Part shown: piece after piece, positions 1 through 56,249 of the stretch
Layout: each line of letters starts with the position of its first letter
Numbering within the stretch: position 1 is the first letter of the stretch
From: Candidatus Kaiserbacteria bacterium
Lineage (GTDB): Bacteria; Patescibacteriota; Minisyncoccia; Phycocordibacterales; UBA2100
Assembly (NCBI GenBank): GCA_016186695.1
Contig: JACPLC010000009.1
Coordinates: 1 to 56,249, forward strand
Direction: 5' to 3'
Length of the DNA stretch: 56,249 bases
Position numbers and translations under genes: made by a program
Notes under the pieces: generated by a model
What the model saw: only the letters and a program-made list of their open reading frames with translations
The model's database searches: none
Told to the model about the DNA's origin: nothing

Positions 1-1
1 C

Positions 2-184
2 ACGAAGGATAATCCAATAACCGTTGCGTTCCCTCTGGTGGCAGACAAAGTCTACATTCAGATGACGATGCAGGGTACACAGGGCGATACGCTCAACTTC
101 AGTCTCAACAAGCTGACACCTGAAGAGCTTGAGCTCACCTACATGGATCGCGGAGGAGTCTTGCGCTTCAAGAGCGTTCAATAA
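2..184 (+). CDS. 3' end of upstream gene (hypothetical protein, C-terminal ~60 aa)
   Basis: Frame open from the window edge to TAA at 182-184 (...LNKLTPEELELTYMDRGGVLRFKSVQ*). No family recognised. Confidence 0.4.
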   Translation, partial: TKDNPITVAFPLVADKVYIQMTMQGTQGDTLNFSLNKLTPEELELTYMDRGGVLRFKSVQ

Positions 185-194
185 ACAGGCGGTT

Positions 195-236
195 CCCCTC
201 CTTCGCTCCTGCGGAGCTACGGACGGGCAGGCGCCG
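195..236. repeat. Family-B GC-rich repeat, truncated intergenic copy
   Basis: cccctccttcgctcctgcggagctacggacgggcaggcgccg shares the ccctccttcgc...gctacggacggg core with the copies inside uvrA, carA and carB. Confidence 0.6.
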
Positions 237-274
237 CATGCTCGTGCAAACCCCGCCTCTCGGCGGGGTTTGTG

Positions 275-303
275 TTGACACACGTGTTTCTATCTGCTAC
301 TAT
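275..303 (+). promoter_or_regulatory. sigma70-type promoter TTGACA-17-TACTAT
   Basis: TTGACA at 275-280, 17-nt spacer, TACTAT at 298-303. Confidence 0.55.
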
Positions 304-581
304 TGCGCGGTCAGACAGTCTCCATTGGTTTTTGTCTTGGGAGATCCAAGGCCGCCCCGAAGTACTAGGGCGAACCTCCCGAGATCGTTCGACAAAATTT
401 TAGCCCCGCCTCGGCGGGGAAAGCCCGTACATCGGGCATACCCGGTAGGACAATTTCGAATGGCCTTGATGAACACGTATCAACGCTCGTAAGAAATGTC
501 CTACCAACGCAGTGATGCAAAACATATCACAGACATCCAGCGGCAAGAATTATTCGAAATTGTACTAACCGGGCATATACA
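304..581 (+). promoter_or_regulatory. Long structured 5' leader of the DEAD-box helicase gene
   Basis: No credible ORF. Segment 441-461 can pair with 493-505 or with 552-573. Small GC hairpins at 404-419 and 423-437. Confidence 0.45.
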
Positions 582-1808
582 ATGACTACGTCCTTCACAT
601 CTCGAAGAGCGCCGAGCCGCGGGCGTTTTTCTCATTCACGTTCACGGCACTCCGGAGGAGGCTCCTTCAGGCATGCGCCACGCCGGCAGAGGCCCGCACA
701 GAAAGTGCGCATCGACGTCTCTCGCTTCATCAACAAAGGTCCGATCGTAGAGGCAGAGATGCGCTTCACGCCGGAGAATCCTTTCGACTCGCTTCCTATT
801 GATGCGCGCATCAAACACACGATCGCGCAGAAAGGGTATACGACGCCGACGCCTATTCAGGATCAGGCAATCATGCACATTCTGCGTGGGCGCGACATCG
901 TCGGCATCGCAAACACGGGAACGGGAAAAACCGGCGCCTTTCTTATCCCGCTCCTCGACAAGGTCGTGAAAAATAGGAGCGAGCGCGTCCTCATTATCGT
1001 GCCGACGCGCGAGCTTGCACTCCAGATCGACGAGGAGTTCCAGAGCTTTTCGCACGGGTCGGGCTTTCTCTCTGTATGCGTTGTCGGCGGGGCCAACATC
1101 AACCCGCAGATCCATCGTATGCGCAAAGATCCGTTCTTCGTGATAGGAACGCCGGGGCGTCTCAAGGATCTCATGGAGCGGCGCGTGCTTGATCTTTCGA
1201 AATTTCGCACTGTCGTACTCGATGAAGCCGACCGCATGCTCGACATGGGTTTCATCAGAGACATGCGCTTCATCATCTCGCATATGCCAAAGGTGCGGCA
1301 CACGCTCTTTTTCTCTGCGACCCTTTCACGCGACATAGAGGCTCTGATCGGCGATTTTCTCACTAATCCCGTGCGCGTTTCAGTAAAGACGGGCGAGACG
1401 GCTCACGGCGTACATCAGGACATTGTGCGTATTGAGAACGGAAAGACGAAACTTGACGTCCTGCACGATCTGCTTTCACAGCCGGAATTCACGAAGGTGC
1501 TCGTTTTCGGTCGCACCAAGCACGGCGTCGAAAAACTCTCGAAGATGTTGAAACAGCGGGGCATACCGGCCGAATCTATTCACGGCAACAAGACCCAGAA
1601 CAAGCGCCAAGCGGCCCTCGCGCTTTTTAAGGACAATCGTGTGCAGGTCCTCGTCGCGACCGATGTCGCCGCTCGCGGCATCGATGTTGAGGATGTCACA
1701 CACGTTATCAACTACGACCTTCCGACGACCTACGACGACTACGTACACCGCATCGGCCGCACCGGCAGGGCGGGGAAGCGCGGTAAGGCGCTCACCTTCG
1801 TGGAATAG
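582..1808 (+). CDS. DEAD-box ATP-dependent RNA helicase with Arg/Ser-rich N-terminal extension
   Basis: Q-motif region, Walker A NTGTGKTGAF, VLDEADRMLDMGF (DEAD), SAT, HRIGRTGRAG. Confidence 0.92.
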   Translation: MTTSFTSRRAPSRGRFSHSRSRHSGGGSFRHAPRRQRPAQKVRIDVSRFINKGPIVEAEMRFTPENPFDSLPIDARIKHTIAQKGYTTPTPIQDQAIMHILRGRDIVGIANTGTGKTGAFLIPLLDKVVKNRSERVLIIVPTRELALQIDEEFQSFSHGSGFLSVCVVGGANINPQIHRMRKDPFFVIGTPGRLKDLMERRVLDLSKFRTVVLDEADRMLDMGFIRDMRFIISHMPKVRHTLFFSATLSRDIEALIGDFLTNPVRVSVKTGETAHGVHQDIVRIENGKTKLDVLHDLLSQPEFTKVLVFGRTKHGVEKLSKMLKQRGIPAESIHGNKTQNKRQAALALFKDNRVQVLVATDVAARGIDVEDVTHVINYDLPTTYDDYVHRIGRTGRAGKRGKALTFVE

Positions 1809-1833
1809 TTCGACAAGCTCATCACAAGTAACT

Positions 1834-1983
1834 ATGGCAAAAACTTTTCACAAAGACGGCAAGTGGATAGACAACCCGAATGAGCCGGCGGTCGTCGTGT
1901 GTGCCTGCGGCAACAAGTACATCAAGACGCGCGAAGAGCAAAACGGATGCCTTCGCTGTTTCGTCAAACGAAAACATGAGTAG
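1834..1983 (+). CDS. Small zinc-ribbon-like protein (49 aa)
   Basis: MAKTFHKDGKW...CACGNKY...CLRCF carries a CxC...CxxC pattern. ATG at 1834 lies in the gap after the helicase gene. Confidence 0.4.
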   Translation: MAKTFHKDGKWIDNPNEPAVVVCACGNKYIKTREEQNGCLRCFVKRKHE

Positions 1984-2263
1984 GCCTGCGCGCGTTCGTG
2001 ACGACGCACCGAAGCGGGAAAAGTTTGATTTCGAGACCATGAAAGCCGCGGCGGCGAACAAAGATCCCGCTATCCGAAAACAGGCGTTCATCGAATATTT
2101 TGAGCGGTTCACGGAATTCCCTTCGTACCTCTTCGACAACGAGCAAAAGATAGATGAACGCCTATACGAGACGATGCAGGACCTTCTCAAAGATCCGACA
2201 ACCACAAAGGAAATGCACGAAGGTATCCTCGCGCTTTTAGACAGGCTTCCTTCGAAAAGCTAA
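1976..2263 (+). CDS. Hypothetical protein (95 aa)
   Basis: ATG at 1976 overlaps the preceding stop (ATGAGTAG). Helical, charged sequence with no family recognised. Confidence 0.4.
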   Translation: MSRPARVRDDAPKREKFDFETMKAAAANKDPAIRKQAFIEYFERFTEFPSYLFDNEQKIDERLYETMQDLLKDPTTTKEMHEGILALLDRLPSKS

Positions 2264-2277
2264 GGTATACTCATTGT

Positions 2278-2391
2278 ATGGCAAAACGGGCAAGTCAGGA
2301 CATCAAGCGCAAGAAATCGCGCTCACGAAAGACAAAAAAGCGCTTGGAGGCGAAGCGGCAGATGCTTATCGCAAAAGGCTACAGGTGGTAG
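2278..2391 (+). CDS. Small highly basic protein (37 aa)
   Basis: MAKRASQDIKRKKSRSRKTKKRLEAKRQMLIAKGYRW. TATACT at 2266-2271 lies 6 nt upstream of the ATG. Confidence 0.3.
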   Translation: MAKRASQDIKRKKSRSRKTKKRLEAKRQMLIAKGYRW

Positions 2392-2394
2392 TCT

Positions 2395-2697
2395 TTGTTC
2401 GTGGCGAAAAAGTATACCGTAAAAGGAAAAGTATGGCTGTGGCCGGGTGAGCAGGGTGCGTGGCATTTTGTGCACATCGATAAAAAGACGTCGGAAACGA
2501 TAAAAGAGAAACACACCAGAGTGCGACGGGGTTTTGGCTCGGTGCGCGTAATTGCGACGATAGGGAAGACGAGTTGGAAAACATCCATCTTTCCCGACAG
2601 GCGCTCCGGTACCTATCTTCTCCCGCTAAAAGCATCCGTCCGCAACGCCGAGGGTATCGCCGAAGGCGACAGTATCACGTTTAGCCTCGATATGTAG
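2395..2697 (+). CDS. DUF1905-family protein
   Basis: WHFVHIDKKTSE...GFGSVRVIATIGKTSWKTSIFPD...YLLPLKASVR...GD pattern typical of DUF1905. TTG/GTG start. Confidence 0.65.
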   Translation: MFVAKKYTVKGKVWLWPGEQGAWHFVHIDKKTSETIKEKHTRVRRGFGSVRVIATIGKTSWKTSIFPDRRSGTYLLPLKASVRNAEGIAEGDSITFSLDM

Positions 2698-2727
2698 CCT
2701 ACTCCAGCAAGTCGGGGACCACTGCCA

Positions 2728-2928
2728 TCAGGCCGAGCACTCCTTGCAGCGGCCCTTGTGGGTCACGACCTCGTAGATGGCGGCGACGCCGACCAAAATG
2801 TACACGATCTGTGCGATCGAACCTCCGAGGATTGCGGGGATAATGCTGTAGCCCAAGAGTCCCTCTATTCCCCACGCGAGTCCGCCGACGACGAGGAGAA
2901 TGAATGCGGCCATGTGTGCGTATTTCAT
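2728..2928 (-). CDS. DUF378-family small membrane protein
   Basis: ILLVVGGLAWGIEGLLGYSII...IVYILVGVAAIY matches the DUF378 (YuzA-like) pattern. Two TM helices. Confidence 0.7.
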   Translation of the reverse strand: MKYAHMAAFILLVVGGLAWGIEGLLGYSIIPAILGGSIAQIVYILVGVAAIYEVVTHKGRCKECSA

Positions 2929-3049
2929 GTTGCCTGTTGTTACTCACTGACTGCTAAATACCAGTCGACCTTTCTGACAAAGTGTACCGCTTCGGAGCGC
3001 CAACAGAGATCGCGGTGTGCATAAGTTCCTGATAGGGTATACTTTTTCC

Positions 3050-3808
3050 ATGAGCAAATGGGCGTACGCCCTCGTTGGAGTAGTAGTGCTTGGGGTTGGT
3101 GGCTTTGCCGTATTCTACCTAGGCACGGGCTCGTCATCTTTTGATGAGGACGCAGCGCTTCGGGAGACTGGCGCGTGTCAGGCGAAGTGCCGCGATCAAT
3201 ATGGTGGCAGTGGCTCCGCGGGGTTTGATGCGTGCATACGTGGATGCGGCGAGGGTGGAGTGCTACGCGAAGAATGTCCTTCTGACAGGCCCGCATGTCC
3301 AGCGGGGGAATCGGTTGTGTGTCGCCGAGGTGTCTGGTACTGCATCGACACAAGCCGCGTCTTCCCCGAGACGAATAATCCGACTCCCACGGCCTCTCCG
3401 GCACCTGCTCCCACACCGACACCGACGGGAGCTCGGACTCCGAGCTCCACACAGCAGCCTCCAGCATTACTTCCGCCGCCCGCTCCCTCGCCCACGCCGC
3501 CACCGCCGCAACCGCCTGCTCCAGCTCCAGAACCACCCTCTCCGCCGCCGCCTCCGGCGCCAGCGACGGTGAATGTCACGATCGAACATTTCGCCTTTTC
3601 TCCCTCGACGGTAACTGTCAATGCGGGCGATACGGTTGTCTTTACCAACAAGGATGCAGTCGGCCACACCGCGACGAAAACCGGTGCGTTCGACACCGGC
3701 ATCATCACCGAAGGGCAATCGAAGTCGCTCGTATTTGCGCAGAAAGGAACCTTCGACTACTTCTGCGATCCGCATCCATACATGCGCGGTACTGTCATTG
3801 TCGAGTAA
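3050..3808 (+). CDS. Membrane-anchored cupredoxin (plastocyanin/azurin-like type-1 copper protein) with Cys-rich and Pro-rich regions
   Basis: N-terminal TM helix, 10-Cys region, PAPAPTPTP...PPPPAP linker. C-terminal ligand pattern H(TAT)...FCDPHPYM (His, Cys, His, Met). Confidence 0.7.
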   Translation: MSKWAYALVGVVVLGVGGFAVFYLGTGSSSFDEDAALRETGACQAKCRDQYGGSGSAGFDACIRGCGEGGVLREECPSDRPACPAGESVVCRRGVWYCIDTSRVFPETNNPTPTASPAPAPTPTPTGARTPSSTQQPPALLPPPAPSPTPPPPQPPAPAPEPPSPPPPPAPATVNVTIEHFAFSPSTVTVNAGDTVVFTNKDAVGHTATKTGAFDTGIITEGQSKSLVFAQKGTFDYFCDPHPYMRGTVIVE

Positions 3809-3824
3809 GTTGGAATAAAGCCGT

Positions 3825-4244
3825 ATGAATAAAGTAGTTATTGGAGTCGTTGTGATTATCATTATCGCTATCGGAGCATGGTACGTCTTGGGTGCTCAAA
3901 AGGCAGAAGCGCCGACGACGAGCGGCTACGCGTGGCAATTTACCGAGCTTCCGGAAAGTGCTACAGCTCCCGACATGCCAAGAACGGGTGTCGTGTTGGA
4001 GGCCGCGGGTAAAACGTACGTTGTAGGAGAATTCGACGGTTCGTGTTTCGTGATCGAGGAATCCGAATGGGAACTCGTGGAGGGTGAGAAATCGGGCGTC
4101 ATCTGCTGGTGGGCAGGCGGTGGCAGCGAAGTCGGCATCTTCGAAGAAAGTGGAAAGATAGCCGTCAAGGTAGGGCAGCTCGACGAAGGCACCGCCGAAG
4201 GCGGCGGCATCCGCGGCAACTTCCAGCTTCTTTTTGAAATTTGA
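3825..4244 (+). CDS. Hypothetical membrane-anchored protein
   Basis: N-terminal TM helix (VVIGVVVIIIIAIGAWYVL) followed by an acidic soluble domain. No family recognised. Confidence 0.5.
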   Translation: MNKVVIGVVVIIIIAIGAWYVLGAQKAEAPTTSGYAWQFTELPESATAPDMPRTGVVLEAAGKTYVVGEFDGSCFVIEESEWELVEGEKSGVICWWAGGGSEVGIFEESGKIAVKVGQLDEGTAEGGGIRGNFQLLFEI

Positions 4245-4309
4245 CACCTGCCTGCCGCAGGCAGGCTTTGACAAAGTATCTCAAAACCGGTACTCTTTTG
4301 GCTTACTAT

Positions 4310-5710
4310 ATGGCCAAAAAAGGCTTTAAAGTTGTCAAGTTCGGCGGTACCTCGATGGGCTCCAAGGAAGCGATCGAACGGGTGATCTCCATTGTCAGCA
4401 AGCCGCAAAAGCCCGCCCGACCGAACGGTCGTTCGGGCGGGGATGCGCGCATTGTCGCTGTTGTCGTTTCCGCGATGAGCGGTGTTACCGATCAGCTGAT
4501 CAAGATTGCCAGCGTTGCATCGCATAAGGATCCATCGTACAAAAAACTGCTCACAAGGCTCGAGCGGCGTCACCTTGAGACGCTGAACAAGCTCGTAAAC
4601 GCAAAAAATCGCGCGCACTCCCAAGAAGTCATTCACCGGACGTTCCGCTACCTCAATGAAGCGGTGACGGGTGTTGCACTCATGCGTGATCTTTCACCAC
4701 AAACGTTTGATTACGTCGTGAGCTATGGTGAACGTCTTTCTGCACATCTGCTCACAGAAGTGTTGAACGACAGGGGCATTGCATGTGAATATTTGAACGC
4801 ACGCAAAGTGATAACGACGGACGATCATTTCGGCGCGGCGTTTGTGGATTTCAAAACGACGAATGTAAATATCAAAAAGTATTTTCGCGCTCACAGGAAA
4901 CTCCAAATCGTGACGGGCTACATCGGTGCAACGCGCGACAAGAAAACGACGACGCTTGGACGCGGCGGGAGCGATTACAGCGCGGCAATTTTTGGTGCTG
5001 CGCTCGGAGCGAAGGCCATAGAAATTTGGACGGATGTTTCGGGCGTGTATACCGCCGATCCGCGGTTGGTGAAAGGTGCCAAGGTCGTACCGGAGCTTGC
5101 GTTCGAAGAAGCGGGGGAGCTCGCCTACTTTGGCGCGAAGGTCTTGCATCCAAAAACCATTTTGCCGGCGATGCGCGAGAAGATCCCCGTGCGCGTGTTG
5201 AATACGTTCAGACCTTCCGACAAGGGGACAACGATCGTCGCGGGCTTCGCCGAGCGCCGAAGCCGTAGCCACACGGTGGAGGCGCTTACGTTCAAGCGTC
5301 CTGTAATCGTTATCCACCTGCATTCTCCCGAATTTTTCGACTCGAACGGCTTGATGGCAGGGATATTTGAAGTATTCGACCGCTATCGCACGAGCATCGA
5401 CATCGTGGCGACGTCTGTCGCGGGCGTTTCTCTCACCATCGACGACGACAAGCATCTTCTCGAGATCGTGCGGGGTCTCAAAAAGTATGGAGATGTCAGC
5501 GTCGAGTGGAGGAAAGCTATTGTGTGTGCCGTGGGAGGAAGTGTGAATGCCGCGGGTGTCGCGGGCAAAATGTTCACGGTGCTCGGGAAGCGCGGGATTC
5601 CTGTCGAGCTTATTTCGCAAGCTGCCTCAGGCGTCTCGATCACATTTGTCGTTCGCGAACGCGACGCCGAAAAGGCGCTCAAAGTTCTGCACCGCGAGTA
5701 CATACGGTGA
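4310..5710 (+). CDS. lysC: Aspartate kinase
   Basis: VVKFGGTSMGS signature, amino-acid-kinase fold motifs and C-terminal ACT-like region. Promoter TTGACA (4268-4273)-17-TACTCT upstream. Confidence 0.9.
   Translation: MAKKGFKVVKFGGTSMGSKEAIERVISIVSKPQKPARPNGRSGGDARIVAVVVSAMSGVTDQLIKIASVASHKDPSYKKLLTRLERRHLETLNKLVNAKNRAHSQEVIHRTFRYLNEAVTGVALMRDLSPQTFDYVVSYGERLSAHLLTEVLNDRGIACEYLNARKVITTDDHFGAAFVDFKTTNVNIKKYFRAHRKLQIVTGYIGATRDKKTTTLGRGGSDYSAAIFGAALGAKAIEIWTDVSGVYTADPRLVKGAKVVPELAFEEAGELAYFGAKVLHPKTILPAMREKIPVRVLNTFRPSDKGTTIVAGFAERRSRSHTVEALTFKRPVIVIHLHSPEFFDSNGLMAGIFEVFDRYRTSIDIVATSVAGVSLTIDDDKHLLEIVRGLKKYGDVSVEWRKAIVCAVGGSVNAAGVAGKMFTVLGKRGIPVELISQAASGVSITFVVRERDAEKALKVLHREYIR
4412..4442. repeat. 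Family-A hairpin repeat inserted in frame in lysC
   Basis: cccgcccgaccgaacggtcgttcgggcgggg encodes ...PARPNGRSGG... at a position where aspartokinases run straight into the VVVSAM motif. Confidence 0.75.
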
Positions 5711-5897
5711 TCGCTCGGAGATATTGCATTGTTCGGGTCGCGTCCGTGCGTACTCGCACGGCGCTCCCGCTCGCCCCGTCGGGCTGCGCGAAGACCCTCA
5801 CAACGCAATACCTCCTCGCTAGAAATTGAGGGGGGACGAAGACTCCAAAACGCTCATGCCTGCTCGCTTCGAAGTCTAAATAGTGTATAAATCAGAT

Positions 5898-6986
5898 ATG
5901 AAAAAAATTCCTGTTGGGATACTTGGCGCCACCGGGATGGTCGGGCAGAAGTATGTCCAGCTTCTTGAGAATCATCCGTGGTTTGAGGTCGCCTACGTGG
6001 CCGCCTCGCCGCAATCCGCTGGGAAGAAGTACAAGGATGCACTCAAGAACGGCTGGCTCGTCGGTGGAAACATTCCGGAGAGTGTTGCAAGTCTCATCGT
6101 CGAAGATGTGAGCGACGTTGCGAAGGCTGCTAAAAAATGTGCATTTGTCTTCTCGGCCTTCGAGATGCCCGATAAGGACATGATTCGGAAGTACGAGGAG
6201 GCATATGCAGCGGCCGGCTACCCCGTTTTTTCCAACGCATCCGCGCATCGCGCGACGGAGGATGTGCCGATGCTCATTCCCGAGATCAATCCGCAGCATC
6301 TCGACATTATTCCAATACAGCAAAAACGGCGCGGCTGGGAAAAAGGGTTCATCGTTGTGAAGCCTAATTGCAGTATTCAGAGCTACATCGCTCCCATTTT
6401 CGCGCTTTTGCAGGCGGGCTACGAGGTACAGAAGCTCATCGTGACGACGATGCAGGCGGTTTCGGGTGCGGGGTATCCGGGCGTTGCAAGCTGGGACATT
6501 ATCGACAATGTTGTTCCGTATATCGTCGGCGAAGAAGATAAGACACAGTTCGAGCCCTACAAGATATTCGGTGAGATCAAAGGAGGAAAGATTGTCCCGC
6601 GGAAGACCATCGAAATTTCTGCGACATGCACGCGTGTTCCCGTTTCCGACGGCCACACCGCTGTCGTCTCGCTCGAATTTGAGAAGAAAAAACCGAGCCG
6701 CGAAAAGATTATCGAGATCTGGCGCTCGTTCAGAGGTGAACCGCAGAAACTCGAGCTTCCGTTTGCGCCGATTCAGCCGATTATCTACCGCGAGGAGCCC
6801 GACAGGCCACAGCCGAGAAAAGATAGGGATGCCGACAAAGGCATGGCCGTCACCGTGGGTCGCTTGCGCGAGGACAACGTCTTCGATTTCAAATTCGTTT
6901 CTCTCTCGCACAACACGATCCGCGGCGCCGCCGGCGGCGGCATCCTGAACGCCGAGCTTGCGTTTAAGAAGGGGTACCTTCCATAA
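5898..6986 (+). CDS. asd: Aspartate-semialdehyde dehydrogenase
   Basis: [14 protein letters not shown](P) motif, active-site region KPNCSIQ, C-terminal [13 protein letters not shown]. Confidence 0.9.
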
Positions 6987-7713
6987 GGTTTCGATTCCGC
7001 TTCTCGATTATTTCGAGGAGTTCCGCAGGCGCGATATTGAGATTTGTCTGCAAAGCGTGCACCGCAGCCTCAGTAATACCGCCCTTTGTCGCCATCTTTT
7101 TCAGAAGTTCTCGAGGATCTCCGGTTGGTATAAGTGACTGCAAGAGCTTAGGTTCGATCTTGAGGCGTTCGGCTATGTATCGCAAATGTGGCTCGGGATC
7201 TATTCGACCGATTCCGTTATTAGCACACAGAAAAACAACGATGATCTGTACAGTCCCAAGAACAAACGTATCGAATGCTTGTTCGTCTTCGAAATTCAAT
7301 GTTGTCTCCGCCAAGTTACCAAACAACCATTCATACCCTTTGTCGCTGAATCCAGTTCCCTTGACGAATGCAGCGAATTTCATCGCGGGGTCAGCAATGC
7401 CGCGGGCTGCCGGCCTTCCGGAACATTCCTCAAGAACTTGGAGCGGCACTCCCGCTGCAAACGAAAGTACCCGGGCGTCGGGCAGTAAATGTCGTTTGAT
7501 ACCGTGCCGCGGATCAGTAAAGAGTTGCTTTACATACCGAGGCTATACGCTGACAACGACGAGATTTGAACGAGCGGCGATCTCCGGATTGTGGTCTTTA
7601 TCCGCAGTGCCTAGGATTTTTGCGCTGGAAGGTTTTATATCCTCAAAGCGCCGGACAAGCGCTGTTCCGAGGTGTCCTTGTGCCCCAAAGAGGCCGATGT
7701 GTTCCTTCGGCAT
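6964..7713 (-). pseudogene. proC: Pyrroline-5-carboxylate reductase-like gene interrupted by one in-frame TAG
   Basis: ORFs 7543-7785(-) and 6964-7449(-) share one frame, joined across TAG (plus-strand cta at 7543-7545). IGLFGAQGHLG Rossmann motif, VVVSV*P (cf. AVKP), LSFAAGV, ATKGGITEAAV (cf. SPGGTT). Confidence 0.65.
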
Positions 7714-7799
7714 ATCTTCGATCCGGCGGTCACCTTGTTGCGATACACGTCTGACCTTTTCCACCATTTCTACATCATAGCTCAATGAACCGAGGGGGG

Positions 7800-7927
7800 T
7801 ATAATGCCCACGCTATGCCTGAACACACGAAATGGCATCACACTAGTCGTGTAGTACGTAGATATTCTGCCGTAGTTCAGAGACATCCGATAATAGTTAT
7901 CAAATCGAATATGGCATTGCAGAGACA
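7800..7927 (+). promoter_or_regulatory. TATAAT box plus structured leader of zwf-gnd
   Basis: TATAAT at 7800-7805. 7824-7838 is the perfect reverse complement of 7928-7942. Hairpin 7911-7919/7926-7934. Confidence 0.45.
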
Positions 7928-10369
7928 ATGCCATTTCGTGTGACAGGTATGATCGTGGCGCCGGAGAACCCCATTAGAGACGCGTTGCGCTCTAACGGGG
8001 CAGGTAATGTACCGACGATATTTGCAGCGTTTGGGGCAACAGGGGATCTCATGCGGCGGAAGGTGATACCCGCCGTTTTTCACTTGTGGAAGCACGGCGA
8101 ATTGCCCGAGCGGTTTCGCGTTGTCGGGTTCTCACGGCGCGATTGGAGCGACGAGGACTTTCGGGGGTTTATTAAGGACGTCATCGAGGCGCATAACAGC
8201 GCGAGCGTTTCGCGGGGAACACTCGAACCATTTTTACAGCTCTTTACGGTCCAGAAGGGAACCTTCGAAAACGCCGCGAGCTATCGCGAGCTGAAAAAAA
8301 CGTTTGACGCGCTCGATGCCGAGTGGGGCATGTGTTCCAACAAACTTTTCTACCTTTCTGTCGCGCCCGAATACTATGATCCGATTCTCCGGCATCTTTC
8401 ACGCTCCGGCCTCGCGGAGCCGTGTGCCCCTAACGAGACGATGAGTGGTTGGACGCGCATCATCGTTGAAAAGCCGTTTGGCATGGATTCGAAAACGGCG
8501 AAAGTGATTGACGAACTTCTCGGGAGGCTTTTTCAGGAAGACCAGATCTATCGCATCGACCACTACCTTGCCAAAGAGATGATGCAAAATATTCTCACCT
8601 TCCGGTTCTCGAACAATCTCTTCGAGCTCGCGTGGGGAAACGAGCTGATTGAGAATATTCATGTCAAACTTCTCGAGCGCATCGGCGTCGAGGATCGCGG
8701 CGAATTTTACGACCACGTGGGAGCACTCCGCGATGTGGGCCAAAACCACCTTCTGCAAATGCTCGCGCTCGTGACGATGGACGCGCCAGTTAGTTTCGAT
8801 GCTGCCTCGATCCAAAAGAAGCGCGCGGAAATCCTCCGCTCACTCAACGTGGTTTCGCCGAAGGAGGCAGGCACAGCAACGTTTCGCGCGCAACATGAGG
8901 GATATGATTCGATAAAGGGTGTGGCTTCGGGATCACAGACCGAAACGTATTTCAAGATCCGCACGGAGCTCGCACATCCGAAATGGCGAGGAGTACCTGT
9001 CGTACTTGAGAGCGGGAAGCGGATGGGTAGGGCTTTGAAGGAAATCGTCATCACGTTCAAACACCCAGTTCCGTGCCTCTGCCCCGTGGGTCAGCCACAC
9101 CACAAGAACGAAATAATCATCAGGATGGAGCCGCGCGAGGAGATCCTCATCGAATTTTGGTCGAAAGCACTCGGGTTTTCGTTTACGACCGAACAGCGCA
9201 TGTTCCACTACATGCTCCGTGAACAATCGGCGCATGTGCCGTATGTTGAAGAGTACGCGAAGCTTCTCCTCGATTGCATCCGCGGCGATCAAACACTCTT
9301 CATCTCGACCGAAGAAGTGCGCGCCATGTGGCGATTCACCGACCCTATCATTGAGGCATGGCAGAAGGGGCTTGCTCCGCTCCACACGTACAAGCCGGAT
9401 TCGAAGGATATTTCCGAAATTTCGAGATCGATCGAAGCGGCTCCGAGCACACCCGTGTTGCGGAAGGAAATCGGCATCATCGGTCTCGGCAAAATGGGAG
9501 GTGGTGTTGCACGTTCACTTCTTGAAAAAGGGTGGCGAGTGCATGGATACACTTCGCGCAAAGAGAATGCGGATGCGCTCGCAAAGGAGGGAATGCTGGT
9601 CGCGCCGTCATTTGAGGCGTGTGTTGCCGCGCTCCCGAAGCCGCGCATCGTGTGGCTGATGACCACGGCAGGCAAAGCCGTTGACGAGGTTTTGTTCGGA
9701 AAAAACGGCGTTGTAAAGGAACTGTCGAAAGGCGATGTCGTTATTGACGCTGGCAATACATATTTCAAAGACTCGATAGCTCGTGCCAAAAAGCTGAAGC
9801 GGCACGGCATCACATTCATCGACGTCGGTTTCTCTGGCGGTCCCTCCGGAGCGAGAAATGGCGGATGCCTGATGATCGGCGGAGACGAAAAAGCGTTCAA
9901 AAAACTCGAACCTTTGTTTGCCGACCTTTCGATTAAAGAGGGCTATCAATTTTTTGCCGGCGCGGGAGCGGGGCACTTCGTGAAGATGATCCACAATGGC
10001 ATCGAGTACGGGATGATGCAGGCGATCGGCGAGGGTTTTGCCATCATGAAAAAATCGAAATACAAACTCGATCTCACGCGCGTCAGTGACATCTACAATC
10101 ACGGAAGCGTCATCGAGTCGCGTCTCGTCGGCTGGCTCAAAAAAGCGTTTGAGGTGCACGGTGAGGGGCTCGCAGATGTCTCCGGCTCGGTAGGGCACAC
10201 GGGTGAGGGTGCGTGGACGGTGAAGACGGCGAAAGAACTAAAACTGAAGGCGAAGGTGATAGAGGAAGCGCTCAAATTCCGCGTTCATTCGGCAAAACAT
10301 CCCGATTACACGGGCAAAGTCGTCTCCGCACTGCGTGAACAATTTGGCGGGCACAGCGTGAAAAAATAG
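7928..10369 (+). CDS. zwf: Fusion protein: glucose-6-phosphate dehydrogenase (N) + 6-phosphogluconate dehydrogenase-like (C)
   Basis: N-terminal part: FGATGDLMRRKV, VEKPFG, RIDHYLAKE. C-terminal ~300 aa: IGIIGLGKMGGGVARSL Rossmann, GAGHFVKMIHNGIEYGMMQAIGEG. One uninterrupted 813-codon frame. Confidence 0.85.
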   Translation: MPFRVTGMIVAPENPIRDALRSNGAGNVPTIFAAFGATGDLMRRKVIPAVFHLWKHGELPERFRVVGFSRRDWSDEDFRGFIKDVIEAHNSASVSRGTLEPFLQLFTVQKGTFENAASYRELKKTFDALDAEWGMCSNKLFYLSVAPEYYDPILRHLSRSGLAEPCAPNETMSGWTRIIVEKPFGMDSKTAKVIDELLGRLFQEDQIYRIDHYLAKEMMQNILTFRFSNNLFELAWGNELIENIHVKLLERIGVEDRGEFYDHVGALRDVGQNHLLQMLALVTMDAPVSFDAASIQKKRAEILRSLNVVSPKEAGTATFRAQHEGYDSIKGVASGSQTETYFKIRTELAHPKWRGVPVVLESGKRMGRALKEIVITFKHPVPCLCPVGQPHHKNEIIIRMEPREEILIEFWSKALGFSFTTEQRMFHYMLREQSAHVPYVEEYAKLLLDCIRGDQTLFISTEEVRAMWRFTDPIIEAWQKGLAPLHTYKPDSKDISEISRSIEAAPSTPVLRKEIGIIGLGKMGGGVARSLLEKGWRVHGYTSRKENADALAKEGMLVAPSFEACVAALPKPRIVWLMTTAGKAVDEVLFGKNGVVKELSKGDVVIDAGNTYFKDSIARAKKLKRHGITFIDVGFSGGPSGARNGGCLMIGGDEKAFKKLEPLFADLSIKEGYQFFAGAGAGHFVKMIHNGIEYGMMQAIGEGFAIMKKSKYKLDLTRVSDIYNHGSVIESRLVGWLKKAFEVHGEGLADVSGSVGHTGEGAWTVKTAKELKLKAKVIEEALKFRVHSAKHPDYTGKVVSALREQFGGHSVKK

Positions 10370-10388
10370 GCTACAATACCGCCTATAT

Positions 10389-11930
10389 ATGCTTTCAGAG
10401 CCCGTACGGGAGCTGGTTCTCAAGGTTGAGGTTGCAGAGGAGGCCCATCGAGCTGCCCCGCGGGGAGAAATGCTCGAAGTCTCGACGATCGTCGGGAAGG
10501 CGGCATCAGTATACGAAAAGCTCCGCTACCTCATCGACTACCGCGAGGAGCACACCATCCGCCGCGCCGCACTGGAGCGGATCCTGAAGCGCCGCGTCTT
10601 TATTGAGCTCAAGGCGGAGAGCGGCCTCATACTTTTGCAGGAGCTCGTGGATGGCAAGTATATTCCGAAAGAACTTGCGACCGAGGAGATGGCGCGCGAG
10701 ATCGACGGTATTATCGCGAAGTATCTCGAGTTGCGACGTCTCGCGAATGCAAACGGCAATACCGGAAGACGTCTCATCAGCTTTGCGGCAACGGAGATCG
10801 ATGCGCACCTCTCGCCCGTCGTGTATGCGATAGACCACGAGAGTGCAGAGGCGCTCTATAAAAGCCTCAAAGGCCGCGCGAGCGCCTACGGGTACTCGGA
10901 AGAAGAGACGAATGCGCAGCTCTACTCTGCCTGTTGGCGCGCGCTCCTCGGGGCGGACGATGAACGTCTTTCGTACGCGCTCTGGCTTCTCTACGTGCCT
11001 GGCTGGAACAACGGCGCGGATATTCAGGAGGTCGCACAGAAACTTCCTGCCGTTATTGGAAATATCCGCGCGACCATTGCGGGCCATCTGCAATGGCGCA
11101 TAGCGCCTAAGATCAAGAACGAGGCGATCTACTTCCGCATCATTCGCAGGGTACTCGAGTTGCACGGCGGGGGCGCCGCGCGGGTTCTTGAGAATACGAC
11201 GCAGCTCGATCAGTTCACCCGTGAATTTCTGGACGAAACGTATGAGCACGAAAACGAGCGCATTCAAAAGAGTGGCATGCGCGCCGTCTTGTACCTTTTC
11301 ATCACGAAGATGACGGTCGCGCTCATTGCCGAGCTTCCCTATGAGCTTTTCGTGCTCGGTGGTATCCACTACTTTCCGCTTTCGGTGAACATTCTCTTTC
11401 ACCCACTCCTTCTCTTTGCACTCACGCGGCGTGCAGGTGCCTTGGACGAGGCGAACACGAATGCCATCATTGAAGGACTTCACGGTGTGCTCTATGAAGG
11501 CAGGGTGCGAACCGTGCGCGTCAAGAGTGCATACACAGGATTCACCGTCGCGTTCAGCTTCGCGTATCTCATCCTTTTCATCTTCGTGTTCGGGGGTGTC
11601 ATCGGCGTGCTGCAGCTTATGAAGTTCAACCCTGTTTCCATCGGCCTTTTCCTTTTCTTCCTCGCGCTCGTTTCCTACTTCGCATTCCGCATCCGGTACC
11701 GCGCGCGGCGCTGGAAGCTCGTGCGCGAGCAGGGAACGATCGCGATAATTCTCGGTGTCTTGGCCGTTCCGATCATCCGCGCAGGCGAATGGCTTTCGCG
11801 GACATTTTCCACCATCAACGTATTTGTCATGTTTCTCGATTTCATCATCGAAACGCCGTTCAAGCGCCTTTTACACTTCGCGAATCAGTTTTTGATCTAC
11901 TTACGCGAAAAAGGAGAGGAGATACGATAG
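10389..11930 (+). CDS. Hypothetical multi-pass membrane protein
   Basis: 513-aa ORF with a soluble N-terminal half and several TM helices in the C-terminal half. No family confidently recognised. Confidence 0.55.
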   Translation: MLSEPVRELVLKVEVAEEAHRAAPRGEMLEVSTIVGKAASVYEKLRYLIDYREEHTIRRAALERILKRRVFIELKAESGLILLQELVDGKYIPKELATEEMAREIDGIIAKYLELRRLANANGNTGRRLISFAATEIDAHLSPVVYAIDHESAEALYKSLKGRASAYGYSEEETNAQLYSACWRALLGADDERLSYALWLLYVPGWNNGADIQEVAQKLPAVIGNIRATIAGHLQWRIAPKIKNEAIYFRIIRRVLELHGGGAARVLENTTQLDQFTREFLDETYEHENERIQKSGMRAVLYLFITKMTVALIAELPYELFVLGGIHYFPLSVNILFHPLLLFALTRRAGALDEANTNAIIEGLHGVLYEGRVRTVRVKSAYTGFTVAFSFAYLILFIFVFGGVIGVLQLMKFNPVSIGLFLFFLALVSYFAFRIRYRARRWKLVREQGTIAIILGVLAVPIIRAGEWLSRTFSTINVFVMFLDFIIETPFKRLLHFANQFLIYLREKGEEIR

Positions 11931-11933
11931 CTT

Positions 11934-12013
11934 TTCGCGGGCTCGAAATTTCCCGCCTGCGGGGCTCGCTACGCTTCGAACAAGTCCTCGTCGGAAAATT
12001 CCGGGCCCGCGAG
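11934..12013. repeat. Large imperfect palindromic element (intergenic)
   Basis: cgcgggctcgaaatttcc (11936-11953) pairs imperfectly with ggaaaattccgggcccgcg (11993-12011) around a ~40-nt GC-rich core. Confidence 0.5.
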
Positions 12014-12065
12014 CGCTACACAGAAAAGAGAAGTTGGAAAAATAGACATAACCCGCTACAATCCG

Positions 12066-13337
12066 ATGATTATGTCTGACAATCCGTGGCAGCGAGCGCG
12101 TACACAGCTCAAGAACACTGCCAAACATCTTTCACTCGATCCGCTCCTGCTCGCCCGGCTTTCGAATCCCGATCGTGTCATCGAAGTGTCGCTGCCGATC
12201 AAGATGGACGACGGCAGCGTGCGTGTGTTTGAAGGATTTCGCATCCAGCACAACAATCTGCGCGGGCCCTACAAGGGCGGTACGCGTTACCATCCGAAGG
12301 TCGACATGGACGAGGTGAAGGCGCTCTCATTCTGGATGACGTTCAAAACCGCGCTCATCGACATTCCTTTCGGTGGCGGCAAGGGTGGTATTACGATTGA
12401 TCCGAAGAAACTCTCTGCCGGGGAGCTCGAGCGGCTGACGCGCGAGTATGCGCGCAAGCTCGCACCGGTGATCGGCCCTACGGTGGACGTGCCCGGGCCG
12501 GACCTTAATGCTGGGGGCGTCATCATGGAGCTCCTGCGCGACGAATATTCGCGCGTCGTCGGCACCGACACACCGTCGATTACGACGGGCAAGCCGATCG
12601 ATCGAGGCGGTTCCGAAGGACGAACCGAGTCTACGGGCCTCGGCGGTAGCTATGCGCTCGAAACGTTTTTGCGCTTGATGCAACGCAATCCGCGAGGAAT
12701 GACGGTCGCTGTGCAGGGATTCGGCAACGTCGGCAGCTACCTCGCCCGCTACCTGCAGGAAATGGGGATGCGCATCGTCGCACTTTCGGATTCGAAGGGC
12801 GGCATTTATATTCCAAAGGGCATCACCGACCTCAAAGCCGTGGAAGAGTGCAAAGAGAAAAGCGGCAAACTGGCGGGATGCTACTGCGTGGGATCGGTGT
12901 GCGATCTTTCCAACATGGAATCTCTCGGTGGCCGAGACGTTTCTCCCGAGGAAGTCCTGACGCTTCCCGTGGATGTGGTCGTGCCTGCCGCGCTCGAAAA
13001 CGCGATTACCGAGGAGAACGCCAAAGATATTAAGGCCTCGATTGTGCTCGAAATGGCCAATGGTCCGACCACGCTCGAAGCCGACAAAATTCTCGCGCGC
13101 AAAGGCGTGCTCGTCATTCCGGACTTTCTCGCCAACGCCGGCGGTGTCGCGGTCTCGTACTTCGAGTGGTACCAAAACATGCACGGCGAAACGTGGAAAA
13201 AAGATGCGGTCTTCGAGAAGCTGAAAGAAAAAATGGAGTCGGCGGCGCGGAGTGTTCATGAGGCCTCAAAGGAGTATAGTGTTTCTCTTCGCGACGCGGC
13301 CTACATCGTGGCGCTGAAACGTCTCGCCGTAATGTGA
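12066..13337 (+). CDS. gdhA: Glutamate dehydrogenase
   Basis: KGGTRYHP, FGGGKGGI, GFGNVG Rossmann motif. The start may be ATG 12072. Confidence 0.92.
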   Translation: MIMSDNPWQRARTQLKNTAKHLSLDPLLLARLSNPDRVIEVSLPIKMDDGSVRVFEGFRIQHNNLRGPYKGGTRYHPKVDMDEVKALSFWMTFKTALIDIPFGGGKGGITIDPKKLSAGELERLTREYARKLAPVIGPTVDVPGPDLNAGGVIMELLRDEYSRVVGTDTPSITTGKPIDRGGSEGRTESTGLGGSYALETFLRLMQRNPRGMTVAVQGFGNVGSYLARYLQEMGMRIVALSDSKGGIYIPKGITDLKAVEECKEKSGKLAGCYCVGSVCDLSNMESLGGRDVSPEEVLTLPVDVVVPAALENAITEENAKDIKASIVLEMANGPTTLEADKILARKGVLVIPDFLANAGGVAVSYFEWYQNMHGETWKKDAVFEKLKEKMESAARSVHEASKEYSVSLRDAAYIVALKRLAVM

Positions 13338-13338
13338 A

Positions 13339-14103
13339 ATGGACAAATTCATCCAAACGATAACGAAGAAGGCCGGTGACGCGGTCTTGGAGAAATTCGG
13401 CAAAGAGGGCGTCCATTACACCAAATCTCACGAACGATGGGACGTCGTGACGAAAGCGGACCTTCTTTCGGAGAAGATACTCATCTCTGCCATTCGAAGG
13501 AGATATCCGAACCATGGGATAATTTCAGAGGAGAGTGGAAGGATAAATGAGAAAGCCGAATATGTATGGATCCTCGATCCGATCGACGGAACTCTGAATT
13601 ACTCGCTCGGTGTTCCCGCGTTCGGGGTGATGGTATGTCTTACGTATAGAGGAAGTGTCATTCTGTCTGCCATCAACATGCCTGCAACCAAGGAATTTTT
13701 TTTCGCGAAGGCGGGCCGTGGTGCATATCTCAATGGTAAAAAAATACGCTGCACAAAGTCCAAGCGGCTGCAGACCACGTTTGGCATGCACGGGACGACG
13801 TTAAACCCGCGAACAACTGCCTTTTTGCGAAACGTGCTGCGGATTGCTCCCCGTAGCCATATCTTGCTCGGCTCATTTTCGAGTCCTGCCAACGCATGCT
13901 ATGTCGCGACAGGCCAAAGGGATTGGATAGTATCCTTGAGCGGGCAGATCTGGGATTTTGCTCCGGAGTATCTGATTCTTAAGGAGTCGGGCTGCAAGGT
14001 GACCGACACGAAGGGAAATCCTTGGAAGCTCGGAATGCTCGAAATGGTCGCCGCGAACCCCGCTTTGCACAAACAACTCGTGAAATTGACCAAGGGCGTG
14101 TAA
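13339..14103 (+). CDS. Inositol monophosphatase family protein
   Basis: SEESG...WILDPIDGTLNY...WDFAP motifs of the IMPase/SuhB family. Confidence 0.85.
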   Translation: MDKFIQTITKKAGDAVLEKFGKEGVHYTKSHERWDVVTKADLLSEKILISAIRRRYPNHGIISEESGRINEKAEYVWILDPIDGTLNYSLGVPAFGVMVCLTYRGSVILSAINMPATKEFFFAKAGRGAYLNGKKIRCTKSKRLQTTFGMHGTTLNPRTTAFLRNVLRIAPRSHILLGSFSSPANACYVATGQRDWIVSLSGQIWDFAPEYLILKESGCKVTDTKGNPWKLGMLEMVAANPALHKQLVKLTKGV

Positions 14104-14120
14104 AGGCGGATACTGCTCGC

Positions 14121-14519
14121 GTGAGCAACGGCAAAAGCTGGCACGATTGGTACGTTGAAGAGCGCTCCGCAGGTGCGCGGGTCTCGGACAAAATCACATT
14201 ATTTATTGGCTCGTGGCCATTTGTATACATTCATGTCGTGTGGTTCGGCTTCTGGGTCTTCTATCCCGTCGAGCCCTTTCCCTACGGATTTCTCACGATG
14301 CTCGTTTCCTTAGAGGCGATCATTCTCGCGACTCTCATCATGATGTCGCAGAACAGGCAGGCGGAGCGCGATAGGTATCGGGCGGAGGCAGATTTGGCGA
14401 CCGATGTTGCGGCAAAAAAGGAGATTGATGAAATTCAGGAGATGCTTGCCCGCATCGATAGGGAAAAACTCGACAAAATTCTCGCGATTCTCAAATCTTC
14501 CAGTAGCTCGACCTTCTAA
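14121..14519 (+). CDS. DUF1003-family membrane protein
   Basis: SDKITLFIGSWPFVYIH...LVSLEAIILATLIMMSQNRQAERDR pattern. GTG start just after the preceding stop. Confidence 0.65.
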   Translation: MSNGKSWHDWYVEERSAGARVSDKITLFIGSWPFVYIHVVWFGFWVFYPVEPFPYGFLTMLVSLEAIILATLIMMSQNRQAERDRYRAEADLATDVAAKKEIDEIQEMLARIDREKLDKILAILKSSSSSTF

Positions 14520-14538
14520 TCTTGTGCTACCATCTGGC

Positions 14539-15735
14539 ATGGCAAAGACCTCATTTGATGCACAGAAATTATTGGCCAAGCGGGTGCTCCGAATCGGCGA
14601 TTCTGCCATTCGGAAAATGATGACGACGGGGCACAAGGTTGCCGGCGCTATCTCGCTCGCGCAGGGCATTCCGGATGCAAAGACGCCTCTCTACATCCGC
14701 GAAGGCATTACGGAACTTCTCAAAGAAAACGACAAAATAGGGAAATACTCGCTCGGGCCGGGGCTTCCCGAACTCCGACAGATCGTCGCAGATACAATTT
14801 CAAAAAAGGGCAACTTTTCCGTAGATCCAGACAAGAATGTCTGCATCACGGCAGGCGCGATAGAGGCGCTCGCGATCACGATTTCCTCAATTGTCGATGA
14901 GGGCGACGAGGCGATTCTCTTTGATCCGGGATATCCGCCGTACATCCCGCAGGTTGTGTTTAGCGGAGGGACGCCGGTCTTGGTTCCATTGCAAGCCGAG
15001 AACGGTTGGAAAATAGATTTGAAAAAGCTACAGGCAGCAGTGACACCGAAAACGAAAGCACTCATAGTTTGCAATCCTTCAAACCCGACGGGGATGGTGA
15101 TGGGGAAAGAGGAGCTCGATGCGATCGCGGCACTCGCCGCGGAGCACGGATTCTTCGTTATCGCGGATCTCACGTATGAATTCTTGGTGTACGACAAAGG
15201 GAAAATCCCGACACTCCTTGCGTATCCCGAGATCCGCGACAGGCTCATCATCTGCTACTCGTTCTCGAAAGAATTTTCGATGACGGGTTGGCGCGCGGGC
15301 TACCTCTACGCTCCGGAGAAAGTGCTCGAGCAGGCGCTGAAGGTGCATGACGAATTTTTGCTCTGCGCTCCGACGCCTTCGCAATACGCCGCGCTCGTCG
15401 CGCTTACGAAAAAGCCCAATGACGATCCTGAAGGACTTCATGCCGAGATGGCCACAAAGCGCGAGCTTATCTGCGAGCGCTTGGATCGTTTGGGTGACCT
15501 CTTTTCGTACACGAAGCCCCGCGGCGCCTACTACATTCTCGCCAAATACAAGAAACCCGATATCGATTCATGGGCATTTGCGATGCGCATGCTCAATGAG
15601 GCCAAGGTCATCGTCATTCCGGGCGTCGCCTGCGGCTCGCAGGGCGAAGGACACGTGCGCTTTTCCTACGGCGCGTCGAAAGAGAAGATACACGAAGCAT
15701 TCGATCGCATCGAAGCGTGGGCAAAGACGCTCTAA
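14539..15735 (+). CDS. Class I/II PLP-dependent aminotransferase (aspartate aminotransferase-like)
   Basis: NPSNPTG, PLP-lysine motif SFSKEFSMTGWRAGY, C-terminal RFSY. Confidence 0.85.
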   Translation: MAKTSFDAQKLLAKRVLRIGDSAIRKMMTTGHKVAGAISLAQGIPDAKTPLYIREGITELLKENDKIGKYSLGPGLPELRQIVADTISKKGNFSVDPDKNVCITAGAIEALAITISSIVDEGDEAILFDPGYPPYIPQVVFSGGTPVLVPLQAENGWKIDLKKLQAAVTPKTKALIVCNPSNPTGMVMGKEELDAIAALAAEHGFFVIADLTYEFLVYDKGKIPTLLAYPEIRDRLIICYSFSKEFSMTGWRAGYLYAPEKVLEQALKVHDEFLLCAPTPSQYAALVALTKKPNDDPEGLHAEMATKRELICERLDRLGDLFSYTKPRGAYYILAKYKKPDIDSWAFAMRMLNEAKVIVIPGVACGSQGEGHVRFSYGASKEKIHEAFDRIEAWAKTL

Positions 15736-15807
15736 AAGCCGTTGTGCTATCCACACCGAAATGGTGCTCTACTTGACTAAAGCACTGTAGTTAGATAAAG
15801 TGGCGGT

Positions 15808-16116
15808 ATGAACTGGAACAAATCGGAGAATAAGGCTTTACTTCGAGCTCTCTTGTCGCTCAAAAATGCTGATGAAGCGGGTCGTTTTTTGCGCGATCTG
15901 CTCACCAAGGCCGAAATTGCCGAATTCGCAAAGCGCTTCCGAGCCGCAGAAATGTTGGCCAAAAAAGAGCCGTATTCGGCCATCGAACGGGAAACAGGGC
16001 TTAGTTCGACCACGGTGGCCCGCGTCTCCAAGTGGCTCAAGGGCAAGGAAGGCGGCTATCGCAGAGTTATCGGTCGTTTGCATCATCACTCTTCTCCCAT
16101 CGCACGAGGGGGTTGA
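15808..16116 (+). CDS. TrpR-related YerC/YecD-family HTH protein
   Basis: LLSLKNADEAGRFLRDLLTKAEIAEFAKRFR...YSAIERETGLSSTTVARVSKWL. Confidence 0.7.
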   Translation: MNWNKSENKALLRALLSLKNADEAGRFLRDLLTKAEIAEFAKRFRAAEMLAKKEPYSAIERETGLSSTTVARVSKWLKGKEGGYRRVIGRLHHHSSPIARGG

Positions 16117-16148
16117 ATTGAAATTCTCCATTATATTTTTCAAACCAG

Positions 16149-16176
16149 CCCTCTCTTGCGAGAGGGTTGTCTTTTT
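16149..16176 (+). terminator. Rho-independent terminator
   Basis: ccctctc-ttgc-gagaggg followed by ttgtcttttt. Confidence 0.6.
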
Positions 16177-16238
16177 GCGAGAGAAAAGGGTTTTGCCTGC
16201 CCCTAAAAAGCAGGCGTGGTCTTTGAGGAACCAAAAAG

Positions 16239-17126
16239 ATGAGTCTTAAGATCGCACTTCCATCGAAGGATCTCGAGGAACCGACCGTGGAGCTGCTTAA
16301 AGCGACTCGGATCAAGATCCACCACAGTAAGCCGAGGAACAGCCACGTTAAGATCTCCGGCTTGCGGGGGATACAACGCGGTGCCTTCATGCGCTCGGCC
16401 GACGTCGCTGAATTCGTCGGCGCGGGTGCGTATGACGTCGGTATCACCACAAACGAGGTGATCGCGGAATACGGCCGCAAGGTCGTCGTCTGTGCGAATC
16501 TCGGCTTCAGCAGGAATGGCCGCCAGACCAAAGTCGTCCTCTTCGCCCACCAGCGAAGCGGGATCCGGGGCCTGAAGGACATCCCGCGAGGGACAACGGT
16601 GAGGACGGAGTTTCCGCGTCTTACCCGCGCTTTCTTCCGCCGGTACAAGGTGCTCGGGAAGGTAGTGCTGGTGCCGTCGCGCGGCTCGACCGAGACTCAC
16701 GTCCCGTGTACGTATCCGCTCGGGGTCTGTCTTACGGACTCTGGGCAGACCATCAAAGACCATGGACTGCGCGTCATTGCGGAGCTCATGCGTTCGGATA
16801 CTGTACTGATCGCCAATCGTAATGCGTACCGTGATCCGGAGAAGAAGATGATCATCGAGGATCTCGCGTCCCTGCTCGTCGGTACGGTGAATGCGCGTGA
16901 AATGCGCGTGCTTAAATTCAATATGCCGATCACTGCGCTGCCTCGCGTCCGGAAGATCCTTCCAGGGCGGAAAGGACAGAGTCCGACCATCAACCATCTC
17001 GACGACGGAAATGTCGCCGTCGAATACGTTGTCCTCGTGCCTGAGATCAACGATCTGAAGCCTCGGCTGAAGAGGGCCGGCGCGACCTACATTCTTGTCG
17101 GTCGCGAAGAATCCGTAATCCCGTAA
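16239..17126 (+). CDS. hisG: ATP phosphoribosyltransferase (long form)
   Basis: LKIALPSK...L, DVGITTNEVI, SRGSTE...LTDSGQTIKDHGL and a C-terminal regulatory-domain-length extension (295 aa). Confidence 0.8.
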   Translation: MSLKIALPSKDLEEPTVELLKATRIKIHHSKPRNSHVKISGLRGIQRGAFMRSADVAEFVGAGAYDVGITTNEVIAEYGRKVVVCANLGFSRNGRQTKVVLFAHQRSGIRGLKDIPRGTTVRTEFPRLTRAFFRRYKVLGKVVLVPSRGSTETHVPCTYPLGVCLTDSGQTIKDHGLRVIAELMRSDTVLIANRNAYRDPEKKMIIEDLASLLVGTVNAREMRVLKFNMPITALPRVRKILPGRKGQSPTINHLDDGNVAVEYVVLVPEINDLKPRLKRAGATYILVGREESVIP

Positions 17127-17164
17127 AACGACAGAGTCGGCACTTCGCCGACAGGAGAAAGATC

Positions 17165-17497
17165 ATGAAAGTGCTGAAACCCAACTTCGAAAAACGCGGT
17201 GGCTTTGTACCAGTTATCGTCCAGGATTCTGTCTCGAAGGAAGTTCTGATGCTCGCGTATCAGAACGAAGAGGCGTGGAGAAAGTCTATCAGAGAACTCA
17301 CTCTCACCCTGTTCTCGACGTCCCGCAAAAAACTGTGGACCAAAGGGGAAACGAGCGGCAACCGTATGCAAATCGTCGACGTGATTATCGACTGTGACGA
17401 AGACGCTCTCCTCTACCTAGTGAAGATGCAAGGGGATCAGGTTGCCTGCCACACCGGCGCACGCTCGTGCTTCTATCGTTTCTTGTTGAACCCATAG
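17165..17497 (+). CDS. hisI: Phosphoribosyl-AMP cyclohydrolase
   Basis: LWTKGETSGNRMQIVDVIIDCDEDALLYLV...ACHTGARSCFY. AGGAG Shine-Dalgarno upstream. Confidence 0.85.
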   Translation: MKVLKPNFEKRGGFVPVIVQDSVSKEVLMLAYQNEEAWRKSIRELTLTLFSTSRKKLWTKGETSGNRMQIVDVIIDCDEDALLYLVKMQGDQVACHTGARSCFYRFLLNP

Positions 17498-17511
17498 AGG
17501 AGATCCAAAGC

Positions 17512-17823
17512 ATGTCCATGAACGCACTTGAGGCCTACTATCGCGAACGAGCGAGAGCACCAGCTGCGGAATCGTATACCCGGGAGCTCCTCGACGGGGG
17601 GACGAAGAAGTGTGCGAAAAAGCTCGGGGAAGAGGTTGTGGAAGCGATCATCGCAGCCATGACGGAAAGCGGCGAACGGCTCGTCGCCGAACTCGCGGAT
17701 GTCGAGTACCACCTTGTCGTACTCCTCATGTCACGCGGTCTTACCTTTGCAATGGTTGAAGAAGAACTTCAGCGTCGTAGGGCAAAGTCTGGACTTGAAG
17801 AAAAAGCTTCACGGCAGTCGTGA
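17512..17823 (+). CDS. hisE: Phosphoribosyl-ATP pyrophosphohydrolase
   Basis: SYTRELLDGGTKKCAKKLGEEVVEAIIA...ELADVEYHLVVLL. GGAG Shine-Dalgarno upstream. Confidence 0.8.
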   Translation: MSMNALEAYYRERARAPAAESYTRELLDGGTKKCAKKLGEEVVEAIIAAMTESGERLVAELADVEYHLVVLLMSRGLTFAMVEEELQRRRAKSGLEEKASRQS

Positions 17824-17838
17824 AGCATGCGAACTATC

Positions 17839-17871
17839 AACAGGCGCGCCAATCACGCGCCTGTTTTCTTT
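17839..17871 (+). terminator. Rho-independent terminator after hisE
   Basis: aacaggcgcg-ccaatca-cgcgcctgtt followed by ttcttt. Confidence 0.75.
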
Positions 17872-17887
17872 AACACCTTATATGCTT

Positions 17888-17907
17888 ATTCGCGCGAATT
17901 AGAATAT
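17888..17907. repeat. Intergenic copy of the AATTCGCGCGAATTAGAATAT palindromic repeat
   Basis: The 20-mer attcgcgcgaattagaatat is identical to 48025-48044 inside uvrC. Confidence 0.7.
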
Positions 17908-17946
17908 GGTTATTAGCATCGTTGTGCACAGGTTTGTTGCAGAGGC

Positions 17947-17974
17947 TTGACAGGGGAGGAGAGGAAGGTAAAGT
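17947..17974 (+). promoter_or_regulatory. Promoter TTGACA-16-TAAAGT
   Basis: TTGACA at 17947-17952 and TAAAGT at 17969-17974. An ATG follows 6 nt downstream. Confidence 0.5.
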
Positions 17975-17980
17975 GCAGAT

Positions 17981-18043
17981 ATGAATCGGATTGCAAGCGC
18001 ATCGGCTTCCGCTCGACGAACAGTCTCTATTGAGGCTGTTTAG
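17981..18043 (+). CDS. Leaderless 20-codon micro-ORF (candidate leader peptide MNRIASASASARRTVSIEAV)
   Basis: The ATG is 6 nt after the -10 box, the same geometry as other genes here. Two terminator-like hairpins follow, upstream of the next gene. Confidence 0.35.
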   Translation: MNRIASASASARRTVSIEAV

Positions 18044-18073
18044 AGCGTTTGTAATACTCCACAAACTTTCCAA

Positions 18074-18143
18074 AACGGCCTCAAAGGGGCCGTTCTTCGT
18101 TTAGATGCAACCCGAAAGGCGCATCCGAGCGATGCGTTCTTTC
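18074..18143 (+). terminator. Two tandem terminator-like hairpins (attenuator candidate)
   Basis: aacggcc-tcaaagg-ggccgtt + cttcgttt (18074-18102). cgcatc-cgagc-gatgcg + ttctttc (18120-18143). Confidence 0.45.
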
Positions 18144-18160
18144 ACAACCGGAGGCAAGAA

Positions 18161-18718
18161 ATGCCCAAGCCAACTGCGCTTATCAAGTGTTCCAGTCGTC
18201 TCCTCGGACGCGACGACGTAACCGCCCGTGTCCACGAAATCGAGAAAACGTACGCGTTGCGTTTTGTCACCGGCGGTGGCGAACAGATCAGTGCCGCGTT
18301 TGCCGAGCGTGGGTGGGAGAACGTCTTTGGTCCGTTCGGTCGGATCTGCAAGGATTTCGACCAGCGGCTTGCCGCCGAAAACGTGCTGAAGAAAAATGTC
18401 GTCGAATTCGAGGATCAGCTTGAAGCAAGCCGGATCTTTGCGACGATGGTCGTTCCCGTCCTCGACAAAGAGATAGGCGGCGTGACCTGTCACGTCAACG
18501 GCGATTTCCACCCGATCAACGGATACAACGGCTACGCCCGGATCTTCGTTTTCACGTTTGATGACGATGTCGCGCGTAAGCGCTGGTTCTACCGCGCGAT
18601 GTGGCAAGTCTGTCGTATCCATCTCGAACAGCGCTCGATGCAGGAAACCATAACTTTCAATCCCGATGACTACCCCGAGAAGATCGAAGTTGTCGGATTT
18701 CCGGAAAGTTCCCCATGA
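18161..18718 (+). CDS. Hypothetical protein, short amino-acid-kinase-like
   Basis: LIKCSSRLL and FVTGGGEQISAAF resemble the N-terminal motifs of the amino-acid kinase fold. GGAGG Shine-Dalgarno 6 nt upstream. Confidence 0.5.
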   Translation: MPKPTALIKCSSRLLGRDDVTARVHEIEKTYALRFVTGGGEQISAAFAERGWENVFGPFGRICKDFDQRLAAENVLKKNVVEFEDQLEASRIFATMVVPVLDKEIGGVTCHVNGDFHPINGYNGYARIFVFTFDDDVARKRWFYRAMWQVCRIHLEQRSMQETITFNPDDYPEKIEVVGFPESSP

Positions 18719-18733
18719 AGAGAGGAAACAAGC

Positions 18734-19246
18734 ATGGAACTTGATTGGGATGCCCTTGCGGCGGAAATGCTAGCCACCGGGGAATTCCACCCCGATGGCC
18801 TCAATGCGATCACGCTCAAGCGAGACTACGAGAAAGGTTATGGGGCGATCCGTACGGAAGGTTCGAGGATCATCGCGTACGCTAGTGTTGAGGATCGAAC
18901 GTTCGATCCTCATTACCCGACCTATGAGATCCGCCGCGTGTTTGTCGCGAAGGATAAAAACGGAAGCAAAACAGCGGAAGAGCTCATCGCTGAGCTGATC
19001 AAGCGGTTCACCCCACCGGAAGAAGAACTTCCGCGTAGGGTTCCGACGTTCTTCCTCATCAGCAAGAACCCGGCGATCTGGCACATCGCGATGTCGCTTG
19101 GCTTTCGCGCGGTGACGAAGTTCCGCATGCCGAATGTTCGCGAATGGGCGAAGCGTGCGGGCCTCGGAAAGCGGCTGCCTCGAAGCGCAACGGCTCGCGA
19201 TCCGCATCACTCAAACAGACGGAAGCGCTGGCTCTACATGCGCTGA
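18734..19246 (+). CDS. Hypothetical protein, weakly GNAT acetyltransferase-like
   Basis: EIRRVFVAKDKNGSKTAEELIAELIKR resembles GNAT motif A. Basic C-terminal tail. Confidence 0.4.
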   Translation: MELDWDALAAEMLATGEFHPDGLNAITLKRDYEKGYGAIRTEGSRIIAYASVEDRTFDPHYPTYEIRRVFVAKDKNGSKTAEELIAELIKRFTPPEEELPRRVPTFFLISKNPAIWHIAMSLGFRAVTKFRMPNVREWAKRAGLGKRLPRSATARDPHHSNRRKRWLYMR

Positions 19247-19364
19247 CAGTAAAGGCGCACGCGCATGATTCTGGGTGTGTTCATGACGGGTGTTACTACT
19301 GTGGTTAATATCGTAGCTCCGCTGACGCGGATGCTACTGGCGCGCCCATGCAGGAGCGAAGAAG

Positions 19365-19402
19365 GGCGCACACGGATGACTCCGTGTGCGCCTGAATCTT
19401 TT
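19365..19402 (+). terminator. Rho-independent terminator
   Basis: ggcgcacacgg-atgact-ccgtgtgcgcc followed by tgaatctttt. Confidence 0.7.
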
Positions 19403-19416
19403 ATATACTGGAGCGC

Positions 19417-19728
19417 ATGTATAAGGTTGTGGTGTATGTGCCGGTTGAGAATGCCGACATGCTCCGGAAGGCAATTGGCGATGCAGGAGGCGGGAAGATC
19501 GGCGCGTACTCGCATTGCAGCTTCTCCTCACGCGGCACTGGTCGGTTCACACCGATGAGAGATGCAAATCCGGCGATAGGGAAAATAGGGGAGCCGCAGG
19601 AGGTGGAGGAGGAGCGTATCGAATTTGTGTGCGAGACGCACTGCATTGATGAAGTCATCATTGCTATCCGCAAAGCACATCCCTATGAGGAACCCGCGAT
19701 CGAAGTGTGGAAGGTTGAAATGCGCTGA
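19417..19728 (+). CDS. NIF3/YbgI insert-domain-like (COG3323-like) small protein
   Basis: MYKVVVYVP...A..L..A...AG.G.IG.YSHCSF...G.G.F.P...A.P.IG...E...VEE.R.E pattern. Confidence 0.5.
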   Translation: MYKVVVYVPVENADMLRKAIGDAGGGKIGAYSHCSFSSRGTGRFTPMRDANPAIGKIGEPQEVEEERIEFVCETHCIDEVIIAIRKAHPYEEPAIEVWKVEMR

Positions 19729-19748
19729 AAAAAGCTGTATCATGCGAC

Positions 19749-21218
19749 ATGATAAACCTTGGAGAAAAATGCGCAGTCTTCGGGGTCTTTGGGAAAGGGC
19801 TTGATGTCGCCCGCCTCTCCTTCTTCGGTCTCTTCGCGCTCCAGCACCGCGGGCAGGAAAGCTCCGGCATCGCTACCTCAAACGGCGACACACTCACCAT
19901 GCACAAGGGCATGGGTCTCGTCTCGCAGATTTTTAACGACGACATTTTGAAGGGTCTGAAAGGCCACATTGCAGTGGGGCACAACCGCTATTCGACGACC
20001 GGCGGCTCGAAGGTAAAACATGCGCAGCCAATGCTCGCGGCCGGTTCCTCGAAAGTTCAGAAAGTAGTGTACGAAGATCCGAATCCGAGTCTCAATGAGT
20101 CTGTTGCGCTTGCTTCGGGACCGGATGATGGCGCAATCGCGCTCGTACACAACGGCAATCTGCCGAGCACAAAAGACCTTGAGAACTTCTTGCGCGGAAA
20201 GGGTATCGACCCCGCGGAATTTTCCGATTCGCGTATGATGGTGGAGGCTATCGCGGCGCGCATGCGCGAAGGCGCAGATCTGCCGACGGCTATCAAAGAC
20301 GTTTTACCGCTCTTTACCGGCGCGTTTTCTATCCTCGTCATGTCGCAGGACAAACTCATCGCGGTGCGCGATCAGTGCGGCATCCGGCCACTCGCGCTCG
20401 CGCGCCTCAACGGCGGCTACGTCGTCGCTTCTGAAACCTGCGCCTTCGCGCCGATCGGCGCAAAGTTCGAACGGGAGATCAATGCGGGCGAGATGGTTAT
20501 TATCGACGGAGACGGAATACACAGCGAGCAGGTGCTTACGCCGAATCCCAAGCTCGATATTTTTGAATTCGTCTATTTCGCGCGCCCCGACAGCGAACTT
20601 CTCGTCAAATCAGTCTACGAAATGCGAAAAGAGTGCGGCGTACAGCTCGCAAAAGAATATCCGATCGAGGCTGATGTGGTTATTCCTGTTCCCGAAACAG
20701 CAATTCCCGCAGGTATCGGATACTCGCGATCGACAGGCATTCCCATGGAGGCGGGCCTCACAAAAAACCGCTACATTCACCGGACGTTTATCACGCCTGA
20801 ACAGCACGTGCGTGAGCAGGGAGTAAAGGCCAAGCTCACGCCCATTCCTGAAGTTATCCGGGGGAAGCGTGTCGTAGTCATGGACGACTCGATCGTGCGC
20901 GGCACGACTTCGCGGCAGATAGTCGCGATGCTTTTTGAGGCAGGTGCGAAAGAAGTCCATTTTCTCGTTTCTTCGCCCCCCGTCAAGTTTCCCGACTTCT
21001 ACGGTATCGACACGCCCAAGCAAACCGAGCTCATCGCAGCGACCAAGTCGGTCGAGCAGATCCGGCAATATCTCGGCGCAACATCCCTCCGTTTTCTCTC
21101 CTACAATGGCATGATAAAGGCGACAGGAATTTCGGATGAGCAATTCTCCACCTCGGCATTTACCGGCATCTATCCCATCGACATCCGCGAGCGAGCGAAA
21201 GAGATCCGCTACCAGTGA
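19749..21218 (+). CDS. purF: Amidophosphoribosyltransferase
   Basis: Propeptide followed by CAVFGVFG (Ntn Cys), GHNRYSTTG, PRTase motif VVVMDDSIVRGTTS. Confidence 0.9.
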   Translation: MINLGEKCAVFGVFGKGLDVARLSFFGLFALQHRGQESSGIATSNGDTLTMHKGMGLVSQIFNDDILKGLKGHIAVGHNRYSTTGGSKVKHAQPMLAAGSSKVQKVVYEDPNPSLNESVALASGPDDGAIALVHNGNLPSTKDLENFLRGKGIDPAEFSDSRMMVEAIAARMREGADLPTAIKDVLPLFTGAFSILVMSQDKLIAVRDQCGIRPLALARLNGGYVVASETCAFAPIGAKFEREINAGEMVIIDGDGIHSEQVLTPNPKLDIFEFVYFARPDSELLVKSVYEMRKECGVQLAKEYPIEADVVIPVPETAIPAGIGYSRSTGIPMEAGLTKNRYIHRTFITPEQHVREQGVKAKLTPIPEVIRGKRVVVMDDSIVRGTTSRQIVAMLFEAGAKEVHFLVSSPPVKFPDFYGIDTPKQTELIAATKSVEQIRQYLGATSLRFLSYNGMIKATGISDEQFSTSAFTGIYPIDIRERAKEIRYQ

Positions 21219-21295
21219 CGAAGGGAGAGGGACTCTAATCGAATTGACCCGACTCTGGCCTTTTCTCGCCTTTGTGGTCTAACGTGTACAACTCC

Positions 21296-21323
21296 TTGAC
21301 CTCCATCCACCCATCCCTATACT
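21296..21323 (+). promoter_or_regulatory. Promoter TTGACC-16-TATACT, 7 nt before the ATG
   Basis: TTGACC at 21296-21301, TATACT at 21318-21323, ATG at 21331. No Shine-Dalgarno. Confidence 0.55.
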
Positions 21324-21330
21324 TTACTTT

Positions 21331-21660
21331 ATGGTTAAGTATCGGGATGGGGAGAAAATGCTTAATGCGCTTGGGTTACCTCTACGTCGGAGCATGGTGC
21401 GCCGCCTGCGGCTTCTAGGCGCGATGTCGCTTTCGAAGCTCGCTACGCCCTACAAACTCACGCTTCCGGCCGCGCTGAAGCATCTTCGGATCCTCGAAAG
21501 TTCTGGCATCGTCAAATCACATAAGCACGGTCGCGTGCGCGTGTGTGTATACAACCCTTCTGCCCTCAAGGAGCTCGGTGGCTGGCTCGCGTCCCAGAGC
21601 GCGTTCTGGGACTCCAGCTTCGATCGTCTGGAGGGGCTTATGAGTAAGAAAAAGAAATAA
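21331..21660 (+). CDS. ArsR/SmtB-family transcriptional regulator
   Basis: Winged HTH: MSLSKLATPYKLTLPAALKHLRILESSGIVKSHKHGRV. Confidence 0.8.
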   Translation: MVKYRDGEKMLNALGLPLRRSMVRRLRLLGAMSLSKLATPYKLTLPAALKHLRILESSGIVKSHKHGRVRVCVYNPSALKELGGWLASQSAFWDSSFDRLEGLMSKKKK

Positions 21661-21665
21661 TACGT

Positions 21666-22097
21666 ATGGCAGATGTAGTACTAATCATCACCCGCACCCT
21701 CGATGCGAAACCCGAGGACGTGTTCAAAGCGTGGACCGATCCGAAACAGGTTGCAGAGTGGTATGGGCCGGAAGGTTTTGCGAATGAGGTTCACGAGTTC
21801 GACGCGCGCGAAGGTGGCGCGTACCGCCTCACGATGAAAGGCCCGAATGGCGAGGCACATCTCCTTCGCGGTGTTTTTAAGACGCTCCGACCACCAACAA
21901 AGCTCGTTGTTACGTGGCAATGGCAAAACGGCGACACGTGGGGCTCGGAAACGCTTGTCACGGTGGATTTCAAGCCGGTCGGCGACAAAACGGAGATGAC
22001 TATGACACACAGCGGATTTGCCGACGAGAAGCAAAAGGAGATGCACAACCAAGGCTGGACCTCGAGTTTCAACAAGCTCGCGAAGCTGTTCGCCTAG
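21666..22097 (+). CDS. SRPBCC/AHSA1-domain protein
   Basis: VFKAWTDPKQVAEWYGPEGF...THSGF. Typical partner of ArsR-family genes. Confidence 0.8.
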   Translation: MADVVLIITRTLDAKPEDVFKAWTDPKQVAEWYGPEGFANEVHEFDAREGGAYRLTMKGPNGEAHLLRGVFKTLRPPTKLVVTWQWQNGDTWGSETLVTVDFKPVGDKTEMTMTHSGFADEKQKEMHNQGWTSSFNKLAKLFA

Positions 22098-22398
22098 TTT
22101 GTCATCGACATCCACGAGTGAGCGAAAGGGATCAGATATTAAGTTTGTTTTTTTGCCATAGCTATGTATATTGCCGCGGGCGCTTAGACGCCTCGAAAGG
22201 AGGTGGTGTGAAGTCACACCGTTATGTGTCTCAAGCCGCTCACAAGTGCGAGATATCCTTAATATCCAACTCCGTTACGGAAAACAGGTGGATATCGGAC
22301 GGCTTTGTGGGGTCGGCAGGCGGCGGCGTAAACAGCGATGTTTACGCCTCCGCCCAATTTTTCTCGACAAATACAAGTTCTTTCTGTAGTCTAGGCCA

Positions 22399-23637
22399 AT
22401 GTCATACACACCAAGCGATACGATTCTTAAGAGGTATGCCAACGTGCTCATAAATTTTGCGCTTGGTGGCGGGAAGGGGATAAAGAAAGGTGATGTCGTG
22501 CGCGTCTCAGCGAGCGAATCGACCAAGCCGCTTTTTATGGCAGTTTGCAATGCTGTTATTGATGCGGGCGGACACGTGCTCTCCCACTACGGCCCCGACG
22601 ACGAGAAAGGTGACAAACGGCGAAACATCAGCGTCTCGCGCTATTTCTATGAGCACGCCAAACCCCATCAGATAAGTTTCTTTCCAAAAAAGTATCTGAA
22701 AGGGCTCGTCGAACAAATGGACCACTCCGTCTTCCTTCTCGCGGAGAAAGATCCGCACGCGCTTAAGGGAATTGAACCGAAAAAAATCATGGCGCGGGGT
22801 GTGGCGCTGAAACCCTTCATGGACTGGCGGCACAAGAAAGAATGGGCCGGCAAATTCACGTGGACCATCGCTCTCTACGGCACAGCCGCGATGGCACGCG
22901 AGGCAGGGCTTTCGGAAAAAGCGTACTGGAATCAGATAATCAAAGCATGTTTTCTCGATGAGAAAAATCCAATCGCGAAGTGGAAGGCGGTGTATCGCGA
23001 TATCGAGAAGTATCGCTCGCGGCTCAACAAGCTCTCGCCGAAAATAGACAAACTGCACGCGAAGGGTCCTGATATGGATATCTGGTACACGCTCGGAGAA
23101 AAGCGCGCATGGCACGCCGGATCGGGCCGCAACATCCCGAGCTTCGAGATTTTTACCTCGCCGGATTGGCGCGGCACCAACGGGTGGATTCGCATCAACC
23201 AGCCGCTTTACCGGTATAGCAACAAAATTACCGGCATAGAGCTTGTGTTCAAAAACGGCCGAGTCGTCAAATCGAAAGCGAAGACCAACGAGAAGCTCCT
23301 GAAGCAGATGATTGCGACGAAAGGTGCGGATAAGATAGGCGAGTATTCGCTCACCGACAAACGCCATTCGCGCATCACGAAATTCATGGCCGAAACGCTT
23401 TTCGACGAGAACATCGGCGGACCCTACGGCAATTCCCACATCGCGCTCGGGATGAGCTACCGTGACACCTACGCCGGCGATGTTTCGAAACTGACAGACA
23501 AAGAAGCGAAGCGTCTCGGCTTCAACGACTCCTCGGTGCACACCGACGTCATCTCCACCACCCGTCGCACGGTGACTGCGCATCTCAAAAACGGCTCGAA
23601 AAAAGTAATCTACAAAGACGGTCGCTTCGTGCTGTAG
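22399..23637 (+). CDS. Aminopeptidase, peptidase family M29 (AmpS/PepS-like)
   Basis: LKRYANVLINFALGGGKGIKKGDVV, NIPSFEIFTSP, GNSHIALG, VHTDV. Confidence 0.85.
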   Translation: MSYTPSDTILKRYANVLINFALGGGKGIKKGDVVRVSASESTKPLFMAVCNAVIDAGGHVLSHYGPDDEKGDKRRNISVSRYFYEHAKPHQISFFPKKYLKGLVEQMDHSVFLLAEKDPHALKGIEPKKIMARGVALKPFMDWRHKKEWAGKFTWTIALYGTAAMAREAGLSEKAYWNQIIKACFLDEKNPIAKWKAVYRDIEKYRSRLNKLSPKIDKLHAKGPDMDIWYTLGEKRAWHAGSGRNIPSFEIFTSPDWRGTNGWIRINQPLYRYSNKITGIELVFKNGRVVKSKAKTNEKLLKQMIATKGADKIGEYSLTDKRHSRITKFMAETLFDENIGGPYGNSHIALGMSYRDTYAGDVSKLTDKEAKRLGFNDSSVHTDVISTTRRTVTAHLKNGSKKVIYKDGRFVL

Positions 23638-23646
23638 AATGGCCGG

Positions 23647-24300
23647 ATGAAAACCGTCTACTTTGTCCGGCACGGGGAAGCAGAGGTTAATGTCAGTAGC
23701 ACATTTGGAGCCGAGGATACACCTCTTACAGATAAGGGCAGGGAACAAGCGCGATCTGTGGCAGAACGATGCGCAAAATTGCCGATAGATGTCATCATCG
23801 CAAGCACCATGGAGCGGGCTCAAGAAACAGCGTCGATTGTTTCGAGGCGAATCGAATTACCTACTGAGGCTGTCGAGCTTTTCGAAGAGCGACATCGACC
23901 GAGCGTACTCTATGGAAAAGAGCGCGATAATGTCGAAGCGAATCGTATATATCTTCAGTGGATCGATGCATTCTTTACATCAGGCAATCGTGTCGAGGAT
24001 GGGGATAATTTCTTGAGCCTTAAGGAGCGGGCTGGCAAAGCGCTCTCGTATCTTCAAGAGCGCCCCGAAGCAAATATCCTTGTGGTGACGCATGGGTTCT
24101 TTCTGAGAACAATTCTTGCGCGGATTATTTTTGGAGAGACGCTTTCGCCGCAGGAACTCTATATGGTGATGCGCACGTTCCATATATCAAATACTGGCAT
24201 TACGATGGCGACCTTCGATCCTGCACAGGAAAGTGAAAGACCATACCCTCGCGGGCCGTGGCGAGTTCTGACCTGGAATGATCAGGCACATCTCGGATAA
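23647..24300 (+). CDS. Histidine phosphatase family (phosphoglycerate mutase-like) protein
   Basis: VYFVRHGEAEVN (RHG motif), ...TMERAQETA, VVTHG. Confidence 0.8.
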   Translation: MKTVYFVRHGEAEVNVSSTFGAEDTPLTDKGREQARSVAERCAKLPIDVIIASTMERAQETASIVSRRIELPTEAVELFEERHRPSVLYGKERDNVEANRIYLQWIDAFFTSGNRVEDGDNFLSLKERAGKALSYLQERPEANILVVTHGFFLRTILARIIFGETLSPQELYMVMRTFHISNTGITMATFDPAQESERPYPRGPWRVLTWNDQAHLG

Positions 24301-24470
24301 GGCAAAAGGCAAAGGTCAAAAGGGAAAAGTGAAATCTATCGGCCCCCCCTTTTTTTTGAAAGAAGGCCGCTTTAGAGCCGTCTTAAGGTATTGAGAGCCT
24401 CAAAACAAGGGTTTTGAGCTCGTTTATAGGTCGAATTCATTGATCACATTACAAACAAAAAATTGAAAGT

Positions 24471-25109
24471 ATGCAAAAAAGTAGCGAATTACCTTCCCGC
24501 CGGACTATCTACGCGATCGCAGGAATAATCGTCGTGCTCGCGATAGGACTCGCGGCGGTGACACATGCTGATGAGCGGGGGAATAGGCCGGAGAGGCCCG
24601 AAAGACCGGAGCGGCCGGAACACCCCTTGAGTGGTTTTGTGAACATCGCGGCGAGGCTCAATCTTCTGTCGGACCTAAAGATAGTTGTCAATAATGACAA
24701 CAGCGTCAATGTTCACGGCGCGACGGTAACGGCAACCTCGACAAGCGGCTTTACGGCCACCGCAGTTACGCCGCCTCTCACGTTCATCGTGCAGACGGAT
24801 GCGTCTACGAAGTTCAACTTCAAAGGCTTCGGCAATGGCTCGCTTGCGAACATTGTCGTTGGCGACACCGTAAACTTCCGCGGCACCGCGCTCTCAGGCA
24901 CGACGACCTCGACGTGGACGGTGAAGGCGACGCATGTGGAAGACAAGACACATCGCGTGAAGCCTCCGAAACCGCCAAAGCCGTTCTCAACGACCACTGC
25001 GCATGTGAGATCGACGACGACGGCACAGTTCCAGATCGACACTCTCACGAAGGTGATCGAACGGCTGCAGGCTATTATCGCGGAGCTCAAGCTTCGCTTC
25101 AGCTTGTAA
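24471..25109 (+). CDS. Hypothetical secreted/membrane-anchored protein with RPERPERPE repeat
   Basis: N-terminal TM/signal anchor, RPERPERPERPEHP repeat, Thr-rich beta-type domain, KPPKPPKP. Confidence 0.5.
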   Translation: MQKSSELPSRRTIYAIAGIIVVLAIGLAAVTHADERGNRPERPERPERPEHPLSGFVNIAARLNLLSDLKIVVNNDNSVNVHGATVTATSTSGFTATAVTPPLTFIVQTDASTKFNFKGFGNGSLANIVVGDTVNFRGTALSGTTTSTWTVKATHVEDKTHRVKPPKPPKPFSTTTAHVRSTTTAQFQIDTLTKVIERLQAIIAELKLRFSL

Positions 25110-25146
25110 CTTATAACGCCTCTCGCGGGTAGTTGGTTTTGTCATG

Positions 25147-25184
25147 GGCGCGACCCCCAAAAATAAAGGGGGTCGCGCCTTTAT
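25147..25184 (+). terminator. Rho-independent terminator
   Basis: ggcgcgaccccc-aaaaataaa-gggggtcgcgcc followed by tttat. Confidence 0.75.
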
Positions 25185-25236
25185 GCACAACTCGTCCGGT
25201 TCACCGTAAACACGCATGTGTTACACTCATGCTCCC

Positions 25237-25755
25237 ATGAATGGCGCATTCAAATTTATTATCGGCTGGACAGCGGTATTTCTCTTCCGCCTGATCCCCT
25301 TCAGGCCGCCGAATTTCGAGCCGATGCTTGCGACCGTTATGCCGTTCTCAAAGCGCTACGGCCTCGCGGGCAGCTTTCTCTTTGGATTCCTGGGTATCGT
25401 TCTCTACGATGCGGTGACGAGCGGGTGGGGGAGCTGGACATGGGTGACGGCCGTTTGTTATGGATTGCTCGGCGTTGGCGCACACTACTTTTTCAAAAAT
25501 CGTGCCGCGAGCGTGAAGAATTTTCTCGTGTTTGGTGTTCCTGCCACCGTCGCCTATGACGCCGTGACGATGCTCATCGGTCCAGTTTTCAACAATCAAT
25601 CGCTGGCCGCTGCACTTTTGGGTCAAATTCCCTTTACGCTTATGCACGTTTTGGGGACAATCGTCTTTGCAACACTCCTTTCTCCTGCACTCTACCGCTG
25701 GGTCATCCAAAACGAATCACTCGAATTTTCTCTCTCATCGCTCAAGCGTGCATAA
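25237..25755 (+). CDS. Hypothetical multi-pass membrane protein (ECF S-component/DUF6580-like)
   Basis: FRLIPFRPPNFEPMLA motif and 5-6 TM helices. The family assignment is tentative. Confidence 0.45.
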   Translation: MNGAFKFIIGWTAVFLFRLIPFRPPNFEPMLATVMPFSKRYGLAGSFLFGFLGIVLYDAVTSGWGSWTWVTAVCYGLLGVGAHYFFKNRAASVKNFLVFGVPATVAYDAVTMLIGPVFNNQSLAAALLGQIPFTLMHVLGTIVFATLLSPALYRWVIQNESLEFSLSSLKRA

Positions 25756-26070
25756 AAAAGAGGTCCGGCGCGACTCGCGCGCCGGCCTCGGCTATATCGG
25801 TGTTATTTTTCCGCCGATTTTTGTTTGTTTTCCCATGGCGCAGACGCACCTCTGGTTTTGTGGCGTTCTGCTTCGAGCGCCATGAGGTCTTCAGTGGTCC
25901 GTGCACACGGTTCCTTAGCCCGAGCCTCCGCGAGAGTGGGAGGTCGAGGCCATCCAAGCTTGGTCATGAGCAGCGGTCTCCTTGGCCCGCTTCCGCGAAC
26001 AATACCGACGCTAATACTGCTGTCAACACCAACTGTTCACCGTTTACTGTTCACTGTATACTGTTTTGCG

Positions 26071-26976
26071 ATGCAGCATCTCACGGAGACTCAACAGTTT
26101 GACAAAGAAGCACTTAGAAAACTCTTTGAGCTCGCTACGTCACTCGAGGGAAAGCGTGACGAATCACTCAAGGGAAAAATACTCGCGTCGCTGTTTTACG
26201 CACCCTCTACACGCACTCGTCTTTCGTTTGAATCAGCGATGATGCGTCTCGGGGGCAACGTGCTCTCGATGGAAAACGCGAGCGAGTCGTCATCGTCCAT
26301 GAAAGGCGAAACCATCGAGGATACGATTCGTATCATCGACGACTATGCCGACGCAATCGTTCTGCGGCACTTCGAGGTTGGCACTGCCGAACGCGCCGCC
26401 GCTGTCTCCGAAGTGCCGATAATCAATGCCGGAGATGGCACGGGCCAACATCCCACGCAGGCATTTCTCGATCTCTATACCATTCAGCGCGAAATAGGGC
26501 GGACTGATAATTTTCGTATCGCATTTGTTGGGAATCTCGCGTATTACCGGGCTGCCCGGTCGCTCGCCTATTTGCTTGCAAAGTATGACAACGTCAGGAT
26601 GACATTCGTTTCTGCGCCGGAGCTTCGCATGAAGGATGATGTGAAGGATTATTTAAAAGAGAAGAACGTCCGTTTTGAGGAAACGGAGGATCTAGAAGGC
26701 ACAATGCGAGTCGCCGACGTTGTGTACCAAACGCGTGTCGCGGAAGAATGGATACCGAATCACGACGAATACGAGAAATTGCGTGGCAAGTATGTTATTA
26801 CGCGGCCGATGACCGACATCATGAAAGAAGGAGCCATCATCATCCACCCGCTACCCCGAGCGGGCGAGATAGCGCCGGAGGTAGACGATTCGCCTCACGC
26901 GGTGTACTTCAAGCAAGCTGCCTACGGCGTGCTAGTTCGCATGGCGATCCTTAAGACCATACTGGGTGGCGCGTGA
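26071..26976 (+). CDS. pyrB: Aspartate carbamoyltransferase catalytic subunit
   Basis: FYAPSTRTRLSFE, HPTQ, HPLPR. The upstream part of the long ORF (25825-26070) is not protein-like. Confidence 0.9.
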   Translation: MQHLTETQQFDKEALRKLFELATSLEGKRDESLKGKILASLFYAPSTRTRLSFESAMMRLGGNVLSMENASESSSSMKGETIEDTIRIIDDYADAIVLRHFEVGTAERAAAVSEVPIINAGDGTGQHPTQAFLDLYTIQREIGRTDNFRIAFVGNLAYYRAARSLAYLLAKYDNVRMTFVSAPELRMKDDVKDYLKEKNVRFEETEDLEGTMRVADVVYQTRVAEEWIPNHDEYEKLRGKYVITRPMTDIMKEGAIIIHPLPRAGEIAPEVDDSPHAVYFKQAAYGVLVRMAILKTILGGA

Positions 26977-27496
26977 GGCGTTCGGAAACCCATATGCCGA
27001 GCGCGGTAAAAGCGCCGCCGATTAGATATCCTCCGAGAACGTCACTTACAAAGTGCAAACCGAGATAGAGCCGGCTGAAACCGATGAGGCCGATGAGAAG
27101 CGCGGCGAACACCGTGACAGCAATCGCCTGCGGACGCGGGAGCTGCTTCCACGCGAGGTATGCCAGAAATCCATAGAGTGCAATAGAAAATGCGGCATGG
27201 CCGCTCGGAAAGGAAAACGTGTCCTCGGAAAATGCCTGATAGAGAATGTCCGGCCGCGCGCGTGCGACGATATCTTTGAGAGGGAACACAACGATGATTG
27301 TTCCCATGACCGATATGCATAGCCCCGCGAAGTCTGCGAGCCGCGAACGTGCCAATAGGGAAAAACCGATTGCCAGCGCAATGCCGCCGACGACAAACGT
27401 GCTTCCGAATTGCGTTATGGCAGTAAAAAACTGCACAAAGCTTGGATCCCGCAGCGCGAAGAGCACAGCGAGAACACTGTTATCGAGCGCGGTCAT
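26951..27496 (-). CDS. PAP2-family phosphatase (undecaprenyl-diphosphatase-like)
   Basis: KDIVARARP, SFPSGHAA, SRLYLGLHFVSDVLGG. Confidence 0.8.
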   Translation of the reverse strand: MTALDNSVLAVLFALRDPSFVQFFTAITQFGSTFVVGGIALAIGFSLLARSRLADFAGLCISVMGTIIVVFPLKDIVARARPDILYQAFSEDTFSFPSGHAAFSIALYGFLAYLAWKQLPRPQAIAVTVFAALLIGLIGFSRLYLGLHFVSDVLGGYLIGGAFTALGIWVSERLTRHPVWS

Positions 27497-27852
27497 ACGG
27501 TGTCGGCGATATAGGGTAGAAAGATGATTATGCCGATGATGAACGCCGCAATGGATGCTATGAGAACCGCGCCGGCCGCAAGGTCTTTGATCTTAGCGAT
27601 GTGCGGATCGGGGTCTGACTTGTACATATCGCAGAACTCTTCAAGCGCCGTGTTGAAGACCTCGGCGGACAAGACAAAGCCGATACACACGATGACAATA
27701 AGCCATTCAACGGGCGAGATCCTGAAGAACCATCCAGCGGCAAGAACGAGGATGCCAAGACCGATCTGGATCTTGAAATTGGACTCTTCACGAAACGCAA
27801 TCCCGATACCGGTCAACGCCTCCGCGAATCCCACTTTCTTTCTCCCCAGCAT
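27493..27852 (-). CDS. dgkA: Diacylglycerol/undecaprenol kinase
   Basis: FAEALTGIGIAFREESNFKIQ..., SAEVFNTALEEFCD, KDLAAGAVL. The long 5' extension of the ORF overlaps a divergent gene, so it was trimmed to Met-98. Confidence 0.8.
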   Translation of the reverse strand: MLGRKKVGFAEALTGIGIAFREESNFKIQIGLGILVLAAGWFFRISPVEWLIVIVCIGFVLSAEVFNTALEEFCDMYKSDPDPHIAKIKDLAAGAVLIASIAAFIIGIIIFLPYIADTV

Positions 27853-27879
27853 TTCTCTAGTATACTCTGTCCACGCGTC

Positions 27880-28480
27880 ATGTTTATCCAAGTACTCCTC
27901 GCCTCTGTTCTTGTCATGCTCGTCTCCATATCGGGCAAACTCATCACGTGGCGCGGCGCCGGCGCCCTGATCGAGCGCAATCTGCACTTTTTTGTAAGTT
28001 TTGCGGCAGGCGTCTTGCTTGTCATCGCGTAATGCAAACCGGATGCTGGTTTCCGACGGTATCCACAACATCGGAGACGGTATCGTCATCGTCGTTTCAT
28101 TTGCCGCTTCTCCGGTCTTAGGCTTGGCGAGTACCGTCAGCATTATGGTGCATGAAATGCTTCAGGAAATTTCGGAATTTTTCGTGTATCGGGAGGCCGG
28201 TCTTTCTGTACGGCTTGCTCTCGTTTTGAACTTTATCAGCTCGAGCACCATCCTCGTCGGTACCGTTGGGGCCTTTTTCCTTTTGGAGCGATTCGAGACG
28301 TTCGAAGTCCCGCTCCTCGGTCTTTCCGTTGGTTCCTACCTTGTCGTTGTCTTTCACGACCTCATTCCACACTCGATTTCAAAAATGAAGGACAGCACCC
28401 ACTTCACAAAGCATGCGATCTACTTTGTATCAGGCCTCATTTTCATGGTGACATTCGTTGCCCTTCTCCCTCATGTGTAG
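27880..28480 (+). pseudogene. ZIP-family metal transporter, apparently frameshifted near 28020-28045
   Basis: 50-codon N-terminal ORF (MFIQVLLASV...FFVSFAAGVLLVIA*, stop 28030-28032) is followed in the +1 frame by ...DGIHNIGDGIVIVVSF...HEMLQEISEFFVY. Confidence 0.55.
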
Positions 28481-28503
28481 CGTTGCAGAATTCTAATGCT
28501 AGG

Positions 28504-28935
28504 ATGGGCGGCATGTGGCTGAAGCCATGGCACGGAGTCGTCGGAATAGCCCTTATCGCGGCATTTTTTTCTATTGTCGGTCTCGTCGCATACCAACTGT
28601 ACGGTTCCGGCATTCACTTTGAGGTCCCGGATTACCTCCTCCCAGCCGGATGGGCAACGACAACCGAACAGACTTCGCCATCCGATCCGCTTGCGGACTA
28701 TACGGGAACGTTATTTGAATGTAATGGTGAAAAGGCGCTCAAAGCAGAATTTCCCGATGGGAGCGTCCGTCTCGCGCTTTCCGACGGTCGTCAGGTGAGC
28801 CTGCCGCAGATGGTTTCAGCCGATGGAGCACGGTATGCGAACGCGGATGAAAGTTTTGTCTTTTGGAACAAGGGAATAACAGCGTTCGTTGAGGAGAACG
28901 GCGTACAGACATACGCGTCCTGCCTACAAAAATAA
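28504..28935 (+). CDS. MliC-like (membrane-bound lysozyme inhibitor family) protein with N-terminal TM anchor
   Basis: FECNGEKALKAEFPDGSVRLALSDGRQVSLPQMVSADGARYANADESFVFWNKG...C matches the MliC beta-barrel pattern. TCTAAT lies 6 nt upstream of ATG 28504. Confidence 0.55.
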   Translation: MGGMWLKPWHGVVGIALIAAFFSIVGLVAYQLYGSGIHFEVPDYLLPAGWATTTEQTSPSDPLADYTGTLFECNGEKALKAEFPDGSVRLALSDGRQVSLPQMVSADGARYANADESFVFWNKGITAFVEENGVQTYASCLQK

Positions 28936-28971
28936 GAAGCAGCCCCGCGTTGGCAGGGCTTGCAGTACTCG

Positions 28972-29196
28972 TCACCCCGGCGGAAACCCCCATTTCGTAG
29001 CATACTTCTCGATCTCGAAACAAAGAGTCTCACCGGGTATTGGATCGCGCCCGCCACATGGCTCACCAAAGGAACGCTCTTCTCTTTTCTGAATCACCTT
29101 GCGGCGACCGCTAACGGTGATGTTCACGTGCCGACCGCGATCGGCACTTATGACACCTTTGTTCTGGCCCCACCGTATCAATTGACCTTCTTCCAT
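28972..29196 (-). CDS. Hypothetical small protein
   Basis: GGAGG lies 5 nt upstream of ATG 29196. It is the only plausible ORF in the 28936-29331 gap. No family recognised. Confidence 0.3.
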   Translation of the reverse strand: MEEGQLIRWGQNKGVISADRGRHVNITVSGRRKVIQKREERSFGEPCGGRDPIPGETLCFEIEKYATKWGFPPG

Positions 29197-29331
29197 CTCA
29201 ACCTCCATCAGCAGGAACTTTTCATCAGCGGAGAGATATCAATTTCGATTCCGCACTATAAGAAAGTCTGCAACCCAGTGTTTTGTATGTCAAACCGTCA
29301 CACGAACGTTCGCGTGGTATGATGATTTTTC

Positions 29332-30777
29332 ATGAGCGAAGCTGACATTCGCGCGGAACGTCTAAAAAAGCTCGAGATTCTCAAAAAGGCCAGCATGGAG
29401 GCGTATCCGGCCGAGAGTGAGCGCGATACGTCCATCGCAGAATTTCTCACTGGTTTTGAAAAGCTGGAGAAAAAGGGGAGCGAACTCACGATTGCGGGGC
29501 GCATCATGGCTCGTCGTGGGCAAGGGGGAATCATCTTTGTTGATGTGCACGATGGTACCGGCCGCACGCAGGTTGTCCTGCAGGCCGATGGTGGAGCCGA
29601 TCTCCAGCTTTTTGAGCAGGCAGCGGACGTTGGAGATTTCGTGCAATGTACCGGTATCGCTTTCAAGACGAAACGCGGAGAAAAGTCGCTGAAGATTTCG
29701 CGCTGGAAGATGCTCGCGAAGTCACTCCTGCCGATTCCCGATAAATGGTACGGTCTCAAGGATGAAGAACTCGTTTTGCGTCAGCGGTATCTCGATATAC
29801 TGCTCAACGATGATGTGCGCGCGATGTTCGAGCGACGCGCGAGGTTCTGGCAGGTCATTCGTGACTTCTATCTCCAACACGGATTTCTTGAAGTGGAATC
29901 GCCTGTGCTCGAGAACACGCCGGGTGGTGCAGATGCGCGTCCGTTCGTCACGCACCATAATGCACTGGATATCGATGTCTACTTGCGCATCTCGCTCGAG
30001 CTGTGGCACAAGCGCTTGCTCGTGGCAGGGTTTCCGAAAGTATTTGAAATCGGTCGCGTATTCCGGAATGAAGGGCAGTCGCGAGAACATTTACAAGACT
30101 TTACCTTCCTCGAATCCTATGAAGCATACAGCGACATGCGAAAGGGCATGGAGTTCGTAAAAGATCTCTATCGGCACATCGCGAAGGAAGTCTACAGCAA
30201 GTACACTTTTGAGATCGGTGAATACACCGTTGATCTCGCGGAAGACTGGCCTCTTGTGGATTTCGGCGATGTGGTGAGAAAAGAGTTCGATGTCGATCCG
30301 GCTACTGCGAGTGAATCCGACATTATGCACGCGGCCTCAAGGGCGGGGGCAGAGGCACATGCGCTTGCCAACAAAGAGCGCGCCGTCGACTACCTCTGGA
30401 AAAAGGCGCGCAAAAAGCTCGCCGGCCCGGCGTTTCTCGTCAGCGTTCCCGTTTACCTCGAGCCTCTTGCGAAGCGTTCAAAGGATAACCCCGAAACGGT
30501 CGAACGACTTCAAGTCATTCTTGCCGGTACCGAGATGGGAAAAGGTTTTAGCGAACTCAACGACCCGCAGGACCAACGCGCGCGATTCGAAGAACAGCAG
30601 AAACTCCGCGATGCGGGAGACGACGAGGCGCAAAGACTGGATCTCGATTACATTCGCGCTATGGAATACGGCATGCCGCCCGCCTTCGGCTTCGGTGTCT
30701 CCGAACGCCTTTTCGCATTTCTCGAAAACAAGCCCGCTCACGAGGCGCAACTCTTCCCGCTTCTTCGCCCTAAATAA
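29332..30777 (+). CDS. lysS: Lysyl-tRNA synthetase (class II)
   Basis: OB-fold N-domain, FLEVESPVLENTPGGADARPF, IGRVFRNEG, GFGVSERL. Extended -10 TGGTATGAT at 29315-29323. Confidence 0.92.
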   Translation: MSEADIRAERLKKLEILKKASMEAYPAESERDTSIAEFLTGFEKLEKKGSELTIAGRIMARRGQGGIIFVDVHDGTGRTQVVLQADGGADLQLFEQAADVGDFVQCTGIAFKTKRGEKSLKISRWKMLAKSLLPIPDKWYGLKDEELVLRQRYLDILLNDDVRAMFERRARFWQVIRDFYLQHGFLEVESPVLENTPGGADARPFVTHHNALDIDVYLRISLELWHKRLLVAGFPKVFEIGRVFRNEGQSREHLQDFTFLESYEAYSDMRKGMEFVKDLYRHIAKEVYSKYTFEIGEYTVDLAEDWPLVDFGDVVRKEFDVDPATASESDIMHAASRAGAEAHALANKERAVDYLWKKARKKLAGPAFLVSVPVYLEPLAKRSKDNPETVERLQVILAGTEMGKGFSELNDPQDQRARFEEQQKLRDAGDDEAQRLDLDYIRAMEYGMPPAFGFGVSERLFAFLENKPAHEAQLFPLLRPK

Positions 30778-30810
30778 ACATGGATAATCCGTGTCGATAG
30801 TTGTTGGGAT

Positions 30811-31599
30811 ATGCGTGACAATCCACGTCTGCCGACTCAGCATGATGATACAGAATCAGAAAGAATTCGATCGTCGGAGGAGCTCCGAAAGATTTATGAT
30901 GATTTCCTAAAGGCAGTAGGGTTTGACCTGACGCTAGATTACCTGGTTGGGTCAAATGTTGTTGCGACTATAGCAGGAGCACGACCGATGACAGAATTTT
31001 CCATTGCAGATCCTTCGGAAAATGCTGACGAGATCATAAAAAGGATATCAACGCTTGTTCCCGGTGTTCTCATTAGAGATCTCGGGCAGCATCAGCGATC
31101 TGAAGGAGCAAGATCATATTTCAAAGTTGTGCAGATTATTAATCTCAATGCCTTGGAGCGAGTGACGCATAACGTGCCTTTGAAGCACTTTCCCCAGTAT
31201 AGTCCTGCAACGGGGGAGGAGGGGATTCGTATCTGGCGGGAAAGAGCACGATCAGTAATAGAAGAAGCAGCCAAATCCGGCGAAATACCTGTAGATCCTG
31301 AGACTTGTGTCCGTTTCGTAGACGGGATAGAGCGAGGATATCCAGTTACGGCTATAGTTGACGCGATGCAAGCTCTCATGCATGAAGAACTTAGGAATTT
31401 ACCGGTTGCATCTCCCGAAGGATCCGACGGTACGCTTTGGTTTAATTACGCTCAAGGACACGAGAACCATCCAGATATTGTAGGAACACTTCGTCGCTGG
31501 GAGAAAGTGCTGAAAGATTTTGCTCCTGTGAAGCAAGAAATTACTGAAAAATATCACCAAATGCTTAGAGAGTATTGGAAAAGGGAAGGTGCAGTATGA
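30811..31599 (+). CDS. Hypothetical protein (visibly more AT-rich than its neighbours)
   Basis: 262-aa ORF. Its stop overlaps the msrA start (ATGA at 31596-31599). No family recognised. Confidence 0.5.
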   Translation: MRDNPRLPTQHDDTESERIRSSEELRKIYDDFLKAVGFDLTLDYLVGSNVVATIAGARPMTEFSIADPSENADEIIKRISTLVPGVLIRDLGQHQRSEGARSYFKVVQIINLNALERVTHNVPLKHFPQYSPATGEEGIRIWRERARSVIEEAAKSGEIPVDPETCVRFVDGIERGYPVTAIVDAMQALMHEELRNLPVASPEGSDGTLWFNYAQGHENHPDIVGTLRRWEKVLKDFAPVKQEITEKYHQMLREYWKREGAV

Positions 31600-32156
31600 T
31601 AAAAACCGCGGTATTCGGAGGAGGATGTTTCTGGTGCACGGAGGCGGTGTTTCAGATGCTCAAAGGTGTTGAGAAAGTCGAGTCGGGATACGCGGGTGGC
31701 TCGACCCGTTCGACAAGCTCAGGGCAAGTGGTCGCTCCGACGTACGAACAGGTGAGCGGTGGAAATACGGGACATGCGGAGGTTATCCGCGTTACCTACG
31801 ACCCTGCAATAATCTCCTACGACGATCTTTTGACAGTGTTCTTCGGCTCGCATGATCCGACGACGCCGAATCGCCAGGGTGGGGATGTAGGAGAACAATA
31901 TCGCTCGATTATTTTCTATCAGAGCGACGAGGAGAAAAAACAAGCAGAGGCAAAGATCAAAGAGATCAACGAAAGTTTGAAGGACGGAACACGCGTCGTG
32001 ACACAACTTGTCCCGTTTGAATCATTCTACAAAGCCGAGGATTACCATCAAAACTATTACAAAACCAACACGTCTGCGCCCTACTGCCAGCTCATCATCG
32101 AGCCCAAGATCGAAAAAGTCCGCAAACGGTTCGCGGAACTTGTGAAGCAAGAATAA
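31596..32156 (+). CDS. msrA: Peptide-methionine (S)-S-oxide reductase
   Basis: GGGCFWCTEAVF, GYAGG...PTYEQV..G.TGHAEV, DPTTPNRQG.D.G.QYRS. Confidence 0.9.
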   Translation: MIKTAVFGGGCFWCTEAVFQMLKGVEKVESGYAGGSTRSTSSGQVVAPTYEQVSGGNTGHAEVIRVTYDPAIISYDDLLTVFFGSHDPTTPNRQGGDVGEQYRSIIFYQSDEEKKQAEAKIKEINESLKDGTRVVTQLVPFESFYKAEDYHQNYYKTNTSAPYCQLIIEPKIEKVRKRFAELVKQE

Positions 32157-32270
32157 AGCGGCCGCCACCGTCTTTGACGAAAGGGATTTATTGTGTTTTT
32201 ATGTTTCTCGCGGGGGTGGAGTTGCGACTCCTCACCGCGAAGCACAAACCCCACAATAGGAGTCCTCGAC

Positions 32271-32987
32271 ATGGTTGCGACCAGGAGAGACAGAGTGGCT
32301 TTTGCACTTGGACAAACCAGCCTCAATGGTCAAAGATTGACCTCACAAGAGCTGGTCAAAATCGTCCGCGAGCTCATTGAAATGATCGAGCCCAAGCACG
32401 TTCGCGGATTTACCTCGCTGCACAACATTCTGCTGGGAAAGAAGAATCAGTTCGATGAAGGAAAACTCATGCAGACCGAAAGCGCGGCGGCGACAGCGGC
32501 ACTTGGCGAGTGCAAACTCCCGCCGAGTGCGATGTTCCATGACCTGGGTTCGATCTTGTCTTTTCCGGACAAGCCACCCGTCGTCAAACTTCGGAAACCC
32601 GGACTGAGGTATAAGTGCGAGGTTCGGGCGCACGTCCATACGGCGCGGTTGCTGCTCTCTCGAAAAGGAGACGTGTGGCTTCTGCGTGTCGTGCGAAAAC
32701 CTGTACTCGAGCGTGAAAGCGAACCCAACGACTATAAGTATGTTGTGGACAAGGTTAAGCTTGAGGTGCTCTCCGATGACATGCTTTCGCAAGTGTTTGC
32801 CCACTATCGGAAGCAATACGGCAACTTGGTACTCGGCGAGCGCACCGTTCTCATGCTCTATGCAGTGCAGTATTCCACGTCGGACGCTCTGAAGAGCGAT
32901 GCCAGGTACGCCGCGAGGTGTACTCGGAAGATCGCTCGCGTCGTGGAGCGGCTTGGTTTCGGCATGACTCGCGGCGAAGACGAGTAA
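32271..32987 (+). CDS. Hypothetical protein
   Basis: AGGAG lies 8 nt upstream of ATG 32271. No family recognised. Confidence 0.45.
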   Translation: MVATRRDRVAFALGQTSLNGQRLTSQELVKIVRELIEMIEPKHVRGFTSLHNILLGKKNQFDEGKLMQTESAAATAALGECKLPPSAMFHDLGSILSFPDKPPVVKLRKPGLRYKCEVRAHVHTARLLLSRKGDVWLLRVVRKPVLERESEPNDYKYVVDKVKLEVLSDDMLSQVFAHYRKQYGNLVLGERTVLMLYAVQYSTSDALKSDARYAARCTRKIARVVERLGFGMTRGEDE

Positions 32988-33078
32988 CTGCGGCCAATGA
33001 CGAGCTAAGTTCTGCGAATGACCTTCGCGGTCTTGAGAGCCGAGGCACTTGTCGCCCCGGCTCTCTTTCTTTTTTACA

Positions 33079-33306
33079 TCAGCGGGCGTGCTCGAGTTTC
33101 TTGATGCGGGTTTCGTGATTGATGAGCGTAACAGCGTCTTTGTCAACAGCTTTTCCTTGTGCTTCAAGAGTGTCCTTGATGTCGGAAACATCTCGCTTCA
33201 CTTCCCGCAGGTTTTTCGTGAGGCCGTCTACCTTCCCGTTCAGGTTCTCAAAGCCCTCAACCATCAACGTTGCGAGTCTTTCTACAGTGACCTTCTTTTT
33301 TGCCAT
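33079..33306 (-). CDS. Small coiled-coil protein (75 aa)
   Basis: MAKKKVTVERLATLMVEGFENLNGKVDGLTKNLREVKRDVSDIKDTLEAQ... Divergent from the zincin-like gene. Confidence 0.4.
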   Translation of the reverse strand: MAKKKVTVERLATLMVEGFENLNGKVDGLTKNLREVKRDVSDIKDTLEAQGKAVDKDAVTLINHETRIKKLEHAR

Positions 33307-33328
33307 GTCGCTAGTGTACCATACGTGT

Positions 33329-33715
33329 ATGCAGCGCAAGGAATTTGAAAAACTAGTCGAAGAAGGATTTGAGCGGCTGCCGCAGTGGGTGCGGGAGAAA
33401 ATAAAGAACGTTGCGCTTTTGGTTGAAGATGAGCCGAAGGATGTGGATAGGAAGGCGCAAGGGCTTGGGGACGACGAGACACTACTCGGCTTGTACAAAG
33501 GAATCCCACTTTCAGAACGTGGCGAGACGTATGGCGTTGGTGCAACGATGCCGGATACCATCACACTCTACCAATTTCCTATCGAAGATGCTGCTGCCGA
33601 GGATAACAAGGACGTTCGCGATGTAGTGGCGGAAACCATTTGGCACGAATTCGCACACCATTTTGGTATGGATGAGGGAGAGGTCCGAGCTCGCGAGCAT
33701 CGTCGGAAAGATTGA
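33329..33715 (+). CDS. Zincin-like metallopeptidase-fold protein (DUF1025/Zincin_1-like)
   Basis: LLGLYKGIPLSER...TITLYQFPIE...TIWHEFAHHFG (HExxH). Confidence 0.65.
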   Translation: MQRKEFEKLVEEGFERLPQWVREKIKNVALLVEDEPKDVDRKAQGLGDDETLLGLYKGIPLSERGETYGVGATMPDTITLYQFPIEDAAAEDNKDVRDVVAETIWHEFAHHFGMDEGEVRAREHRRKD

Positions 33716-33733
33716 TGGTATAGTGAGGCAAAT

Positions 33734-34987
33734 ATGGCGAAACTTTCGGCGGTTCTTAAGGAACGGGGCTACGTCTACCAACTCTCTTCCGAAAAACTTG
33801 AGGAAATCACCGACGGCGCGAAGCGCACACTCTATCTCGGCATCGATCCTTCGGCCGATTCCCTTCAAGTGGGGCAGCTGCAGGGCTTTTTGATATTGCG
33901 TCGCTTTCTTGAGGATGGCCACAGGCTGATTCTTCTTATCGGCGGAGGCACGGGGATGATAGGAGATCCGGGCGGAAAGAGTGCGGAGCGTGTTCTGCTT
34001 GATGCCGAGACGGTGAAGAAAAATGCCGAGAACATTACAGAACAAGTGAAACGGCTCTTTGCATCAGAGGATTTCACGCTTGTCGACAACGCCGAGTGGC
34101 TCGGACAGTTGCAGATGATCGAATTCCTGCGTGATGTCGGCAAGCACTTCACTATAAACGCGCTGCTCCAACGAGATTTCATCAAAGACCGTGTCAAAGA
34201 TCCGGAAAAAGGAATTTCGTACACAGAGTTCTCCTACGCGCTCCTACAGGCATACGATTATCTTCACCTGCATGAAGAGTATGACTGCGATTTGCAGGTT
34301 GGCGGTTCCGACCAATGGGGCAATATCGTTTCGGGTGTCGACTTCATTCGCCGCAAGACGGGCGACGTAGTCTATGCATTCACGTGGCCTCTTTTGGTGG
34401 ACAAAAAGACCGGAAAAAAATTCGGCAAGAGCGAAACCGGTACCATTTGGCTCGATCCTGCAAAAACATCGCCCTATCACTTCTATCAGTTTTGGCTCAA
34501 CACCGATGATGACAACCTAAAAGAATATCTTCTAAAAATGACAATGCTCTCGAAAACCGAAATCGATGCGGCGCTCGAGCTGCACAAACGTGATCCGCGC
34601 GAGCGACATGGCCAGCACATTCTTGCGCGGGAGGTGACGAAGCTTGTGCATGGTGAGGAGGAGATGACGAAAGCGGAGCAGGTTTCAGACGTTCTCTTTG
34701 GTGAGGGGAGTGTGCAGGGGCTCGAGCGCGATGCACTCGAAATCCTCAAAGGTGCGGCGCCTTCACAGGAAGTTCAAGTAGGAACTGCTATCCTTGACGC
34801 GCTGGTAACTGCAAAGCTTGCCAGCTCCAAAAGGGAGGCGCGCCAATTCCTTGCGGACGAAGCCGTCGCACTGAACGGCCAAGCCGTAACCGACGTCGAG
34901 CGAAAGCTCGGAGGGGATGATTTTCATAATGGTATCGCCCTTCTCACACGGGGGAAAAAGAACGTTTGTGTGCTGACTCTTGCATAA
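33734..34987 (+). CDS. tyrS: Tyrosyl-tRNA synthetase with S4-like C-terminal domain
   Basis: YLGIDPSADSLQVGQL (position of the HIGH motif), GGGTGMIGDPGGK, QVGGSDQWGNI, KFGKSE (KMSKS). Extended -10 TGGTATAGT at 33716-33724. Confidence 0.9.
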   Translation: MAKLSAVLKERGYVYQLSSEKLEEITDGAKRTLYLGIDPSADSLQVGQLQGFLILRRFLEDGHRLILLIGGGTGMIGDPGGKSAERVLLDAETVKKNAENITEQVKRLFASEDFTLVDNAEWLGQLQMIEFLRDVGKHFTINALLQRDFIKDRVKDPEKGISYTEFSYALLQAYDYLHLHEEYDCDLQVGGSDQWGNIVSGVDFIRRKTGDVVYAFTWPLLVDKKTGKKFGKSETGTIWLDPAKTSPYHFYQFWLNTDDDNLKEYLLKMTMLSKTEIDAALELHKRDPRERHGQHILAREVTKLVHGEEEMTKAEQVSDVLFGEGSVQGLERDALEILKGAAPSQEVQVGTAILDALVTAKLASSKREARQFLADEAVALNGQAVTDVERKLGGDDFHNGIALLTRGKKNVCVLTLA

Positions 34988-35060
34988 ACTCAACAAATGG
35001 TGTGTAATATAGGTTGTCCAGCGTGCGTTGGCCGAAATTCGTACATGAAAGGCATCGAAA

Positions 35061-35453
35061 ATGCCGCACGCTCTCACCGCGGCGAGTGGTCAGATGATCA
35101 TGACCCGCAAATGTATCGGTGTGAGTTGCGTAGAGTTCGTTTGCTTTCTGAATCCGTCGGAACGCGTACGTCTGCTTAGCGGAACAGAGCTGAGTTTTGT
35201 TTCCTGCGTCTACTATCTCGCCGAGCGCGGGATTCGTGCGCTTAGAGTAAGGCGAGCGATCATGCGATGGGAGGGCGAAACAGTCCCGTATCGCGGGATC
35301 CTTAAATTCGCGGACGGTACGAGAATGCCGTTGAATCACCTGCTCGGTTGGCAGGGTGCTCTCGTCGAGTTCGTCCCCACCTGCAAGGGCAGGTTCGAGT
35401 TGTTGTCCGAAGTGGAGCAACAACTTCACAGGCAGGGTATCGTTCAGATGTGA
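35061..35453 (+). CDS. Hypothetical protein
   Basis: The ORF ends just before a strong terminator. Start uncertain (35061 or 35094). No family recognised. Confidence 0.4.
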   Translation: MPHALTAASGQMIMTRKCIGVSCVEFVCFLNPSERVRLLSGTELSFVSCVYYLAERGIRALRVRRAIMRWEGETVPYRGILKFADGTRMPLNHLLGWQGALVEFVPTCKGRFELLSEVEQQLHRQGIVQM

Positions 35454-35463
35454 TTCTATCGGT

Positions 35464-35497
35464 GGCCGGCGCGTACGCGCGCCGGCCCCGCTTTTTT
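35464..35497 (+). terminator. Rho-independent terminator
   Basis: ggccggcgcg-ta-cgcgcgccggcc followed by ccgctttttt. Confidence 0.75.
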
Positions 35498-35591
35498 ATA
35501 CGTGCGGTATCTAGTACAGTACTCCGATGGCAGGTTTCCCCGGTACCACAAGTCCTCCGGACTTGGCTACGGGGCAGGCAAACTTTTGTCT

Positions 35592-37658
35592 ATGAAATCT
35601 TCGAACATATTTACATTGAAGAGCGATTATCGACCCGCTGGAGATCAGCCGAAGGCTATTGAGGCGCTTGTAGACGGGCTTGAGAAAGGGAAGCGAGATC
35701 AGACGCTTCTCGGTGTTACCGGCTCGGGAAAGACCTTTACGGTGGCCAACGTCATCCAAAAATGGCAGAAACCGACGCTTGTCATCGCGCACAACAAGAC
35801 GCTCGCGGCACAGCTTGCCGCGGAGTATCGCGAATTCTTTCCCAAGAATGCAGTCCACTACTTCGTTTCCTATTACGACTTCTACCAGCCGGAAGCGTAC
35901 GTACCTATTACCGATACCTATATCGAGAAAGAGGCACAGATCAACGAGGACATCGAGCGCCTCCGGCATGCGGCGACGCAGGCACTCCTGACGCGTAGTG
36001 ATGTCATCATCGTCGCTTCGGTTTCTTGCATCTACGGCCTCGGCTCGCCGGTAGAATACGAAAAGGTCAATCTCAAGCTCAGAAAGGGCGAGGCAATGAC
36101 GCGCGCGACCTTGACGCGCAAACTCATCTCTATTTATTTCGAACGCACAGCAGGCGACCTTTCGCCGGGTACCTTCCGCGCGCTCGGGAGCCGCGTCGAG
36201 TTGATGCCCGCGAGCGAGCGGGTCATTTACCGGCTCGACCTCACCGGCGGGAAGATCGCAAAGATGGAGGAGATCGATGCAACGACGAGGGAGATTGGCG
36301 CGAAGCATGATGCGATTTTCGTATTTCCTGCGCGGCAGTACGTGACACCGAAAGATGTGCAGGACGCCGCGCTTGCCGACATAGAGTTGGAGCTTGCCGA
36401 GCGACTCAAGATACTGAACGCCGCAGGGAAAATCCTCGAGGCAGAGCGCTTGAAACGACGCACGCGGCAGGACATTGCGATGATCCGCGAGTTCGGTTTT
36501 TGTAGCGGGATCGAGAACTACTCGCGACACTTCGACCGCCGAAAGCCCGGCGAGCCGCCCTACACGCTTTTGGATTATTTTCCACACGACAAAGAGGGGA
36601 AGCCCGAATTTCTCACCGTTATCGATGAATCGCATGTGACCGTCCCGCAGATCGGCGGCATGTACGCGGGCGATCGGTCGCGCAAGCAGACGCTCGTCGA
36701 GCACGGTTTCAGGCTTCCGAGTGCCGTCGACAATCGCCCGCTCATGTTTGAAGAATTCGAAAAGCGGATAGGGCAGATCATGTACACGTCGGCGACCCCC
36801 GCGGCGTACGAACTTTCGCGAAGCGGTACGCCTGTGGAGCAGGTCATCAGACCAACCGGACTCGTCGATCCCGAGATCATCGTTCGCCCGATTGTCAGTG
36901 AAAAGGGGGAGATCGTATCTCCCGATATATCGGGAGATACGATCTCCCGACATCCCTATCCGGGGCAGGTAAAAGATTTCATTGCCGAGGCCGAGGCAGT
37001 GACAAAGCGCGGCGCACGTTCGATGGTCACGGTGCTAACGAAGAAGATGGCAGAAGACCTGACGCAGTTTCTCGTGGAGCGCGGCGTAAAGGCCCGCTAC
37101 GTGCATAGCGATGTGAAGACCATCGAGCGTATCGAGATTCTGCGAGATTTCCGGAAAGGCGTGTTCGATGTGCTGGTCGGCGTCAATCTCCTGCGAGAAG
37201 GGCTCGATCTGCCGGAAGTGGAACTCGTCGGCATACTGGACGCCGACAAAGAGGGATTCCTGCGCAGCGAAACATCGCTCATCCAAACCATCGGCCGCGC
37301 GGCGAGGAACGTGCGCGGCCGCGTGATTCTCTACGCCGACACCTCGACTGGCTCGATGGAGCGTGCGATAGGCGAGACGAACCGCCGGCGCGAGATTCAG
37401 ATCACCTACAACAAGGCGCACAAGATCACGCCAAAAACCATCGAGAAACGCATCCACGACATCGTGGGCGACATCGAACGCTCGCGGAGACGCGCGATAC
37501 AGGAGCTCACGCGGATGGACACGCATGCGTTCGCCGGCGATACGGAGAAATTGGTCAAAGAAAAGCGCAGGCAGATGCATGAGGCTGCCGACCGTCTCGA
37601 CTTCGAGACAGCGGCTCTTATTCGTGATGAAATTAGAGCACTGGAGCAGGCCAAGTAG
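35592..37658 (+). CDS. uvrB: Excinuclease ABC subunit B
   Basis: GDQPKAIEAL, GVTGSGKTFT, DESH, helicase motifs, C-terminal UVR domain (LDFETAALIRDEIRALE). Confidence 0.93.
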   Translation: MKSSNIFTLKSDYRPAGDQPKAIEALVDGLEKGKRDQTLLGVTGSGKTFTVANVIQKWQKPTLVIAHNKTLAAQLAAEYREFFPKNAVHYFVSYYDFYQPEAYVPITDTYIEKEAQINEDIERLRHAATQALLTRSDVIIVASVSCIYGLGSPVEYEKVNLKLRKGEAMTRATLTRKLISIYFERTAGDLSPGTFRALGSRVELMPASERVIYRLDLTGGKIAKMEEIDATTREIGAKHDAIFVFPARQYVTPKDVQDAALADIELELAERLKILNAAGKILEAERLKRRTRQDIAMIREFGFCSGIENYSRHFDRRKPGEPPYTLLDYFPHDKEGKPEFLTVIDESHVTVPQIGGMYAGDRSRKQTLVEHGFRLPSAVDNRPLMFEEFEKRIGQIMYTSATPAAYELSRSGTPVEQVIRPTGLVDPEIIVRPIVSEKGEIVSPDISGDTISRHPYPGQVKDFIAEAEAVTKRGARSMVTVLTKKMAEDLTQFLVERGVKARYVHSDVKTIERIEILRDFRKGVFDVLVGVNLLREGLDLPEVELVGILDADKEGFLRSETSLIQTIGRAARNVRGRVILYADTSTGSMERAIGETNRRREIQITYNKAHKITPKTIEKRIHDIVGDIERSRRRAIQELTRMDTHAFAGDTEKLVKEKRRQMHEAADRLDFETAALIRDEIRALEQAK
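36907..36948. repeat. 42-bp perfect palindrome inserted in frame in uvrB
   Basis: gggagatcgtatctcccgata|tatcgggagatacgatctccc encodes ...GEIVSPDISGDTISR... between the conserved DPEI.VRP and the downstream domain. Confidence 0.85.
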
Positions 37659-37661
37659 AAT

Positions 37662-38582
37662 ATGCTGAAAATAAGAGAACATGTGCCGCTTGCGCAGAGA
37701 ACGACGTTCGGCATCGGGAAGACCGCCCGCTACTTTGTTGAAGTGAGGACGGAAGAGGAGATCAAAGAGGCTATTGCGTGGGCGCGTGCGAAAGGAGTCA
37801 GCCCAGTCGTTCTCTCCGGCGGAAGCAACGTGCTTCTCCCAGACGAAGAACTGGACGCGCTTGTCGTGAACGTCGTGAGTGATGATTTCTCGTTTGCCGA
37901 TACCGAGCTTGAGGCTGAAGCAGGATGCAATTTACTGCATCTCATCCGCGAGGCGGCCGAGCGGAATCTTGGCGGTTGGGAAAAGCTCGCAGGGATCCCC
38001 GGCACGATCGGCGGCGCAGTGCGCGGGAACGCGGGCGCGTTTGGGCCGGAGATCAAGGATTTTGTGGTGCGCGTGCGTGCGCTCGATATCGAGCTCGGTG
38101 AGACGCGCGAATTAGACAACGACGCGTGCGATTTCTCCTACCGCCACAGCTTTTTTAAAGATCATCCGGAATGGATTATCACGCGCGCGTGGGTGAAACT
38201 TGGGAAAGCTGATCCTGTCGCAAGCAAAGAGCTCATCGAAGAAACGATCCGCGAGCGCGAAAGGCGACACATCCAAAACGTGCGCGCGGCCGGCTCGTTC
38301 TTCGTGAACCCTGTCGCGCCAAAAGAGGTGCAGGAGCTGTTTGAAAAAGAAAAAGGGATGAAGTCGCGCGAGGGCCGCGTACCGGCCGGATGGCTTATCG
38401 AAAAGGTGGGCTTAAAGGGTGCGCGCGTGGGCGATGCCGTCGCGAGTGAGCAACATCCAAATTACATCAAGAACGACGGCGAGGCGACTGCCGCGCAGGT
38501 GAAGGAGCTCGCGCAAAAAATAAAAGACGCCGTGCATAAAGAATTTGGGATAGAGCTTCAGGAAGAAGCTGTTGTTTTATAA
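37662..38582 (+). CDS. murB: UDP-N-acetylenolpyruvoylglucosamine reductase
   Basis: PLAQRTTFGIGKTARYF, VLSGGSNVL, GGWEKLAGIPGTIGGAVRGNAGA, AGSFFVNP. Confidence 0.85.
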   Translation: MLKIREHVPLAQRTTFGIGKTARYFVEVRTEEEIKEAIAWARAKGVSPVVLSGGSNVLLPDEELDALVVNVVSDDFSFADTELEAEAGCNLLHLIREAAERNLGGWEKLAGIPGTIGGAVRGNAGAFGPEIKDFVVRVRALDIELGETRELDNDACDFSYRHSFFKDHPEWIITRAWVKLGKADPVASKELIEETIRERERRHIQNVRAAGSFFVNPVAPKEVQELFEKEKGMKSREGRVPAGWLIEKVGLKGARVGDAVASEQHPNYIKNDGEATAAQVKELAQKIKDAVHKEFGIELQEEAVVL

Positions 38583-38590
38583 TGTGCTAA

Positions 38591-38682
38591 TCTACGAATC
38601 ATGCGAATACAACGAATAGCTACGAATGATTCAGTCTTATTTGTAGACATTGGTAGATTTGTATCCATTTGTAGATTCGAAC
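38591..38682. repeat. Phased short direct repeats (CGAAT x4 at 9-10 bp spacing; TTGTAGA/GTAGA x3-4)
   Basis: CGAAT at 38595, 38604, 38613 and 38623. TTGTAGA at 38641 and 38669, GGTAGA at 38652. Confidence 0.5.
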
Positions 38683-39258
38683 TTATATATGTTTGAGTCA
38701 TACGCCGCGCGGACCCATGAGAAAATGAGAGAGGTTTTGATGGCTCCTGATGCCACGGGACCAGCGGTGCACTATCATATGATCCGCGGCGGTTCCGAGA
38801 AGCGGAACATCACCATCTGGGAATCGGGAACCGTCGGCAGCGAATATATTAAGGCGTACGGGCACTACCATGTGGACGATATGGACGAAACCTACTGGGT
38901 GCTCGCAGGCGAGGGCATCATTCTCCAGCAGAAGCTCGCGGATCCCGCCGTGCCCGACGTTGTCGAAGAATTCAAAGCAATCAAAGTGAAAGCCGGCGAT
39001 ACCGTCTACATGCCGCCGTACGTCGGCCACCTTGCGGTAAACATCGGCAAAACGTGGCTTGTGACGGCGGACGACAGCCCCGTGGAAGGCGCAGGAGATT
39101 CCGCCTCGATGCCGATCCACGCAAATTACGACATGGTCAAGAAAATGCGCGGCTTCGCGTACTACGTTGTCGAAAAAGATGGGCAACCCGCGCTTGTCCC
39201 GAACAAACTCTACAAAGAAGTCCGCAAAACTGATTTCGGAGGACTTCCTGTTGCCTGA
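38650..39258 (+). CDS. Cupin-type (archaeal-type) glucose-6-phosphate isomerase
   Basis: AYGHYH...ETYWVLAGEGIILQQ...GDTVYMPPYVGHLAVNIG parallels the cPGI motifs TKGHFH...EVY.ALKG.G.MLLQ...VVYVPPYWAHRTVN.G. The start may be ATG 38689. Confidence 0.7.
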   Translation: MVDLYPFVDSNLYMFESYAARTHEKMREVLMAPDATGPAVHYHMIRGGSEKRNITIWESGTVGSEYIKAYGHYHVDDMDETYWVLAGEGIILQQKLADPAVPDVVEEFKAIKVKAGDTVYMPPYVGHLAVNIGKTWLVTADDSPVEGAGDSASMPIHANYDMVKKMRGFAYYVVEKDGQPALVPNKLYKEVRKTDFGGLPVA

Positions 39259-39314
39259 AAGACCAATTTGAAGTATTACTCCCGCGGGCCCATCCCGGGC
39301 TAGGGAGTTGGGAA

Positions 39315-39587
39315 ATGACCAACATCATGCTTGTTGATGCCGATCAAACTCGCCGCGATCTCGCACAGACCGCATTGATCGGTCACGATCACATTGTCAC
39401 CGCACTCGGAGACAGCGCGGACGCGCTAGCATCTCTCCGCTTGGGTGGGTGGGATCTACTGATCACGACGGATCCAGGTCTGATCAAGGCTGTTCAGGCG
39501 GACCCGAACCTGAAGGACCTGAATTTCATGGGCGACCCAACGGGAGAACTCGTGGACGGACTTGCCAAAGGTCGTCCGCTGGTGTGA
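39315..39587 (+). CDS. Short CheY-like receiver-domain-like protein (atypical)
   Basis: IMLVDADQTRRDLAQTALIGHDHIVTALGDSADALASL...WDLLITTD resembles the first half of a receiver domain. Confidence 0.35.
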   Translation: MTNIMLVDADQTRRDLAQTALIGHDHIVTALGDSADALASLRLGGWDLLITTDPGLIKAVQADPNLKDLNFMGDPTGELVDGLAKGRPLV

Positions 39588-39689
39588 TGCTCGCAAAAAG
39601 TGAAAGAGGCTGCACGTCGCGGCCTCTTGTTGTTTATGATAAACTTACCGCACCTACCCCCTGTCGCAAATCAGGGGCTAGTTTGCGTT

Positions 39690-42461
39690 ATGACACCAGC
39701 AAAAAAACACGACAGCGACCCCGACGCTTCGGTCGGGGCCGGCAAAATCGTGGTGAAGGGTGCCCGCACCCATAATTTGAAAAACGTAACGGTTGAGATA
39801 CCGCGCAATAAGATGGTGGTGTTCACGGGCTTGTCCGGAAGCGGGAAGTCGTCTTTGGCATTCGATACGATCTTCGCCGAAGGTCAGCGCAAATACGTCG
39901 AGTCGCTTTCGGCGTACGCGCGGCAGTTTTTGCGCCAGATGCAAAAGCCTGATGTCGACGAGATCTCCGGCCTTTCTCCGGCCATTTCGATAGACCAGAA
40001 GAGCCGCTCCAACAACCCCCGCTCGACGGTGGCGACTATCACGGAGATTTACGACTACCTGCGTGTGCTCTATGCGCGTATCGGCCATCCGCACTGCCCG
40101 ACCTGTGGCAGGGAAGTGAGGAAACTCTCGAACGAAGAAATCCTTGAAACGGTGCTTGGTATTGTCGAAATCGCCCGAAAACACACAGCGCCAAAAGGCA
40201 AGCTCACAAAAGGCGTTTCGAGCGCAAAGGTCCGCATCAGCGCCCCGATGGTTGTCGGCCGAAAAGGCGAGTACTACCAACTCCTCTACGACATGCTTAA
40301 CAAAGGCTTCGAGAAAGCTATTGTGGACGGACAGGAAAAGTCGCTCCGCGAGCGCATCGAGCTCAAGAAGCACTTTAAGCACGACATTGATATCGTGGTC
40401 GATGAGATCTTTGTCTCGGAGTTTGCCGACGACCCGAAGGGGGCGCGCGAGCGTGCAAGCGAAGCAATAGAGCGCGCACTGCACGAATCGGAGGGCCTCG
40501 TGCGCATTACCGATGCGGCAGGAGAATCGCACATTGTTTCTGCGAAATTCATGTGTGCATACGACGGTTTTTCGTTTCCCGAGATAGAACCCCGCCTCTT
40601 TTCATTTAATTCCCCCTACGGAGCGTGTCCTGAGTGCAAAGGTTTAGGCACCAAATACTTCTTTGGCGACGAACCGTGCGATGTATGCAGAGGCGCGCGG
40701 CTTCGTCCCGAATCGCTCAACGTTTTTCTCGGCCCCTCCTCCGCCCCGCCTTCGCGTAAAGCTACGGACGGGCGCGGCAAGGCTACGGAGGGCAAGGCGG
40801 TTACGGGGATGGACATTGTAAAACTCTCCTCGCTCTCCATCGAGCATGCAATGGATTTTTTCAAAAAGCTGAAGCTCTCGAAGAAAGACGAAGAGATTTC
40901 GCGGGTGGTTATCAAAGAGATCACGAGCCGCCTGCAGTTCATGCTCAATGTCGGCATCGAGTACCTCACGCTCGATCGGAAGGCAAATACACTCTCCGGC
41001 GGCGAAGCGCAACGCATCAGACTTGCTTCCCAGCTCGGGAGCGGGCTTGTGGGCGCGCTCTACGTCTTGGACGAACCGACGATAGGGCTTCACCAGCGCG
41101 ACAACGACAAGCTCATCGAGACGCTGAAACACCTGCGCGATTTGGGGAACACAGTTCTCGTGGTAGAGCACGACGAAGATACGATTTTTGCCTCCGACTA
41201 CATCATCGATCTAGGGGTAGGAGCCGGAATTCACGGCGGTAGTATCGTTGCCTCGGGCTGGCTCGATCCTCTGCTTACGGCAAAAACCCTGAAGGAAATC
41301 CGCCAAAGGGCGGATTCCTACGGGGCAGGCGAACAAATCTCTCGGACGTTGCAGTACTTGAGAGGAGAATTGAAGATCGAGATGCCGGAGAAACGGCGCG
41401 CGGCAGACCGCGGCAAAATAAAGATCCGCGGCGCATCGAAGTTCAATCTCAACAAAATGAACGTGGACGTTCCGCTCGTAAAACTGGTCTGCGTCACCGG
41501 CGTATCCGGCTCGGGCAAATCCACCTTTCTCTACGAAATCCTCCATCGCAATTTACTGGCACGCTTCGATAAGCGCTATCGGAGCGCGAAGACCTACAAT
41601 GCTGCCGAGTTTTCGGGAACGGAATATCTTAGCCGTTCCATCCTTATCGACCAGTCGCCGATAGGCCGCACTCCGCGCTCGAATCCGGCGACCTACACTG
41701 GCGCATGGACGCACATCCGAGACATGTTTGCGATGAGTGAGGAGGCGCGTGCGCGCGGCTGGGGGCCGGGGCGCTTTTCTTTCAATGTGAAAGGCGGCCG
41801 ATGCGAGGCGTGTCAGGGGAACGGGCTCGTCGCTGTCGAGATGCACTTTTTGCCGACCGTCTATGTGACGTGCGACGTATGCAACGGCAAGCGATTTATG
41901 AAAGAGACATTGGAGGTGAAGATTAAAGGAAATACAAGAACCCGCCCGAACGACCGGTCGTCCGGTCGGGCGGGAAAGAGCATTCACGACATTCTCTCGA
42001 TGACGGTCGAGGAAGCGGGAAAATTTTTCGAGGACATTCCGGCAATCGCAGATCGTTTACAGACGCTCTCGGACGTCGGTCTTGATTACCTCGAGCTCGG
42101 CCAGAGCGCGACGACGCTCTCCGGCGGCGAGGCACAGCGCGTTAAAATTGCTTCAGAACTCTATCGGCCGCTCACGACGAAGACCATCTACCTTCTCGAC
42201 GAGCCGACCGTGGGTCTCCACTACGATGACGTCGCAAAACTCATCCAGATCCTGCAGAAGCTCGTCGAGCGCGGAAACACAGTCGTCGTGATTGAGCACA
42301 ACCTTGATGTTTTAAAGTGCGCAGATTACATCATCGACCTCGGCCCCGAGGGCGGCGCCGGCGGCGGCACAGTTGTCGCCAAAGGCACACCGGAGGAAGT
42401 CTCAAAAACCGACAGCTCGCACACGGGGTACTACCTCAAGCGTGTTCTTAAGAAGCGCTAA
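39690..42461 (+). CDS. uvrA: Excinuclease ABC subunit A
   Basis: GARTHNLKN, GLSGSGKSSLAFDTI, two ABC modules, zinc-finger cysteines (CPTCG, CPECKG, CEACQGNG...CDVCNG), LSGGEAQR x2. Confidence 0.93.
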   Translation: MTPAKKHDSDPDASVGAGKIVVKGARTHNLKNVTVEIPRNKMVVFTGLSGSGKSSLAFDTIFAEGQRKYVESLSAYARQFLRQMQKPDVDEISGLSPAISIDQKSRSNNPRSTVATITEIYDYLRVLYARIGHPHCPTCGREVRKLSNEEILETVLGIVEIARKHTAPKGKLTKGVSSAKVRISAPMVVGRKGEYYQLLYDMLNKGFEKAIVDGQEKSLRERIELKKHFKHDIDIVVDEIFVSEFADDPKGARERASEAIERALHESEGLVRITDAAGESHIVSAKFMCAYDGFSFPEIEPRLFSFNSPYGACPECKGLGTKYFFGDEPCDVCRGARLRPESLNVFLGPSSAPPSRKATDGRGKATEGKAVTGMDIVKLSSLSIEHAMDFFKKLKLSKKDEEISRVVIKEITSRLQFMLNVGIEYLTLDRKANTLSGGEAQRIRLASQLGSGLVGALYVLDEPTIGLHQRDNDKLIETLKHLRDLGNTVLVVEHDEDTIFASDYIIDLGVGAGIHGGSIVASGWLDPLLTAKTLKEIRQRADSYGAGEQISRTLQYLRGELKIEMPEKRRAADRGKIKIRGASKFNLNKMNVDVPLVKLVCVTGVSGSGKSTFLYEILHRNLLARFDKRYRSAKTYNAAEFSGTEYLSRSILIDQSPIGRTPRSNPATYTGAWTHIRDMFAMSEEARARGWGPGRFSFNVKGGRCEACQGNGLVAVEMHFLPTVYVTCDVCNGKRFMKETLEVKIKGNTRTRPNDRSSGRAGKSIHDILSMTVEEAGKFFEDIPAIADRLQTLSDVGLDYLELGQSATTLSGGEAQRVKIASELYRPLTTKTIYLLDEPTVGLHYDDVAKLIQILQKLVERGNTVVVIEHNLDVLKCADYIIDLGPEGGAGGGTVVAKGTPEEVSKTDSSHTGYYLKRVLKKR
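40733..40800. repeat. Family-B repeat inserted in frame in uvrA
   Basis: cccctcctccgccccgccttcgcgtaaagctacggacgggcgcggcaaggctacggagggcaaggcgg encodes PSSAPPSRKATDGRGKATEGKA. Confidence 0.75.
41941..41974. repeat. Family-A hairpin repeat (inverted orientation) inserted in frame in uvrA
   Basis: cccgcccgaacgaccggtcgtccggtcgggcggg is the reverse complement of the uvrC/tRNA copy minus 2 nt. It encodes TRPNDRSSGRAG between the conserved ...LEVKIKG and KSI.D.L.MTVEEA. Confidence 0.8.
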
Positions 42462-45400
42462 GCGCGGTACTCAGACCAGGACTTTGCTTTTAATCCGTTT
42501 CCTTTTTGCTCATGCAGCGCGGTCACGAATGCTTCGGCGAGCTGGCGATTCGTGATGAGGGGAATGTTCATGTCGATTGCTTTGCGGCGGATGATGAAAC
42601 CGTCGGTATTTTCGCGCTCATAGGCGCGCGTGGGAATATTTATAATGAGATCGATCGCGCCTTGCTCCATGAGCGAGAGGACGTTTGGTTCCTGTCCGGT
42701 ACTGATTTTGAATACCTTTTCGCAGGGAACGCCGTTGGCGGCAAGGAAATCGGCCGTATGCTCAGTCGCGAAGAGTTTGAATTTCATATTCACGAGCATT
42801 TGCATTGCCGGCAAAAGCTTTAATTTGTTTTCCTCTTTTCCGAGGGAGACGAGGACGTTTCGCTTGGGCAGCCTGAAACCGGCTGCGAGCATGGATTTGA
42901 GAAGCGCCTCGCCGTAAGAATCACCGAAGCAAGCGACCTCACCCGTCGAGGCCATCTCGACGAACGAGCGCGGATCGGCGCCCTTGATGCGGCCGTATGA
43001 AAACTGTGGCGATTTTACGGCGACGTAGTCGAGTTCGAGCGTGCGGTACCGTTCTTTCGTTCCTTCGCCGAGCATCGCGCGCGTCGCGATATCAATGAAG
43101 TTGTGGCCGGTTACTTTTGAAACGAAGGGGAACGAGCGCGAGGCGCGTACGTTGCACTCGATAACCTGCAGGCGATTGTCTTTCGCAATGAATTGCACGT
43201 TGAAGGGGCCCGTTATCTTGAGCTCGCGGACGATCGCTTTCGTTACGTCTTTTACGCGGCGAATCGTCTCGAGGTACGTGCGCTGTGGCGGCAAGACGAC
43301 GGTCGCGTCGCCGGAGTGTGTACCCGCGTTTTCGACGTGTTCTGTAATTGCGTAGATGAGCAGCGAGCCGCGCGCGGCGACGCCGTCTATCTCTATCTCA
43401 CGCGCATTTTCGATGAATTTTGAGATGACGACGGGGTGATCGGGTGAAACGTCTGCCGCGCGCTTGAGATATTTCAGCAGCGACTCGCGGTTTAAAGCAA
43501 CGCTCATCGCGGCGCCCGATAGTACGTATGAGGGTCGCACGAGCACGGGGTAGCCAAATTTTTCAGCAGCTTTGACGGCCGCGCTCGGGCTCGTGAGCTC
43601 TGCCCATGCCGGCTGGTCGACGTCGAGCGTGTCGAGGAGTTTCGAGAACGCATGGCGATTTTCGGCGCGATCAATATTGCGCGGGTCGGTGCCAAAAACA
43701 TGAACGCCCGCTTTTTGAAGGGGAAGTGCGAGGTTGTTCGGTATCTGGCCACCGGTCGAGACGACGACACCTTTCGGCTTTTCAAACTCCACGATATCCA
43801 AGACACGCTCCAGCGAAAGCTCCTCGAAGTACAGCCGGTCCGACATATCGTAATCGGTCGAGACGGTCTCGGGATTCGAATTTATCATGATGGTCTCATA
43901 CCCTTTTTCGCCGAGCGTGCGGAGCGCCTGCACGCCCGACCAGTCGAATTCTACCGACGAGCCGATCGCATACGGGCCGCTGCCAAGCACGATTGCCTGA
44001 TTTTTCCCATGCTCGATATCGTGTTCTGCTCCGTGGTAGGTGAGGTAGAGGTAGTTTGTCTTTGCCGGAAATTCGCCCGCCAAGGTATCTATCTGTTTGA
44101 TGGAAGGCAGTACGCCGAGCTTCTTGCGAAGCGCACGTACCTTTGCCTCGTTTGTCTTTTTAAGTGCGGCGATATCGCGATCGGAAAAACCTTTTTGTTT
44201 GGCTTCGCGCATGAGCGCCGGCGTGAGTTTGCCGCGGCGCAATTTTGCTTCGAGCTCAACGATATTTTTTATCTTCTCGAGAAACCACACATCAATGTGC
44301 GAAAGCTGGTGGATTTTCCCGACCGATACGCCTTTTCGCAGTGCCCCAAAGATCGCGTGGATGCGATTCGTGGTCGGGTGCCGTATATCCTCCAAAAGTG
44401 CGCCGACCGGCCGTGCAAGATAAGCTTTGTCCAAAGGGACGTTCAGCATGCGGAGCGCTTTCTGCAAGACCTCCTCAAAACTCCGGCCGATTGCCATGAC
44501 CTCACCGACACTCTTCATCTCGCTTCCGATCTTTGATGTCGCGTTATCGAATTTCGTAATGTCCCAGCGTGGAACTTTGAGGACGAGATAATCGAGCGCG
44601 GGTTCGAAGCACGCGGTGGTCTGTTTTGTCACTGAATTTTTCAGCTCTGGGAGTGTATACCCAAGCGCGAGCTTCGCTGCGACATGTGCGAGCGGATAAC
44701 CGGTCGCCTTGGAGGCAAGCGCCGAGGAGCGCGAGAGGCGTGCGTTCACCTCTATAACGCGGTAGTCGCCTGTTTTGGGGTGGAGTGCGTACTGAATGTT
44801 GCACTCGCCGACGATGCCAAGATGCCTAATGACTCGTATCGCGATCCCCCGCAAGGCATGGTACTCCTGATTGTTTAGCGTCTGCGAAGGAGCAACCACG
44901 AATGATTCACCGGTGTGAATGCCCATCGGATCGATGTTCTCCATGTTGCACACCGTGATGCAGTTGTCGGCGCGGTCGCGCACTACTTCGTATTCGATTT
45001 CTTTCCAGCCGCCGACGTATTCCTCGATGAGAACCTGCGGCGTCGAGCGGAACACTTCTTTGAGCTTTTCGGAGAGCATTTTTGCGTCCCGCACAACACC
45101 CGATCCTTCGCCCCCCAAGGCAAATCCTGCACGCATCATGAGAGGGTAGCCGATTTCCTCAGCCGCTTTCAGCGCAGCGGAAATAGTTGATGCGGCGCGG
45201 CTCTTCGGTGTTGATACATTGATTTCGTTCAGTCGCCGTACAAAGAGATCGCGGTCTTCCGTGTCGCGGATTGCCGCAACAGGCGTACCGAGCACGCGTA
45301 CCCCGTACTTTTTTAGCGTGCCGCTCTTTTCGAGCGCGAGACCGAGGTTGAGCGCGGTCTGGCCGCCGAAGCCGAGGAGGATGCCATCAGGCCGCTCTTT

Positions 45401-45697
45401 TTTGATGACCTGCACGGCGAACTGTTCGGTAAGAGGCAGGAAGTAGACGGTGTCAGCGAGTTTCTCACCCTCCTTCGCCCCGTCCTTCGCATGAAGCTTC
45501 GGAGGGCGCGGCAAGGCTCCGAAGGGCAGGTCCGTCTGAATCGTCGCAATGTTGGGATTGATGAGAACCACCTTCACGCCCTCCTCTTTGAGGGCTTTGA
45601 TAGCCTGCGAGCCGGAGTAATCGAATTCGCCGGCCTGGCCTATTTTCAAGCCTCCGCTTCCAAGTATGAGAACTTTTTTTGGTTTGCGCATACTCAT
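42458..45697 (-). CDS. carB: Carbamoyl-phosphate synthase large subunit
   Basis: 1079 aa. GQAGEFDYSGSQA, two ATP-grasp halves, MGS-like C-terminus. Confidence 0.95.
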   Translation of the reverse strand: MSMRKPKKVLILGSGGLKIGQAGEFDYSGSQAIKALKEEGVKVVLINPNIATIQTDLPFGALPRPPKLHAKDGAKEGEKLADTVYFLPLTEQFAVQVIKKERPDGILLGFGGQTALNLGLALEKSGTLKKYGVRVLGTPVAAIRDTEDRDLFVRRLNEINVSTPKSRAASTISAALKAAEEIGYPLMMRAGFALGGEGSGVVRDAKMLSEKLKEVFRSTPQVLIEEYVGGWKEIEYEVVRDRADNCITVCNMENIDPMGIHTGESFVVAPSQTLNNQEYHALRGIAIRVIRHLGIVGECNIQYALHPKTGDYRVIEVNARLSRSSALASKATGYPLAHVAAKLALGYTLPELKNSVTKQTTACFEPALDYLVLKVPRWDITKFDNATSKIGSEMKSVGEVMAIGRSFEEVLQKALRMLNVPLDKAYLARPVGALLEDIRHPTTNRIHAIFGALRKGVSVGKIHQLSHIDVWFLEKIKNIVELEAKLRRGKLTPALMREAKQKGFSDRDIAALKKTNEAKVRALRKKLGVLPSIKQIDTLAGEFPAKTNYLYLTYHGAEHDIEHGKNQAIVLGSGPYAIGSSVEFDWSGVQALRTLGEKGYETIMINSNPETVSTDYDMSDRLYFEELSLERVLDIVEFEKPKGVVVSTGGQIPNNLALPLQKAGVHVFGTDPRNIDRAENRHAFSKLLDTLDVDQPAWAELTSPSAAVKAAEKFGYPVLVRPSYVLSGAAMSVALNRESLLKYLKRAADVSPDHPVVISKFIENAREIEIDGVAARGSLLIYAITEHVENAGTHSGDATVVLPPQRTYLETIRRVKDVTKAIVRELKITGPFNVQFIAKDNRLQVIECNVRASRSFPFVSKVTGHNFIDIATRAMLGEGTKERYRTLELDYVAVKSPQFSYGRIKGADPRSFVEMASTGEVACFGDSYGEALLKSMLAAGFRLPKRNVLVSLGKEENKLKLLPAMQMLVNMKFKLFATEHTADFLAANGVPCEKVFKISTGQEPNVLSLMEQGAIDLIINIPTRAYERENTDGFIIRRKAIDMNIPLITNRQLAEAFVTALHEQKGNGLKAKSWSEYRA
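45468..45530. repeat. Family-B repeat inserted in frame in carB (antisense orientation relative to the gene)
   Basis: ccctccttcgccccgtccttcgcatgaagcttcggagggcgcggcaaggctccgaagggcagg. The gene-sense translation LPFGALPRPPKLHAKDGAKEGEK interrupts the conserved ...IATIQTD / LADTVYF. Confidence 0.75.
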
Positions 45698-46827
45698 TTC
45701 TTAAGGCTCGCGATGAATTCGTCGAAAATCCACGCCGTATCAGTGGGGCCCGGAGATGCCTCGGGGTGAAATTGCACCGAGCGCCATGGCTTCGTTTTGT
45801 GGAGCATGCCCTCATTGCTGTCGTCGTTAGCATTTACAAACCACTCCTCCCAGCCCGCGGGCAGTGATTTCCCGTCTACCGCGTATCCGTGGTTTTGCGA
45901 GGTGATGTAACACCTGCCCTTCGTAGCTTTACTGTGTCCGTCCGAAGCCTTGCGCGAAGGAGGAGCGAAGGAGGGGCGGCCTATGAGGTCGATACAAGGT
46001 TGATTTTGCGAACGATGCCCGTACTTCAGCTTGTATGTCTTTGCACCTGCGGCGAGGGCAAGAAGCTGATTGCCGAGGCACACGCCGAGGATGGGCTTGT
46101 TCTCTTTCATCGCAGCGCGGATGTGCTCAATCGTTTTTTCGGCCATGATCGGATCGCCGGGACCGTTCGAAATGAGAAGGCCGTGGTATCTTTCTTTTGA
46201 GAAGTCGTAATCCCACGGTACGCGGATGACGGTCGCGCCGCGCGTGAGCAAGGAGCGCACAATGTTTTCTTTCATCCCGCAGTCGACTGCAATGATCTTG
46301 ATGCGGCCCTTGCCGTATATTTTTTTCTTTTTTATGCTGACGCGCGCGACGAGATTCTCCTGATTCGGATCTTTAAATATGGACACGCCGTGTCCATATT
46401 TTGTACTAGAAAGATACCCGAGTATCACACCGTGCTCGCGCAGTCGTTTCGTGAGCGCGCGGGTGTCTACACCACTCATCGCGGGAACACCTGATTTTTT
46501 CAGCCAATCGGCAAGTGAGCGCTTGGCGGTTGCATGCGAGTATTTTTCGGAATATTCGGATACGACGAGGCCCGCAATTTGAATTTTCCGCGACTCGAAA
46601 GGAGAGGCGTCGGGCTTGCCCTCCGAAGCCTTGGCGAAGGAGGGAACGCCGTAGTTGCCGATGAGGGGATAGGTACACACTAGTATTTGTCCGGCATACG
46701 ATGGATCCGTAAAAGCTTCGGGGTAACCAACCATGCCGGTCGCGAAGACAACCTCGCCGGCGACCGAGCGGTTTGCACCAAAACTCTTGCCCTCGATAGT
46801 CGTACCGTCTTTTAACAACAATTTCAT
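45694..46827 (-). CDS. carA: Carbamoyl-phosphate synthase small subunit (glutaminase)
   Basis: LLKDGTTIEGKSFG, TDPSYAGQI, GVCLGNQ (catalytic Cys), QFHPE. 4-nt overlap with carB. Confidence 0.92.
   Translation of the reverse strand: MKLLLKDGTTIEGKSFGANRSVAGEVVFATGMVGYPEAFTDPSYAGQILVCTYPLIGNYGVPSFAKASEGKPDASPFESRKIQIAGLVVSEYSEKYSHATAKRSLADWLKKSGVPAMSGVDTRALTKRLREHGVILGYLSSTKYGHGVSIFKDPNQENLVARVSIKKKKIYGKGRIKIIAVDCGMKENIVRSLLTRGATVIRVPWDYDFSKERYHGLLISNGPGDPIMAEKTIEHIRAAMKENKPILGVCLGNQLLALAAGAKTYKLKYGHRSQNQPCIDLIGRPSFAPPSRKASDGHSKATKGRCYITSQNHGYAVDGKSLPAGWEEWFVNANDDSNEGMLHKTKPWRSVQFHPEASPGPTDTAWIFDEFIASLKK
45913..45975. repeat. Family-B repeat inserted in frame in carA (copy 1)
   Basis: The gene-sense translation RPSFAPPSRKASDGHSKATKG interrupts the conserved GHRSQNQP..D...G / YITSQNHGYAV. 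Confidence 0.75.
46596..46645. repeat. Family-B repeat (short variant) inserted in frame in carA (copy 2)
   Basis: The gene-sense sequence ccctccttcgccaaggcttcggagggcaag... encodes PSFAKASEGKPDASP, inserted after the conserved IGNYGV. Confidence 0.7.
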
Positions 46828-46836
46828 ATGCAAATA

Positions 46837-46857
46837 TATGGATGTGCGACATCCATA
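46837..46857. promoter_or_regulatory. 21-bp palindrome immediately upstream of carA (candidate operator or 5' hairpin)
   Basis: tatggatgt-gcg-acatccata, 10-30 nt upstream of the carA ATG (46827). Confidence 0.4.
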
Positions 46858-46870
46858 ATATTCGGGTTAG

Positions 46871-46893
46871 AAAAAAGCCCGCTTTCGGCGGGC
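46871..46893 (-). terminator. Rho-independent terminator (minus strand)
   Basis: On the minus strand, gcccgc-cgaaa-gcgggc is followed by tttttt. Confidence 0.65.
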
Positions 46894-46982
46894 GTGAGCC
46901 TGGAGTAGAAAAATACACCCTCGCGGGTGTCCTTGTGTATCAACCTCTTGGAGTCCATTAAAGCCCAAGCTTATCTGTATGC

Positions 46983-47354
46983 TTACAAAAAGTCAAGGCC
47001 GAAAAAAGCCCCGGGAAGTGTCCGGGGCTTCGCAGTGCACTTACCGATCATCGTGCGGAAAATCGGATTGTAGAACAGAATACGACTACATTCGAATCGC
47101 GTACGGAAAAGGGCATCTCCGAGATTTACGGAGTCTTTTTCCATAAAGAACCGATCTCCTTTACAATCCAGCATGATGCCGACACGACCTCTGCCGTCGA
47201 AGGACAACACAAGACCATTGGATTCGCACTCGATTAGAGTCTCGTTCGCGATTGCCTGTTTCCAGTCGGCGAAAATCAAGATTGTAGCAACCGCAATACC
47301 CATAGCGACGACACCGATGACAAGGATGTGTTTAAGTCGCATGACCGTCTCCAC
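46983..47354 (-). CDS. Hypothetical membrane-anchored protein
   Basis: N-terminal TM helix (ILVIGVVAMGIAVATILIF). The start is GTG 47354 or ATG 47342 (GGAGA Shine-Dalgarno). No family recognised. Confidence 0.4.
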   Translation of the reverse strand: METVMRLKHILVIGVVAMGIAVATILIFADWKQAIANETLIECESNGLVLSFDGRGRVGIMLDCKGDRFFMEKDSVNLGDALFRTRFECSRILFYNPIFRTMIGKCTAKPRTLPGAFFGLDFL

Positions 47355-47462
47355 ATACGAGTGTTCAGGATTTCATTCCAGACATACTGTGCGGCTCTTT
47401 GACATTGGCGTCAACTATTGAGATATGAACAACAACTTTGCGTCTTGTGTATACTCTCCGTC

Positions 47463-48785
47463 ATGATTCGAAGAGAACTTAAAAAATACAGGTTGCCGGA
47501 TGGGCCGGGAGTATACCTCTTCAAAAAAGGGCGGAAAATCCTGTATATAGGCAAGGCAGCATCTCTCCGTGACAGAGTGCGAAGCTACTTTTCTGCGGAT
47601 CTCGTGAATGGTCGAGGACAGGCCATTGTTGGTATGGTAGATGATGCCACGTCTGTTTCCTACCAAAAAACGGATTCTGTCTTGGAAGCACTTCTCCTCG
47701 AAGCGAGTCTTATAAAGCGTCATCAACCTCCTTTCAATATCGAGCAGAAAGACAACAAAAGCTGGAACTACGTTGTCATCACGAAGGAACCCGCCCGACC
47801 GGACGACTCCGGTCGTTCGGGCGGGGCTTTTCCGCGGGTTCTCATTGTTCGCGGTCGCGAACTGTATCAGGGGTGGGACAAGGCTGATATCAAACACCTC
47901 TTCGGACCGTTCCCGCACGGCGGGCAGTTGCGTGATGCAATGAAAATGGTCCGCCGGATATTTCCATTTCGCGACAGATGCACACCATGCGACGGGCAAC
48001 TTCGTCGAACAACACCACATTCTAATTCGCGCGAATTAGAATATAAGGATGGGAAAGTTCGGGAATGCAAACCGTGTTTTAATCGGCAGATTGGTTTGTG
48101 TCCCGGCGTGTGCTCGGGCGAAATGACAAAAGAAAAATACGCACAGACGATTCGCAGCATCCGCGAGCTCTTCTCAGGTAATTTCAAAGGCTTGAAGCGC
48201 CGGCTTGCGCGCGAAATGAAGGAGGCTGTAAAGCGCGAGGACTTTGAGGAGGCGGAGAAACTGCGCAGGCAGATCTCTGCGCTTGAACACGTGCGCGATG
48301 TCTCGCTCATTAAGAATGAAAAGCTTGTTTCTGCCGGTGGTGGAACGCGCATCGAAGCGTTTGACATCGCACACACTGCAGGGAAGGAGACTGTCGGCGT
48401 GATGACCGTCCTCGACAACGGCGAGCCATACAAAGCAGCGTACAGAAAGTTCAACGTCCGAACGGCAACGAACGATGATATTGCCGCACTGAAAGAAGTT
48501 TTGTCGCGCCGCCTGAATCATTCCGAGTGGCCTCTGCCGCGTGTTTTCGTTGTCGACGGCGGCAAGGCGCAACTGCGGGCCGCGGGCATTGTGCTGAAAA
48601 GCGCGGGCGTTATGATTCCTGTTGTCGGTGTCGTGAAAGACGAATTTCACCGTCCGGAACGGGTGATAGGCGATGAACGCATGATTCAGGCGCACGAACG
48701 CGATATTTTACTTGCCAACAATGAAGCCCACCGGTTTGCCATCGGATTTCACCGCGCACGCCAGCGAAAAAGTTTTGGACGGTGA
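47463..48785 (+). CDS. uvrC: Excinuclease ABC subunit C, short form lacking the C-terminal (HhH)2 domain
   Basis: GIY-YIG domain (GPGVYLFKKGRKILYIGKA...LLEASLIKRHQPPFN), UVR domain (FEEAEKLRRQISALEHV), nuclease domain ending ...NEAHRFAIGFHRARQRK. Confidence 0.88.
   Translation: MIRRELKKYRLPDGPGVYLFKKGRKILYIGKAASLRDRVRSYFSADLVNGRGQAIVGMVDDATSVSYQKTDSVLEALLLEASLIKRHQPPFNIEQKDNKSWNYVVITKEPARPDDSGRSGGAFPRVLIVRGRELYQGWDKADIKHLFGPFPHGGQLRDAMKMVRRIFPFRDRCTPCDGQLRRTTPHSNSRELEYKDGKVRECKPCFNRQIGLCPGVCSGEMTKEKYAQTIRSIRELFSGNFKGLKRRLAREMKEAVKREDFEEAEKLRRQISALEHVRDVSLIKNEKLVSAGGGTRIEAFDIAHTAGKETVGVMTVLDNGEPYKAAYRKFNVRTATNDDIAALKEVLSRRLNHSEWPLPRVFVVDGGKAQLRAAGIVLKSAGVMIPVVGVVKDEFHRPERVIGDERMIQAHERDILLANNEAHRFAIGFHRARQRKSFGR
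47790..47825. repeat. Family-A hairpin repeat inserted in frame in uvrC
   Basis: cccgcccgaccggacgactccggtcgttcgggcggg is identical to 51900-51935. It encodes PARPDDSGRSGG between the conserved ITKE and FPRV. Confidence 0.85.
48019..48042. repeat. 24-bp perfect palindrome inserted in frame in uvrC
   Basis: attctaattcgc|gcgaattagaat encodes HSNSRELE. Its 20-mer core recurs at 17888-17907. Confidence 0.8.
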
Positions 48786-48837
48786 TATACCCCATGAGAT
48801 GGCGGCGAATGCCTATCTCACGGGGTATACTAGCGGC

Positions 48838-49809
48838 ATGGCGCGGACGATTGTCGGAGTGCTGCGGGGAGGCACGTCGAGCGAATATCCGCTTTCGCTG
48901 AAGACGGGAGCGGCTGTGATGGCCGCGCTGCCGCAGGAACAGTACGAAACGCGGGATATTTTGATTGACAAAGGCGGCACATGGCATTTACGCGGTATGC
49001 CTTCGACTCCTGTGCACGCGCTCATGCAGGTGGATGTCATCCTGAACGCGCTCCACGGTGGCATAGGGGAGGACGGGACGGTACAGCGGATTTTGGATCG
49101 TGTCGGCATTCCATATGCAGGTTCGCGCGCACTTCCTGCCGGTATTTCACTCAATAAAATCCGCGCGCGTGAGGCGCTCACGGCCGCAAAGATCCCGATG
49201 CCGCGCGCCGTTGCGTTCAGTTTGCACAATCGCATGGATACACGCGAGATGGCAGACGCCGTCTTTGCCCACTTTGGCCCTCCCTACATGGTGAAGCCGC
49301 CTGCGGAAGGTTCTTCGCGCGGCATCCGCTACGTCGCCACCATAGCAGCGCTTCCCGAAGCGATCGGAGACATACTCGATGAGTTTGGCGCGGCGCTTAT
49401 CGAGGAGTATCTGCTCGGCGAGCACGCGACGATCGGTGTCATCGAAAACTTTCGCAACGAACCGCTCTACGCGCTCACTCCTGCACACATCGATCTGCCT
49501 GAAGGCGCATGGTATTACGATCCGCACGCGGAAGGCGAGCGTGCGCGGCACCTCGTCCCGAGCCGCTTTTCGCGCGAGCTAAAGGAAGCAATCGCGGACG
49601 TTGCACGAAAAGCACACCGCGTACTTTCGCTTGCGCATTTTTCTGATGCCGATTTCGTTGTCACGCGGCGCGGCCCGTATCTTCTTGAAATGAACGCGAA
49701 CCCCCACCTCTACGAAGATGCCGCGTTCCCGCACATGCTTGAAGCCGTCGGTTCGTCACTGCGTGAATTCCTCGAACACTCGATATTGCTTGCGCGGAAG
49801 GGGATTTAG
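48838..49809 (+). CDS. ddl: D-alanine--D-alanine ligase
   Basis: IVGVLRGGTSSEYPLSLKTG, LHGGIGEDGTVQ..L...GIPY.GS, ATP-grasp region, EMNANP. Confidence 0.85.
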   Translation: MARTIVGVLRGGTSSEYPLSLKTGAAVMAALPQEQYETRDILIDKGGTWHLRGMPSTPVHALMQVDVILNALHGGIGEDGTVQRILDRVGIPYAGSRALPAGISLNKIRAREALTAAKIPMPRAVAFSLHNRMDTREMADAVFAHFGPPYMVKPPAEGSSRGIRYVATIAALPEAIGDILDEFGAALIEEYLLGEHATIGVIENFRNEPLYALTPAHIDLPEGAWYYDPHAEGERARHLVPSRFSRELKEAIADVARKAHRVLSLAHFSDADFVVTRRGPYLLEMNANPHLYEDAAFPHMLEAVGSSLREFLEHSILLARKGI

Positions 49810-50381
49810 AGCGAAAGAAAATATTGGTGAAGTGCGGTAGCTCCGGTGAGTTCCGGATGGAACGAGGTGACAAGTATCTTGCCTTGCTGAGCGGCGACAA
49901 TGCGCTTGTCGGGTAATCTTGCGAGAACTTCAACATCTTTGCCGGGTGACTCAAAAACCGGCGCGCGGATGAAAAGCACAGGGATTGGCTTTCGATCGAC
50001 CTTCGGCATAAAAATCTTGGCCTCGAAACTTTCGAGCTGTCTCCCGAATGCATTGCGTCGCGCAGTAATGTCCATCACTTTGAGATGCGCTTGACCTTTT
50101 TCAGGGTCGGCAATGCGTTTTGCCATCGCAATCCCGCCAGCACACGTACCCCACACAGGCGTTCCTTTTTTTATTCGTGCGCGGATTGGCTGAAGGAGTT
50201 TGGAGGTCACAAGAAGTTTGCCGATCGTCGTGCTTTCACCTCCGGGGATAATGAGACGGCCGACACGTTCAAGGTCACGAGGAAGCCTGACTTGGATCGC
50301 AGGAACACCGAGCTTCGCAAGAATGTCGAGATGCTCCTGAAAATCTCCTTGGAGTGCAAGAACACCGACGGTTTCTTTCAT
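49806..50381 (-). CDS. pdxT: Pyridoxal 5'-phosphate synthase glutaminase subunit
   Basis: VGVLALQGDFQEHL, PGGESTT, WGTCAGGI (catalytic Cys), SFHPELT. Confidence 0.88.
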   Translation of the reverse strand: MKETVGVLALQGDFQEHLDILAKLGVPAIQVRLPRDLERVGRLIIPGGESTTIGKLLVTSKLLQPIRARIKKGTPVWGTCAGGIAMAKRIADPEKGQAHLKVMDITARRNAFGRQLESFEAKIFMPKVDRKPIPVLFIRAPVFESPGKDVEVLARLPDKRIVAAQQGKILVTSFHPELTGATALHQYFLSL

Positions 50382-50382
50382 G

Positions 50383-51285
50383 CTATATACCGCGTCGTGC
50401 AAGACGCTCTCCCTCTGCGAGCGTGGAAAGTTCAATGCCGCGCATCGGCTCGCCTAAACCCTCGCTCACTTTTGCAAGGATGTCGGGATTATCGAAATGG
50501 GTTGTCGCCTCGACGATTGCTTTCGCACGCTTGCGGGGATTTGCCGATTTGAAGATGCCAGAGCCGACGAAGATGCCTTCGACGCCCAACTGCATCATGA
50601 GTGCCGCGTCGGCGGGTGTTGCGATGCCTCCCGCAGAAAAATTAACGACCGGGAGTTTTCCGCTCTTTGCGGCGCGCGCGATGAGCTCCGTGGGAACTCG
50701 GTATTCTTTTGCTTTTGCGCGTAATTGCTTCGCACTCATCTTTTTGAGCGCGGCCAATTGAGAGTAAACGGCGCGCGCTTGTCGAACGGCCTCGACGACG
50801 TTGCCCGTACCCGCTTCGCCTTTTGTGCGAAGCATCGCCGCGCCTTCGTTCACGCGTCGCAGGGCTTCTCCGAGATCGCGGCAGCCGCACACGAAGGGGA
50901 CATTGAATGCTCGTTTGTCGATATGGTGTTCTTCGTCGGCAGGGGTCAGCACTTCGCTCTCGTCGATGTAATCAACGCCGAGTGATTCCAAGATCTGCGC
51001 CTCGACGAAATGCCCGATGCGCACCTTTGCCATGACAGGGATAGTGACGGCTTTCATGATGCTTTTGATGAGTTTCGGATCGCTCATGCGCGCAACGCCG
51101 CCTTCTTTGCGGATGTCGGCAGGCACACGCTCGAGTGCCATCACCGCGACCGCTCCCGCATCCTCGGCGATCTTTGCGTGCTCGGCCGTTACGACGTCCA
51201 TGATGACACCGCCTTTGAGCATCTGTGCAAGACCAGATTTCACCCCGAACGTATTCATTTTCGTCATCGAAGATTTCTTTACCAT
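50383..51285 (-). CDS. pdxS: Pyridoxal 5'-phosphate synthase lyase subunit
   Basis: [49 protein letters not shown]. The start is uncertain between 51285 and 51267. Confidence 0.9.
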
Positions 51286-51344
51286 ATCTTTGGATGGCTC
51301 ACTATACCTTGTGACGAACTCACGCTCAACCACACGACTTCAGC

Positions 51345-51372
51345 CTTGACCAATAGTATGATATATCATACT
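51345..51372 (+). promoter_or_regulatory. Promoter TTGACC-16-CATACT overlapping an 18-bp perfect palindrome (operator candidate)
   Basis: TTGACC at 51345-51350. The palindrome AGTATGATATATCATACT at 51355-51372 contains the -10-like CATACT. Confidence 0.5.
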
Positions 51373-51379
51373 CATACGT

Positions 51380-51811
51380 ATGAAAGTTAAGGCACGTGAA
51401 CTGACGAAAGAGGATCGCATCTTGGTTCTTGATGCTCTCTATACCGCCGCTGCCACTGTGAAAGGACGAGCCGCTATGAAATTGTTCTTACGGGACCTTC
51501 TGACTGAAAGCGAACGAATAATGCTCGGAAGGAGGATTTTAATCGCGCGGAGACTTATTGCGGGTGAGACTTTTGAGGATATCAACGATGTGCTACATGT
51601 GGGACGCGATACGGTATGGAAGGTGCAGCGCTGGTTGCAGGATCAATTTCCAGGATACGAAAAGGCTATTAAGGATATGGAGGTCGTGTTTGCCGAGCGG
51701 AAGAGGAAATTCGACGACAAACGTCTCTACGCGACAAGTGCCCTATATCGGTTGAAAAAGAAATATCCACTACATTTTCTGCTGTTTCCGTGGCCGAAGA
51801 TCAAAGATTGA
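51380..51811 (+). CDS. TrpR-related (YerC/YecD-like) HTH protein
   Basis: LFLRDLLTESERIMLGRRILIARRLIAGETFEDINDVLHVGRDTVWKVQRWL. Confidence 0.6.
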   Translation: MKVKARELTKEDRILVLDALYTAAATVKGRAAMKLFLRDLLTESERIMLGRRILIARRLIAGETFEDINDVLHVGRDTVWKVQRWLQDQFPGYEKAIKDMEVVFAERKRKFDDKRLYATSALYRLKKKYPLHFLLFPWPKIKD

Positions 51812-51812
51812 C

Positions 51813-51830
51813 AGTATGATATATCATACT
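51813..51830. promoter_or_regulatory. Second copy of the 18-bp palindrome AGTATGATATATCATACT
   Basis: Identical to 51355-51372. It begins 2 nt after the stop codon of the TrpR-like gene. Confidence 0.55.
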
Positions 51831-51879
51831 GGTTGGCGAAATGTTGCCCTTTGCTCGGAACTTGGTACATTTTGAGCGC

Positions 51880-51955
51880 GGGCCAGTAGTTCAGTGGTAC
51901 CCGCCCGACCGGACGACTCCGGTCGTTCGGGCGGGGAGCGTCTCATTTGCAATGT
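51880..51955 (+). pseudogene. 5'-half relic of a tRNA-Ala(UGC)-like gene, D-loop disrupted by a family-A repeat
   Basis: GGGCCAGTAGTTCAGTGGTA[36-nt repeat]GAGCGTCTCATTTGCAATGT aligns with positions 1-41 of the intact tRNA-Ala downstream. No T-arm or 3' acceptor follows. Confidence 0.7.
51900..51935. repeat. Family-A hairpin repeat inside the tRNA relic
   Basis: 36/36 identical to 47790-47825. Confidence 0.85.
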
Positions 51956-52198
51956 ATGCGATACGTTGTCTATGTTCTGAGAGACTCAGCTGGCCATCTG
52001 TATAAAGGGATGACGCGAGATTTACCAAATCGCTTGAAAGAGCATCGGAAGGGTACAACGCGAACTACTTCTCGAATGAAGGATCTGTCTGTTGCGTATA
52101 CCGAAGAGTTTGATACGTTTGATGCTGCAAGAAAACGAGAGCTTTACTTCAAATCAGCTGCGGGGAGACGTTTTCTTGCAAAGAAGCTGGGCCCTTAG
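51956..52198 (+). CDS. Stand-alone GIY-YIG nuclease-domain protein (80 aa)
   Basis: YVVYVLRDSAGHLYKGMTRDLPNRLKEHRKG...AARKRELYFKS. The stop overlaps nt 8-10 of the tRNA-Ala. Confidence 0.75.
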   Translation: MRYVVYVLRDSAGHLYKGMTRDLPNRLKEHRKGTTRTTSRMKDLSVAYTEEFDTFDAARKRELYFKSAAGRRFLAKKLGP

Positions 52199-52261
52199 CT
52201 TAGTTGGTAGAGCGCCACATTTGCAATGTGGAGGTCACCGGTTCGAATCCGGTAGGGTCCA
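52189..52261 (+). tRNA. tRNA-Ala (anticodon UGC)
   Basis: Hand-folded cloverleaf: acceptor GGGCCCT/AGGGTCC with G3:U70, D-arm GCTT/GAGC, anticodon arm CCACA-TTTGCAA-TGTGG, variable loop AGGTC, T-arm ACCGG-TTCGAAT-CCGGT, discriminator A. No encoded CCA. Confidence 0.9.
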
Positions 52262-52282
52262 CAAAACTGGTATCATGGTGGT

Positions 52283-52903
52283 ATGGTCAATCCGTTAGAC
52301 GCAAGGCTCAAATGGGCGATCATTTTCGGGTTTTGTTACTTAATGTCGGTGGTTATCATGGCAACGACATTGCGGGCAATAGGCACCCTCGTGCCCGCGA
52401 ACACTGTTGAATACTATTTCAACTTTTTCCTCTTCGCGCTCGGATTATTGCCTTTTTTCGCGACCTTAATTCTGACTATTCGCGGATACATATACCTGTC
52501 CGAAAAATATGGCAAGGCCGCGCTTAAAGTAGGGGCGTGGATATTTTCAGTTTCGGCGGGAATGCTGTATGTACTCATCTTGCTGGATTCATTCGAAATG
52601 GGAACACGTGCTGATACCCGGTTTGCCGATACACTCATAGGGCTTGTCATGACGTTCTACGTTATCGGATTGATCGTTATGGGAATTGGCAGTTACTGGC
52701 TCAAGAGCAGGCTTGGTAATGTCGTTTTCGGAACCACTGGCCTCGGTCTGCTCATACTACTGGAAATCCTAGTCGTGACGCCTCTTTTCATCGCGGGGAA
52801 TGATGCACCTGCCTTTGCGACTTGGTACGTATGGTACCCCGTCTACGAGTCGCTGTTTGTCATTGCTAGCATGGCTCTCTTTTATCGAGCGATGCGCGAT
52901 TGA
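52283..52903 (+). CDS. Hypothetical multi-pass membrane protein
   Basis: About 6 TM helices. TGGTATCAT lies 6 nt upstream of the ATG. No family recognised. Confidence 0.5.
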   Translation: MVNPLDARLKWAIIFGFCYLMSVVIMATTLRAIGTLVPANTVEYYFNFFLFALGLLPFFATLILTIRGYIYLSEKYGKAALKVGAWIFSVSAGMLYVLILLDSFEMGTRADTRFADTLIGLVMTFYVIGLIVMGIGSYWLKSRLGNVVFGTTGLGLLILLEILVVTPLFIAGNDAPAFATWYVWYPVYESLFVIASMALFYRAMRD

Positions 52904-52955
52904 TTTCCACTTCGTGTCATTGCTAGAGAGCTGAGAACGCGCGATTATTTAGGTA

Positions 52956-55589
52956 ATGAATGAACCTCGGAGCAGAGGGAAGCTTTCTGCTATAGCCGGA
53001 ATTCTTTTCGTGCTCTCACTTGCGGGCGTGATACTCGAAGTTCGCATGGTCACCACGCAACTTGGCAGCGAGCCGGTGTTAACAGAAGCTGATTCGACCG
53101 CCGAACTTGCCTCTGTTGTCCTTGCCGACACAACCGCAGCCCCTGCGAAAGCTGCGAAACCAACCGAGTATGAGTGTGATCCCGGACAAGTCCAAATGGT
53201 TTATCAAGAAAAGAAAGACTCCGAATCCAAGGTCTTGATATTTAATTGCTACGTAAAGGATAAAACTACCAGAAAAATGGTGCCGAGTGGCACCAAAGGG
53301 AAAGGCTGCGTATTCATGCCGGAAGAAAAGGCTAAGCAATGTGTCGTCGTCTTCTGTCCGCCAGCAGGAATGTTTGCGAGTAATAAGAAAGGAACATGCA
53401 TCGAAGTTAATTGCCAGGGACAGAACAGGCCGCAGTGCCTGAACAAAACAGTCGAAAGGTCGGCAACAGCGAATGGAACTGCTGCCGTCATCGCACAAAC
53501 CTTTTTTGCCGACAAAGCCAAGACAGCAGCAGTCACTCTCAATTCGGAAGGGGTAAACGGCGATGAGTTCTTAAGCAGAGTCTTAAATCCCGACGCTAGA
53601 AAAGAGGTGGAGGGTCAGATCCGTGCTCTAGAGGGAGATGAGGCTGCCATCGATAAAATAGCTAAAATTGCCGGAGAAGGGGTCGCGCCATGTGTGCTGG
53701 CGAAAGATGCCGCGTGCACACCCGCTATTCAACTTAATAAAAATCTCGTGGATGCAGCTCGACTCGACGCGTGCAAGACGAATCCCGCGGCATGCCAAGG
53801 CGGAGGTGGAGGAGGAGACGCAAGCGAGCGACCGACGATGCGAATCCCCGGCGGCGCGGGATTGCCACCACCACCTCTGCGGCCACCGCAACAGCAGCAG
53901 CAACAGCCGCCAGCGTCCTCACAATCATTCCAATGCACATCACAGCCGCAGCCTCCGACACCGTGCACAGGCGGCACGTGGCAGCCGCAACACGGAGCAG
54001 GTAACTGCATCACGGGTTGGATCTGCGCACCCACAGGCTCTCCGCCTCCGCCAGCCCCGCCGCCCGCGCCTGTCATCGCGCTTGTCGCCAATCCTTCGAC
54101 TATTTCTGCGAGCTCAACATCGCTTCTCGGCTGGGTGACGGTCGGTATGCAGTCGTGCCTGATCTCGAGTCCAGCGCAGCCTGCCTTTACCGCAGAACAT
54201 GCGAACAATACAAGCGTGAGTGGAACCGCGAGAACCCCGCCGCTCGCAACATCTACTCCTTTTGTACTGACCTGTAAGACCGCGGGCGGAGACACAAAAG
54301 CCGCGACGACGACCGTGAACGTGACTGTAGCCTCGTCGAACGTGCAGGAATCCCAGCTTGCTTCCGCGGTACTTGCCCAACTGAACCAACGAAAGGCAGG
54401 GACAGCACAAAAAGAGCAATGCAATCCCGGCCAAGTGCAGACTATACGGTCGGGAACAGCTGGCGGGAATGCGAAAGCAACTCCCAGTACGTGCTTCAGA
54501 AACGGAAAAGTCGACTCAGGAGTTGCGAGGGATCAATATTGTGGGATTGCAAAACCCGATCGCTGTGTTGTGCAGTACTGTTACCCCAAAACTTCTTCCA
54601 GAAATAGGCAGTTTGAAGTCTGTCAGGAAGCGAAATGTCAGAACCAGTCCGATGCAGAATGTTTCAGACGCGAGCTCGCGAGAGCATCTGAAGGTCCTGT
54701 GGCCATGCTGCGTGACAAAGCAGAGAACGATCCAAATGCCACGGCAATCAAATACGGAAAAAATGGTCAAGTCGATATCAGTGAGCGACTCACCCAAGCA
54801 TTGAGCAAAGAGATGGCGGAGCCACTTCGTGAGAGCGTGAAGGGGACAAGCGCATTCGATCGCATCAGCGGATTTGCGAATAATCTTGAACAAGGGAAGC
54901 CATCGTGCACGAACTGCAAGGAGACAGTTCAATTGAACAAAGACATCAACGAAGCGTTTCGGCTTGCTGGCAAGCCACCACCGAAGGGGCCCGGGACGCA
55001 GGCGGGACCGGGAACGCAGACAGGGCCGCAGTCGGATAACACAGGATTCAAATTTCCCAATATCACTAAAGAGCCGAGCGGCACCGACGTCTTGGCATGG
55101 ATGTCCAGGCTTTTCGGAGCTGACAAACCGAAGCAGCAGCCACCACCCCGCCCCGGCGGTGGAGGAACGCCCTGCATCAGCACACCGCAGCCGCCAGCTT
55201 CGCAGTGTCAGGGCGGGTCGTGGGAGTCGGCTTCCCCGGCAAGCTCTGCAGAAAGTTCAGGGGGAAACTTTTCGGGAAGCTCTTCCGGAAGCTGTACCAC
55301 CAACTGGCGCTGTGTCATCCCGCGGATTATTTCGTACAAGGCGGTTCCGGAAAGCGTTACATCCGGAGAGACCGTAAACATCGGATGGATTACCGAGGGG
55401 ATGAAATCGTGCATCATAGGAAGTCCCGATCTTCCAGCGTGGACCGAAGAAAACAAATCCTACACAAACGAGGACGGAACCGTGAAGACGCCAGCGCTCA
55501 CAGCCACAACCCGCTTCGAGCTCAAGTGCACGACGAAGGCGGGAGCGGCGTTCCCCGTCAAACTGCTTTCCGTCGGAGTCCTTCCTTGA
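52956..55589 (+). CDS. Large secreted/surface Cys-rich protein with internally duplicated architecture
   Basis: N-terminal signal anchor. Two copies of [C(D/N)PGQVQ Cys-rich module ... P/Q-rich linker ... Cys knot ... ~90-aa beta-sandwich-like domain]. Confidence 0.6.
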   Translation: MNEPRSRGKLSAIAGILFVLSLAGVILEVRMVTTQLGSEPVLTEADSTAELASVVLADTTAAPAKAAKPTEYECDPGQVQMVYQEKKDSESKVLIFNCYVKDKTTRKMVPSGTKGKGCVFMPEEKAKQCVVVFCPPAGMFASNKKGTCIEVNCQGQNRPQCLNKTVERSATANGTAAVIAQTFFADKAKTAAVTLNSEGVNGDEFLSRVLNPDARKEVEGQIRALEGDEAAIDKIAKIAGEGVAPCVLAKDAACTPAIQLNKNLVDAARLDACKTNPAACQGGGGGGDASERPTMRIPGGAGLPPPPLRPPQQQQQQPPASSQSFQCTSQPQPPTPCTGGTWQPQHGAGNCITGWICAPTGSPPPPAPPPAPVIALVANPSTISASSTSLLGWVTVGMQSCLISSPAQPAFTAEHANNTSVSGTARTPPLATSTPFVLTCKTAGGDTKAATTTVNVTVASSNVQESQLASAVLAQLNQRKAGTAQKEQCNPGQVQTIRSGTAGGNAKATPSTCFRNGKVDSGVARDQYCGIAKPDRCVVQYCYPKTSSRNRQFEVCQEAKCQNQSDAECFRRELARASEGPVAMLRDKAENDPNATAIKYGKNGQVDISERLTQALSKEMAEPLRESVKGTSAFDRISGFANNLEQGKPSCTNCKETVQLNKDINEAFRLAGKPPPKGPGTQAGPGTQTGPQSDNTGFKFPNITKEPSGTDVLAWMSRLFGADKPKQQPPPRPGGGGTPCISTPQPPASQCQGGSWESASPASSAESSGGNFSGSSSGSCTTNWRCVIPRIISYKAVPESVTSGETVNIGWITEGMKSCIIGSPDLPAWTEENKSYTNEDGTVKTPALTATTRFELKCTTKAGAAFPVKLLSVGVLP

Positions 55590-55683
55590 GCGCAGGCGGT
55601 AAATGTTTTGCAGTATGCGCGTCTCCAATCACAGTGCTATGATGAGCACAAAGGTCGTTATTAGTTCTCAATAATGGCTTGCT

Positions 55684-55935
55684 ATGGCGGAAAAACAGGT
55701 TGGAACGGTTACGCATTGGTACGACAAGCTTGGCGTGGCCGTTGTGAAGCTCTCGGGGAAGCTCGCCAAGGGCGCGCGCATCAAGGTGAAGAAGGGCGAG
55801 GAGGAATTTGAGGATACTGTTGCCTCTCTCCAAATCGATCACAAAGATGTCGCATCCGCGAAAAAGGGCGACGATGCCGCGATGAAGCTCTCGCAACGGG
55901 CGAAGGAAGGCTCAGGAGTCTTTCTCGCAGAGTAG
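55684..55935 (+). CDS. EF-Tu domain-2-like beta-barrel small protein
   Basis: VGTVTHWYDKLGVAVVKLSGKLAKGARIKVKKGEEEFEDTVASLQIDHKDVASAKKGDDAAMKL resembles a translation-factor domain II barrel. Confidence 0.5.
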   Translation: MAEKQVGTVTHWYDKLGVAVVKLSGKLAKGARIKVKKGEEEFEDTVASLQIDHKDVASAKKGDDAAMKLSQRAKEGSGVFLAE

Positions 55936-55983
55936 TTGTTTCTCGTACGTCAAACACCTCTCATTGGAGGCGTATCTATTTAT

Positions 55984-56152
55984 TATGATTGGAAAATGGA
56001 TTCTGGGTATTGCCGCGCTGTTTTTCTTCGCGGGTCTAGTTTACATTGTGCAACCGTTCCCCGATTCGGGAGGAAGTCATGAAGCGGTCGATACGGAAAG
56101 GCCAGAATTGAATGTAGCCACCTCAAGCTCAATCATTACCATCCCACCCTAG
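55984..56152 (+). CDS. Small membrane protein (candidate)
   Basis: MIGKWILGIAALFFFAGLVYIV TM helix. TATCTA lies 6 nt upstream of the ATG. Confidence 0.3.
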
Positions 56153-56249
56153 CCCGATTCCGGCTTTGTGTCGGCCTCGGAGTCGCATGTCGAGGCCAAG
56201 AGCGAGCGTGCCGTTGTCTCTGCTGTGGGAGATGTTTGCACCGGCACGG

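Follow-up and report, generated by a model that had tools for sequence, protein, structure and literature searches.

The GC-rich hairpins of 28–39 nt described here are probably selfish DNA: they would form a family of miniature palindromic elements that survive only where they are harmless. The window, meaning the whole stretch of 56,249 nucleotides that was analysed, comes from an ultra-small, Kaiserbacteria-like member of the CPR and holds four copies of this hairpin, one per 14 kb. All four had been pointed out in a first-pass annotation, which placed them in lysC, uvrA (inverted), uvrC and a tRNA relic, and the reading frames and peptides it quoted were correct. Its lysC copy is present as well, with an end at 4441, as the 4442 given there counts one G too many. 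The copies and their host genes are as follows.

4412–4441, forward strand: 30-nt variant of the hairpin, in frame in lysC, encoding PARPNGRSGG
41941–41974, reverse strand (canonical orientation): 34-nt hairpin copy, in frame in uvrA, inside a 45-nt insertion that encodes NTRTRPNDRSSGRAG
47790–47825, forward strand: 36-nt hairpin copy, in frame in uvrC, encoding PARPDDSGRSGG, which is predicted to form a loop that joins two beta strands
51900–51935, forward strand: 36-nt hairpin copy in a 5' fragment of tRNA-Ala, between A21 and G22 of the D-loop
4310–5710, forward strand: host gene lysC (aspartokinase), with Pfam AA_kinase and ACT and with PDB matches
39600–42461, forward strand: host gene uvrA, with Pfam and UvrA structure matches; start codon uncertain
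47460–48785, forward strand: host gene uvrC, a short form without the C-terminal HhH domain, from Pfam and orthologs

Read as its reverse complement, the uvrA copy equals the 36-mer minus 'TC', and the insertion of 45 nt is made up of the 34-nt hairpin and 11 flanking nt outside it. The copy in the relic and that in uvrC, 4.1 kb apart, were indeed identical in 36 of 36 positions, and in 40 of 41 when the flanks GGWA...G were counted. Peptides that span inserts would read ...ITKEPARPDDSGRSGGAFPR... and ...SKPQKPARPNGRSGGDAR....

All copies of the family end in perfect 9-bp terminal inverted repeats (CCCGCCCGA / TCGGGCGGG), and 30 or 36 nt are the commonest lengths. The inner helix is variable in sequence with its pairing kept (C[C/T]G[G/A]A / T[C/T]C[G/A]G), and it covaries at pair 13-20 (A-U 13 times, G-C 11 times) and at pair 11-22 (C-G 21 times, U-A 3 times), while a conserved 4-nt asymmetry, TCGT, sets the orientation of the hairpin. 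Folding of each window copy gave energies between −23.5 and −27.6 kcal/mol, with z between −2.8 and −3.4. A chance origin of the window copies is excluded: the half-site CCCGCCCGAMCG with at most one mismatch occurred 9 times in the window versus 1.15 expected, and 9 or more occurrences were obtained in 0 of 100 shuffles. A relaxed scan of the window, permitting up to 3 terminal mismatches, returned the four elements only, all with perfect termini, versus a mean of 0.9 weak matches in shuffles, and further decayed copies in the window were therefore rejected. A known RNA family was rejected as well, as neither the hairpins nor the relic had an Rfam match. The same applies to a terminator role, since the T-runs found 3' of some copies are mostly Lys codons (AAA) in genes on the opposite strand; the genic copies have no U-tract.

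Comparison with homologs shows that the copies in the essential genes lysC, uvrA and uvrC are true insertions. The lysC copy falls into a gap of 9–10 residues in the M. jannaschii aspartokinase 3c1m, the occupancy of its columns among 111 representatives was at most 0.03, and the closest representative (64% identity) is without the insert. The uvrA insertion corresponds to a 15-residue gap in the UvrA structures 9gxk and 3pih and to a gap in most of the 120 closest homologs. Similarly, the 12-residue insert of uvrC is missing from about 105 of the 120 closest orthologs, the nearest one (82% identity) included, and is modelled as a low-confidence loop between two strands, with pLDDT below 50 at residues 115–119. 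The first-pass annotation had described the hairpins as in-frame insertions between motifs that are contiguous in orthologs, and the gaps in orthologs and in solved structures agree with this description; when homologous residues at these positions were looked for in orthologs of lysC, uvrA and uvrC, most homologs did not have them.

The hairpin family spans many CPR lineages rather than one genome. At least 91 asymmetric copies were found in MAGs with 31–60% GC that carry the labels of about 15 CPR lineages, where the labels are those of the MAG titles and some matches are labelled Bacteroidota, Planctomycetota or Gammaproteobacteria. The TCGT signature is absent from the symmetric matches in high-GC actinobacteria. 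Such symmetric look-alikes can arise by chance or as terminators, and the whole family might be taken for chance GC-rich palindromes or for an assembly or sequencing artefact. However, the excess of half-sites, a common asymmetric signature in copies from independent projects and assemblers over so wide a GC range, and the preservation of reading frames refute this explanation and leave it a negligible probability. The repeat is abundant elsewhere, and because it was found across more than 90 independent assemblies an assembly chimera is implausible. The idea that a palindromic repeat is mobile and settles in frame in essential genes is thus supported by empty orthologs and by this breadth, mobility being read here from sequence comparison between lineages and not from transposition, excision products or filled/empty polymorphism within populations.

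Inside uvrC, the same nucleotide position is filled in three non-sister lineages, forward in the window and in contig L141 and reversed in contig L142. A single ancestral uvrC insertion is unlikely as the three carriers are not mutual nearest relatives, and the two orientations could have arisen by a flip of the core in place, with the inverted arms on either side of it. The 21-kb syntenic regions of three relatives contain no hairpin copy. With regard to location, 46 of the 91 copies lie in CDSs (long ORFs) and about a quarter in fragments of tRNA genes, within the D- or T-loop. Only five IMG/VR contigs carry the hairpin and a PHROG search with the nuclease described below gave no match, and a phage origin was rejected on these grounds.

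Target-site duplications were absent, both when filled and empty uvrC sites were compared and when consensus D- and T-loops were used, and removal of the hairpin restored the D-loop GGTA/GAGC and the T-loop GTTC/GAAT exactly (a slash marks the insertion point). Together with the codon boundaries AAR/GAN, these sites illustrate that insertion points are purine-rich and in most cases directly 5' of GA. Each insertion reproduces one defined unit exactly, with sharp ends, and in the flanks of family copies neither donor sequence co-copied with the hairpin nor a conserved tetranucleotide 5' of the insertion point was found.

All six frames of the hairpin are stop-free, and all six, in both orientations, are represented among the copies in CDSs. 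A length divisible by three was observed for 45 of the 46 CDS copies versus 12 of 21 copies in tRNA fragments (Fisher p = 5.6e-5); this test is partly circular, as an out-of-frame copy would break the ORF that calls the CDS, and for this reason the worst-case value (p = 0.008) is also given. The multiple-of-three rule argues for translation of the insert rather than for its removal. The frame PARP..GRSGG, which the first-pass annotation gave for both genic copies of the same orientation, is dominant family-wide and accounts for 26 of the 46 CDS copies (p = 1e-9). Hydrophilicity of the peptide was rejected as the sole cause of this bias since the two frames of highest hydrophilicity belong to those used less often, and peptide tolerance alone therefore does not explain it. 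We infer that the preference reflects the target (the Lys/Asp-Glu codon boundary) together with selection on the peptide. In protein genes, copies persist as in-frame, stop-free inserts that probably give rise to surface loops rich in Pro, Gly, Ser and Arg, and in tRNA genes they persist only in redundant copies or fragments.

The fourth copy of the window had been assigned to the D-loop of a tRNA-Ala relic. This relic exists, represents the 5' half of the tRNA, and is part of a recurrent cassette of 5' tRNA half, hairpin, GIY-YIG ORF and intact tRNA, of which the window contains one, at 51881–52262.

51881–51955, forward strand: 5' relic of tRNA-Ala(TGC), covering about positions 1–40 as far as the anticodon loop, split by the hairpin; 34 of 41 columns equal the real tRNA
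51956–52198, forward strand: ORF for an 80-aa stand-alone GIY-YIG nuclease of the UPF0213 type; Pfam PF01541, E = 1.1e-11; PDB 1ywl (UPF0213), E = 6e-5
52189–52262, forward strand: intact tRNA-Ala(TGC), functional partner of the relic; ARAGORN; Rfam RF00005, 74 bits

The 34 matching columns refer to the relic minus its hairpin, aligned with the initial 41 nt of the tRNA-Ala(TGC) that follows it; as a tRNA, the relic was detected neither by ARAGORN nor by Rfam. A functional tRNA with a D-loop insert or an intron was rejected, since, once the hairpin had been deleted, ARAGORN placed no tRNA across the site, neither for the window copy nor for 121 other copies of the genome scan. The stop codon TAG of the GIY-YIG ORF is formed by positions 8–10 of the downstream tRNA. 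Its product consists of the catalytic domain alone, without a DNA-binding domain; among solved structures, its best relative is 1ywl, a UPF0213 protein. The catalytic residues Y6, Y16-K17-G18, R26 and E62 do not vary among 45 homologs, and NCBIfam has no name for the protein.

Relic, hairpin, GIY-YIG ORF and tRNA were found together at nine loci selected by the hairpin, and other loci of that selection retain ORF remnants alone (L050). When GIY-YIG homologs were chosen by protein alone, six of seven had one or two hairpins in the relic, which for a relic of about 35 nt amounts to a several hundred-fold enrichment over the density in the window. The positions of the hairpins in relics vary (between 9 and 10, 10 and 11, 13 and 14, 21 and 22, or in the anticodon loop). 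A complete hairpin was present on one side only of the GIY-YIG ORF at the loci inspected, and no ORF bracketed by half-sites was seen in the window or at these loci. One cassette (L130) has no hairpin, and the 20-kb contig L142 has a hairpin and no GIY-YIG gene. A conserved locus exists in filled and empty form, as ddl-cassette-tRNA-Ala in L118–L120 versus ddl-tRNA-Ala in L139 and L140. These comparisons show that the tRNA fragments are made by the recurrent cassette, with the GIY-YIG ORF between a duplicated 5' tRNA half and an intact tRNA. Among 31 hairpin-bearing tRNA copies in which the 3' half is retained, 23 lie within 700 nt of a hairpin-free twin that has the same anticodon, and only nine have a GIY-YIG ORF within this distance. 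A metagenome scan aimed at intact tRNAs with a hairpin gave a full tRNA in 5 of 31 cases, each beside a hairpin-free twin.

It is conceivable, somewhat short of an even chance in our judgement, that the GIY-YIG nuclease mobilises the hairpins in trans. The nuclease might, for instance, make a structure-specific cut at the base of an extruded hairpin, and the excised strand would then be re-ligated at a nick, which would account for the absence of a target duplication. No GIY-YIG enzyme is known to move DNA hairpins. The link between hairpin and GIY-YIG gene is an association, and an element with a preference for D-loop-like DNA may simply accumulate in the relics as neutral sinks. Only tentatively do we propose that the hairpin and the 80-aa UPF0213-type protein form an unrecognised DNA mobility system, in which a minimal structure-specific nuclease residing in tRNA genes excises a 30–36-nt hairpin and inserts it again without target duplication, throughout the CPR and perhaps in Bacteroidota. 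A less likely explanation is that the mobile element is moved by another enzyme, be it a RAYT- or IS200-like single-strand transposase or the host replication/repair machinery. Small stem-loops such as D- and T-arms would be preferred by such an enzyme, and copies would pile up near GIY-YIG genes as the tRNA fragments of cassettes are the only non-lethal tRNA-like DNA. The variable positions in relics indeed point to independent insertions and not to a fixed cassette boundary, hairpins occur in tRNA twins (with the low number of nearby GIY-YIG ORFs given above) and in T-loop fragments without a nearby ORF, L142 has a hairpin with no such gene in 20 kb, and insertion without duplication is typical of single-strand transposition as in IS200/IS605. 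However, no such transposase was seen beside any copy, the conserved 5' tetranucleotide of IS200/IS605 or REP elements is missing, and the strong enrichment of hairpins in the relics of six of seven cassettes speaks against this explanation.

Could the hairpins be scars of repair, left where a nuclease, GIY-YIG or other, breaks N/GA sites and the palindrome is copied by template switching or gene conversion, with partial tRNA duplications formed likewise? Exact unit copies with sharp ends, donor flanks that are never co-copied and termini conserved across distant lineages make this improbable, although partial or tandem tRNA duplications near hairpins are an expected product of break repair, the same uvrC nucleotide was filled in three lineages, a target-site duplication is absent, and the GC clusters of yeast mitochondria are reported as hotspots of recombination and gene conversion (PMC8811140). 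Retention of the hairpin for a host function, as an RNA structure for the stability of mRNA or tRNA precursors, as a protein-binding DNA site or as a flexible protein loop, is very improbable. It would be consistent with covariation that keeps the inner helix paired and with the perfect termini of the four window copies and of copies across lineages, which even at very great distances could be compatible with selection for such a function, and a 5' GC hairpin could perhaps stabilise the GIY-YIG mRNA. However, a hairpin present in one genome is missing from the closest orthologs, both orientations and all six frames occur, the host genes are unrelated, hairpins reside in non-functional tRNA fragments, and no Rfam family matches.

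The selfish element that we favour resembles the RPEs of Rickettsia and the GC clusters of yeast mitochondria and belongs to neither. RPEs occur also in spacers (PMC10969869) and, as Ogata et al. reportedly described in 2000, in RNA genes. They are selfish palindromic repeats, in frame and translated in unrelated and often essential genes at fold-compatible sites, of about 150 bp with a conserved encoded peptide, and their ten families are confined to Rickettsia (PMC10969869). The hairpin shares with them its nature as a palindromic repeat in frame in protein-coding genes. However, with 28–39 nt it is excluded from the RPEs by length alone, and it differs probably also in sequence, and certainly in its occurrence across CPR lineages and in its tie to tRNA fragments and a GIY-YIG gene; the comparison with RPEs made by the first-pass annotation is therefore valid as an analogy for in-frame palindromic insertion and not as membership. 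GC clusters of yeast and fungal mitochondria are short GC-rich palindromes in AT-richer genomes, are regarded as mobile, occur in frame in var1 and have AG/TAG terminal repeats that are read as target-site duplications, and in Neurospora mitochondria tRNA genes are flanked by GC-rich palindromes (PMC8811140). Like these clusters, the hairpin is an optional short GC-rich palindrome that can be in frame in a CDS, but it lacks the AG/TAG duplication and its hosts are bacterial, not mitochondrial. The 'byp' clusters of Magnusiomyces are bypassed in translation, whereas for the CPR hairpin the multiple-of-three rule suggests the opposite.

REP/BIME sequences, which RAYT transposases mobilise, are imperfect palindromes of 20–40 bp with many copies and an orienting asymmetry, and REPs are extragenic with a GTAG or CGTC head (PMC3733652). 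Size range, copy number and orienting asymmetry are similar for the hairpin; in contrast, its ends are CCCG...CGGG, no GTAG or CGTC tetranucleotide is present in its flanks, half of its copies (46 of 91) lie inside long ORFs, and no RAYT gene was seen among the neighbours of the copies. MITEs resemble the hairpin as they are non-coding and short, with terminal inverted repeats and many copies, and sometimes fuse in frame to host ORFs. Unlike them, the hairpin shows no target-site duplication, no parent IS that shares its ends is known, and it has about one tenth of the usual MITE length, being in effect two inverted repeats back to back.

Paquin, Laforest and Lang reportedly described in mitochondrial atp6 of Allomyces a GIY-YIG gene with a replacement piece of the target and double-hairpin elements at the junction. 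The arrangement of a GIY-YIG ORF with a duplicated gene part, one functional copy and one relic, hairpins at junctions and presence or absence of the cassette is common to both cases. However, the CPR cassette has a tRNA gene as target, of which the 5' half is duplicated, its host is bacterial, and its 80-aa UPF0213-type nuclease is a catalytic domain without a DNA-binding domain. In I-TevI, a separate DNA-binding domain recognises a long target. In its intact GIY-YIG catalytic motifs and in its presence or absence at an otherwise conserved locus, the cassette at 51881–52262 resembles free-standing homing-endonuclease cassettes. The rRNA genes of CPR bacteria are interrupted by inserts; some of these, which are not introns, code for GIY-YIG proteins, and numerous short ones that lack an ORF are uncharacterised (PMC11270868). 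Interruption of stable-RNA genes and the coding of GIY-YIG proteins are shared features, but that study treats rRNA genes only and mentions tRNA genes, palindromes and hairpins 0 times each.

In the searchable literature, outside which most subscription journals lie, we found no description of the hairpin element and no report of GIY-YIG/tRNA cassettes in CPR. No in-frame selfish element known from bacteria would be smaller, and none would have been reported before for CPR/Patescibacteria, a group whose genomes are regarded as streamlined, with little mobile DNA. The hairpin changes the sequence of proteins of core repair and biosynthesis (UvrA, UvrC, aspartokinase) and breaks up tRNA loci, and it is relevant for annotation, assembly, orthology and phylogeny based on CPR marker genes; gene flow among CPR bacteria can be traced by near-identical hairpins in distant lineages. 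If the mobility system proposed above is real, the widespread UPF0213/YhbQ family of unknown function would gain a role, and the tight link of the hairpin to a minimal GIY-YIG nuclease offers a lead to this function and to a possible mechanism of duplication-free mobilisation. Many of the contigs with a GIY-YIG gene are very short, as would fit breaks induced by repeats.

All four copies of a GC-rich hairpin that the first-pass annotation had reported, in lysC, uvrA, uvrC and a tRNA-Ala relic, are present in the window.

Hairpin copies and related features in the window
4310-5710: lysC, hosting the insert PARPNGRSGG
4412-4441: hairpin copy in lysC, 30 nt, CCCGCCCGACCGAACGGTCGTTCGGGCGGG
41941-41974: hairpin copy in uvrA, 34 nt, reverse complement of the 36-mer minus 'TC'
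47790-47825: hairpin copy in uvrC, 36 nt, CCCGCCCGACCGGACGACTCCGGTCGTTCGGGCGGG
51900-51935: hairpin copy in the tRNA relic, 36 nt, CCCGCCCGACCGGACGACTCCGGTCGTTCGGGCGGG
52189-52262: tRNA-Ala(TGC), the sole intact tRNA of the window

The uvrC and relic copies are identical at 36 of 36 positions, or at 40 of 41 when the flanks GGWA...G are included, and the folding energy per copy is -23.5 to -27.6 kcal/mol in a window of about 54% GC. Nine half-sites were observed where 1.15 are expected by chance, and a relaxed scan of the window found no extra or decayed copies. A chance or artefactual origin of the hairpins was excluded. Each hairpin consists of a perfect 9-bp outer stem, a 5-bp inner helix, a 4-nt loop and a 4-nt bulge, TCGT. 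Among distinct 36-mers, pair 13-20 covaries (A-U in 13, G-C in 11), as does pair 11-22 (C-G in 21, U-A in 3). An alternative helix (14-18/23-27) that is mutually exclusive with the inner helix is also supported, and for this reason the core may switch between two folds. The outer stem is dictated by the search pattern and is therefore uninformative on its own conservation; copies reached independently via the GIY-YIG protein described below have the same ends with slight variation (CCTGCC..., a 32-nt GTACCGAACGGTAC core and a 50-nt form).

Scanning one genome per species for the exact pattern gave at least 117 stretches. The asymmetric signature ...GACCG...CGTTC..., direct or complemented, is present in at least 91 copies, the window's four included, at local GC contents of 31 to 60%, in MAGs titled Nomura-, Uhr-, Sacchari-, Peri-, Yanofsky-, Vogel-, Brenner-, Taylor-, Doudna-, Moranii- and Sungiibacteria, Paceibacterota, Minisyncoccia and Parcubacteria, among others. 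At least 31 symmetric matches, mainly from high-GC actinobacteria, stand cleanly apart and look like chance palindromes or terminators. The element is a widespread, structured and orientation-bearing palindrome. The hairpin was also seen at loci (L-numbers) from MAGs labelled Gammaproteobacteria (L025, L059; 31% GC), Bacteroidota (L039, L016, L026) and Planctomycetota (L013, L030, L055, L058, L067, L072), accompanied in L025, L059 and L039 by a GIY-YIG ORF and tRNA fragments; the explanation is either contamination of these bins or an element that passes between phyla. Five IMG/VR contigs classified as viral (L133-L137), three with common flanks, bear the asymmetric hairpin; they may represent phages of CPR bacteria, or else CPR DNA that was misclassified. 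In Uhrbacteria L006, L063, L066 and L081 a 33-nt variant, present twice in L066 at a distance of 3.4 kb, has alike protein contexts (...L[D/N]-PPERTFDGRAG-SP...) and DNA flanks (GGGCTG|...|TCGAG), and may lie within a repeated protein module. In Peribacteria L047 and L068 the hairpin sits in the spacer that follows the 16S rRNA, about 100 nt beyond its 3' end, and its flanks are conserved (cttgcc|...|t[ac]gc).

That the genic copies are insertions, as had been claimed from the sequence, is borne out by homologs and structures, which are mostly gapped at the three sites. In lysC, PARPNGRSGG corresponds to a gap in the M. jannaschii aspartokinase structure, and of 111 representatives 97-99% leave its columns vacant, among them the closest (64% identity). 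In uvrA, NTRTRPNDRSSGRAG has no counterpart in UvrA structures 9gxk and 3pih (a gap of 15 residues) or in the majority of the 120 closest homologs; a single relative shares it in a form one residue longer, and several others have unrelated inserts in that same loop. This insertion amounts to 45 nt (window 41930-41975), whereas the hairpin has 34, and the frame is restored by 11 additional bases, AATACAAGAA 5' of the hairpin and A 3' of it. At the uvrC site the window has ITKE-PARPDDSGRSGG-AFPRV, in place of the ITKED|FPRV found in about 105 of 120 Kaiserbacteria-like orthologs; the nearest of the orthologs (82% identity) has no insert. In an AlphaFold2 model built from that ortholog alignment (mean pLDDT 79), the insert is predicted as a low-confidence loop (pLDDT <50, residues 115-119) between strands 102-107 and 126-130. 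UvrC itself (window 47460-48785) is short, about 440 aa, without the C-terminal helix-hairpin-helix domain; the 120 closest orthologs all have 401-475 aa, and big length differences are due to inserts.

Contexts of the hairpin among the matches listed
Long ORFs: 46 copies, 45 of them 30, 33, 36 or 39 nt long
tRNA D-loop: 17 copies
T-loop-like sites: 4 copies
All tRNA-fragment copies (D-loop and T-loop-like): 21, of which 12 divisible by three; also 34, 35 and 37 nt
Other places or not classifiable: 24 copies

The single ORF copy with a length off a multiple of three is the window's 34-nt uvrA copy, and ORF copies differ in this respect from tRNA-fragment copies among these matches (Fisher p = 5.6e-5). 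Because defining a CDS by its open frame is circular, all five unclassified out-of-frame copies were counted as genic in a worst case, which gave p = 0.008. The element is stop-free in all six frames and each frame is in use; the PARP..GRSGG frame, which is not the top one in hydrophilicity, accounts for 26 of the 46 listed copies (p = 1e-9). Judging from lengths in threes, stop-free frames and frame bias, genic copies are most likely translated rather than removed.

In canonical orientation (n=89) the flanks prefer T/A at -2, A/G at -1, G/T at +1 and A at +2, and insertion recurs at D-loop GGTA|GAGC, at T-loop GTTC|GAAT and at Lys|Asp-Glu codon boundaries. Deleting the hairpin in silico recreates exactly the consensus D-loop, T-loop and empty uvrC sequences, so there is no target-site duplication. 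Insertion is precise, and presence or absence varies among close relatives. No hairpin copy occurs in three 21-kb stretches of relatives that are syntenic, one of them taken from complete genome CP066682.1. At the identical uvrC nucleotide the hairpin occurs in three lineages, forward in the window and in L141 (ortholog P0046) and reversed in L142 (P0026). These carriers are not mutual nearest relatives, and the nearest neighbours of each are empty; either the site is hit repeatedly or the hairpin core can invert in situ between the two arms. About ten further orthologs have other short inserts there (SPPAGG, SASRRTLAGG), exactly at the hairpin site in P0005, P0011, P0014, P0032, P0034, P0038, P0066, P0067 and P0103, which may be decayed hairpin copies or another hairpin family.

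The annotated tRNA-Ala relic with a hairpin in its D-loop (51881-51955) does match the 5' part of tRNA-Ala: without the hairpin, 34 columns are identical to the first 41 nt of the real tRNA, as far as the anticodon loop. The relic was found to belong to a cassette. Directly at its end, an ORF from 51956 encodes an 80-aa protein that has a GIY-YIG catalytic domain (PF01541, E = 1.1e-11) and nothing else, with UPF0213 protein 1ywl as closest solved structure and no PHROG or NCBIfam match. Its stop codon TAG is formed by positions 8-10 of the intact tRNA (window 52187-52198), and this recurs in L025, L029, L071, L074, L092 and L118-L125; RNase P processing would thus strip the ORF of its stop codon, and nuclease expression may be coupled to tRNA processing. 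The order 5' tRNA half, D-loop hairpin, GIY-YIG ORF and intact tRNA was found in nine hairpin-selected loci with several tRNA species, and other loci (L050) keep an ORF remnant alone. In order to escape hairpin selection bias, GIY-YIG homologs were sampled by protein and their contigs fetched. Six of seven distinct genes sampled in this way have one or two hairpins of the family in the relic, at 9|10, 10|11, 13|14, 21|22 or in the anticodon loop, and one has none. Orthologous ddl-tRNA-Ala loci have the cassette in L118-L120 and lack it in L139 and L140. Residues Y6, Y16-K17-G18, R26 and E62 do not vary across 45 homologs (59-78% identity), so the nuclease is under selection.

The physical association of the hairpin with tRNA-linked GIY-YIG cassettes is very strong, and we tentatively propose that the nuclease could mobilise the hairpin. 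According to the main rival explanation, which we consider rather unlikely, relics are just safe landing sites and something else moves the element. In a metagenome scan for hairpin, GAGC and an intact T-arm, 31 of the 80 stretches have a recognisable hairpin; only five of these give a complete tRNA after hairpin removal, and 23, all five complete ones among them, have a hairpin-free tRNA of the same anticodon within 700 nt, mostly directly upstream. No functional tRNA bearing a hairpin was found among these 31 stretches, so that redundant tRNA copies are the only ones to retain it; a GIY-YIG ORF lies within 700 nt in nine. Across contexts, survival is confined to in-frame protein-loop positions and redundant tRNA pieces. 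The element is probably selfish and mobile. An origin as repair scars appears improbable, and a host function highly improbable.

Tandem tRNA twins were observed in metagenomes (L195, L181/L197, L221, L175), in which 17-100 nt separate an intact tRNA from a downstream second copy of that isoacceptor with one or two D-arm hairpins; in some cases a GIY-YIG ORF precedes the first copy. L036 has another kind of GC hairpin, CCCTCTGCTCGCGAGCAGAGGG, at ~7775-7840 (minus-strand orientation), downstream of a more distant GIY-YIG gene. Around it, 10 nt from the 5' end of tRNA-Ala, GGCCCTTAGC, are duplicated; unlike in the main family, a duplication is present.

The proposal of a mobile in-frame palindromic repeat is supported and extended. 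In-frame selfish palindromes are known in kind; the breadth of this family and its partner gene were unexpected. MITEs have target duplications, whereas the element has none. It works like the RPEs of Rickettsia and the GC clusters of yeast mitochondria (var1), but misses the defining features of both: RPEs are about 150 bp long and Rickettsia-specific (PMC10969869), and GC clusters are mitochondrial with AG/TAG duplications (PMC8811140). REPs are extragenic with heads GTAG or CGTC (PMC3733652), features which the element lacks. The cassette is similar to those free-standing genes of GIY-YIG homing endonucleases that carry along a replacement gene segment, but is without a DNA-binding domain. 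A study of CPR rRNA insertions described GIY-YIG proteins in non-intron inserts, with tRNAs and hairpins unmentioned (PMC11270868). No published account of the element was found in the searchable literature, outside of which most subscription journals lie, and 'undescribed' is provisional.

The window also holds a second, unrelated palindromic repeat of 35 nt (17876-17910 and 48014-48048; ...ATTCTAATTCGCGCGAATTAGAAT..., 91% complementary). One copy is intergenic, and the other lies in frame in uvrC (HSNSRELEYK), in a hypervariable stretch between Cys motifs where many orthologs have NSRELA, NSNELA or NSHELA; this suggests a further family of in-frame palindromes. The long ORF 35502-37658 contains, at 36907-36948, a perfect 42-nt palindrome (GGGAGATCGTATCTCCCGATA / TATCGGGAGATACGATCTCCC).

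Follow-up and report, generated by a model that had tools for sequence, protein, structure and literature searches.

The described REP/REPIN-RAYT systems include the REP/BIME repeats of E. coli with TnpA-REP (PDB 4ER8) and the REPINs of Pseudomonas (Nunvar 2010, Bertels & Rainey 2011, Messing 2012). REPs have also been found in frame within uvrA, uvrB, uvrC, uvrD, recBCD, polA, and dnaE2, more than half of them as dimers encoding 20-30 aa (Di Nocera, De Gregorio & Rocco 2013, PMC3733652). It was proposed there that such REPs are tolerated in linkers, and a bias toward repair genes was noted and left unexplained; insertion at the same site by different REPs was described only for recB, in two Xanthomonas species, and the CGTC class had no transposase known at the time (PMC3733652).

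The TnpA proteins of the IS200/IS605 family (IS608 and ISDra2) have a Y1 HUH fold and recognize subterminal hairpins in single-stranded DNA. The Rickettsia palindromic elements comprise RPE-1, of 100-150 bp, and the REP-like RPE-4 and RPE-6; no transposase is known to be associated with them. The uvrB homologue of R. conorii carries two such palindromic elements, and a REP occupies residues 537-545 of RC0550 (PMC3733652).

Here, we analyzed a 56,249-nt stretch of DNA (the window) from a 0.9-Mb Kaiserbacteria-like genome, in which uvrB carries a perfect palindrome. Our preferred reading, held at a probability of about 0.8, is that this palindrome is a REPIN-like inverted doublet of a hairpin family, designated family C, that its cognate enzyme is most likely a RAYT-like protein encoded on contig C4, and that it landed in a tolerant linker of uvrB. 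As in REP/REPIN-RAYT systems, a short dispersed hairpin repeat forms inverted doublets, a Y1/HUH gene lies between copies of its own hairpin in inverted orientation, and each paralogue has one hairpin family, with stems that covary with the enzyme lineage. Unlike in those systems, the dispersed family C copies are intragenic rather than extragenic, there are up to 14 RAYT-like paralogues per genome, a hairpin lies in frame inside the enzyme's own gene, and the host lineage is CPR/Patescibacteria. The likeness to Rickettsia palindromic elements, which are also translated in-frame palindromic repeats in essential genes of a reduced genome, is one of behavior only, as the sequences are unrelated and RPE-1 is far from this size. 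The intragenic REPs of Di Nocera et al. (PMC3733652) are alike in that the uvrB insert, so read, is an in-frame REP dimer absent from shorter homologues, although REP sequence classes and phyla differ. In-frame REP events in repair genes are already published; the lineage is new, and the linker is one hit repeatedly, by different hairpins, in sister species. In the literature searched, no paper was found that mentions both REP/RAYT elements and Patescibacteria, to which elements of this type are here extended.

A perfect palindrome within uvrB

The sequence-only reading of the window had reported a perfect 21+21 palindrome in uvrB, each arm of which is itself a hairpin. A repeat search recovers it at the same place (Table 1), with 21-nt arms (GGGAGATCGTATCTCCCGATA followed by TATCGGGAGATACGATCTCCC) that are 100% complementary with a 0-nt spacer, and the hairpin GGGAGAT-CGT-ATCTCCC is found within both arms. 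The palindrome is real. It cannot be extended, because positions 36906 and 36949 are both G. Within the window, the 21-nt arm matches only its own two places at up to 3 mismatches, and 0 of 100 shuffles gave any match. Folded as DNA, the whole 42 nt forms one 19-bp hairpin (-23.3 kcal/mol, z = -7.8); the corresponding RNA value is -38.4 kcal/mol (z = -7.2).

Perfect palindromes can also result from assembly or library errors, and the gene is known from one assembly: metagenome scans with the 42-mer and with the left flank gave no match and no second assembly of the gene, and in the protein collection UvrB with the insert is a singleton on one contig. An assembly artifact is nevertheless extremely improbable, as the palindrome lies mid-contig (56 kb) with collinear uvrB on both sides, the 48-nt insert keeps the reading frame, the repeat from which it is built is present at five other places in the genome, and comparable doublets, also in frame, are seen in genomes that were assembled independently.

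Table 1. Features of the window (positions are those of the whole stretch)
Feature	Positions	Strand	Remarks
uvrB CDS, 688 aa	35592..37658	+	frame intact; usual UvrB domains (Pfam)
Linker codons between helicase domains 1a and 3 (IVSEK + insert + PYP)	36890..36961	+	alignment, AlphaFold2
Insert, 48 nt = 16 codons (about GEIVSPDISGDTISRH)	36905..36952	+	extra relative to the 8-codon linker of the genus; alignment of 30 UvrBs with DNA
Perfect 42-bp palindrome, read as two inverted family C hairpin units (REPIN-like doublet)	36907..36948	.	sequence, repeat search, folding
Unit 1	36907..36929	+	loop CGT on coding strand; outer 5' foot (ATRTC) absent, ...AAAAGG instead
Unit 2, complete 27 nt, ATATCGGGAGAT-ACG-ATCTCCCGACAT	36926..36952	-	inverted relative to unit 1
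uvrA palindrome	41941-41970		inside uvrA (39600-42461)
carA hairpin of a different family, AAATATGGACAC-GCC-GTGTCCATATTT	46375..46401	.	in frame in carA; same 27-mer in the uvrB linker of relative G020
uvrC 12+12 palindrome	48019-48042		inside uvrC (47418-48785)

The insert and its place in UvrB

Pfam finds the UvrB, Helicase_C, UvrB_inter, and UVR domains in the uvrB ORF. The deposited 688-aa UvrB is the version starting at 35592; initiation further upstream, at the GTG at 35502, would yield a protein of 718 aa. The palindrome had been described as lying in frame, free of stops, between DPEIIVRP and helicase domain 3, as is indeed seen in the ORF, and as adding about 24 residues. The stop-free addition stands, but its size does not: comparison with 27 UvrBs of the same genus, in an alignment of 30 orthologues at the protein and DNA levels, delimits an insert of 16 residues. 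The flanking IVSEK and PYP are the native 8-residue linker of the genus, which has the form IVSxGxYx. Relative to UvrBs of solved structure, the query is longer by ~20-22 residues between ...VRP(I) and (P)GQ..., and the insert is absent both from these unrelated proteins and from a sister genome. In the AlphaFold2 model (685-aa query), insert residues 434-453 are coil with pLDDT <50 and lie between a strand (425-429) and a helix (456-469), which maps the site to a predicted disordered linker between helicase domains 1a and 3. The prediction, then, is of 16 disordered residues translated in a linker, with the gene left intact, and we infer that the insert is neutral.

Family C and a RAYT-like gene

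A genome-wide repeat search shows that the palindrome arm is not unique, with five further family units outside uvrB. Family C thus has 7 units in this genome (G000), built on a unit of ~27 nt, ATRT-CGGGAGAT-CGT/ACG-ATCTCCCG-AYAT, with a 12-bp stem, a CGT loop, and an AT-rich foot. Two of the 7 make up the uvrB doublet, where they have the central AT in common, three sit at a RAYT-like gene on contig C4, and the remaining two lie in frame in a pheT interdomain linker and in recR, so that all four dispersed units are inside genes and in frame. No shared flanking target motif was seen around family C units beyond their own ATRT foot.

Family C is open in all six frames; the idea that it is specially designed to be stop-free was rejected, as the same holds for 30% of random 12-3-12 palindromes and sister hairpin families contain stops. 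A scan of genome contigs with the 19-nt core gave >100 single matches in unrelated taxa and is uninformative, because this is near chance expectation (estimated at ~140 for 16 specified bases in 596 Gb).

The gene on contig C4 (C4:79187-79846) encodes a HUH/Y1 protein of 218 aa. One family C unit, with a CGT loop, lies 8 nt 5' of its start, a second is in frame inside the gene at +128 nt, and a third, with an ACG loop and inverted relative to the first, lies 4 nt 3' of the stop. The protein scores 23.2 bits against Pfam Y1_Tnp (gathering score 23) and E = 3e-9 against the NCBIfam REP-associated tyrosine transposase; it differs from described RAYTs in its C-terminal extension and in falling far below the equivalog cutoff of NF047646 (36.9 bits versus 80). 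A sequence-only search of the PDB with this protein gave no match, and its sequence profile gave weak ones, with 4ER8 at E = 0.04. The AlphaFold2 model (pLDDT 83) has as its best Foldseek match the same 4ER8, the structure of E. coli TnpA-REP in complex with a REP hairpin (E = 7e-6, target-normalized TM-score 0.61), followed by the TnpA proteins of IS608 and ISDra2. The HUH motif, H73-x-H75, and the motif of the catalytic tyrosine, Y133-x-H-x-N-P, do not vary among 28 homologues. The protein is of a divergent branch, which Kaiserbacteria and Patescibacteria records annotate only as "transposase" or "hypothetical," and is most likely the cognate enzyme of family C. Two other RAYT-like paralogues in this genome are each flanked by their own hairpin family. 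The Y1 HUH fold is shared with IS200/IS605, as, by homology, would be the recognition of hairpins in single-stranded DNA; unlike in IS200/IS605, the hairpin-gene-hairpin unit is single copy per family, and it is naked hairpins that are dispersed and not the gene.

Besides the low NCBIfam score and the weak profile match to 4ER8, further observations run against a RAYT-like model. Copy number is tiny, at 7 units per genome where described REP systems have hundreds. Family C also has neither the GTAG nor the CGTC tag that marks the REPs described so far; in place of a tag, it has the T-CGT-A apex, which is conserved, and a foot of AT(G/A).

Hairpins at the RAYT-like loci of relatives

Among the 14 closest RAYT-like loci of relatives, a hairpin precedes the start by 7-25 nt at 13, with a CGT loop in 12, and a hairpin follows the stop within ~30 nt at 11, with the inverted ACG loop in 9. 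Conserved across these hairpins are the T-CGT-A apex and one G-C pair; the foot is AT(G/A)T / A(C/T)AT. The stems covary, with 96% of cells paired and both sides changed in 10 of 12 pairs, and the covariation score of 0.85 compares with 0.20 in shuffles and ≤0.16 in slid controls. As the orthologous RAYT-like genes of relatives are bracketed in this way by covarying hairpins, we read the uvrB palindrome as a REPIN-like doublet.

The relatives also hold doublets of their own. In G027, the doublet in uvrB is part of a family of 13 units. Three of these accompany the RAYT-like gene G027:C5:42536-43135, two flanking it, one per side, and the third within it, and the genome holds four doublets. G030 carries a second family C doublet, in frame within its uvrA, but its nearest RAYT-like gene is flanked by the variant CGGGATTT. 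G002 has its own hairpin in 25 copies, one in the uvrB linker and some as doublets, with no detectable RAYT-like gene, and G006 and G020 have lone hairpins in the uvrB linker and no cognate RAYT-like gene. These four cases (G002, G006, G020, and G030) indicate that a RAYT is not in every case encoded in the same genome as the hairpins, whose spread may also involve gene exchange or some other mechanism.

Proposed origin of the uvrB doublet

By homology with TnpA-REP and the TnpA proteins of IS200/IS605, the RAYT-like enzyme would bind the family C hairpin in single-stranded DNA, and its tyrosine would cut beside the hairpin and rejoin it elsewhere; it is by this analogy that we infer catalysis and mobilization by the protein. 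Insertions into coding DNA would persist only where they keep the frame, bring no stop, and fall in a tolerant loop, and the uvrB doublet would have landed in such a loop between RecA-like domains 1a and 3.

Unit 1 is without its outer foot, which counts against a transposed REPIN and which an on-the-spot inverted duplication might explain. The doublet could have formed locally if the 27-nt unit 2 inserted and 21 nt were then copied inverted, by template switching or hairpin-primed repair; alternatively, an enzyme other than a RAYT, such as a small GIY-YIG nuclease, could spread the hairpins. That 27 + 21 = 48 nt, both multiples of three, and that the arms are 21/21 identical despite the missing ATRTC foot, fit local copying, and the G002 hairpins fit a non-RAYT enzyme. 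We regard these routes as quite improbable, however: inverted doublets of varied junction geometry recur in independent genomes, in G030 uvrA, G027, and G002, as expected of REPIN populations, and family C is physically tied to a RAYT-like gene and not to a GIY-YIG gene.

Repeated occupancy of the uvrB linker

The uvrB linker is occupied in 8 of 28 genomes of the genus, seven others besides this one carrying different hairpins or doublets at the same linker, and is empty in 20, including the sister genome G015, whose UvrB is 90% identical and has the bare 8-codon linker. The empty site in the sister shows a gain of the insert, by whatever mechanism, and on our reading the doublet arose after the split from the sister species. 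A single origin of the occupied linker was rejected, as the UvrB tree needs 8 changes and its well-supported branches force at least 4. Rejected as well was decay of a hairpin into the empty linker, because the 8-residue pattern IVSxGxYx is conserved at the protein level and is found around each insert. The phylogeny thus points to at least four, and probably eight, independent gains.

Such recurrence invites the reading that the linker is a targeted slot, with hairpin-handling enzymes preferring this site and repair genes, so that survival in a tolerant loop is not the cause; genes induced by damage, for example, might present single-stranded DNA while the enzyme is active. Besides the count of genomes and the gains at one 8-codon linker, for which PMC3733652 has nothing comparable, this is favored by there being only one other internal insert site in the 30 UvrBs, with a single occupant, and by individual pheT slots being filled in merely 1-2 of 20 genomes. 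Repair genes also make up 3 of the 8 hosts (uvrB, recR, and the MPG glycosylase gene) of the three RAYT-cognate families of this genome, G030 has its family C doublet in uvrA, and the same repair-gene bias was found by Di Nocera et al. (PMC3733652). We nevertheless consider targeting unlikely. Unrelated families, presumably with different enzymes, converge on the linker, for which a selection filter fits better than enzyme specificity; the insertion points differ by up to ~9 nt and no shared flanking motif is seen; the remaining hosts are ordinary housekeeping genes, struck in interdomain linkers; and few repair genes are counted, in a category picked post hoc. A wider version, in which the 1a-3 linker of uvrB and comparable loops of other housekeeping genes, especially repair genes, are preferred slots for repeated insertion or exchange of perfect hairpins in these ultra-small bacteria, is rather unlikely; an enzyme acting in trans, or self-templated correction, might then keep lone hairpins perfect in such slots. 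If the preferred-slot reading were true, a mechanistic coupling, such as single-stranded DNA exposed in damage-induced genes, and not mere tolerance, would account for the long-noted excess of REPs in uvrABC and rec genes.

The hairpin might alternatively be functional, either tuning uvrB expression by its structure in RNA or DNA or modifying UvrB through the peptide it encodes. Its structure is very stable, the same linker has been filled repeatedly, the lone hairpins of G006 and G020 remain perfect, and the G020 uvrB hairpin has stems identical to those of the 27-nt carA hairpin of this genome, though the two UvrBs are only 84% identical. A function is very improbable given that the hairpin is missing in most genomes of the genus, sister included, that occupants of the linker are unrelated in sequence and encoded peptide, that the insert is predicted to be disordered, and that an Rfam search with the palindrome found no family and only sub-threshold matches to miRNA hairpins.

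The genus, with dozens of ~1-Mb genomes and many RAYT-like paralogues with their own covarying hairpins, is a compact natural experiment, and its repeatedly hit UvrB linker makes the choice between a tolerant loop, as in our preferred reading, and a targeted site testable.

Other in-frame hairpins in the genome

The sequence-only reading had placed palindromes in uvrA and uvrC as well, and the repeat search finds both (Table 1). Palindromic in-frame inserts are not confined to uvr genes: similar hairpins lie in linkers of pheT, recR, the MPG glycosylase gene, a valS-like gene, purH, and carA. Of the 139 perfect hairpins in the genome, roughly half fall within ORFs as crudely called. The pattern bears on annotation and protein modeling of CPR genomes, where many "lineage-specific inserts" in core proteins may represent mobile hairpins that are translated.

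A hairpin-repeat doublet in the interdomain linker of UvrB

To establish what the palindrome in uvrB is, the gene, its protein and the rest of the source genome (902 kb in 10 contigs, the window being the entire contig C3) were compared with those of relatives, which carry the annotation Candidatus Kaiserbacteria / Patescibacteria in database records. The palindrome had been described, from sequence alone, as a perfect 21+21 repeat embedded in frame, and both points are borne out: a repeat search returns 21-nt arms with no spacer, and ORF and domain searches place it in the uvrB reading frame (deposited start 35592, 688 aa). It occurs in 0 of 100 shuffles and folds into a 19-bp hairpin whose energy is -23.3 kcal/mol for DNA and -38.4 kcal/mol for RNA (z of roughly -7 to -8).

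Alignment of the query with solved UvrBs matches up to ...VRP(I) and restarts at (P)GQ..., with about 20-22 query residues lacking a counterpart. UvrB was obtained for 58 of 60 relatives, and in the genus the RP-to-GQ segment is usually 8 residues of the form IVSxGxYx. As the same segment here reads IVSEK, 16 further residues and PYP, the insert is 48 nt, 36905-36952. The sequence-only reading had its place right, between DPEIIVRP and domain 3, while the size is now set at 16 residues by the genus alignment. The domain names 1a and 3 follow the B. caldotenax UvrB structures. In an AlphaFold2 model (29 orthologues), the insert is coil with pLDDT below 50 and lies between the last domain 1a strand and the first domain 3 helix. 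In the sister genome G015, whose UvrB is 90% identical and groups with the query with 100/100 support, the linker is empty. An assembly artefact is unlikely, because the palindrome sits mid-contig, keeps the frame and is composed of a repeat present elsewhere in the genome, and because independently assembled genomes offer parallels.

That repeat, family C, is a unit of about 27 nt, ATRT-CGGGAGAT-(CGT or ACG)-ATCTCCCG-AYAT, of which the palindrome arm forms part; a genome-wide search finds five further copies. Set against relatives, the net gain from the 27-nt unit is just 2-3 residues in recR and pheT, and the uvrA of relative G030 carries a family-C doublet. The data also allow the uvrB doublet to have formed by local inverted duplication (27 + 21 nt), in line with the outer foot missing from one unit. 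Separately, at the end of a contig in a Chloroflexi MAG (JACQED010000023.1, 5168-5366; locus L120), the 19-nt core CGGGAGATNNNATCTCCCG is present in three copies with spacings of 60 and 120 nt; these repeats resemble a CRISPR-type array and are probably unrelated to family C.

Hairpins, doublets and uvrB linker occupants (positions in the window unless a contig is named)
Feature	Position	Context
Perfect palindrome, GGGAGATCGTATCTCCCGATA/TATCGGGAGATACGATCTCCC	36907-36948	uvrB
Family-C unit, inverted, without outer foot, CGT loop	36907-36929	uvrB; abuts complete unit
Family-C unit, complete, ACG loop	36926-36952	uvrB
Family-C unit	C4:55630-55656	in frame in pheT, between core and FDX-ACB domains
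Family-C unit	C9:14445-14471	in frame in recR
Family-C units, three		C4, around RAYT-like gene 79187-79846
Hairpin of a RAYT-cognate family	C9:11385-11405	in frame in MPG (3-methyladenine) glycosylase gene
Hairpin AAATATGGACAC-GCC-GTGTCCATATTT, peptide KYGHGVSIF	46375-46401, minus strand	carA
GC-rich hairpin GGCCGGCGCG-TACG-CGCGCCGGCC	35464-35487	about 100 nt 5' of uvrB start 35592
Perfect 20+1+20 doublet GTACAAGGTTGAACCTTGTA-G-TACAAGGTTCAACCTTGTAC	C9:87751-87791	outside crude ORFs; 2.6 kb from contig end
AAATATGGACAC-GGC-GTGTCCATATTT		G020 linker
CCCCCCGAGGTT-G-AACCTCGGGGGG		G006 linker
CTTCATCAAGG...CCTTGATGAAG		G030 linker
AGCCTGCCTGC/GCAGGCAGGCT		G001 linker
AGAGGAC-C-GTCCTCT		G002 linker
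Longer hairpin		G026 linker
Inverted doublet, 22-nt arms, 5-nt spacer		G027 linker

Family C is probably cognate to a RAYT-like gene

The gene on C4 encodes a 218-aa protein that scores 23.2 bits against Pfam Y1_Tnp (gathering score 23) and matches the NCBIfam REP-associated tyrosine transposase (RAYT) model at E = 3e-9, although at 36.9 bits it falls below the cut-off of 80. Its H-x-H and Y-x-H-x-N-P motifs are invariant across 28 homologues. The AlphaFold2 model (pLDDT 83, pTM 0.82) has as its top fold match 4ER8, in which the REP-associated tyrosine transposase of E. coli is complexed with a REP hairpin (E = 7e-6), followed by IS608 and ISDra2 TnpA. One family-C unit with a CGT loop lies 8 nt 5' of the start, one lies in frame inside the gene at +128 nt (C4:79318-79344), and one lies 4 nt 3' of the stop, inverted as judged by its ACG loop. 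The two remaining paralogues of this genome, C2:31054-31665 and C10:101223-101780, have the same flanking layout with their own distinct hairpins.

Across the genus the gene family is multi-copy, a single genome having as many as 14 paralogues. Of the 14 closest loci, a hairpin precedes the start by 7-25 nt in 13 (CGT loop in 12), and one follows the stop by no more than about 30 nt in 11 (inverted ACG loop in 9). This is the arrangement of REP/RAYT systems; the inverted doublets match REPINs. Nine of the 14 also have an internal in-frame copy, roughly at +128 to +177 nt. As in the C4 gene, it occupies a loop of the protein that is variable and has low pLDDT, after the first strand/helix and before the HUH strand (relatives' loci L041-L055). 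Its sequence follows the flanking hairpins of the same gene, and autoregulation, concerted evolution or a further hot slot could account for it. Across 14 lineages the T-CGT-A apex is invariant and the 12-bp stem is paired in 96% of cells, a figure that is high partly by construction because units were chosen as hairpins. The informative part is the compensatory changes between lineages: both sides have changed in 10 of the 12 pairs, and the covariation score is 0.85, versus 0.20 for shuffles and at most 0.16 for slid controls.

With a probability of about four in five, we read the uvrB palindrome as a REPIN-like doublet from this enzyme's hairpin family. The C4 enzyme would have mobilised the hairpins, with the uvrB doublet gained after the G015 lineage had split off. 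The doublet would have persisted because it preserves the frame, contains no stop and falls in a disordered interdomain linker.

The linker is occupied repeatedly by different hairpins

The 30 aligned UvrBs show only two internal insert sites. One is filled just once, by a hairpin of G011; the other is the linker, which is filled in 8 of 28 genus genomes (29%), with a different sequence every time. Occupied genomes are scattered on the UvrB tree, requiring 8 changes, at least four of them forced by well-supported branches. The G027 doublet belongs to a family of 13 units, including four doublets; two of the units border a RAYT-like gene of G027, on either side, and a third lies within it. In G001 and G032 the G020 family is found at the flanks of RAYT-like genes, and it also lies in frame in the window's carA; the carA 27-mer, loop inverted, fills the G020 linker (L014) and encodes the identical peptide. 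A GGACAC-type hairpin, which we take to be family B of the sequence-only reading, borders RAYT-like genes in these two genomes. The 0.7-Mb genome of G002 holds 25 exact copies of AGAGGAC-S-GTCCTCT, several as inverted doublets. In G017, uvrB is split between two contigs, C3 and C1, whose ends overlap at the linker (query residues 448-485). A hairpin or strain variation at this point may have broken the assembly.

Some of these cases run against mobilisation by RAYT-like enzymes: for the 25 copies in G002 no RAYT-like gene is detectable, the linker hairpins of G006 and G020 are lone copies, and G030 has family-C units, yet a variant borders its nearest RAYT-like gene. As to why the linker is filled so often, a selection filter is favoured because unrelated families converge there, insertion points differ by a few nt and no shared motif is visible. 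However, 29% occupancy is far above that in pheT orthologues, where each of about five hairpin slots is filled in 1-2 of 20 genomes.

Other host genes

The three RAYT-cognate families in the source genome have repair-gene hosts, uvrB, recR and the MPG glycosylase gene; further hosts are pheT, purH and a class-I aaRS, where the hairpin separates the catalytic domain from the anticodon-binding one. By our reading of the sequence, another is presumably leuS-like, and another site lies upstream of a presumably fmt-like ORF. Repair genes make up 3 of 8 hosts, with a chance of ~0.003 if they are ~4% of coding length, a rough estimate from a post hoc test. This share echoes a published bias: Di Nocera et al. 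2013 (PMC3733652) reported REPs wholly within ORFs, suggested tolerance in flexible linkers and doubted that a repair-gene bias is fortuitous. The Y1 transposase classification of Quentin et al. 2018 (PMC6006769) leaves CPR taxa unmentioned, and in the one literature collection searched we found no paper on RAYT/REPIN together with CPR taxa.

In a census of hairpins with stems of at least 10 bp, 69 of 139 non-redundant perfect hairpins lie inside ORFs (crude ORF call). A redundant count gives 318 hairpins in the real genome versus 7 in a shuffled one. The family-C slot of pheT holds a different hairpin in G001. The pheT of the source genome (L071, C4) itself carries two different in-frame hairpins, family C before FDX-ACB and a GC-rich one near the C-terminus (…CCCGCCCGACCGGACGACGCCGGTCGTTCGGGCGGG…, peptide PARPDDAGRSGG).

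Follow-up and report, generated by a model that had tools for sequence, protein, structure and literature searches.

Why do uvrA, carA and carB of a Kaiserbacteria-like bacterium carry copies of one short repeat at sites where close relatives have none, and what brought them there? Most in-frame hairpin repeats described so far come from Rickettsia and a handful of REP-rich genomes, and their mover is unresolved. In the window (the entire stretch of 56,249 nucleotides analyzed here), the initial annotation listed five copies of such a repeat, hereinafter family B. All five were recovered in a scan for the half-sites CCCTCCTTCGC and GCTWCGGAGGG, with no more than 4 mismatches summed and a gap of at most 45 nt: it matched 196-226 (+), 40734-40792 (+), 45468-45526 (+), 45917-45975 (-) and 46619-46644 (-) and nothing else, as compared to 0 to 0.4 loci in first-order Markov shuffles. 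One locus is intergenic, and the other four are genic (uvrA, carA twice and, in antisense, carB). Single family-B motifs are likewise in excess in the window (12 against 1.5 expected for one and 5 against 0.29 for another). Each of the three copies of ~60 nt is a nested double, which brings the five loci to 8 units (Table 1). The uvrA, carB and carA hosts are real genes, and the peptides and flanking motifs of the genic copies match those first quoted. The carA copy placed at 46596-46645 is indeed a repeat with bounds drawn too wide, ~19 nt being non-repeat flank and the unit itself occupying ~46615-46644.

Table 1. Repeat copies, their host genes and the GIY-YIG/tRNA locus in the window
Feature	Position	Strand	Remarks
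Family-B unit, short form, 9-nt top, intergenic	196..232	+	13 nt past stop codon 181-183
Family-B nested double unit in uvrA, sense, in frame	40734..40797	+	peptide PSSAPPSRKATDGRGKATEGK
Family-B nested double unit in carB, antisense	45467..45529	+	precise 63-nt insertion, GAC/GAG junction; peptide LPFGALPRPPKLHAKDGAKEG
Family-B nested double unit in carA site 2, sense, in frame	45913..45975	-	after NQPCID
Family-B single unit in carA site 1, sense, in frame	46615..46644	-	after IGNYGVP
uvrA host gene	39600-42461	+	
carB host gene	42458-45697	-	
carA host gene	45694-46833	-	
Family-A hairpin, short variant, in frame, aspartate-kinase-family gene	4412..4441	+	ORF 4241-5710
Family-A hairpin in uvrA, in frame	41941..41974	-	peptide TRPNDRSSGRAG; absent in L002, present at same site in L208
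Family-A hairpin in uvrC, precise 36-nt in-frame insertion	47790..47825	+	peptide PARPDDSGRSGG; absent in L001 and L002
Family-A hairpin, 36-nt near-perfect palindrome	51900..51935	+	ends 20 nt before GIY-YIG start codon
Small single-domain GIY-YIG nuclease gene, 80 aa	51956..52198	+	~30% identity to B-linked GIY-YIG clade
Intact tRNA-Ala(TGC)	52189..52262	+	5' end overlaps last GIY-YIG codons

The family-B unit is ~26-33 nt long and is characterized by a 6-bp outer stem (CCCTCC/GGAGGG) leading into a conserved 3x3 internal loop with TTC opposite TWC, above which comes a GC:GC step topped by a variable hairpin; a CARG tail follows. The carA site-1 unit reads CCCTCCTTCGC-CAAG-GCTTCGGAGGG and then a CAAG tail. 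The covariation behind this hairpin is strong: in four-nt tops the first and last bases are complementary in 62 of 64 instances, alternating between C-G and T-A, and longer tops have a mean stem length of 2.8 as against 0.66 in shuffles. When 28 copies were anchored on the inner part only, 94% of the cells were paired, with 36 double-sided changes as compared to 9.7±4.1 in shuffled sets, none of the 500 shuffles reaching 36. Folded as RNA, the 26-nt unit is predicted to adopt ((((((...((....))...)))))) at -11 to -13 kcal/mol, with z scores of -2 to -3.3. The long (~60-nt) copies folded as DNA show no gain over shuffles; hence, the word palindromic, under which the element was first described, overstates its symmetry, and the idea of a long palindrome was dropped for nested short hairpins. 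What remains of that description is a repeated hairpin, as the 26-nt unit folds; its conserved asymmetric internal loop sets it apart from a plain palindrome, and its long form is a nested double.

The genic copies were originally thought to interrupt conserved motifs, and comparison with insert-free orthologs of carA, uvrA and carB bears this out, with clean and precise presence/absence among relatives. The genic inserts have clean junctions and lengths in multiples of three. At carA site 2 the insert coincides with a 20-aa gap relative to human CPS1 and adds a net 20 aa over insert-free orthologs, while that at site 1 adds a net 10 aa; the uvrA insert falls at the very junction of two blocks that align with Thermotoga UvrA, and the 63-nt carB insert is missing from three relatives. 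Of 120 CarA orthologs, 18 carry an insert at site 1 and ~26 one at site 2, and on a neighbor-joining tree these patterns entail no fewer than 15 and 25 state changes, respectively. The site-1 alleles have altered flanking residues in common (xxPP replacing DKKF), which could point to a single origin spread by recombination instead of repeated insertion. Both carA inserts are located between β-strands with AlphaFold pLDDT values below 50 and are predicted to be disordered. At the junctions, neither a duplicated target site nor a target consensus is evident, leaving the insertion chemistry open. Units of 26-63 nt and clean junctions devoid of target-site duplications do not fit a MITE, for which terminal inverted repeats of an IS, such a duplication and a length of 70-300 bp would be required. 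Since identical inserts recur in independent assemblies and cultured isolates, an assembly artifact can also be ruled out; for annotators, GC-rich islands in such genes are to be seen as repeats rather than assembly errors.

Within genes, family B is found in both orientations, and it is also intergenic. Wherever a genic copy lies in sense (9 of 9 independent sites), its 3' arm is in the frame giving K-A-S/T-E/D/K-G, for which chance would be ~(1/3)^8, in agreement with the common reading frame first suggested from the window alone. The frame bias is an observation, and the translation of the inserts is only inferred. The core CarA peptide SFAKASEGKP is conserved better than its flanks. Presence/absence, both orientations, unrelated hosts and frame bias together support the earlier proposal of an RPE-like inserted repeat kept in genes only where translatable, and the best reading of the genic copies is that they have been filtered by selection. 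Such inserts explain part of the length variation among CPR proteins.

The initial annotation would have been refuted by lineage-specific loops lacking nucleotide identity outside the window; to the contrary, family B is recognizable at the nucleotide level across many phyla. At least 120 species genomes carry it, distributed over more than ten phyla, with GC contents of 37 to ~70% and cultured carriers including Mesorhizobium, Brevundimonas and Flagellimonas. In other CPR genomes it occupies many unrelated genes, namely those for IleRS-like, SerRS, Fpg, NUDIX, alanine racemase, P-type ATPase, ComF-like, DUF763 and AHSA1 proteins, and in three relatives it lies just upstream of carA. In Bacteroidota its reverse strand leads into a T-run downstream of a tRNA/tmRNA gene. 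As Rfam searches returned only tRNA-Ala for the whole window at the gathering threshold and only chance-level matches for 45400-46700 at an E-value threshold, family B is not a curated RNA family. A full-text literature search with the exact arm sequences retrieved only primers and unrelated sequences.

A candidate for the mover comes from gene neighborhoods. ORF clustering within 1.5 kb of 120 family-B loci (these neighborhoods, not whole genomes) uncovered a single enriched family, a GIY-YIG nuclease found at 17 of the 120, and no RAYT or other transposase. These GIY-YIG proteins are single-domain polypeptides of 80-86 aa matching PF01541 only; among solved structures they come closest, if only weakly, to the UPF0213 proteins 1YWL and 1ZG2, and an NCBIfam search gave no usable match. 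The common gene order is tRNA/tmRNA gene, B hairpin, GIY-YIG gene. In the reverse test, GIY-YIG loci were gathered by protein alone and then checked for family B, which was present within 400 nt upstream in 40 of 68, with its end mostly 10-18 nt ahead of the start codon and in one orientation in 47 of 54; a co-oriented tRNA/tmRNA gene lies upstream in 44 of the 68. Only 4 of 73 loci have family B downstream. The linkage of GIY-YIG gene, tRNA and hairpin is thereby established, though the hairpin overlaps the ribosome-binding region, with its GGAGGG 3' arm 10-18 nt before the start, and might there act merely as a translational or terminator element. A search for the B-clade gene on phages found none, and one on plasmids gave a single weak match, on a Cupriavidus chromid.

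Family B recalls several known systems without coinciding with any. Like RPEs, it is short repeated hairpin DNA in frame in housekeeping genes of a small-genome bacterium, varies in presence between relatives and counts repair genes among its hosts (PMC3733652); it meets the RPE criterion of in-frame copies in functional genes with insert-free orthologs. RPE-1, RPE-4 and RPE-6 (the latter two REP-like) differ from it in taxon and sequence, RPE-1 is much longer, and family B is near-identical across many phyla rather than bound to one genus. With a Kaiserbacteria-like host, it is at most an RPE analog. It likewise satisfies the criterion for GTAG-tagged REPs, a 20-40 nt stem-loop repeated many times (Di Nocera 2013), and shares with REPs the non-complementary trinucleotides that separate stem from loop, together with the variable GC-closed inner loop. 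Further features in common with REP/BIME are dimers and clusters and intragenic copies, which in uvrA/uvrB and genes like them encode 20-30 aa, intragenic REPs being known, including in uvrA (PMC3733652). However, it lacks the unpaired terminal GTAG or CGTC tag, its stem being flanked by CARG/CYTG or variable sequence and GTAG occurring only in the internal loop of W=A variants, and the gene associated with it is the GIY-YIG nuclease, no RAYT-like gene being enriched nearby.

Ssn nucleases cleave single-stranded DNA next to hairpin repeats (Chenal 2025, PMC11893778), and as in the Ssn/SRM system a tiny single-domain GIY-YIG gene is here tied to a hairpin that is also dispersed in the genome (PMC11893778), with distinct enzyme clades carrying distinct hairpins. 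The criterion of a hairpin repeat adjoining such a gene is met by both family B and a second repeat, family A. Nevertheless, the SRM consensus HGTCWYN(0-2)YYVSBRHN(0-5)WNVSBRGN(0-2)RNCYNB has no match in the window, in the B or A consensus, or within 500 nt of 17 GIY-YIG genes. Family B lies only upstream, at the GIY-YIG start region, unlike the two-sided flanking of NTS-ssnA-NTS or REP-RAYT-REP; its tight tRNA/tmRNA linkage is a further difference from NTS/SRM-Ssn, and NTS seldom lie in genes (2%), unlike B and A, most copies of which are genic here. IS200/IS605 elements are comparable in that the 5' hairpin of a small nuclease/transposase gene can hide the ribosome-binding site, hairpins are recognized in single strands and insertion proceeds without target duplication. 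Their transposase has the HUH tyrosine fold rather than GIY-YIG, and no second end has been identified for family B.

On balance, we consider it probable, with a good share of doubt remaining, that family B is a REP/RPE-like non-autonomous mobile hairpin that an Ssn-like GIY-YIG single-strand nuclease probably processes. Repeat identity is observed directly; mobilization by the enzyme, including single-strand cleavage beside the hairpin, is inferred by analogy. Under this proposal, the master copy would be the one B hairpin that in many phyla lies just 5' of the tiny GIY-YIG gene, itself trailing a tRNA/tmRNA gene. The nuclease would recognize the folded hairpin in single-stranded DNA and nick alongside it, as Ssn does with NTS/SRM hairpins, and nicking might seed copies elsewhere, including in the top loop of an existing copy to yield the ~60-nt nested form. 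In compact CPR genomes many insertions would fall in genes, and the survivors would be those with a length multiple of three, an open benign frame and a tolerant surface loop, a filter that would explain the copies in uvrA, carA (two) and carB. A parallel adds support: the GIY-YIG gene of the window and those of five relatives carry family A where others carry B, and family A too has in-frame copies in uvrA, uvrC and the aspartate kinase gene. More tentatively, and with the balance against it, small tRNA-linked GIY-YIG nucleases might mobilize a large cross-phylum superfamily of REP-like hairpins as the GIY-YIG counterpart of RAYT/REP, in CPR repeatedly writing peptides into essential proteins at the same permissive loops. 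Family B contributes a sharply defined hairpin, conserved across more than ten phyla and genomes of 37 to ~70% GC, its fixed position beside a candidate enzyme gene and many clean filled/empty sites in essential genes, and the link between an Ssn-like nuclease and repeat spread is now directly testable with oligonucleotides and one 80-aa protein.

The alternative that survives best, unlikely as we hold it, is a selfish RPE/REP-like mobile hairpin moved by an unknown transposase or by host replication/repair, the copy beside the GIY-YIG gene being that gene's own regulatory stem-loop or a favored landing site. It would account for the one-sided placement over the ribosome-binding region, the copies just upstream of carA in three relatives, the failure to fit the SRM consensus and the lack of any B-clade nuclease gene in the 56-kb window. 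It has to contend with the absence of any other enriched ORF family, RAYT-like or otherwise, near the 120 loci, with two separate GIY-YIG clades each carrying a gene-dispersed hairpin family at the same position, and with relatives of this enzyme class cutting beside hairpin repeats (PMC11893778). Decidedly less plausible is a role at the RNA level, by which the hairpin hides a Shine-Dalgarno-like GGAGG behind an anti-SD-like CCUCC, ends transcription or serves as an RNase site, with genic copies selected for an mRNA effect rather than merely tolerated. The stable RNA fold, the GGAGGG arm ahead of GIY-YIG starts, the T-run arrangement in Bacteroidota and a compensatory change of CAAG to TAAA between orthologous carA site-1 copies would all suit it, but genic copies lie in both orientations at scattered positions in unrelated genes, close relatives lack them, and covariation cannot separate RNA from single-stranded DNA. 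Lineage-specific loops selected for protein function, with nucleotide similarity secondary, could claim the frame bias and the conserved SFAKASEGKP core, but this notion is largely refuted by the nucleotide-level family and hardly tenable, as the same DNA is intergenic, antisense in genes and spread over many phyla and genomes of 37 to ~70% GC, synonymous positions covary to keep the stem, and the inserts are predicted to be disordered.

Family A is the second repeat family of the window, and its position by the GIY-YIG gene is equivalent to that of family B elsewhere. The protein encoded there is a candidate hairpin-processing enzyme, a role that is inferred. In all five distinct relatives family A lies upstream of the GIY-YIG gene in an equal layout. 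In the window, this hairpin splits the 5' half of a remnant tRNA-Ala into 51880-51899 and 51936-51955.

The short repeat family B proves to be a hairpin under structural constraint. Its unit, CCCTCC-TTC-GC-top-GC-TWC-GGAGGG, usually followed by CARG, has the predicted fold ((((((...((....))...)))))), with RNA energies of -11 to -13 kcal/mol and z-scores of -2 to -3.3; folding programs find it weaker as DNA than as RNA. Among the 64 copies with 4-nt tops (CAAG 25, TAAA 17, TGAA 15, CGAG 4), the first and last bases of the top are complementary in 62, and longer tops still form stems despite unrelated sequences. In a set of B copies lying upstream of GIY-YIG genes and anchored on the inner part only, without prior selection on the outer stem, that stem covaries as CCCTCC/GGAGGG, TCCGCC/GGCGGA, CCCTTC/GAAGGG, ACCTGC/GCAGGT and GTCCCC/GGGGAC. 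Paired cells amount to 94% in this set as compared to only 32–63% in slid controls; double-sided changes occur at 5 of the 9 pairs, with 36 double-sided cells observed against 9.7+-4.1 on shuffling (0 of 500 shuffles reach the observed value). The first carA copy (site 1) likewise differs from its ortholog in L002, a locus from another genome, by a compensatory change of CAAG to TAAA that is also synonymous. The initial annotation's term "palindromic element" claims too much symmetry: the short unit folds as a hairpin, but the long copies, when folded whole, do no better than shuffles. These ~60-nt copies (uvrA, carB and carA site 2) have a second unit nested right behind the 5′ arm of the first, and such doubles are also found in other phyla (e.g., loci L092, L155, L175 and L200).

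All five B copies claimed by the initial annotation are present in the window where it placed them. Matches to CCCTCCTTCGC with at most one mismatch number 12 against 1.5 expected, and those to AAGSYTWCGRAGGG five against 0.29. A paired half-site scan of the 56 kb (CCCTCCTTCGC, 0–45 nt, GCTWCGGAGGG; at most 4 mismatches) returned exactly five B loci and nothing further, with shuffles giving 0–0.4. PDB searches identified the host ORFs with E-values down to 1e-284, and the names on CarA homologs are Candidatus Kaiserbacteria and Patescibacteria, which assigns the window to a bacterium of the candidate phyla radiation. Its CarA matches E. coli CarA far less well (E 8.5e-58) than the N-terminal region of human mitochondrial CPS1 (E 4e-106). 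Aligned to its Thermotoga counterpart, UvrA matches in two blocks with reference residues ~305–421 skipped, and so seems to lack the domain inserted there; it has an additional ~13-aa segment, RQRADSYGAGEQI, absent from L002.

Features of the window by position
Feature	Position	Strand	Remarks
uvrA ORF	39600-42461	+	PDB search
carB ORF	42458-45697	-	PDB search
carA ORF	45694-46833	-	PDB search
B unit, carA site 1	46615-46644		
B double, carA site 2	45913-45975		
Conserved carA leader	46835-46990	-	
Family-A repeat	4412-4441		in frame, aspartate kinase
Family-A repeat	41941-41974		in frame, uvrA
Family-A repeat	47790-47825		in frame, uvrC; precise 36 nt insertion
Family-A hairpin	51900-51935		ends 20 nt upstream of GIY-YIG gene; splits tRNA-Ala 5′ half
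GIY-YIG gene (80 aa)	51956-52198		30% identity to B-linked clade
Palindrome, 42 nt	36907-36948		perfect; inside ORF 35502-37658
AT-rich inverted copies, 35 nt	17876-17910 / 48014-48048		91% complementary, 30 kb apart

That the genic copies are insertions, as initially proposed, is borne out by comparison to insert-free carB and carA orthologs. In carB the window reads GAC|63 nt|GAG, while GAC GAG is unbroken in three relatives. CarA orthologs without inserts span 342–345 aa, and the inserts convert VP-DKKF-FES to VP-SFAKASEGKPDASP-FES at site 1 and CID-VTTG-RCY to CID-LIGRPSFAPPSRKASDGHSKATKG-RCY at site 2. At the uvrA site the loop of the L002 ortholog is different and shorter, and this ortholog also lacks the family-A insert. 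Across 120 CarA orthologs, site 1 is occupied in 18 and site 2 in about 26, the latter by B, another repeat family (LRQSSGQ... / PFDSAQG) or others. On a neighbor-joining CarA tree (341 well-occupied columns), fill state changes at least 15 times at site 1 and at least 25 times at site 2. Since the occupied site-1 alleles have altered flanking residues in common, recombination of one old allele at this site is not excluded. AlphaFold2 models of CarA drop to pLDDT <50 exactly at residues 67–71 and 286–301, between beta strands, which suggests that the inserts would form floppy surface loops. In orthologs P0011, P0018, P0021, P0024, P0037, P0012 and P0053 the site-2 loop contains inserts such as LRQSSGQADT, GRPFDSAQG and a 36-aa CEVWRGAKRAPEAHRQTLQRGQP...; because other lineages fill the same loop with different repeat-like inserts, it appears to be a hotspot for several hairpin families.

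The conserved leader upstream of carA recurs in two other loci (L002 3400-3520; L205 9850-9960) and comprises a motif, TTTAATGGACTCCA..GGTT, with two terminator-like hairpins behind it. A pyrimidine-responsive attenuator is one possible reading of this leader, although no match reaches the Rfam gathering score. Three relatives have a B unit in the interval from the leader to the carA start codon.

Absence of nucleotide-level repeats outside the window would have refuted the initial reading; instead, at least 120 stretches in one-genome-per-species contigs match the B pattern (CCCTCCTTCGC-N(1-31)-GCTWCGGASGG). Among the matches listed, B is found in Patescibacteria, Saccharibacteria, Alpha-, Beta- and Deltaproteobacteria, Bacteroidota, Verrucomicrobiota, Planctomycetota, Nitrospirota, Acidobacteriota, Armatimonadota and others, with cultured isolates among the carriers; the gap is exactly 4 nt in half of them. 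In candidate phyla radiation (CPR) loci the host GC content is 37–57% as against ~69% for the unit itself. B elements lie within long open frames less frequently (47%) than random positions do (76%), and the Pfam-verified genic copies among the matches listed all come from CPR genomes, their hosts being genes for IleRS-like, SerRS, DUF763, alanine racemase, P-type ATPase, Fpg, NUDIX, AHSA1-like and ComF-like proteins. The shared frame noted in the initial annotation persists on wider tabulation: counting the window and L205, there are nine independent sense and five antisense genic sites, and the 3′ arm is read as AAR-GCT-WCG-GAS-GGN in 9/9 sense sites. Since B has two or more open frames out of three, the sense copies display a frame bias (p ~0.004 with a 1/2 model and ~1.5e-4 with a 1/3 model). 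Nitrospira-like genomes and related ones (L029, L037, L050, L066, L069, L070, L096, L103, L104) have B within conserved flanks with further half-site-like motifs, CTCCGAAGC upstream and CCCCGTAGC downstream; there B may belong to a larger conserved element.

Among the 120 loci listed, one ORF family alone is enriched at distances up to 1.5 kb from B: a small GIY-YIG nuclease (81–86 aa, PF01541 only), which adjoins B in 17 of them in the order tRNA or tmRNA gene, B, GIY-YIG, all co-oriented. These proteins constitute a conserved clade (FE.YLKSGSG.AF..KRLW) with 38–68% identity across phyla. Conversely, when 80 metagenome loci were collected with the GIY-YIG protein profile alone, B is present within 400 nt upstream in 40 of the 68 loci with upstream sequence, most copies ending 10–18 nt before the GIY-YIG start, and its orientation on the gene strand is CCCTCCGWAGC..GCGAAGGAGGG in 47/54. 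B is downstream in only 4/73, and three copies lie elsewhere. A tRNA/tmRNA gene of varying tRNA identity ends ~95–300 nt upstream in 44/68, co-oriented in 44/44. A conserved ~80-aa GIY-YIG gene, always co-oriented and ~100–300 nt downstream of a tRNA (many identities) or tmRNA, is observed across many phyla (L125-L204, L011, L030, L035, L046, L052, L122 and others); we found no description of such a gene in the literature searched.

The window encodes a GIY-YIG gene of its own, whose protein has CPR-wide homologs and whose last codons overlap the acceptor stem of an intact tRNA-Ala. It is preceded by family A, a near-perfect palindrome of 30–36 nt (CCCGCCCGACCGGACGACTCCGGTCGTTCGGGCGGG; z -4.1 when folded as DNA). 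The identical tRNA-Ala/A/GIY-YIG layout is found in five distinct CPR relatives, usually after uvrC-ddl, and among these the A stem covaries (CCGG/CCGG vs CTGA/TCAG). With B upstream of one clade and A upstream of the other, two GIY-YIG clades each bear, at an equivalent position, a hairpin family dispersed in genes. In the window (51880-52262) and in L209-L220 the ORF is closely flanked by a tRNA-Ala 5′ half, which is duplicated, and by the intact tRNA-Ala, its start aligning with the anticodon loop; judged from sequence, it looks like an insertion that brings along a replacement for the 5′ half.

Chenal et al. 2025 (PMC11893778) demonstrated that the Ssn nucleases, small GIY-YIG proteins of cd10448, cleave single-stranded DNA next to the NTS/SRM hairpin repeats around their genes, and remarked on the likeness to IS200/IS605 and REP/RAYT. 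However, the SRM consensus fits neither B nor A, B lies on one side of its gene only, and the tRNA/tmRNA linkage is absent from that account. GTAG- and CGTC-tagged REPs have been catalogued by Di Nocera et al. 2013 (PMC3733652): intragenic REPs encode 20–30 aa and often lie in uvrA or other repair genes, and the Rickettsia palindromic elements RPE-4 and RPE-6 are CGTC REPs. The terminal-tag rule of these REPs fits neither B nor A. We judge the repeat finding real and the analogy to Rickettsia palindromic elements drawn by the initial annotation sound. Among known repeats, B is best placed with the hairpins of the REP/SRM kind; its distribution is unusually wide and well conserved, and it has a candidate enzyme, whose role in spreading the hairpin is inferred rather than demonstrated.

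Two further symmetric features occur in the window: the 42-nt palindrome GGGAGATCGTATCTCCCGATA/TATCGGGAGATACGATCTCCC and the AT-rich inverted copies, each with the palindromic core TTCGCGCGAA.

Follow-up and report, generated by a model that had tools for sequence, protein, structure and literature searches.

A tRNA-Linked GIY-YIG Nuclease Gene and Bulged Palindrome Form a Candidate Homing-Type Cassette in "Candidatus Kaiserbacteria" and Other Patescibacteria

A 56,249-nt stretch of a "Candidatus Kaiserbacteria" contig (JACPLC010000009.1; below, the window) contains a composite locus in which the 5' stump of a tRNA-Ala gene is followed by a gene for an 80-aa GIY-YIG nuclease that reads into an intact tRNA-Ala gene of another allele. 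The same layout, with a stump split by a GC-rich palindrome, the ORF, and an intact cognate tRNA, recurs across Patescibacteria at tRNA genes for at least 11 amino acids and at least 16 anticodons, and it was found with other hairpins in a few other MAGs. On balance, we lean toward a homing-type, selfish cassette, which would break tRNA genes in the D-arm and bring along a tRNA copy of its own.

Organization of the locus

All features of the locus lie on the + strand. A promoter-like pair read from the sequence, TTGCCC-16 nt-TACATT (51844 to 51871), ends 8 nt 5' of nt 1 of a tRNA relic, which is interrupted by a 36-nt GC-rich bulged palindrome (H; 51900 to 51935) between D-loop nt 21 and D-stem nt 22. 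Relic segment A (51880 to 51899), nt 1 to 20 of the resident tRNA-Ala(UGC), comprises the acceptor 5' strand, the D-stem 5' strand, and the D-loop, and segment B (51936 to 51955), tRNA nt 22 to 41, comprises the D-stem 3' strand, the 5' strand of the anticodon stem, the loop, and 3 nt beyond. The GIY-YIG ORF follows directly (51956 to 52198; 80 aa, catalytic domain only). Its TAG stop codon (52196 to 52198) is nt 8 to 10 of the intact tRNA-Ala(UGC) (52189 to 52261), whose first 10 nt also give the last codons of the ORF. These ORF coordinates had been proposed in a sequence-only reading of this DNA, and they hold, with a Pfam E value of 1.1e-11 for the protein.

H has CCCGCCC and GGGCGGG arms and a GTTC bulge, and it folds as DNA at -16.4 kcal/mol (z score, -4.1). 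A second exact copy of the 36-nt palindrome lies at 47790 to 47825. Once H is taken out, segments A and B form a 40-nt stump that aligns with nt 1 to 41 of the window's intact tRNA at 34 of 40 positions with one gap, as the sequence-only reading had described. The 12-mer CATTTGCAATGT occurs at 51944 to 51955 and at 52218 to 52229, 274 nt apart.

tRNA calling, proposed as a check, recovered the intact gene (Rfam tRNA, 74 bits; also ARAGORN; CCA not encoded) but not the native stump, for which neither Rfam (E up to 10) nor ARAGORN made a call. This silence is expected for half a tRNA split by an insert and is uninformative alone; ARAGORN did call a tRNA-Ala from the insert-free stump once the intact gene's 3' part was appended. 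At the locus, Rfam (E up to 10) returned only the tRNA and one subthreshold artifact, with no intron ribozyme, and no remnant of the resident tRNA 3' half was found in the window.

Comparison with an empty site

The resident gene could be identified from two syntenic contigs (L085 and L086) that carry PdxS, a TrpR-like gene, and tRNA-Ala but neither the ORF nor H. The stump is identical to their tRNA-Ala, at the matching position, at 35 of 40 positions without gaps, and 0 of 20,000 random 40-mers from the window equaled its score, which substantiates the earlier suggestion that the upstream segment is a true tRNA-Ala relic. The two segments differ in their affinities. Segment A matches the L085/L086 tRNA at 19 of 20 positions (15 of 20 plus a gap against the window's intact tRNA) and has the rare D-arm GTAGTTCAGTGGTA in common with it. 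Segment B, which matches the intact tRNA at 18 of 20 positions and the resident allele at 16 of 20, is probably donor derived. In the relic, the D-stem has a 5' strand of resident type (GTTC) and a 3' strand of foreign type (GAGC), a combination found in none of 31 intact tRNA-Ala(UGC) genes.

The intact tRNA-Ala is identical (73/73) to the tRNA-Ala of another relative, L099. Differences from the resident L085/L086 allele run along the entire gene, T arm and acceptor 3' strand included, and this acceptor strand is unable to pair with the relic. Judged by these alignments, the stump is the resident tRNA-Ala gene, in place behind its conserved upstream flank, and the intact tRNA belongs to a foreign allele that came in whole, together with the ORF. 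The sequence-only reading had favored an element bringing only a replacement 5' half and had raised import of the whole tRNA as a caveat; the caveat, not the half-gene replacement, agrees with the comparison. In the window, the imported DNA appears to have its left edge at H. No right boundary emerged: the flanks downstream show no synteny, and searches with the membrane protein encoded there gave only 52 to 53% relatives, without a tRNA upstream. Among contigs with identical neighboring proteins, the left-hand ones all have the stump and H and end inside H, and the right-hand ones begin at nt 19 to 22 of the intact tRNA, or deeper (L168); an empty allele did not turn up among these contigs.

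Other TrpR-anchored relatives (L097, L099, and L102) have a downstream tRNA-Ala(UGC) and no ORF, and both ORF homologues and H are absent from 328 kb of TrpR-anchored relatives, which points to a lineage-specific element. Aligned in this way, the contigs show an ancestral order in the lineage of TrpR-like gene, promoter, and tRNA-Ala and a present order of resident nt 1 to 20, H, a short second tRNA piece, the ORF, and a tRNA-Ala of the other allele. The comparison of empty and occupied tRNA-Ala loci that had been called for thus exists, behind the same upstream genes and flank, as a single pair that differs between related lineages (84% amino acid identity in the neighboring gene) and not between strains. 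The foreign tRNA allele and the chimeric relic are consistent with co-conversion of flanking markers from a donor.

The same hexamers and spacing (TTGCCG-16-TACATT) lie 5' of the tRNA at the empty sites in L085 and L086. A consensus promoter scan of 51300 to 52500, which includes the ORF, yielded zero promoter-like sites on the + strand; the TTGCCC-16-TACATT pair, with 8 of 12 consensus matches, is under the scan threshold. We infer that this pair is probably the resident tRNA promoter and that the cassette probably depends on it.

The GIY-YIG protein

The protein matches Pfam PF01541 over residues 3 to 69 with 45.3 bits (curated cutoff, 22.6). We found more than 200 homologues of ~80 aa, and the family comprises 1,154 clusters at 50% identity with E values of ≤1e-10. 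Many database gene calls for the family carry 20 to 35 surplus N-terminal residues. Y6, Y16-K17-G18, R26, H30, and E62 are invariant among 33 aligned homologues and presumably correspond to Y6, Y17, G19, R27, H31, and E75 of I-TevI. Values of pN (0.19 to 0.29) were well below those of pS (0.58 to 0.92), which indicates purifying selection, and synonymous sites were saturated even against the closest homologues (76 to 79% amino acid identity). Based on the invariant catalytic residues and the low pN, the enzyme is likely active and under selection.

Profile searches matched the UPF0213 structures 1ywl (E, 1.8e-8) and 1zg2 (E, 8.1e-7). The AF2 model (pLDDT, 92.6) gave best Foldseek matches to 1zg2, Slx1 (6seh/6sei), and 1ywl, with TM scores of 0.67 to 0.72 and 27 to 32% identity for the Slx1 nuclease domain. 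A single GIY-YIG domain fills the 80 aa, with no DNA-binding module attached; as modeled, the protein is a bare catalytic domain nearest the UPF0213 and Slx1 branch. NCBIfam and PHROGs gave no family match, and the viral contigs of IMG/VR held no relative of the ORF.

Recurrence at tRNA genes and position of the hairpin

Of 83 homologous ORFs, 78 adjoin a tRNA on the same strand, at -40 to +123 nt from the ORF end, and this association, together with the presence/absence variation described above, upholds the proposal that the ORF is part of a tRNA-associated element. The adjoining tRNAs are for Ala, Thr, Val, Phe, Ile, Asp, Lys, Met, Arg, Ser, and His. The ORF reads into the tRNA in 63 of the 83 cases, and its stop codon is the TAG of U8-A9-G10 in 45. 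One call, a "tRNA-Stop(tta)" in L047, was rejected as a tRNA-Lys(UUU) called one base early. With hairpins excised, a cognate 5' relic was present upstream in 60 of 80 loci, the recurrence for which a survey had been proposed. ARAGORN, run on all loci with hairpins excised, regained only one extra full-length tRNA (L037); most stumps are therefore truly truncated.

The hairpin lies upstream of the ORF in 66 of 80 related loci and on either side in 71 of 80. Among 92 copies in related loci, 57 sit at 21|22, the D-loop/D-stem boundary, as in the window, with ~14 at 9|10 and ~6 at 13|14; copies away from tRNA-like sequence are nearly absent. Bulged-hairpin pairing is kept at 98.9%, with two compensatory pairs. 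H is a near-universal part of the architecture and not the later, incidental insertion that the sequence-only reading took it for. Given this role of H and the chimeric GTTC/GAGC relic, the break is more likely to fall in the D-arm than in the anticodon loop, where that reading had placed it.

Proposed mechanism and objections

In the homing-type reading, the cassette would have three parts: the bulged palindrome, the 80-aa GIY-YIG nuclease gene, and a complete tRNA gene. The nuclease would break the DNA of tRNA genes within their conserved D-arm, at two TA|G boundaries where H sits, 9|10 and 21|22. Repair from an occupied allele would find its left homology in the tRNA 5' stump and its right homology in the intact tRNA, so that H, the ORF, and the whole donor tRNA would be copied in, as in intronless homing with co-conversion. 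H would leave the stump uncuttable and nonfunctional and would interrupt a direct repeat otherwise able to delete the ORF. The old tRNA promoter would drive the ORF and the sole working tRNA copy, so that silencing or loss of the ORF would cost the host its tRNA. RNase P cutting at tRNA +1 would take the stop codon off the mRNA and may hold nuclease levels low. The tandem arrays and split resident genes seen in L081, L037, and L070 would be duplication products expected of nuclease-induced breaks.

Several points count against homing. The 80-aa protein has no DNA-binding domain, and its nearest kin, UPF0213 and Slx1, are not homing enzymes. The intact tRNA beside the ORF retains the proposed target, and self-immunity is not accounted for. 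Synonymous sites are saturated, no recent spread is documented, and old vertical inheritance could underlie much of the pattern. Simple homing also gives no account of the common 14-nt tail with which the ORF meets nt +1 in a dozen tRNA species. Finally, the cassette is missing from viral contigs, and H also occurs in frame in protein genes and therefore leads a life of its own.

Another reading, to which we give appreciable but minority weight, is a two-part mobile system. In such a system, the Slx1-like nuclease and the palindrome would read tRNA-gene DNA by structure and not by sequence; palindrome insertion would wreck the resident tRNA, and the cell would then depend on the co-transcribed copy that overlaps the nuclease gene. 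The breakpoints of the rearrangements coincide with helix boundaries of the cloverleaf (-1|+1, 9|10, 13|14, 21|22, and ~38|39), and the structure recognized might be extruded cloverleaf DNA or a tRNA:DNA R-loop.

Alternative explanations

We consider it rather unlikely that the system is centered on the hairpin, as in REP/RAYT, with H as the mobile part, the GIY-YIG protein as a trans-acting structure-specific nuclease whose gene simply has its place beside tRNA genes, and the ORF-tRNA cassette as a home base and not a homing unit; stumps would gather H since H or the enzyme favors D-arm helix boundaries. The outer stem and bulge of H are conserved and its inner stem covaries, as in a protein-recognized hairpin, and the protein is closest to Slx1, a branched-DNA nuclease. 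Copies occur in both orientations, and nested or multiple copies are found. In other phyla, the hairpins beside distant homologues of the ORF have different sequences, yet CCYGCC/GGCRGG arms are common to them and the D-loop site is the same. The window holds four copies of H; the dispersed ones lie in frame in UvrA, UvrC, and one more ORF, and one of these in-frame copies is orthologous in L204. The density comparison is thin, with three extra copies in the window, one away from tRNA stumps in L204, and none in L200 or L202 among ORF-bearing contigs versus 0 in the 328 kb of ORF-free relatives. That so few copies lie away from stumps speaks against a hairpin-centered system, which alone also leaves the import of a foreign tRNA and the truncation of the resident gene unaccounted for, and we know of no GIY-YIG enzyme that mobilizes palindromes. 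On viral contigs, 22 matches to the hairpin pattern were mostly chance hits in GC-rich DNA; ~5 look genuine, and none of these is near a tRNA or the ORF.

The sequence-only reading was of an ORF-only mini-element that enters the anticodon loop and duplicates or brings tRNA nt 1 to 41, bounded by the 12-nt repeat, with the hairpin arriving later by chance; we regard this as improbable. Relics do end in the anticodon stem-loop in the window and at nt 37 to 41 in L016, L018, L023, L033, and L051. At many loci the relic matches the 5' part of the cognate tRNA with 100% identity, like a target duplication, and duplication in situ would account for the exact +1 junction across tRNA species. However, relics of relatives end anywhere from nt 21 to 46, and the 12-mer, although found at the positions and spacing given for it, delimits no unit and is no target duplication; it is the end of homology between two tRNA-Ala alleles with a common anticodon loop. 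The hairpin is too frequent upstream, and too fixed in position, for chance. In L070, both halves of a split resident gene carry the same H, and H is therefore older than that insertion. At the window locus, the empty-site comparison contradicts the ORF-only account, since the relic and the intact tRNA are different alleles and the intact 3' half is not resident.

It is quite doubtful that the ORF is a conserved housekeeping or repair nuclease gene that is merely co-transcribed with tRNAs and does not move, with stumps left by the decay of tRNA duplications. Strong purifying selection and deep divergence would fit a host function, as would membership in UPF0213, a family found as single chromosomal genes in many bacteria, and the synteny UvrC-Ddl-ORF-tRNA-Ala, which recurs in L002 and L204. 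Against it, the ORF is missing from the same locus in close relatives and from the 328 kb of related contigs, and the resident tRNA gene has been destroyed. Several genomes have multiple copies at different tRNAs (L015/L040, L044/L046, and L056/L058/L073), and ORF pseudogenes (L015, L055, and L074) and tandem arrays occur.

A remnant of an integrase island is hardly credible and was rejected: anticodon loops of tRNA genes are the targets of many integrases, with direct repeats left behind, and a 12-nt repeat that could serve as an att core in tRNA-Ala is present, but the unit is only 274 nt, there are no integrase or island genes among the ORFs from 50500 to 53500, the repeat is merely tRNA sequence common to both alleles, and the duplicated part is the 5' half, whereas integrative elements restore the 3' part of the tRNA.

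Implications

If the homing-type reading is true, the cassette would be a widespread, overlooked kind of selfish element in Patescibacteria (CPR) and would exploit essential genes by a new route, bringing a spare tRNA and wrecking the old one, as opposed to intron splicing. Its enzyme would be among the smallest candidate target-specific nucleases, with specificity that may rest on DNA structure or on the partner hairpin. The cassette would account for pseudo-tRNA stumps, duplicated tRNAs, tandem arrays, and assembly breaks at tRNA genes in CPR genomes, and the same palindromes in frame in UvrA and UvrC would tie in-frame protein inserts of CPR bacteria to a candidate enzyme. A two-part structure-recognizing system, if real, would act as an addiction or gene-drive module based on a tRNA and would represent a new class of mobile element in bacteria. 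For annotation, ORFs without a stop codon of their own overlap tRNAs.

Comparison with known systems

The layout is apparently undescribed so far; a literature search found no description of tRNA-fused small GIY-YIG genes. In their profile and fold matches, small size, and lack of a separate DNA-binding domain, the UPF0213/YhbQ-type proteins (1ywl and 1zg2) and the Slx1 domain are the closest likenesses. To our knowledge, neither type has been reported as tRNA linked or multicopy, and our literature search likewise found no such report. Slx1 has a RING domain and needs Slx4.

H resembles the REP elements of REP/RAYT systems and the Rickettsia palindromic elements (RPE) in being a short, GC-rich palindrome; its foot is conserved, and its inner stem varies and covaries. 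Its place beside a nuclease gene and its dispersed copies elsewhere recall REP/RAYT, a resemblance that is functional only, and H is tolerated in frame inside proteins, as RPE are. Unlike in REP/RAYT, the enzyme beside H is a GIY-YIG nuclease and not an HUH/Y1 transposase, and unlike REP and RPE, H strongly prefers tRNA D-arm boundaries.

SegB of phages T4 and T6 is a GIY-YIG nuclease encoded in a tRNA cluster that cuts tRNA-gene DNA, drives preferential inheritance, and drives tandem tRNA-segB amplification; it has a C-terminal part beyond the catalytic domain, of which 28 residues are lost in amplified copies (PMC2330249; PMC13096335). The cassette resembles SegB in having a nuclease gene among or beside tRNA genes and outside introns, in its possible inheritance together with an adjacent tRNA allele through co-conversion, and in nuclease-linked tandem duplication of tRNA plus nuclease gene (compare L081). 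It differs in that the window protein is an 80-aa catalytic domain nearer UPF0213/Slx1, in its location in cellular chromosomes of Patescibacteria and not in phages (none in IMG/VR), in the overlap of the ORF with the tRNA, from which it borrows its stop codon, and in the constant company of a hairpin-split 5' stump of the resident tRNA.

In the same phylum, GIY-YIG ORFs also lie within CPR rRNA genes, where they are carried by non-intron insertion sequences located at stem-loop tops or bases (PMC11270868). These involve the same nuclease superfamily and likewise structured RNA genes; that paper does not mention tRNA (0 occurrences). With group I introns and homing elements in the anticodon loops of bacterial tRNA genes, the cassette, if mobile, has in common that a mobile element exploits a tRNA gene while the tRNA stays functional. 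In contrast to them, it has no ribozyme core, its downstream tRNA is complete, and function is kept by a second complete gene copy and not by splicing.

A GIY-YIG cassette at the tRNA-Ala locus

All features described at this locus by the sequence-only reading are present in the window. An intact tRNA-Ala(UGC) gene (52189-52261; ARAGORN call, Rfam 74 bits) is preceded by an 80-codon GIY-YIG ORF (Pfam GIY-YIG, E 1.1e-11) that runs from an ATG at 51956 to a TAG at 52196-52198, which is nt 8-10 of the tRNA. Upstream lies a tRNA stump in two pieces (51880-51899 and 51936-51955), separated by a 36-nt palindrome, H (51900-51935), with an exact second copy at 47790-47825. Joined, the pieces correspond to tRNA-Ala nt 1-41 and match the window's intact tRNA at 34/40 positions with one gap; on its own, the native stump escaped both Rfam (E up to 10) and ARAGORN. 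The 12-mer CATTTGCAATGT occurs twice, at 51944 and 52218. A sub-threshold Rfam "Plastid-ycf2" match on the reverse strand of the tRNA (52189-52262; 30.8 bits against a cutoff of 65.7) is a tool artefact.

Promoter-like hexamers (TTGCCC-16-TACATT, 51844-51871) end 8 nt ahead of the stump and are kept on two related contigs with an empty site (L085 and L086). Since these hexamers are kept and a consensus scan found no promoter-like site within the ORF, the stump, ORF, and tRNA are probably a single transcript, in which case a host that shut off the ORF would also lose the tRNA. If RNase P cut at +1, the ORF would be stripped of its stop codon, which may act as a brake on expression.

The gene order UvrA, CarB/CarA, UvrC, Ddl, tRNA-Ala locus is common to the window (39600-49809) and the syntenic contig L204 (541-9866), and part of it is found in L002. 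In L204 and L002 the cassette directly follows Ddl; in the window PdxT, PdxS, and a TrpR-like gene stand between them. The exact 18-nt palindrome AGTATGATATATCATACT lies on both sides of the TrpR-like gene (51355-51372 and 51813-51830; 0 expected by chance), and variants are retained 3' of the orthologous gene in L085, L086, L097, L099, and L102. This palindrome is probably the operator of the TrpR-like repressor, located between the repressor gene and the tRNA-Ala promoter.

Replacement of the resident tRNA gene

Using the upstream TrpR-like protein as the query against metagenome contigs, we recovered L085 and L086 (TrpR 84% and PdxS 80 to 84% identical to the window), which have the same upstream genes followed by a tRNA-Ala(UGC) without ORF or palindrome. 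They provide the proposed comparison of empty and occupied loci, as one pair, between lineages rather than strains. The upstream flanks align (..GATACATTTTAGGCGC| in L085/L086 and ..GGTACATTTTGAGCGC| in the window), and the unusual D-arm GTAGTTCAGTGGTA is common to the stump and the empty-site tRNA. Without its palindrome, the stump is identical to that tRNA at 35/40 positions, ungapped, a score reached by none of 20,000 random 40-mers from the window. The window's intact tRNA differs from the L085/L086 allele over its full length and is 73/73 identical to the tRNA-Ala of L099, a more distant relative. By these alignments the stump is the resident tRNA-Ala gene, the relic it had been thought to be, and the intact tRNA is foreign.

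No trace of the resident 3' half was found in the window. Since the intact tRNA is foreign over its whole length and the resident 3' half is gone, the ORF arrived with a complete tRNA gene. Import of the whole tRNA had been raised as a caveat, which these alleles uphold, at the expense of the proposal that only a 5' half was replaced. The 12-nt repeat, earlier read as the unit's boundary, is the anticodon loop common to all compared alleles.

The stump itself looks chimeric. Its segment A (nt 1-20) is resident-type at 19/20 positions, and the D-stem 3' strand in segment B is GAGC. Among 31 intact tRNA-Ala(UGC) genes, GTTC at nt 10-13 is paired with GAAY in 3/3 cases and GCTY with GAGC in 26/26, and the stump's combination of GTTC with GAGC occurs in 0/31. 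Because this combination is absent from the intact genes compared, it suggests that imported DNA starts at the palindrome, at D-loop/D-stem position 21|22, rather than in the anticodon loop as first supposed. A cassette made up of H, a short tRNA fragment, the ORF, and an entire foreign tRNA has taken the place of all of the resident gene beyond about nt 20.

Short-read contigs of the same species from other samples, with identical neighbouring genes (L165-L169 and L174-L177), break here: left-hand ones stop within H, and 4/5 right-hand ones begin at nt 19-22 of the intact tRNA, L168 beginning deeper. L176 continues through H into unrelated sequence, so either a further identical copy of H exists elsewhere in this genome or the join is chimeric. 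Such cassettes are likely a systematic source of assembly breaks.

The nuclease family and its tRNA partners

The protein is a catalytic domain alone (AlphaFold pLDDT, 92.6), with Y6, Y16-K17-G18, R26, H30, and E62 invariant among homologues. Among solved structures, the closest to it are those of the UPF0213 proteins BH0048 and EF2693 and of the Slx1 nuclease domain; the structure/profile matches contained no phage homing endonuclease, NCBIfam and PHROG gave no family match, and viral contigs yielded no relatives. Against the closest relatives, pN (0.19 to 0.29) is below pS (0.58 to 0.92), indicating purifying selection and old divergence. The ORF encodes a nuclease under selection that is probably active.

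Close relatives of ∼80 aa number more than 200, nearly all of them patescibacterial, and an exhaustive profile search gave 1,154 clusters at 50% identity (E<=1e-10). We compared 83 ORFs drawn from 80 loci of a species-genome collection, L001-L004, and the window; because loci were picked by means of a peptide pattern, these counts do not amount to a census. The predicted tRNA association extends to the relatives: in 78/83 cases a tRNA gene on the same strand lies -40 to +123 nt from the ORF end, 63/83 ORFs lack their own stop codon and read on into the tRNA, and 45/83 end at a TAG that is U8-A9-G10 of the tRNA. The partners are Ala(UGC, GGC), Thr(UGU, GGU), Val(UAC, GAC, CAC), Phe, Ile(GAU, UAU), Asp, Lys, Met, Arg, Ser, and His. 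Measured from the conserved RRF codon, the spacing to tRNA nt 1 has a sharp maximum at 14 nt (28 loci, six amino-acid types), and 49/77 distances are of the form 14+3n. Clustering of ORFs by tRNA type is only partial (nearest neighbour with the same type in 38/76 cases versus 14.5 shuffled), and Phe- and Thr-linked ORFs can be 78% identical. Within several genomes, two or three copies occupy different tRNAs, and 3 ORFs are cut short by early in-frame stops.

At four tRNA-Ala-linked loci (L006, L010, L202, and L204) the start codon immediately follows relic nt 33 (..CAT|ATG), and the first codons of L202, ATGCAAT, resemble the anticodon loop TTGCAAT; relative to these, the window has 9 additional tRNA-derived bases ahead of its ATG. 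Many database representatives of the family (among P0121-P0270) are 100 to 118 aa long with the domain starting at residue 20-38, probably an annotation artefact of gene calls extended upstream through stump and hairpin. ARAGORN also called a "tRNA-Stop(tta)" in L047, which is tRNA-Lys(UUU) called one base early, and spurious second tRNAs starting within H in L031, L053, and L077.

Stumps and hairpins across related loci

With hairpins excised first, 60 of 80 distinct loci showed an upstream copy of the 5' part of the cognate tRNA. Half-tRNA relics thus recur as predicted, 41 of them beginning at nt 1-2, and their ends are scattered across nt 21-46. At least one hairpin lies upstream in 66/80 loci and on either side in 71/80. 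H is a single sequence family across the phylum, with outer arms CCCGCCC and GGGCGGG, a 4-nt bulge (GAAC or GTTC), and a variable inner stem with compensatory changes (GACTGA/TCAGTC, GTACCG/CGGTAC, and GACCGGA/TCCGGTC). The bulged fold, evaluated on 14 distinct 36-mers, keeps 98.9% of its pairing and shows 2 compensatory pairs; an alternative fold scores worse. Both orientations occur (42 versus 29), which makes H insertion a DNA-level event. Of 92 copies in ORF loci, 57 sit at 21|22, after the final base of the D-loop and before G22 (GGTA|GAGC), ∼14 at 9|10 (TA|GCTC), and ∼6 at 13|14; a few are in the anticodon or T arm and almost none outside tRNA-like sequence. This recurrence is at odds with the repeat being a later hit on the relic. 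Distant ORF homologues (49 to 51% identical), in metagenome-assembled genomes (MAGs) labelled Rikenellaceae and Nitrospiraceae/Thermodesulfovibrionales, are accompanied by hairpins of different sequence whose CCYGCC/GGCRGG arms are similar and whose site in the D-loop is the same.

The window also holds in-frame H copies at 4412-4441 (ORF 4241-5710), 41941-41974 (UvrA-like gene, 39600-42461), and 47790-47825 (UvrC-like gene, 47418-48785). Their translations are peptides of the ..PARP..GRSGG type, which resemble Rickettsia palindromic elements. The copy in UvrA occupies the same site in L204 (2705-2741) and is therefore old and tolerated. No H was found in 328 kb of ORF-free relatives.

Variant architectures point to break-induced rearrangement. 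L031, L077, L005, and L042 have the ORF, an intact tRNA, and then a tRNA without nt 1-7/9 carrying H at 21|22; L053 has the intact tRNA, the ORF, and then an H-split tRNA; and L019 has the ORF, a full tRNA with two H copies, and then an intact tRNA. Tandem (stump-hairpin-ORF)n arrays precede the tRNA in L081 and L037. In L081 (1440-2283) and L080, from MAGs labelled Rikenellaceae, the repeated unit, in an array partly masked as N, precedes an intact tRNA-Arg(ACG) and consists of tRNA-Arg nt 1-22, the 20-nt perfect palindrome CCTGCCTGCCGGCAGGCAGG, nt 23-33, and the ORF. In L070 (about 1400-2000) a resident tRNA-Thr lies in two pieces, 5' upstream of the ORF and 3' downstream of an intact tRNA of foreign allele; GCCGCCT, the acceptor strand of the upstream piece, is paired by the 3' end of the downstream H-split fragment. 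Both fragments carry the same H, a second palindrome being nested in the upstream one. H therefore predates the arrival of the ORF and tRNA: the resident gene, already with H, was split by ORF+tRNA, duplicating nt ∼15-38.

Proposed mechanism and relation to known systems

The same cassette architecture is conserved at many tRNA species, and the window's locus is empty in relatives. We lean modestly toward a selfish homing-type cassette. The nuclease would break tRNA genes within their conserved D-arm, at the TA|G steps that H occupies. An occupied allele would serve as repair template, with the stump as left and the intact tRNA as right homology, and repair would copy in H, the ORF, and the donor tRNA. 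Once in the stump, H would disrupt the cut site there and interrupt a direct repeat otherwise able to delete the ORF. Two points run against this reading: the intact tRNA beside the ORF is spared, and an ORF with one and the same tail adjoins nt +1 in a dozen tRNA species, although a switch of tRNA species is impossible by simple homing. Breakpoints at cloverleaf helix boundaries and an Slx1-like protein both fit a structure-specific enzyme, and also a RAYT/REP-like partnership of nuclease and hairpin; this variant we regard as rather improbable. That the cassette is a new kind of nuclease-palindrome element we hold to be a minority prospect.

We class the cassette with free-standing homing-endonuclease elements, its cleavage being a prediction. 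A DNA-binding module is one of the defining features of classical homing enzymes, and the 80-aa protein lacks it. A full-text literature search turned up no account of small GIY-YIG genes fused to tRNAs or of tRNA stumps split by hairpins. The nearest reports are GIY-YIG ORFs in non-intron insertions of CPR rRNA genes (PMC11270868) and SegB of T4/T6, a GIY-YIG nuclease in a tRNA cluster that cleaves tRNA-gene DNA and drives preferential inheritance of its own region and tandem tRNA-segB amplification (PMC2330249; PMC13096335). SegB is the best precedent for the cassette.
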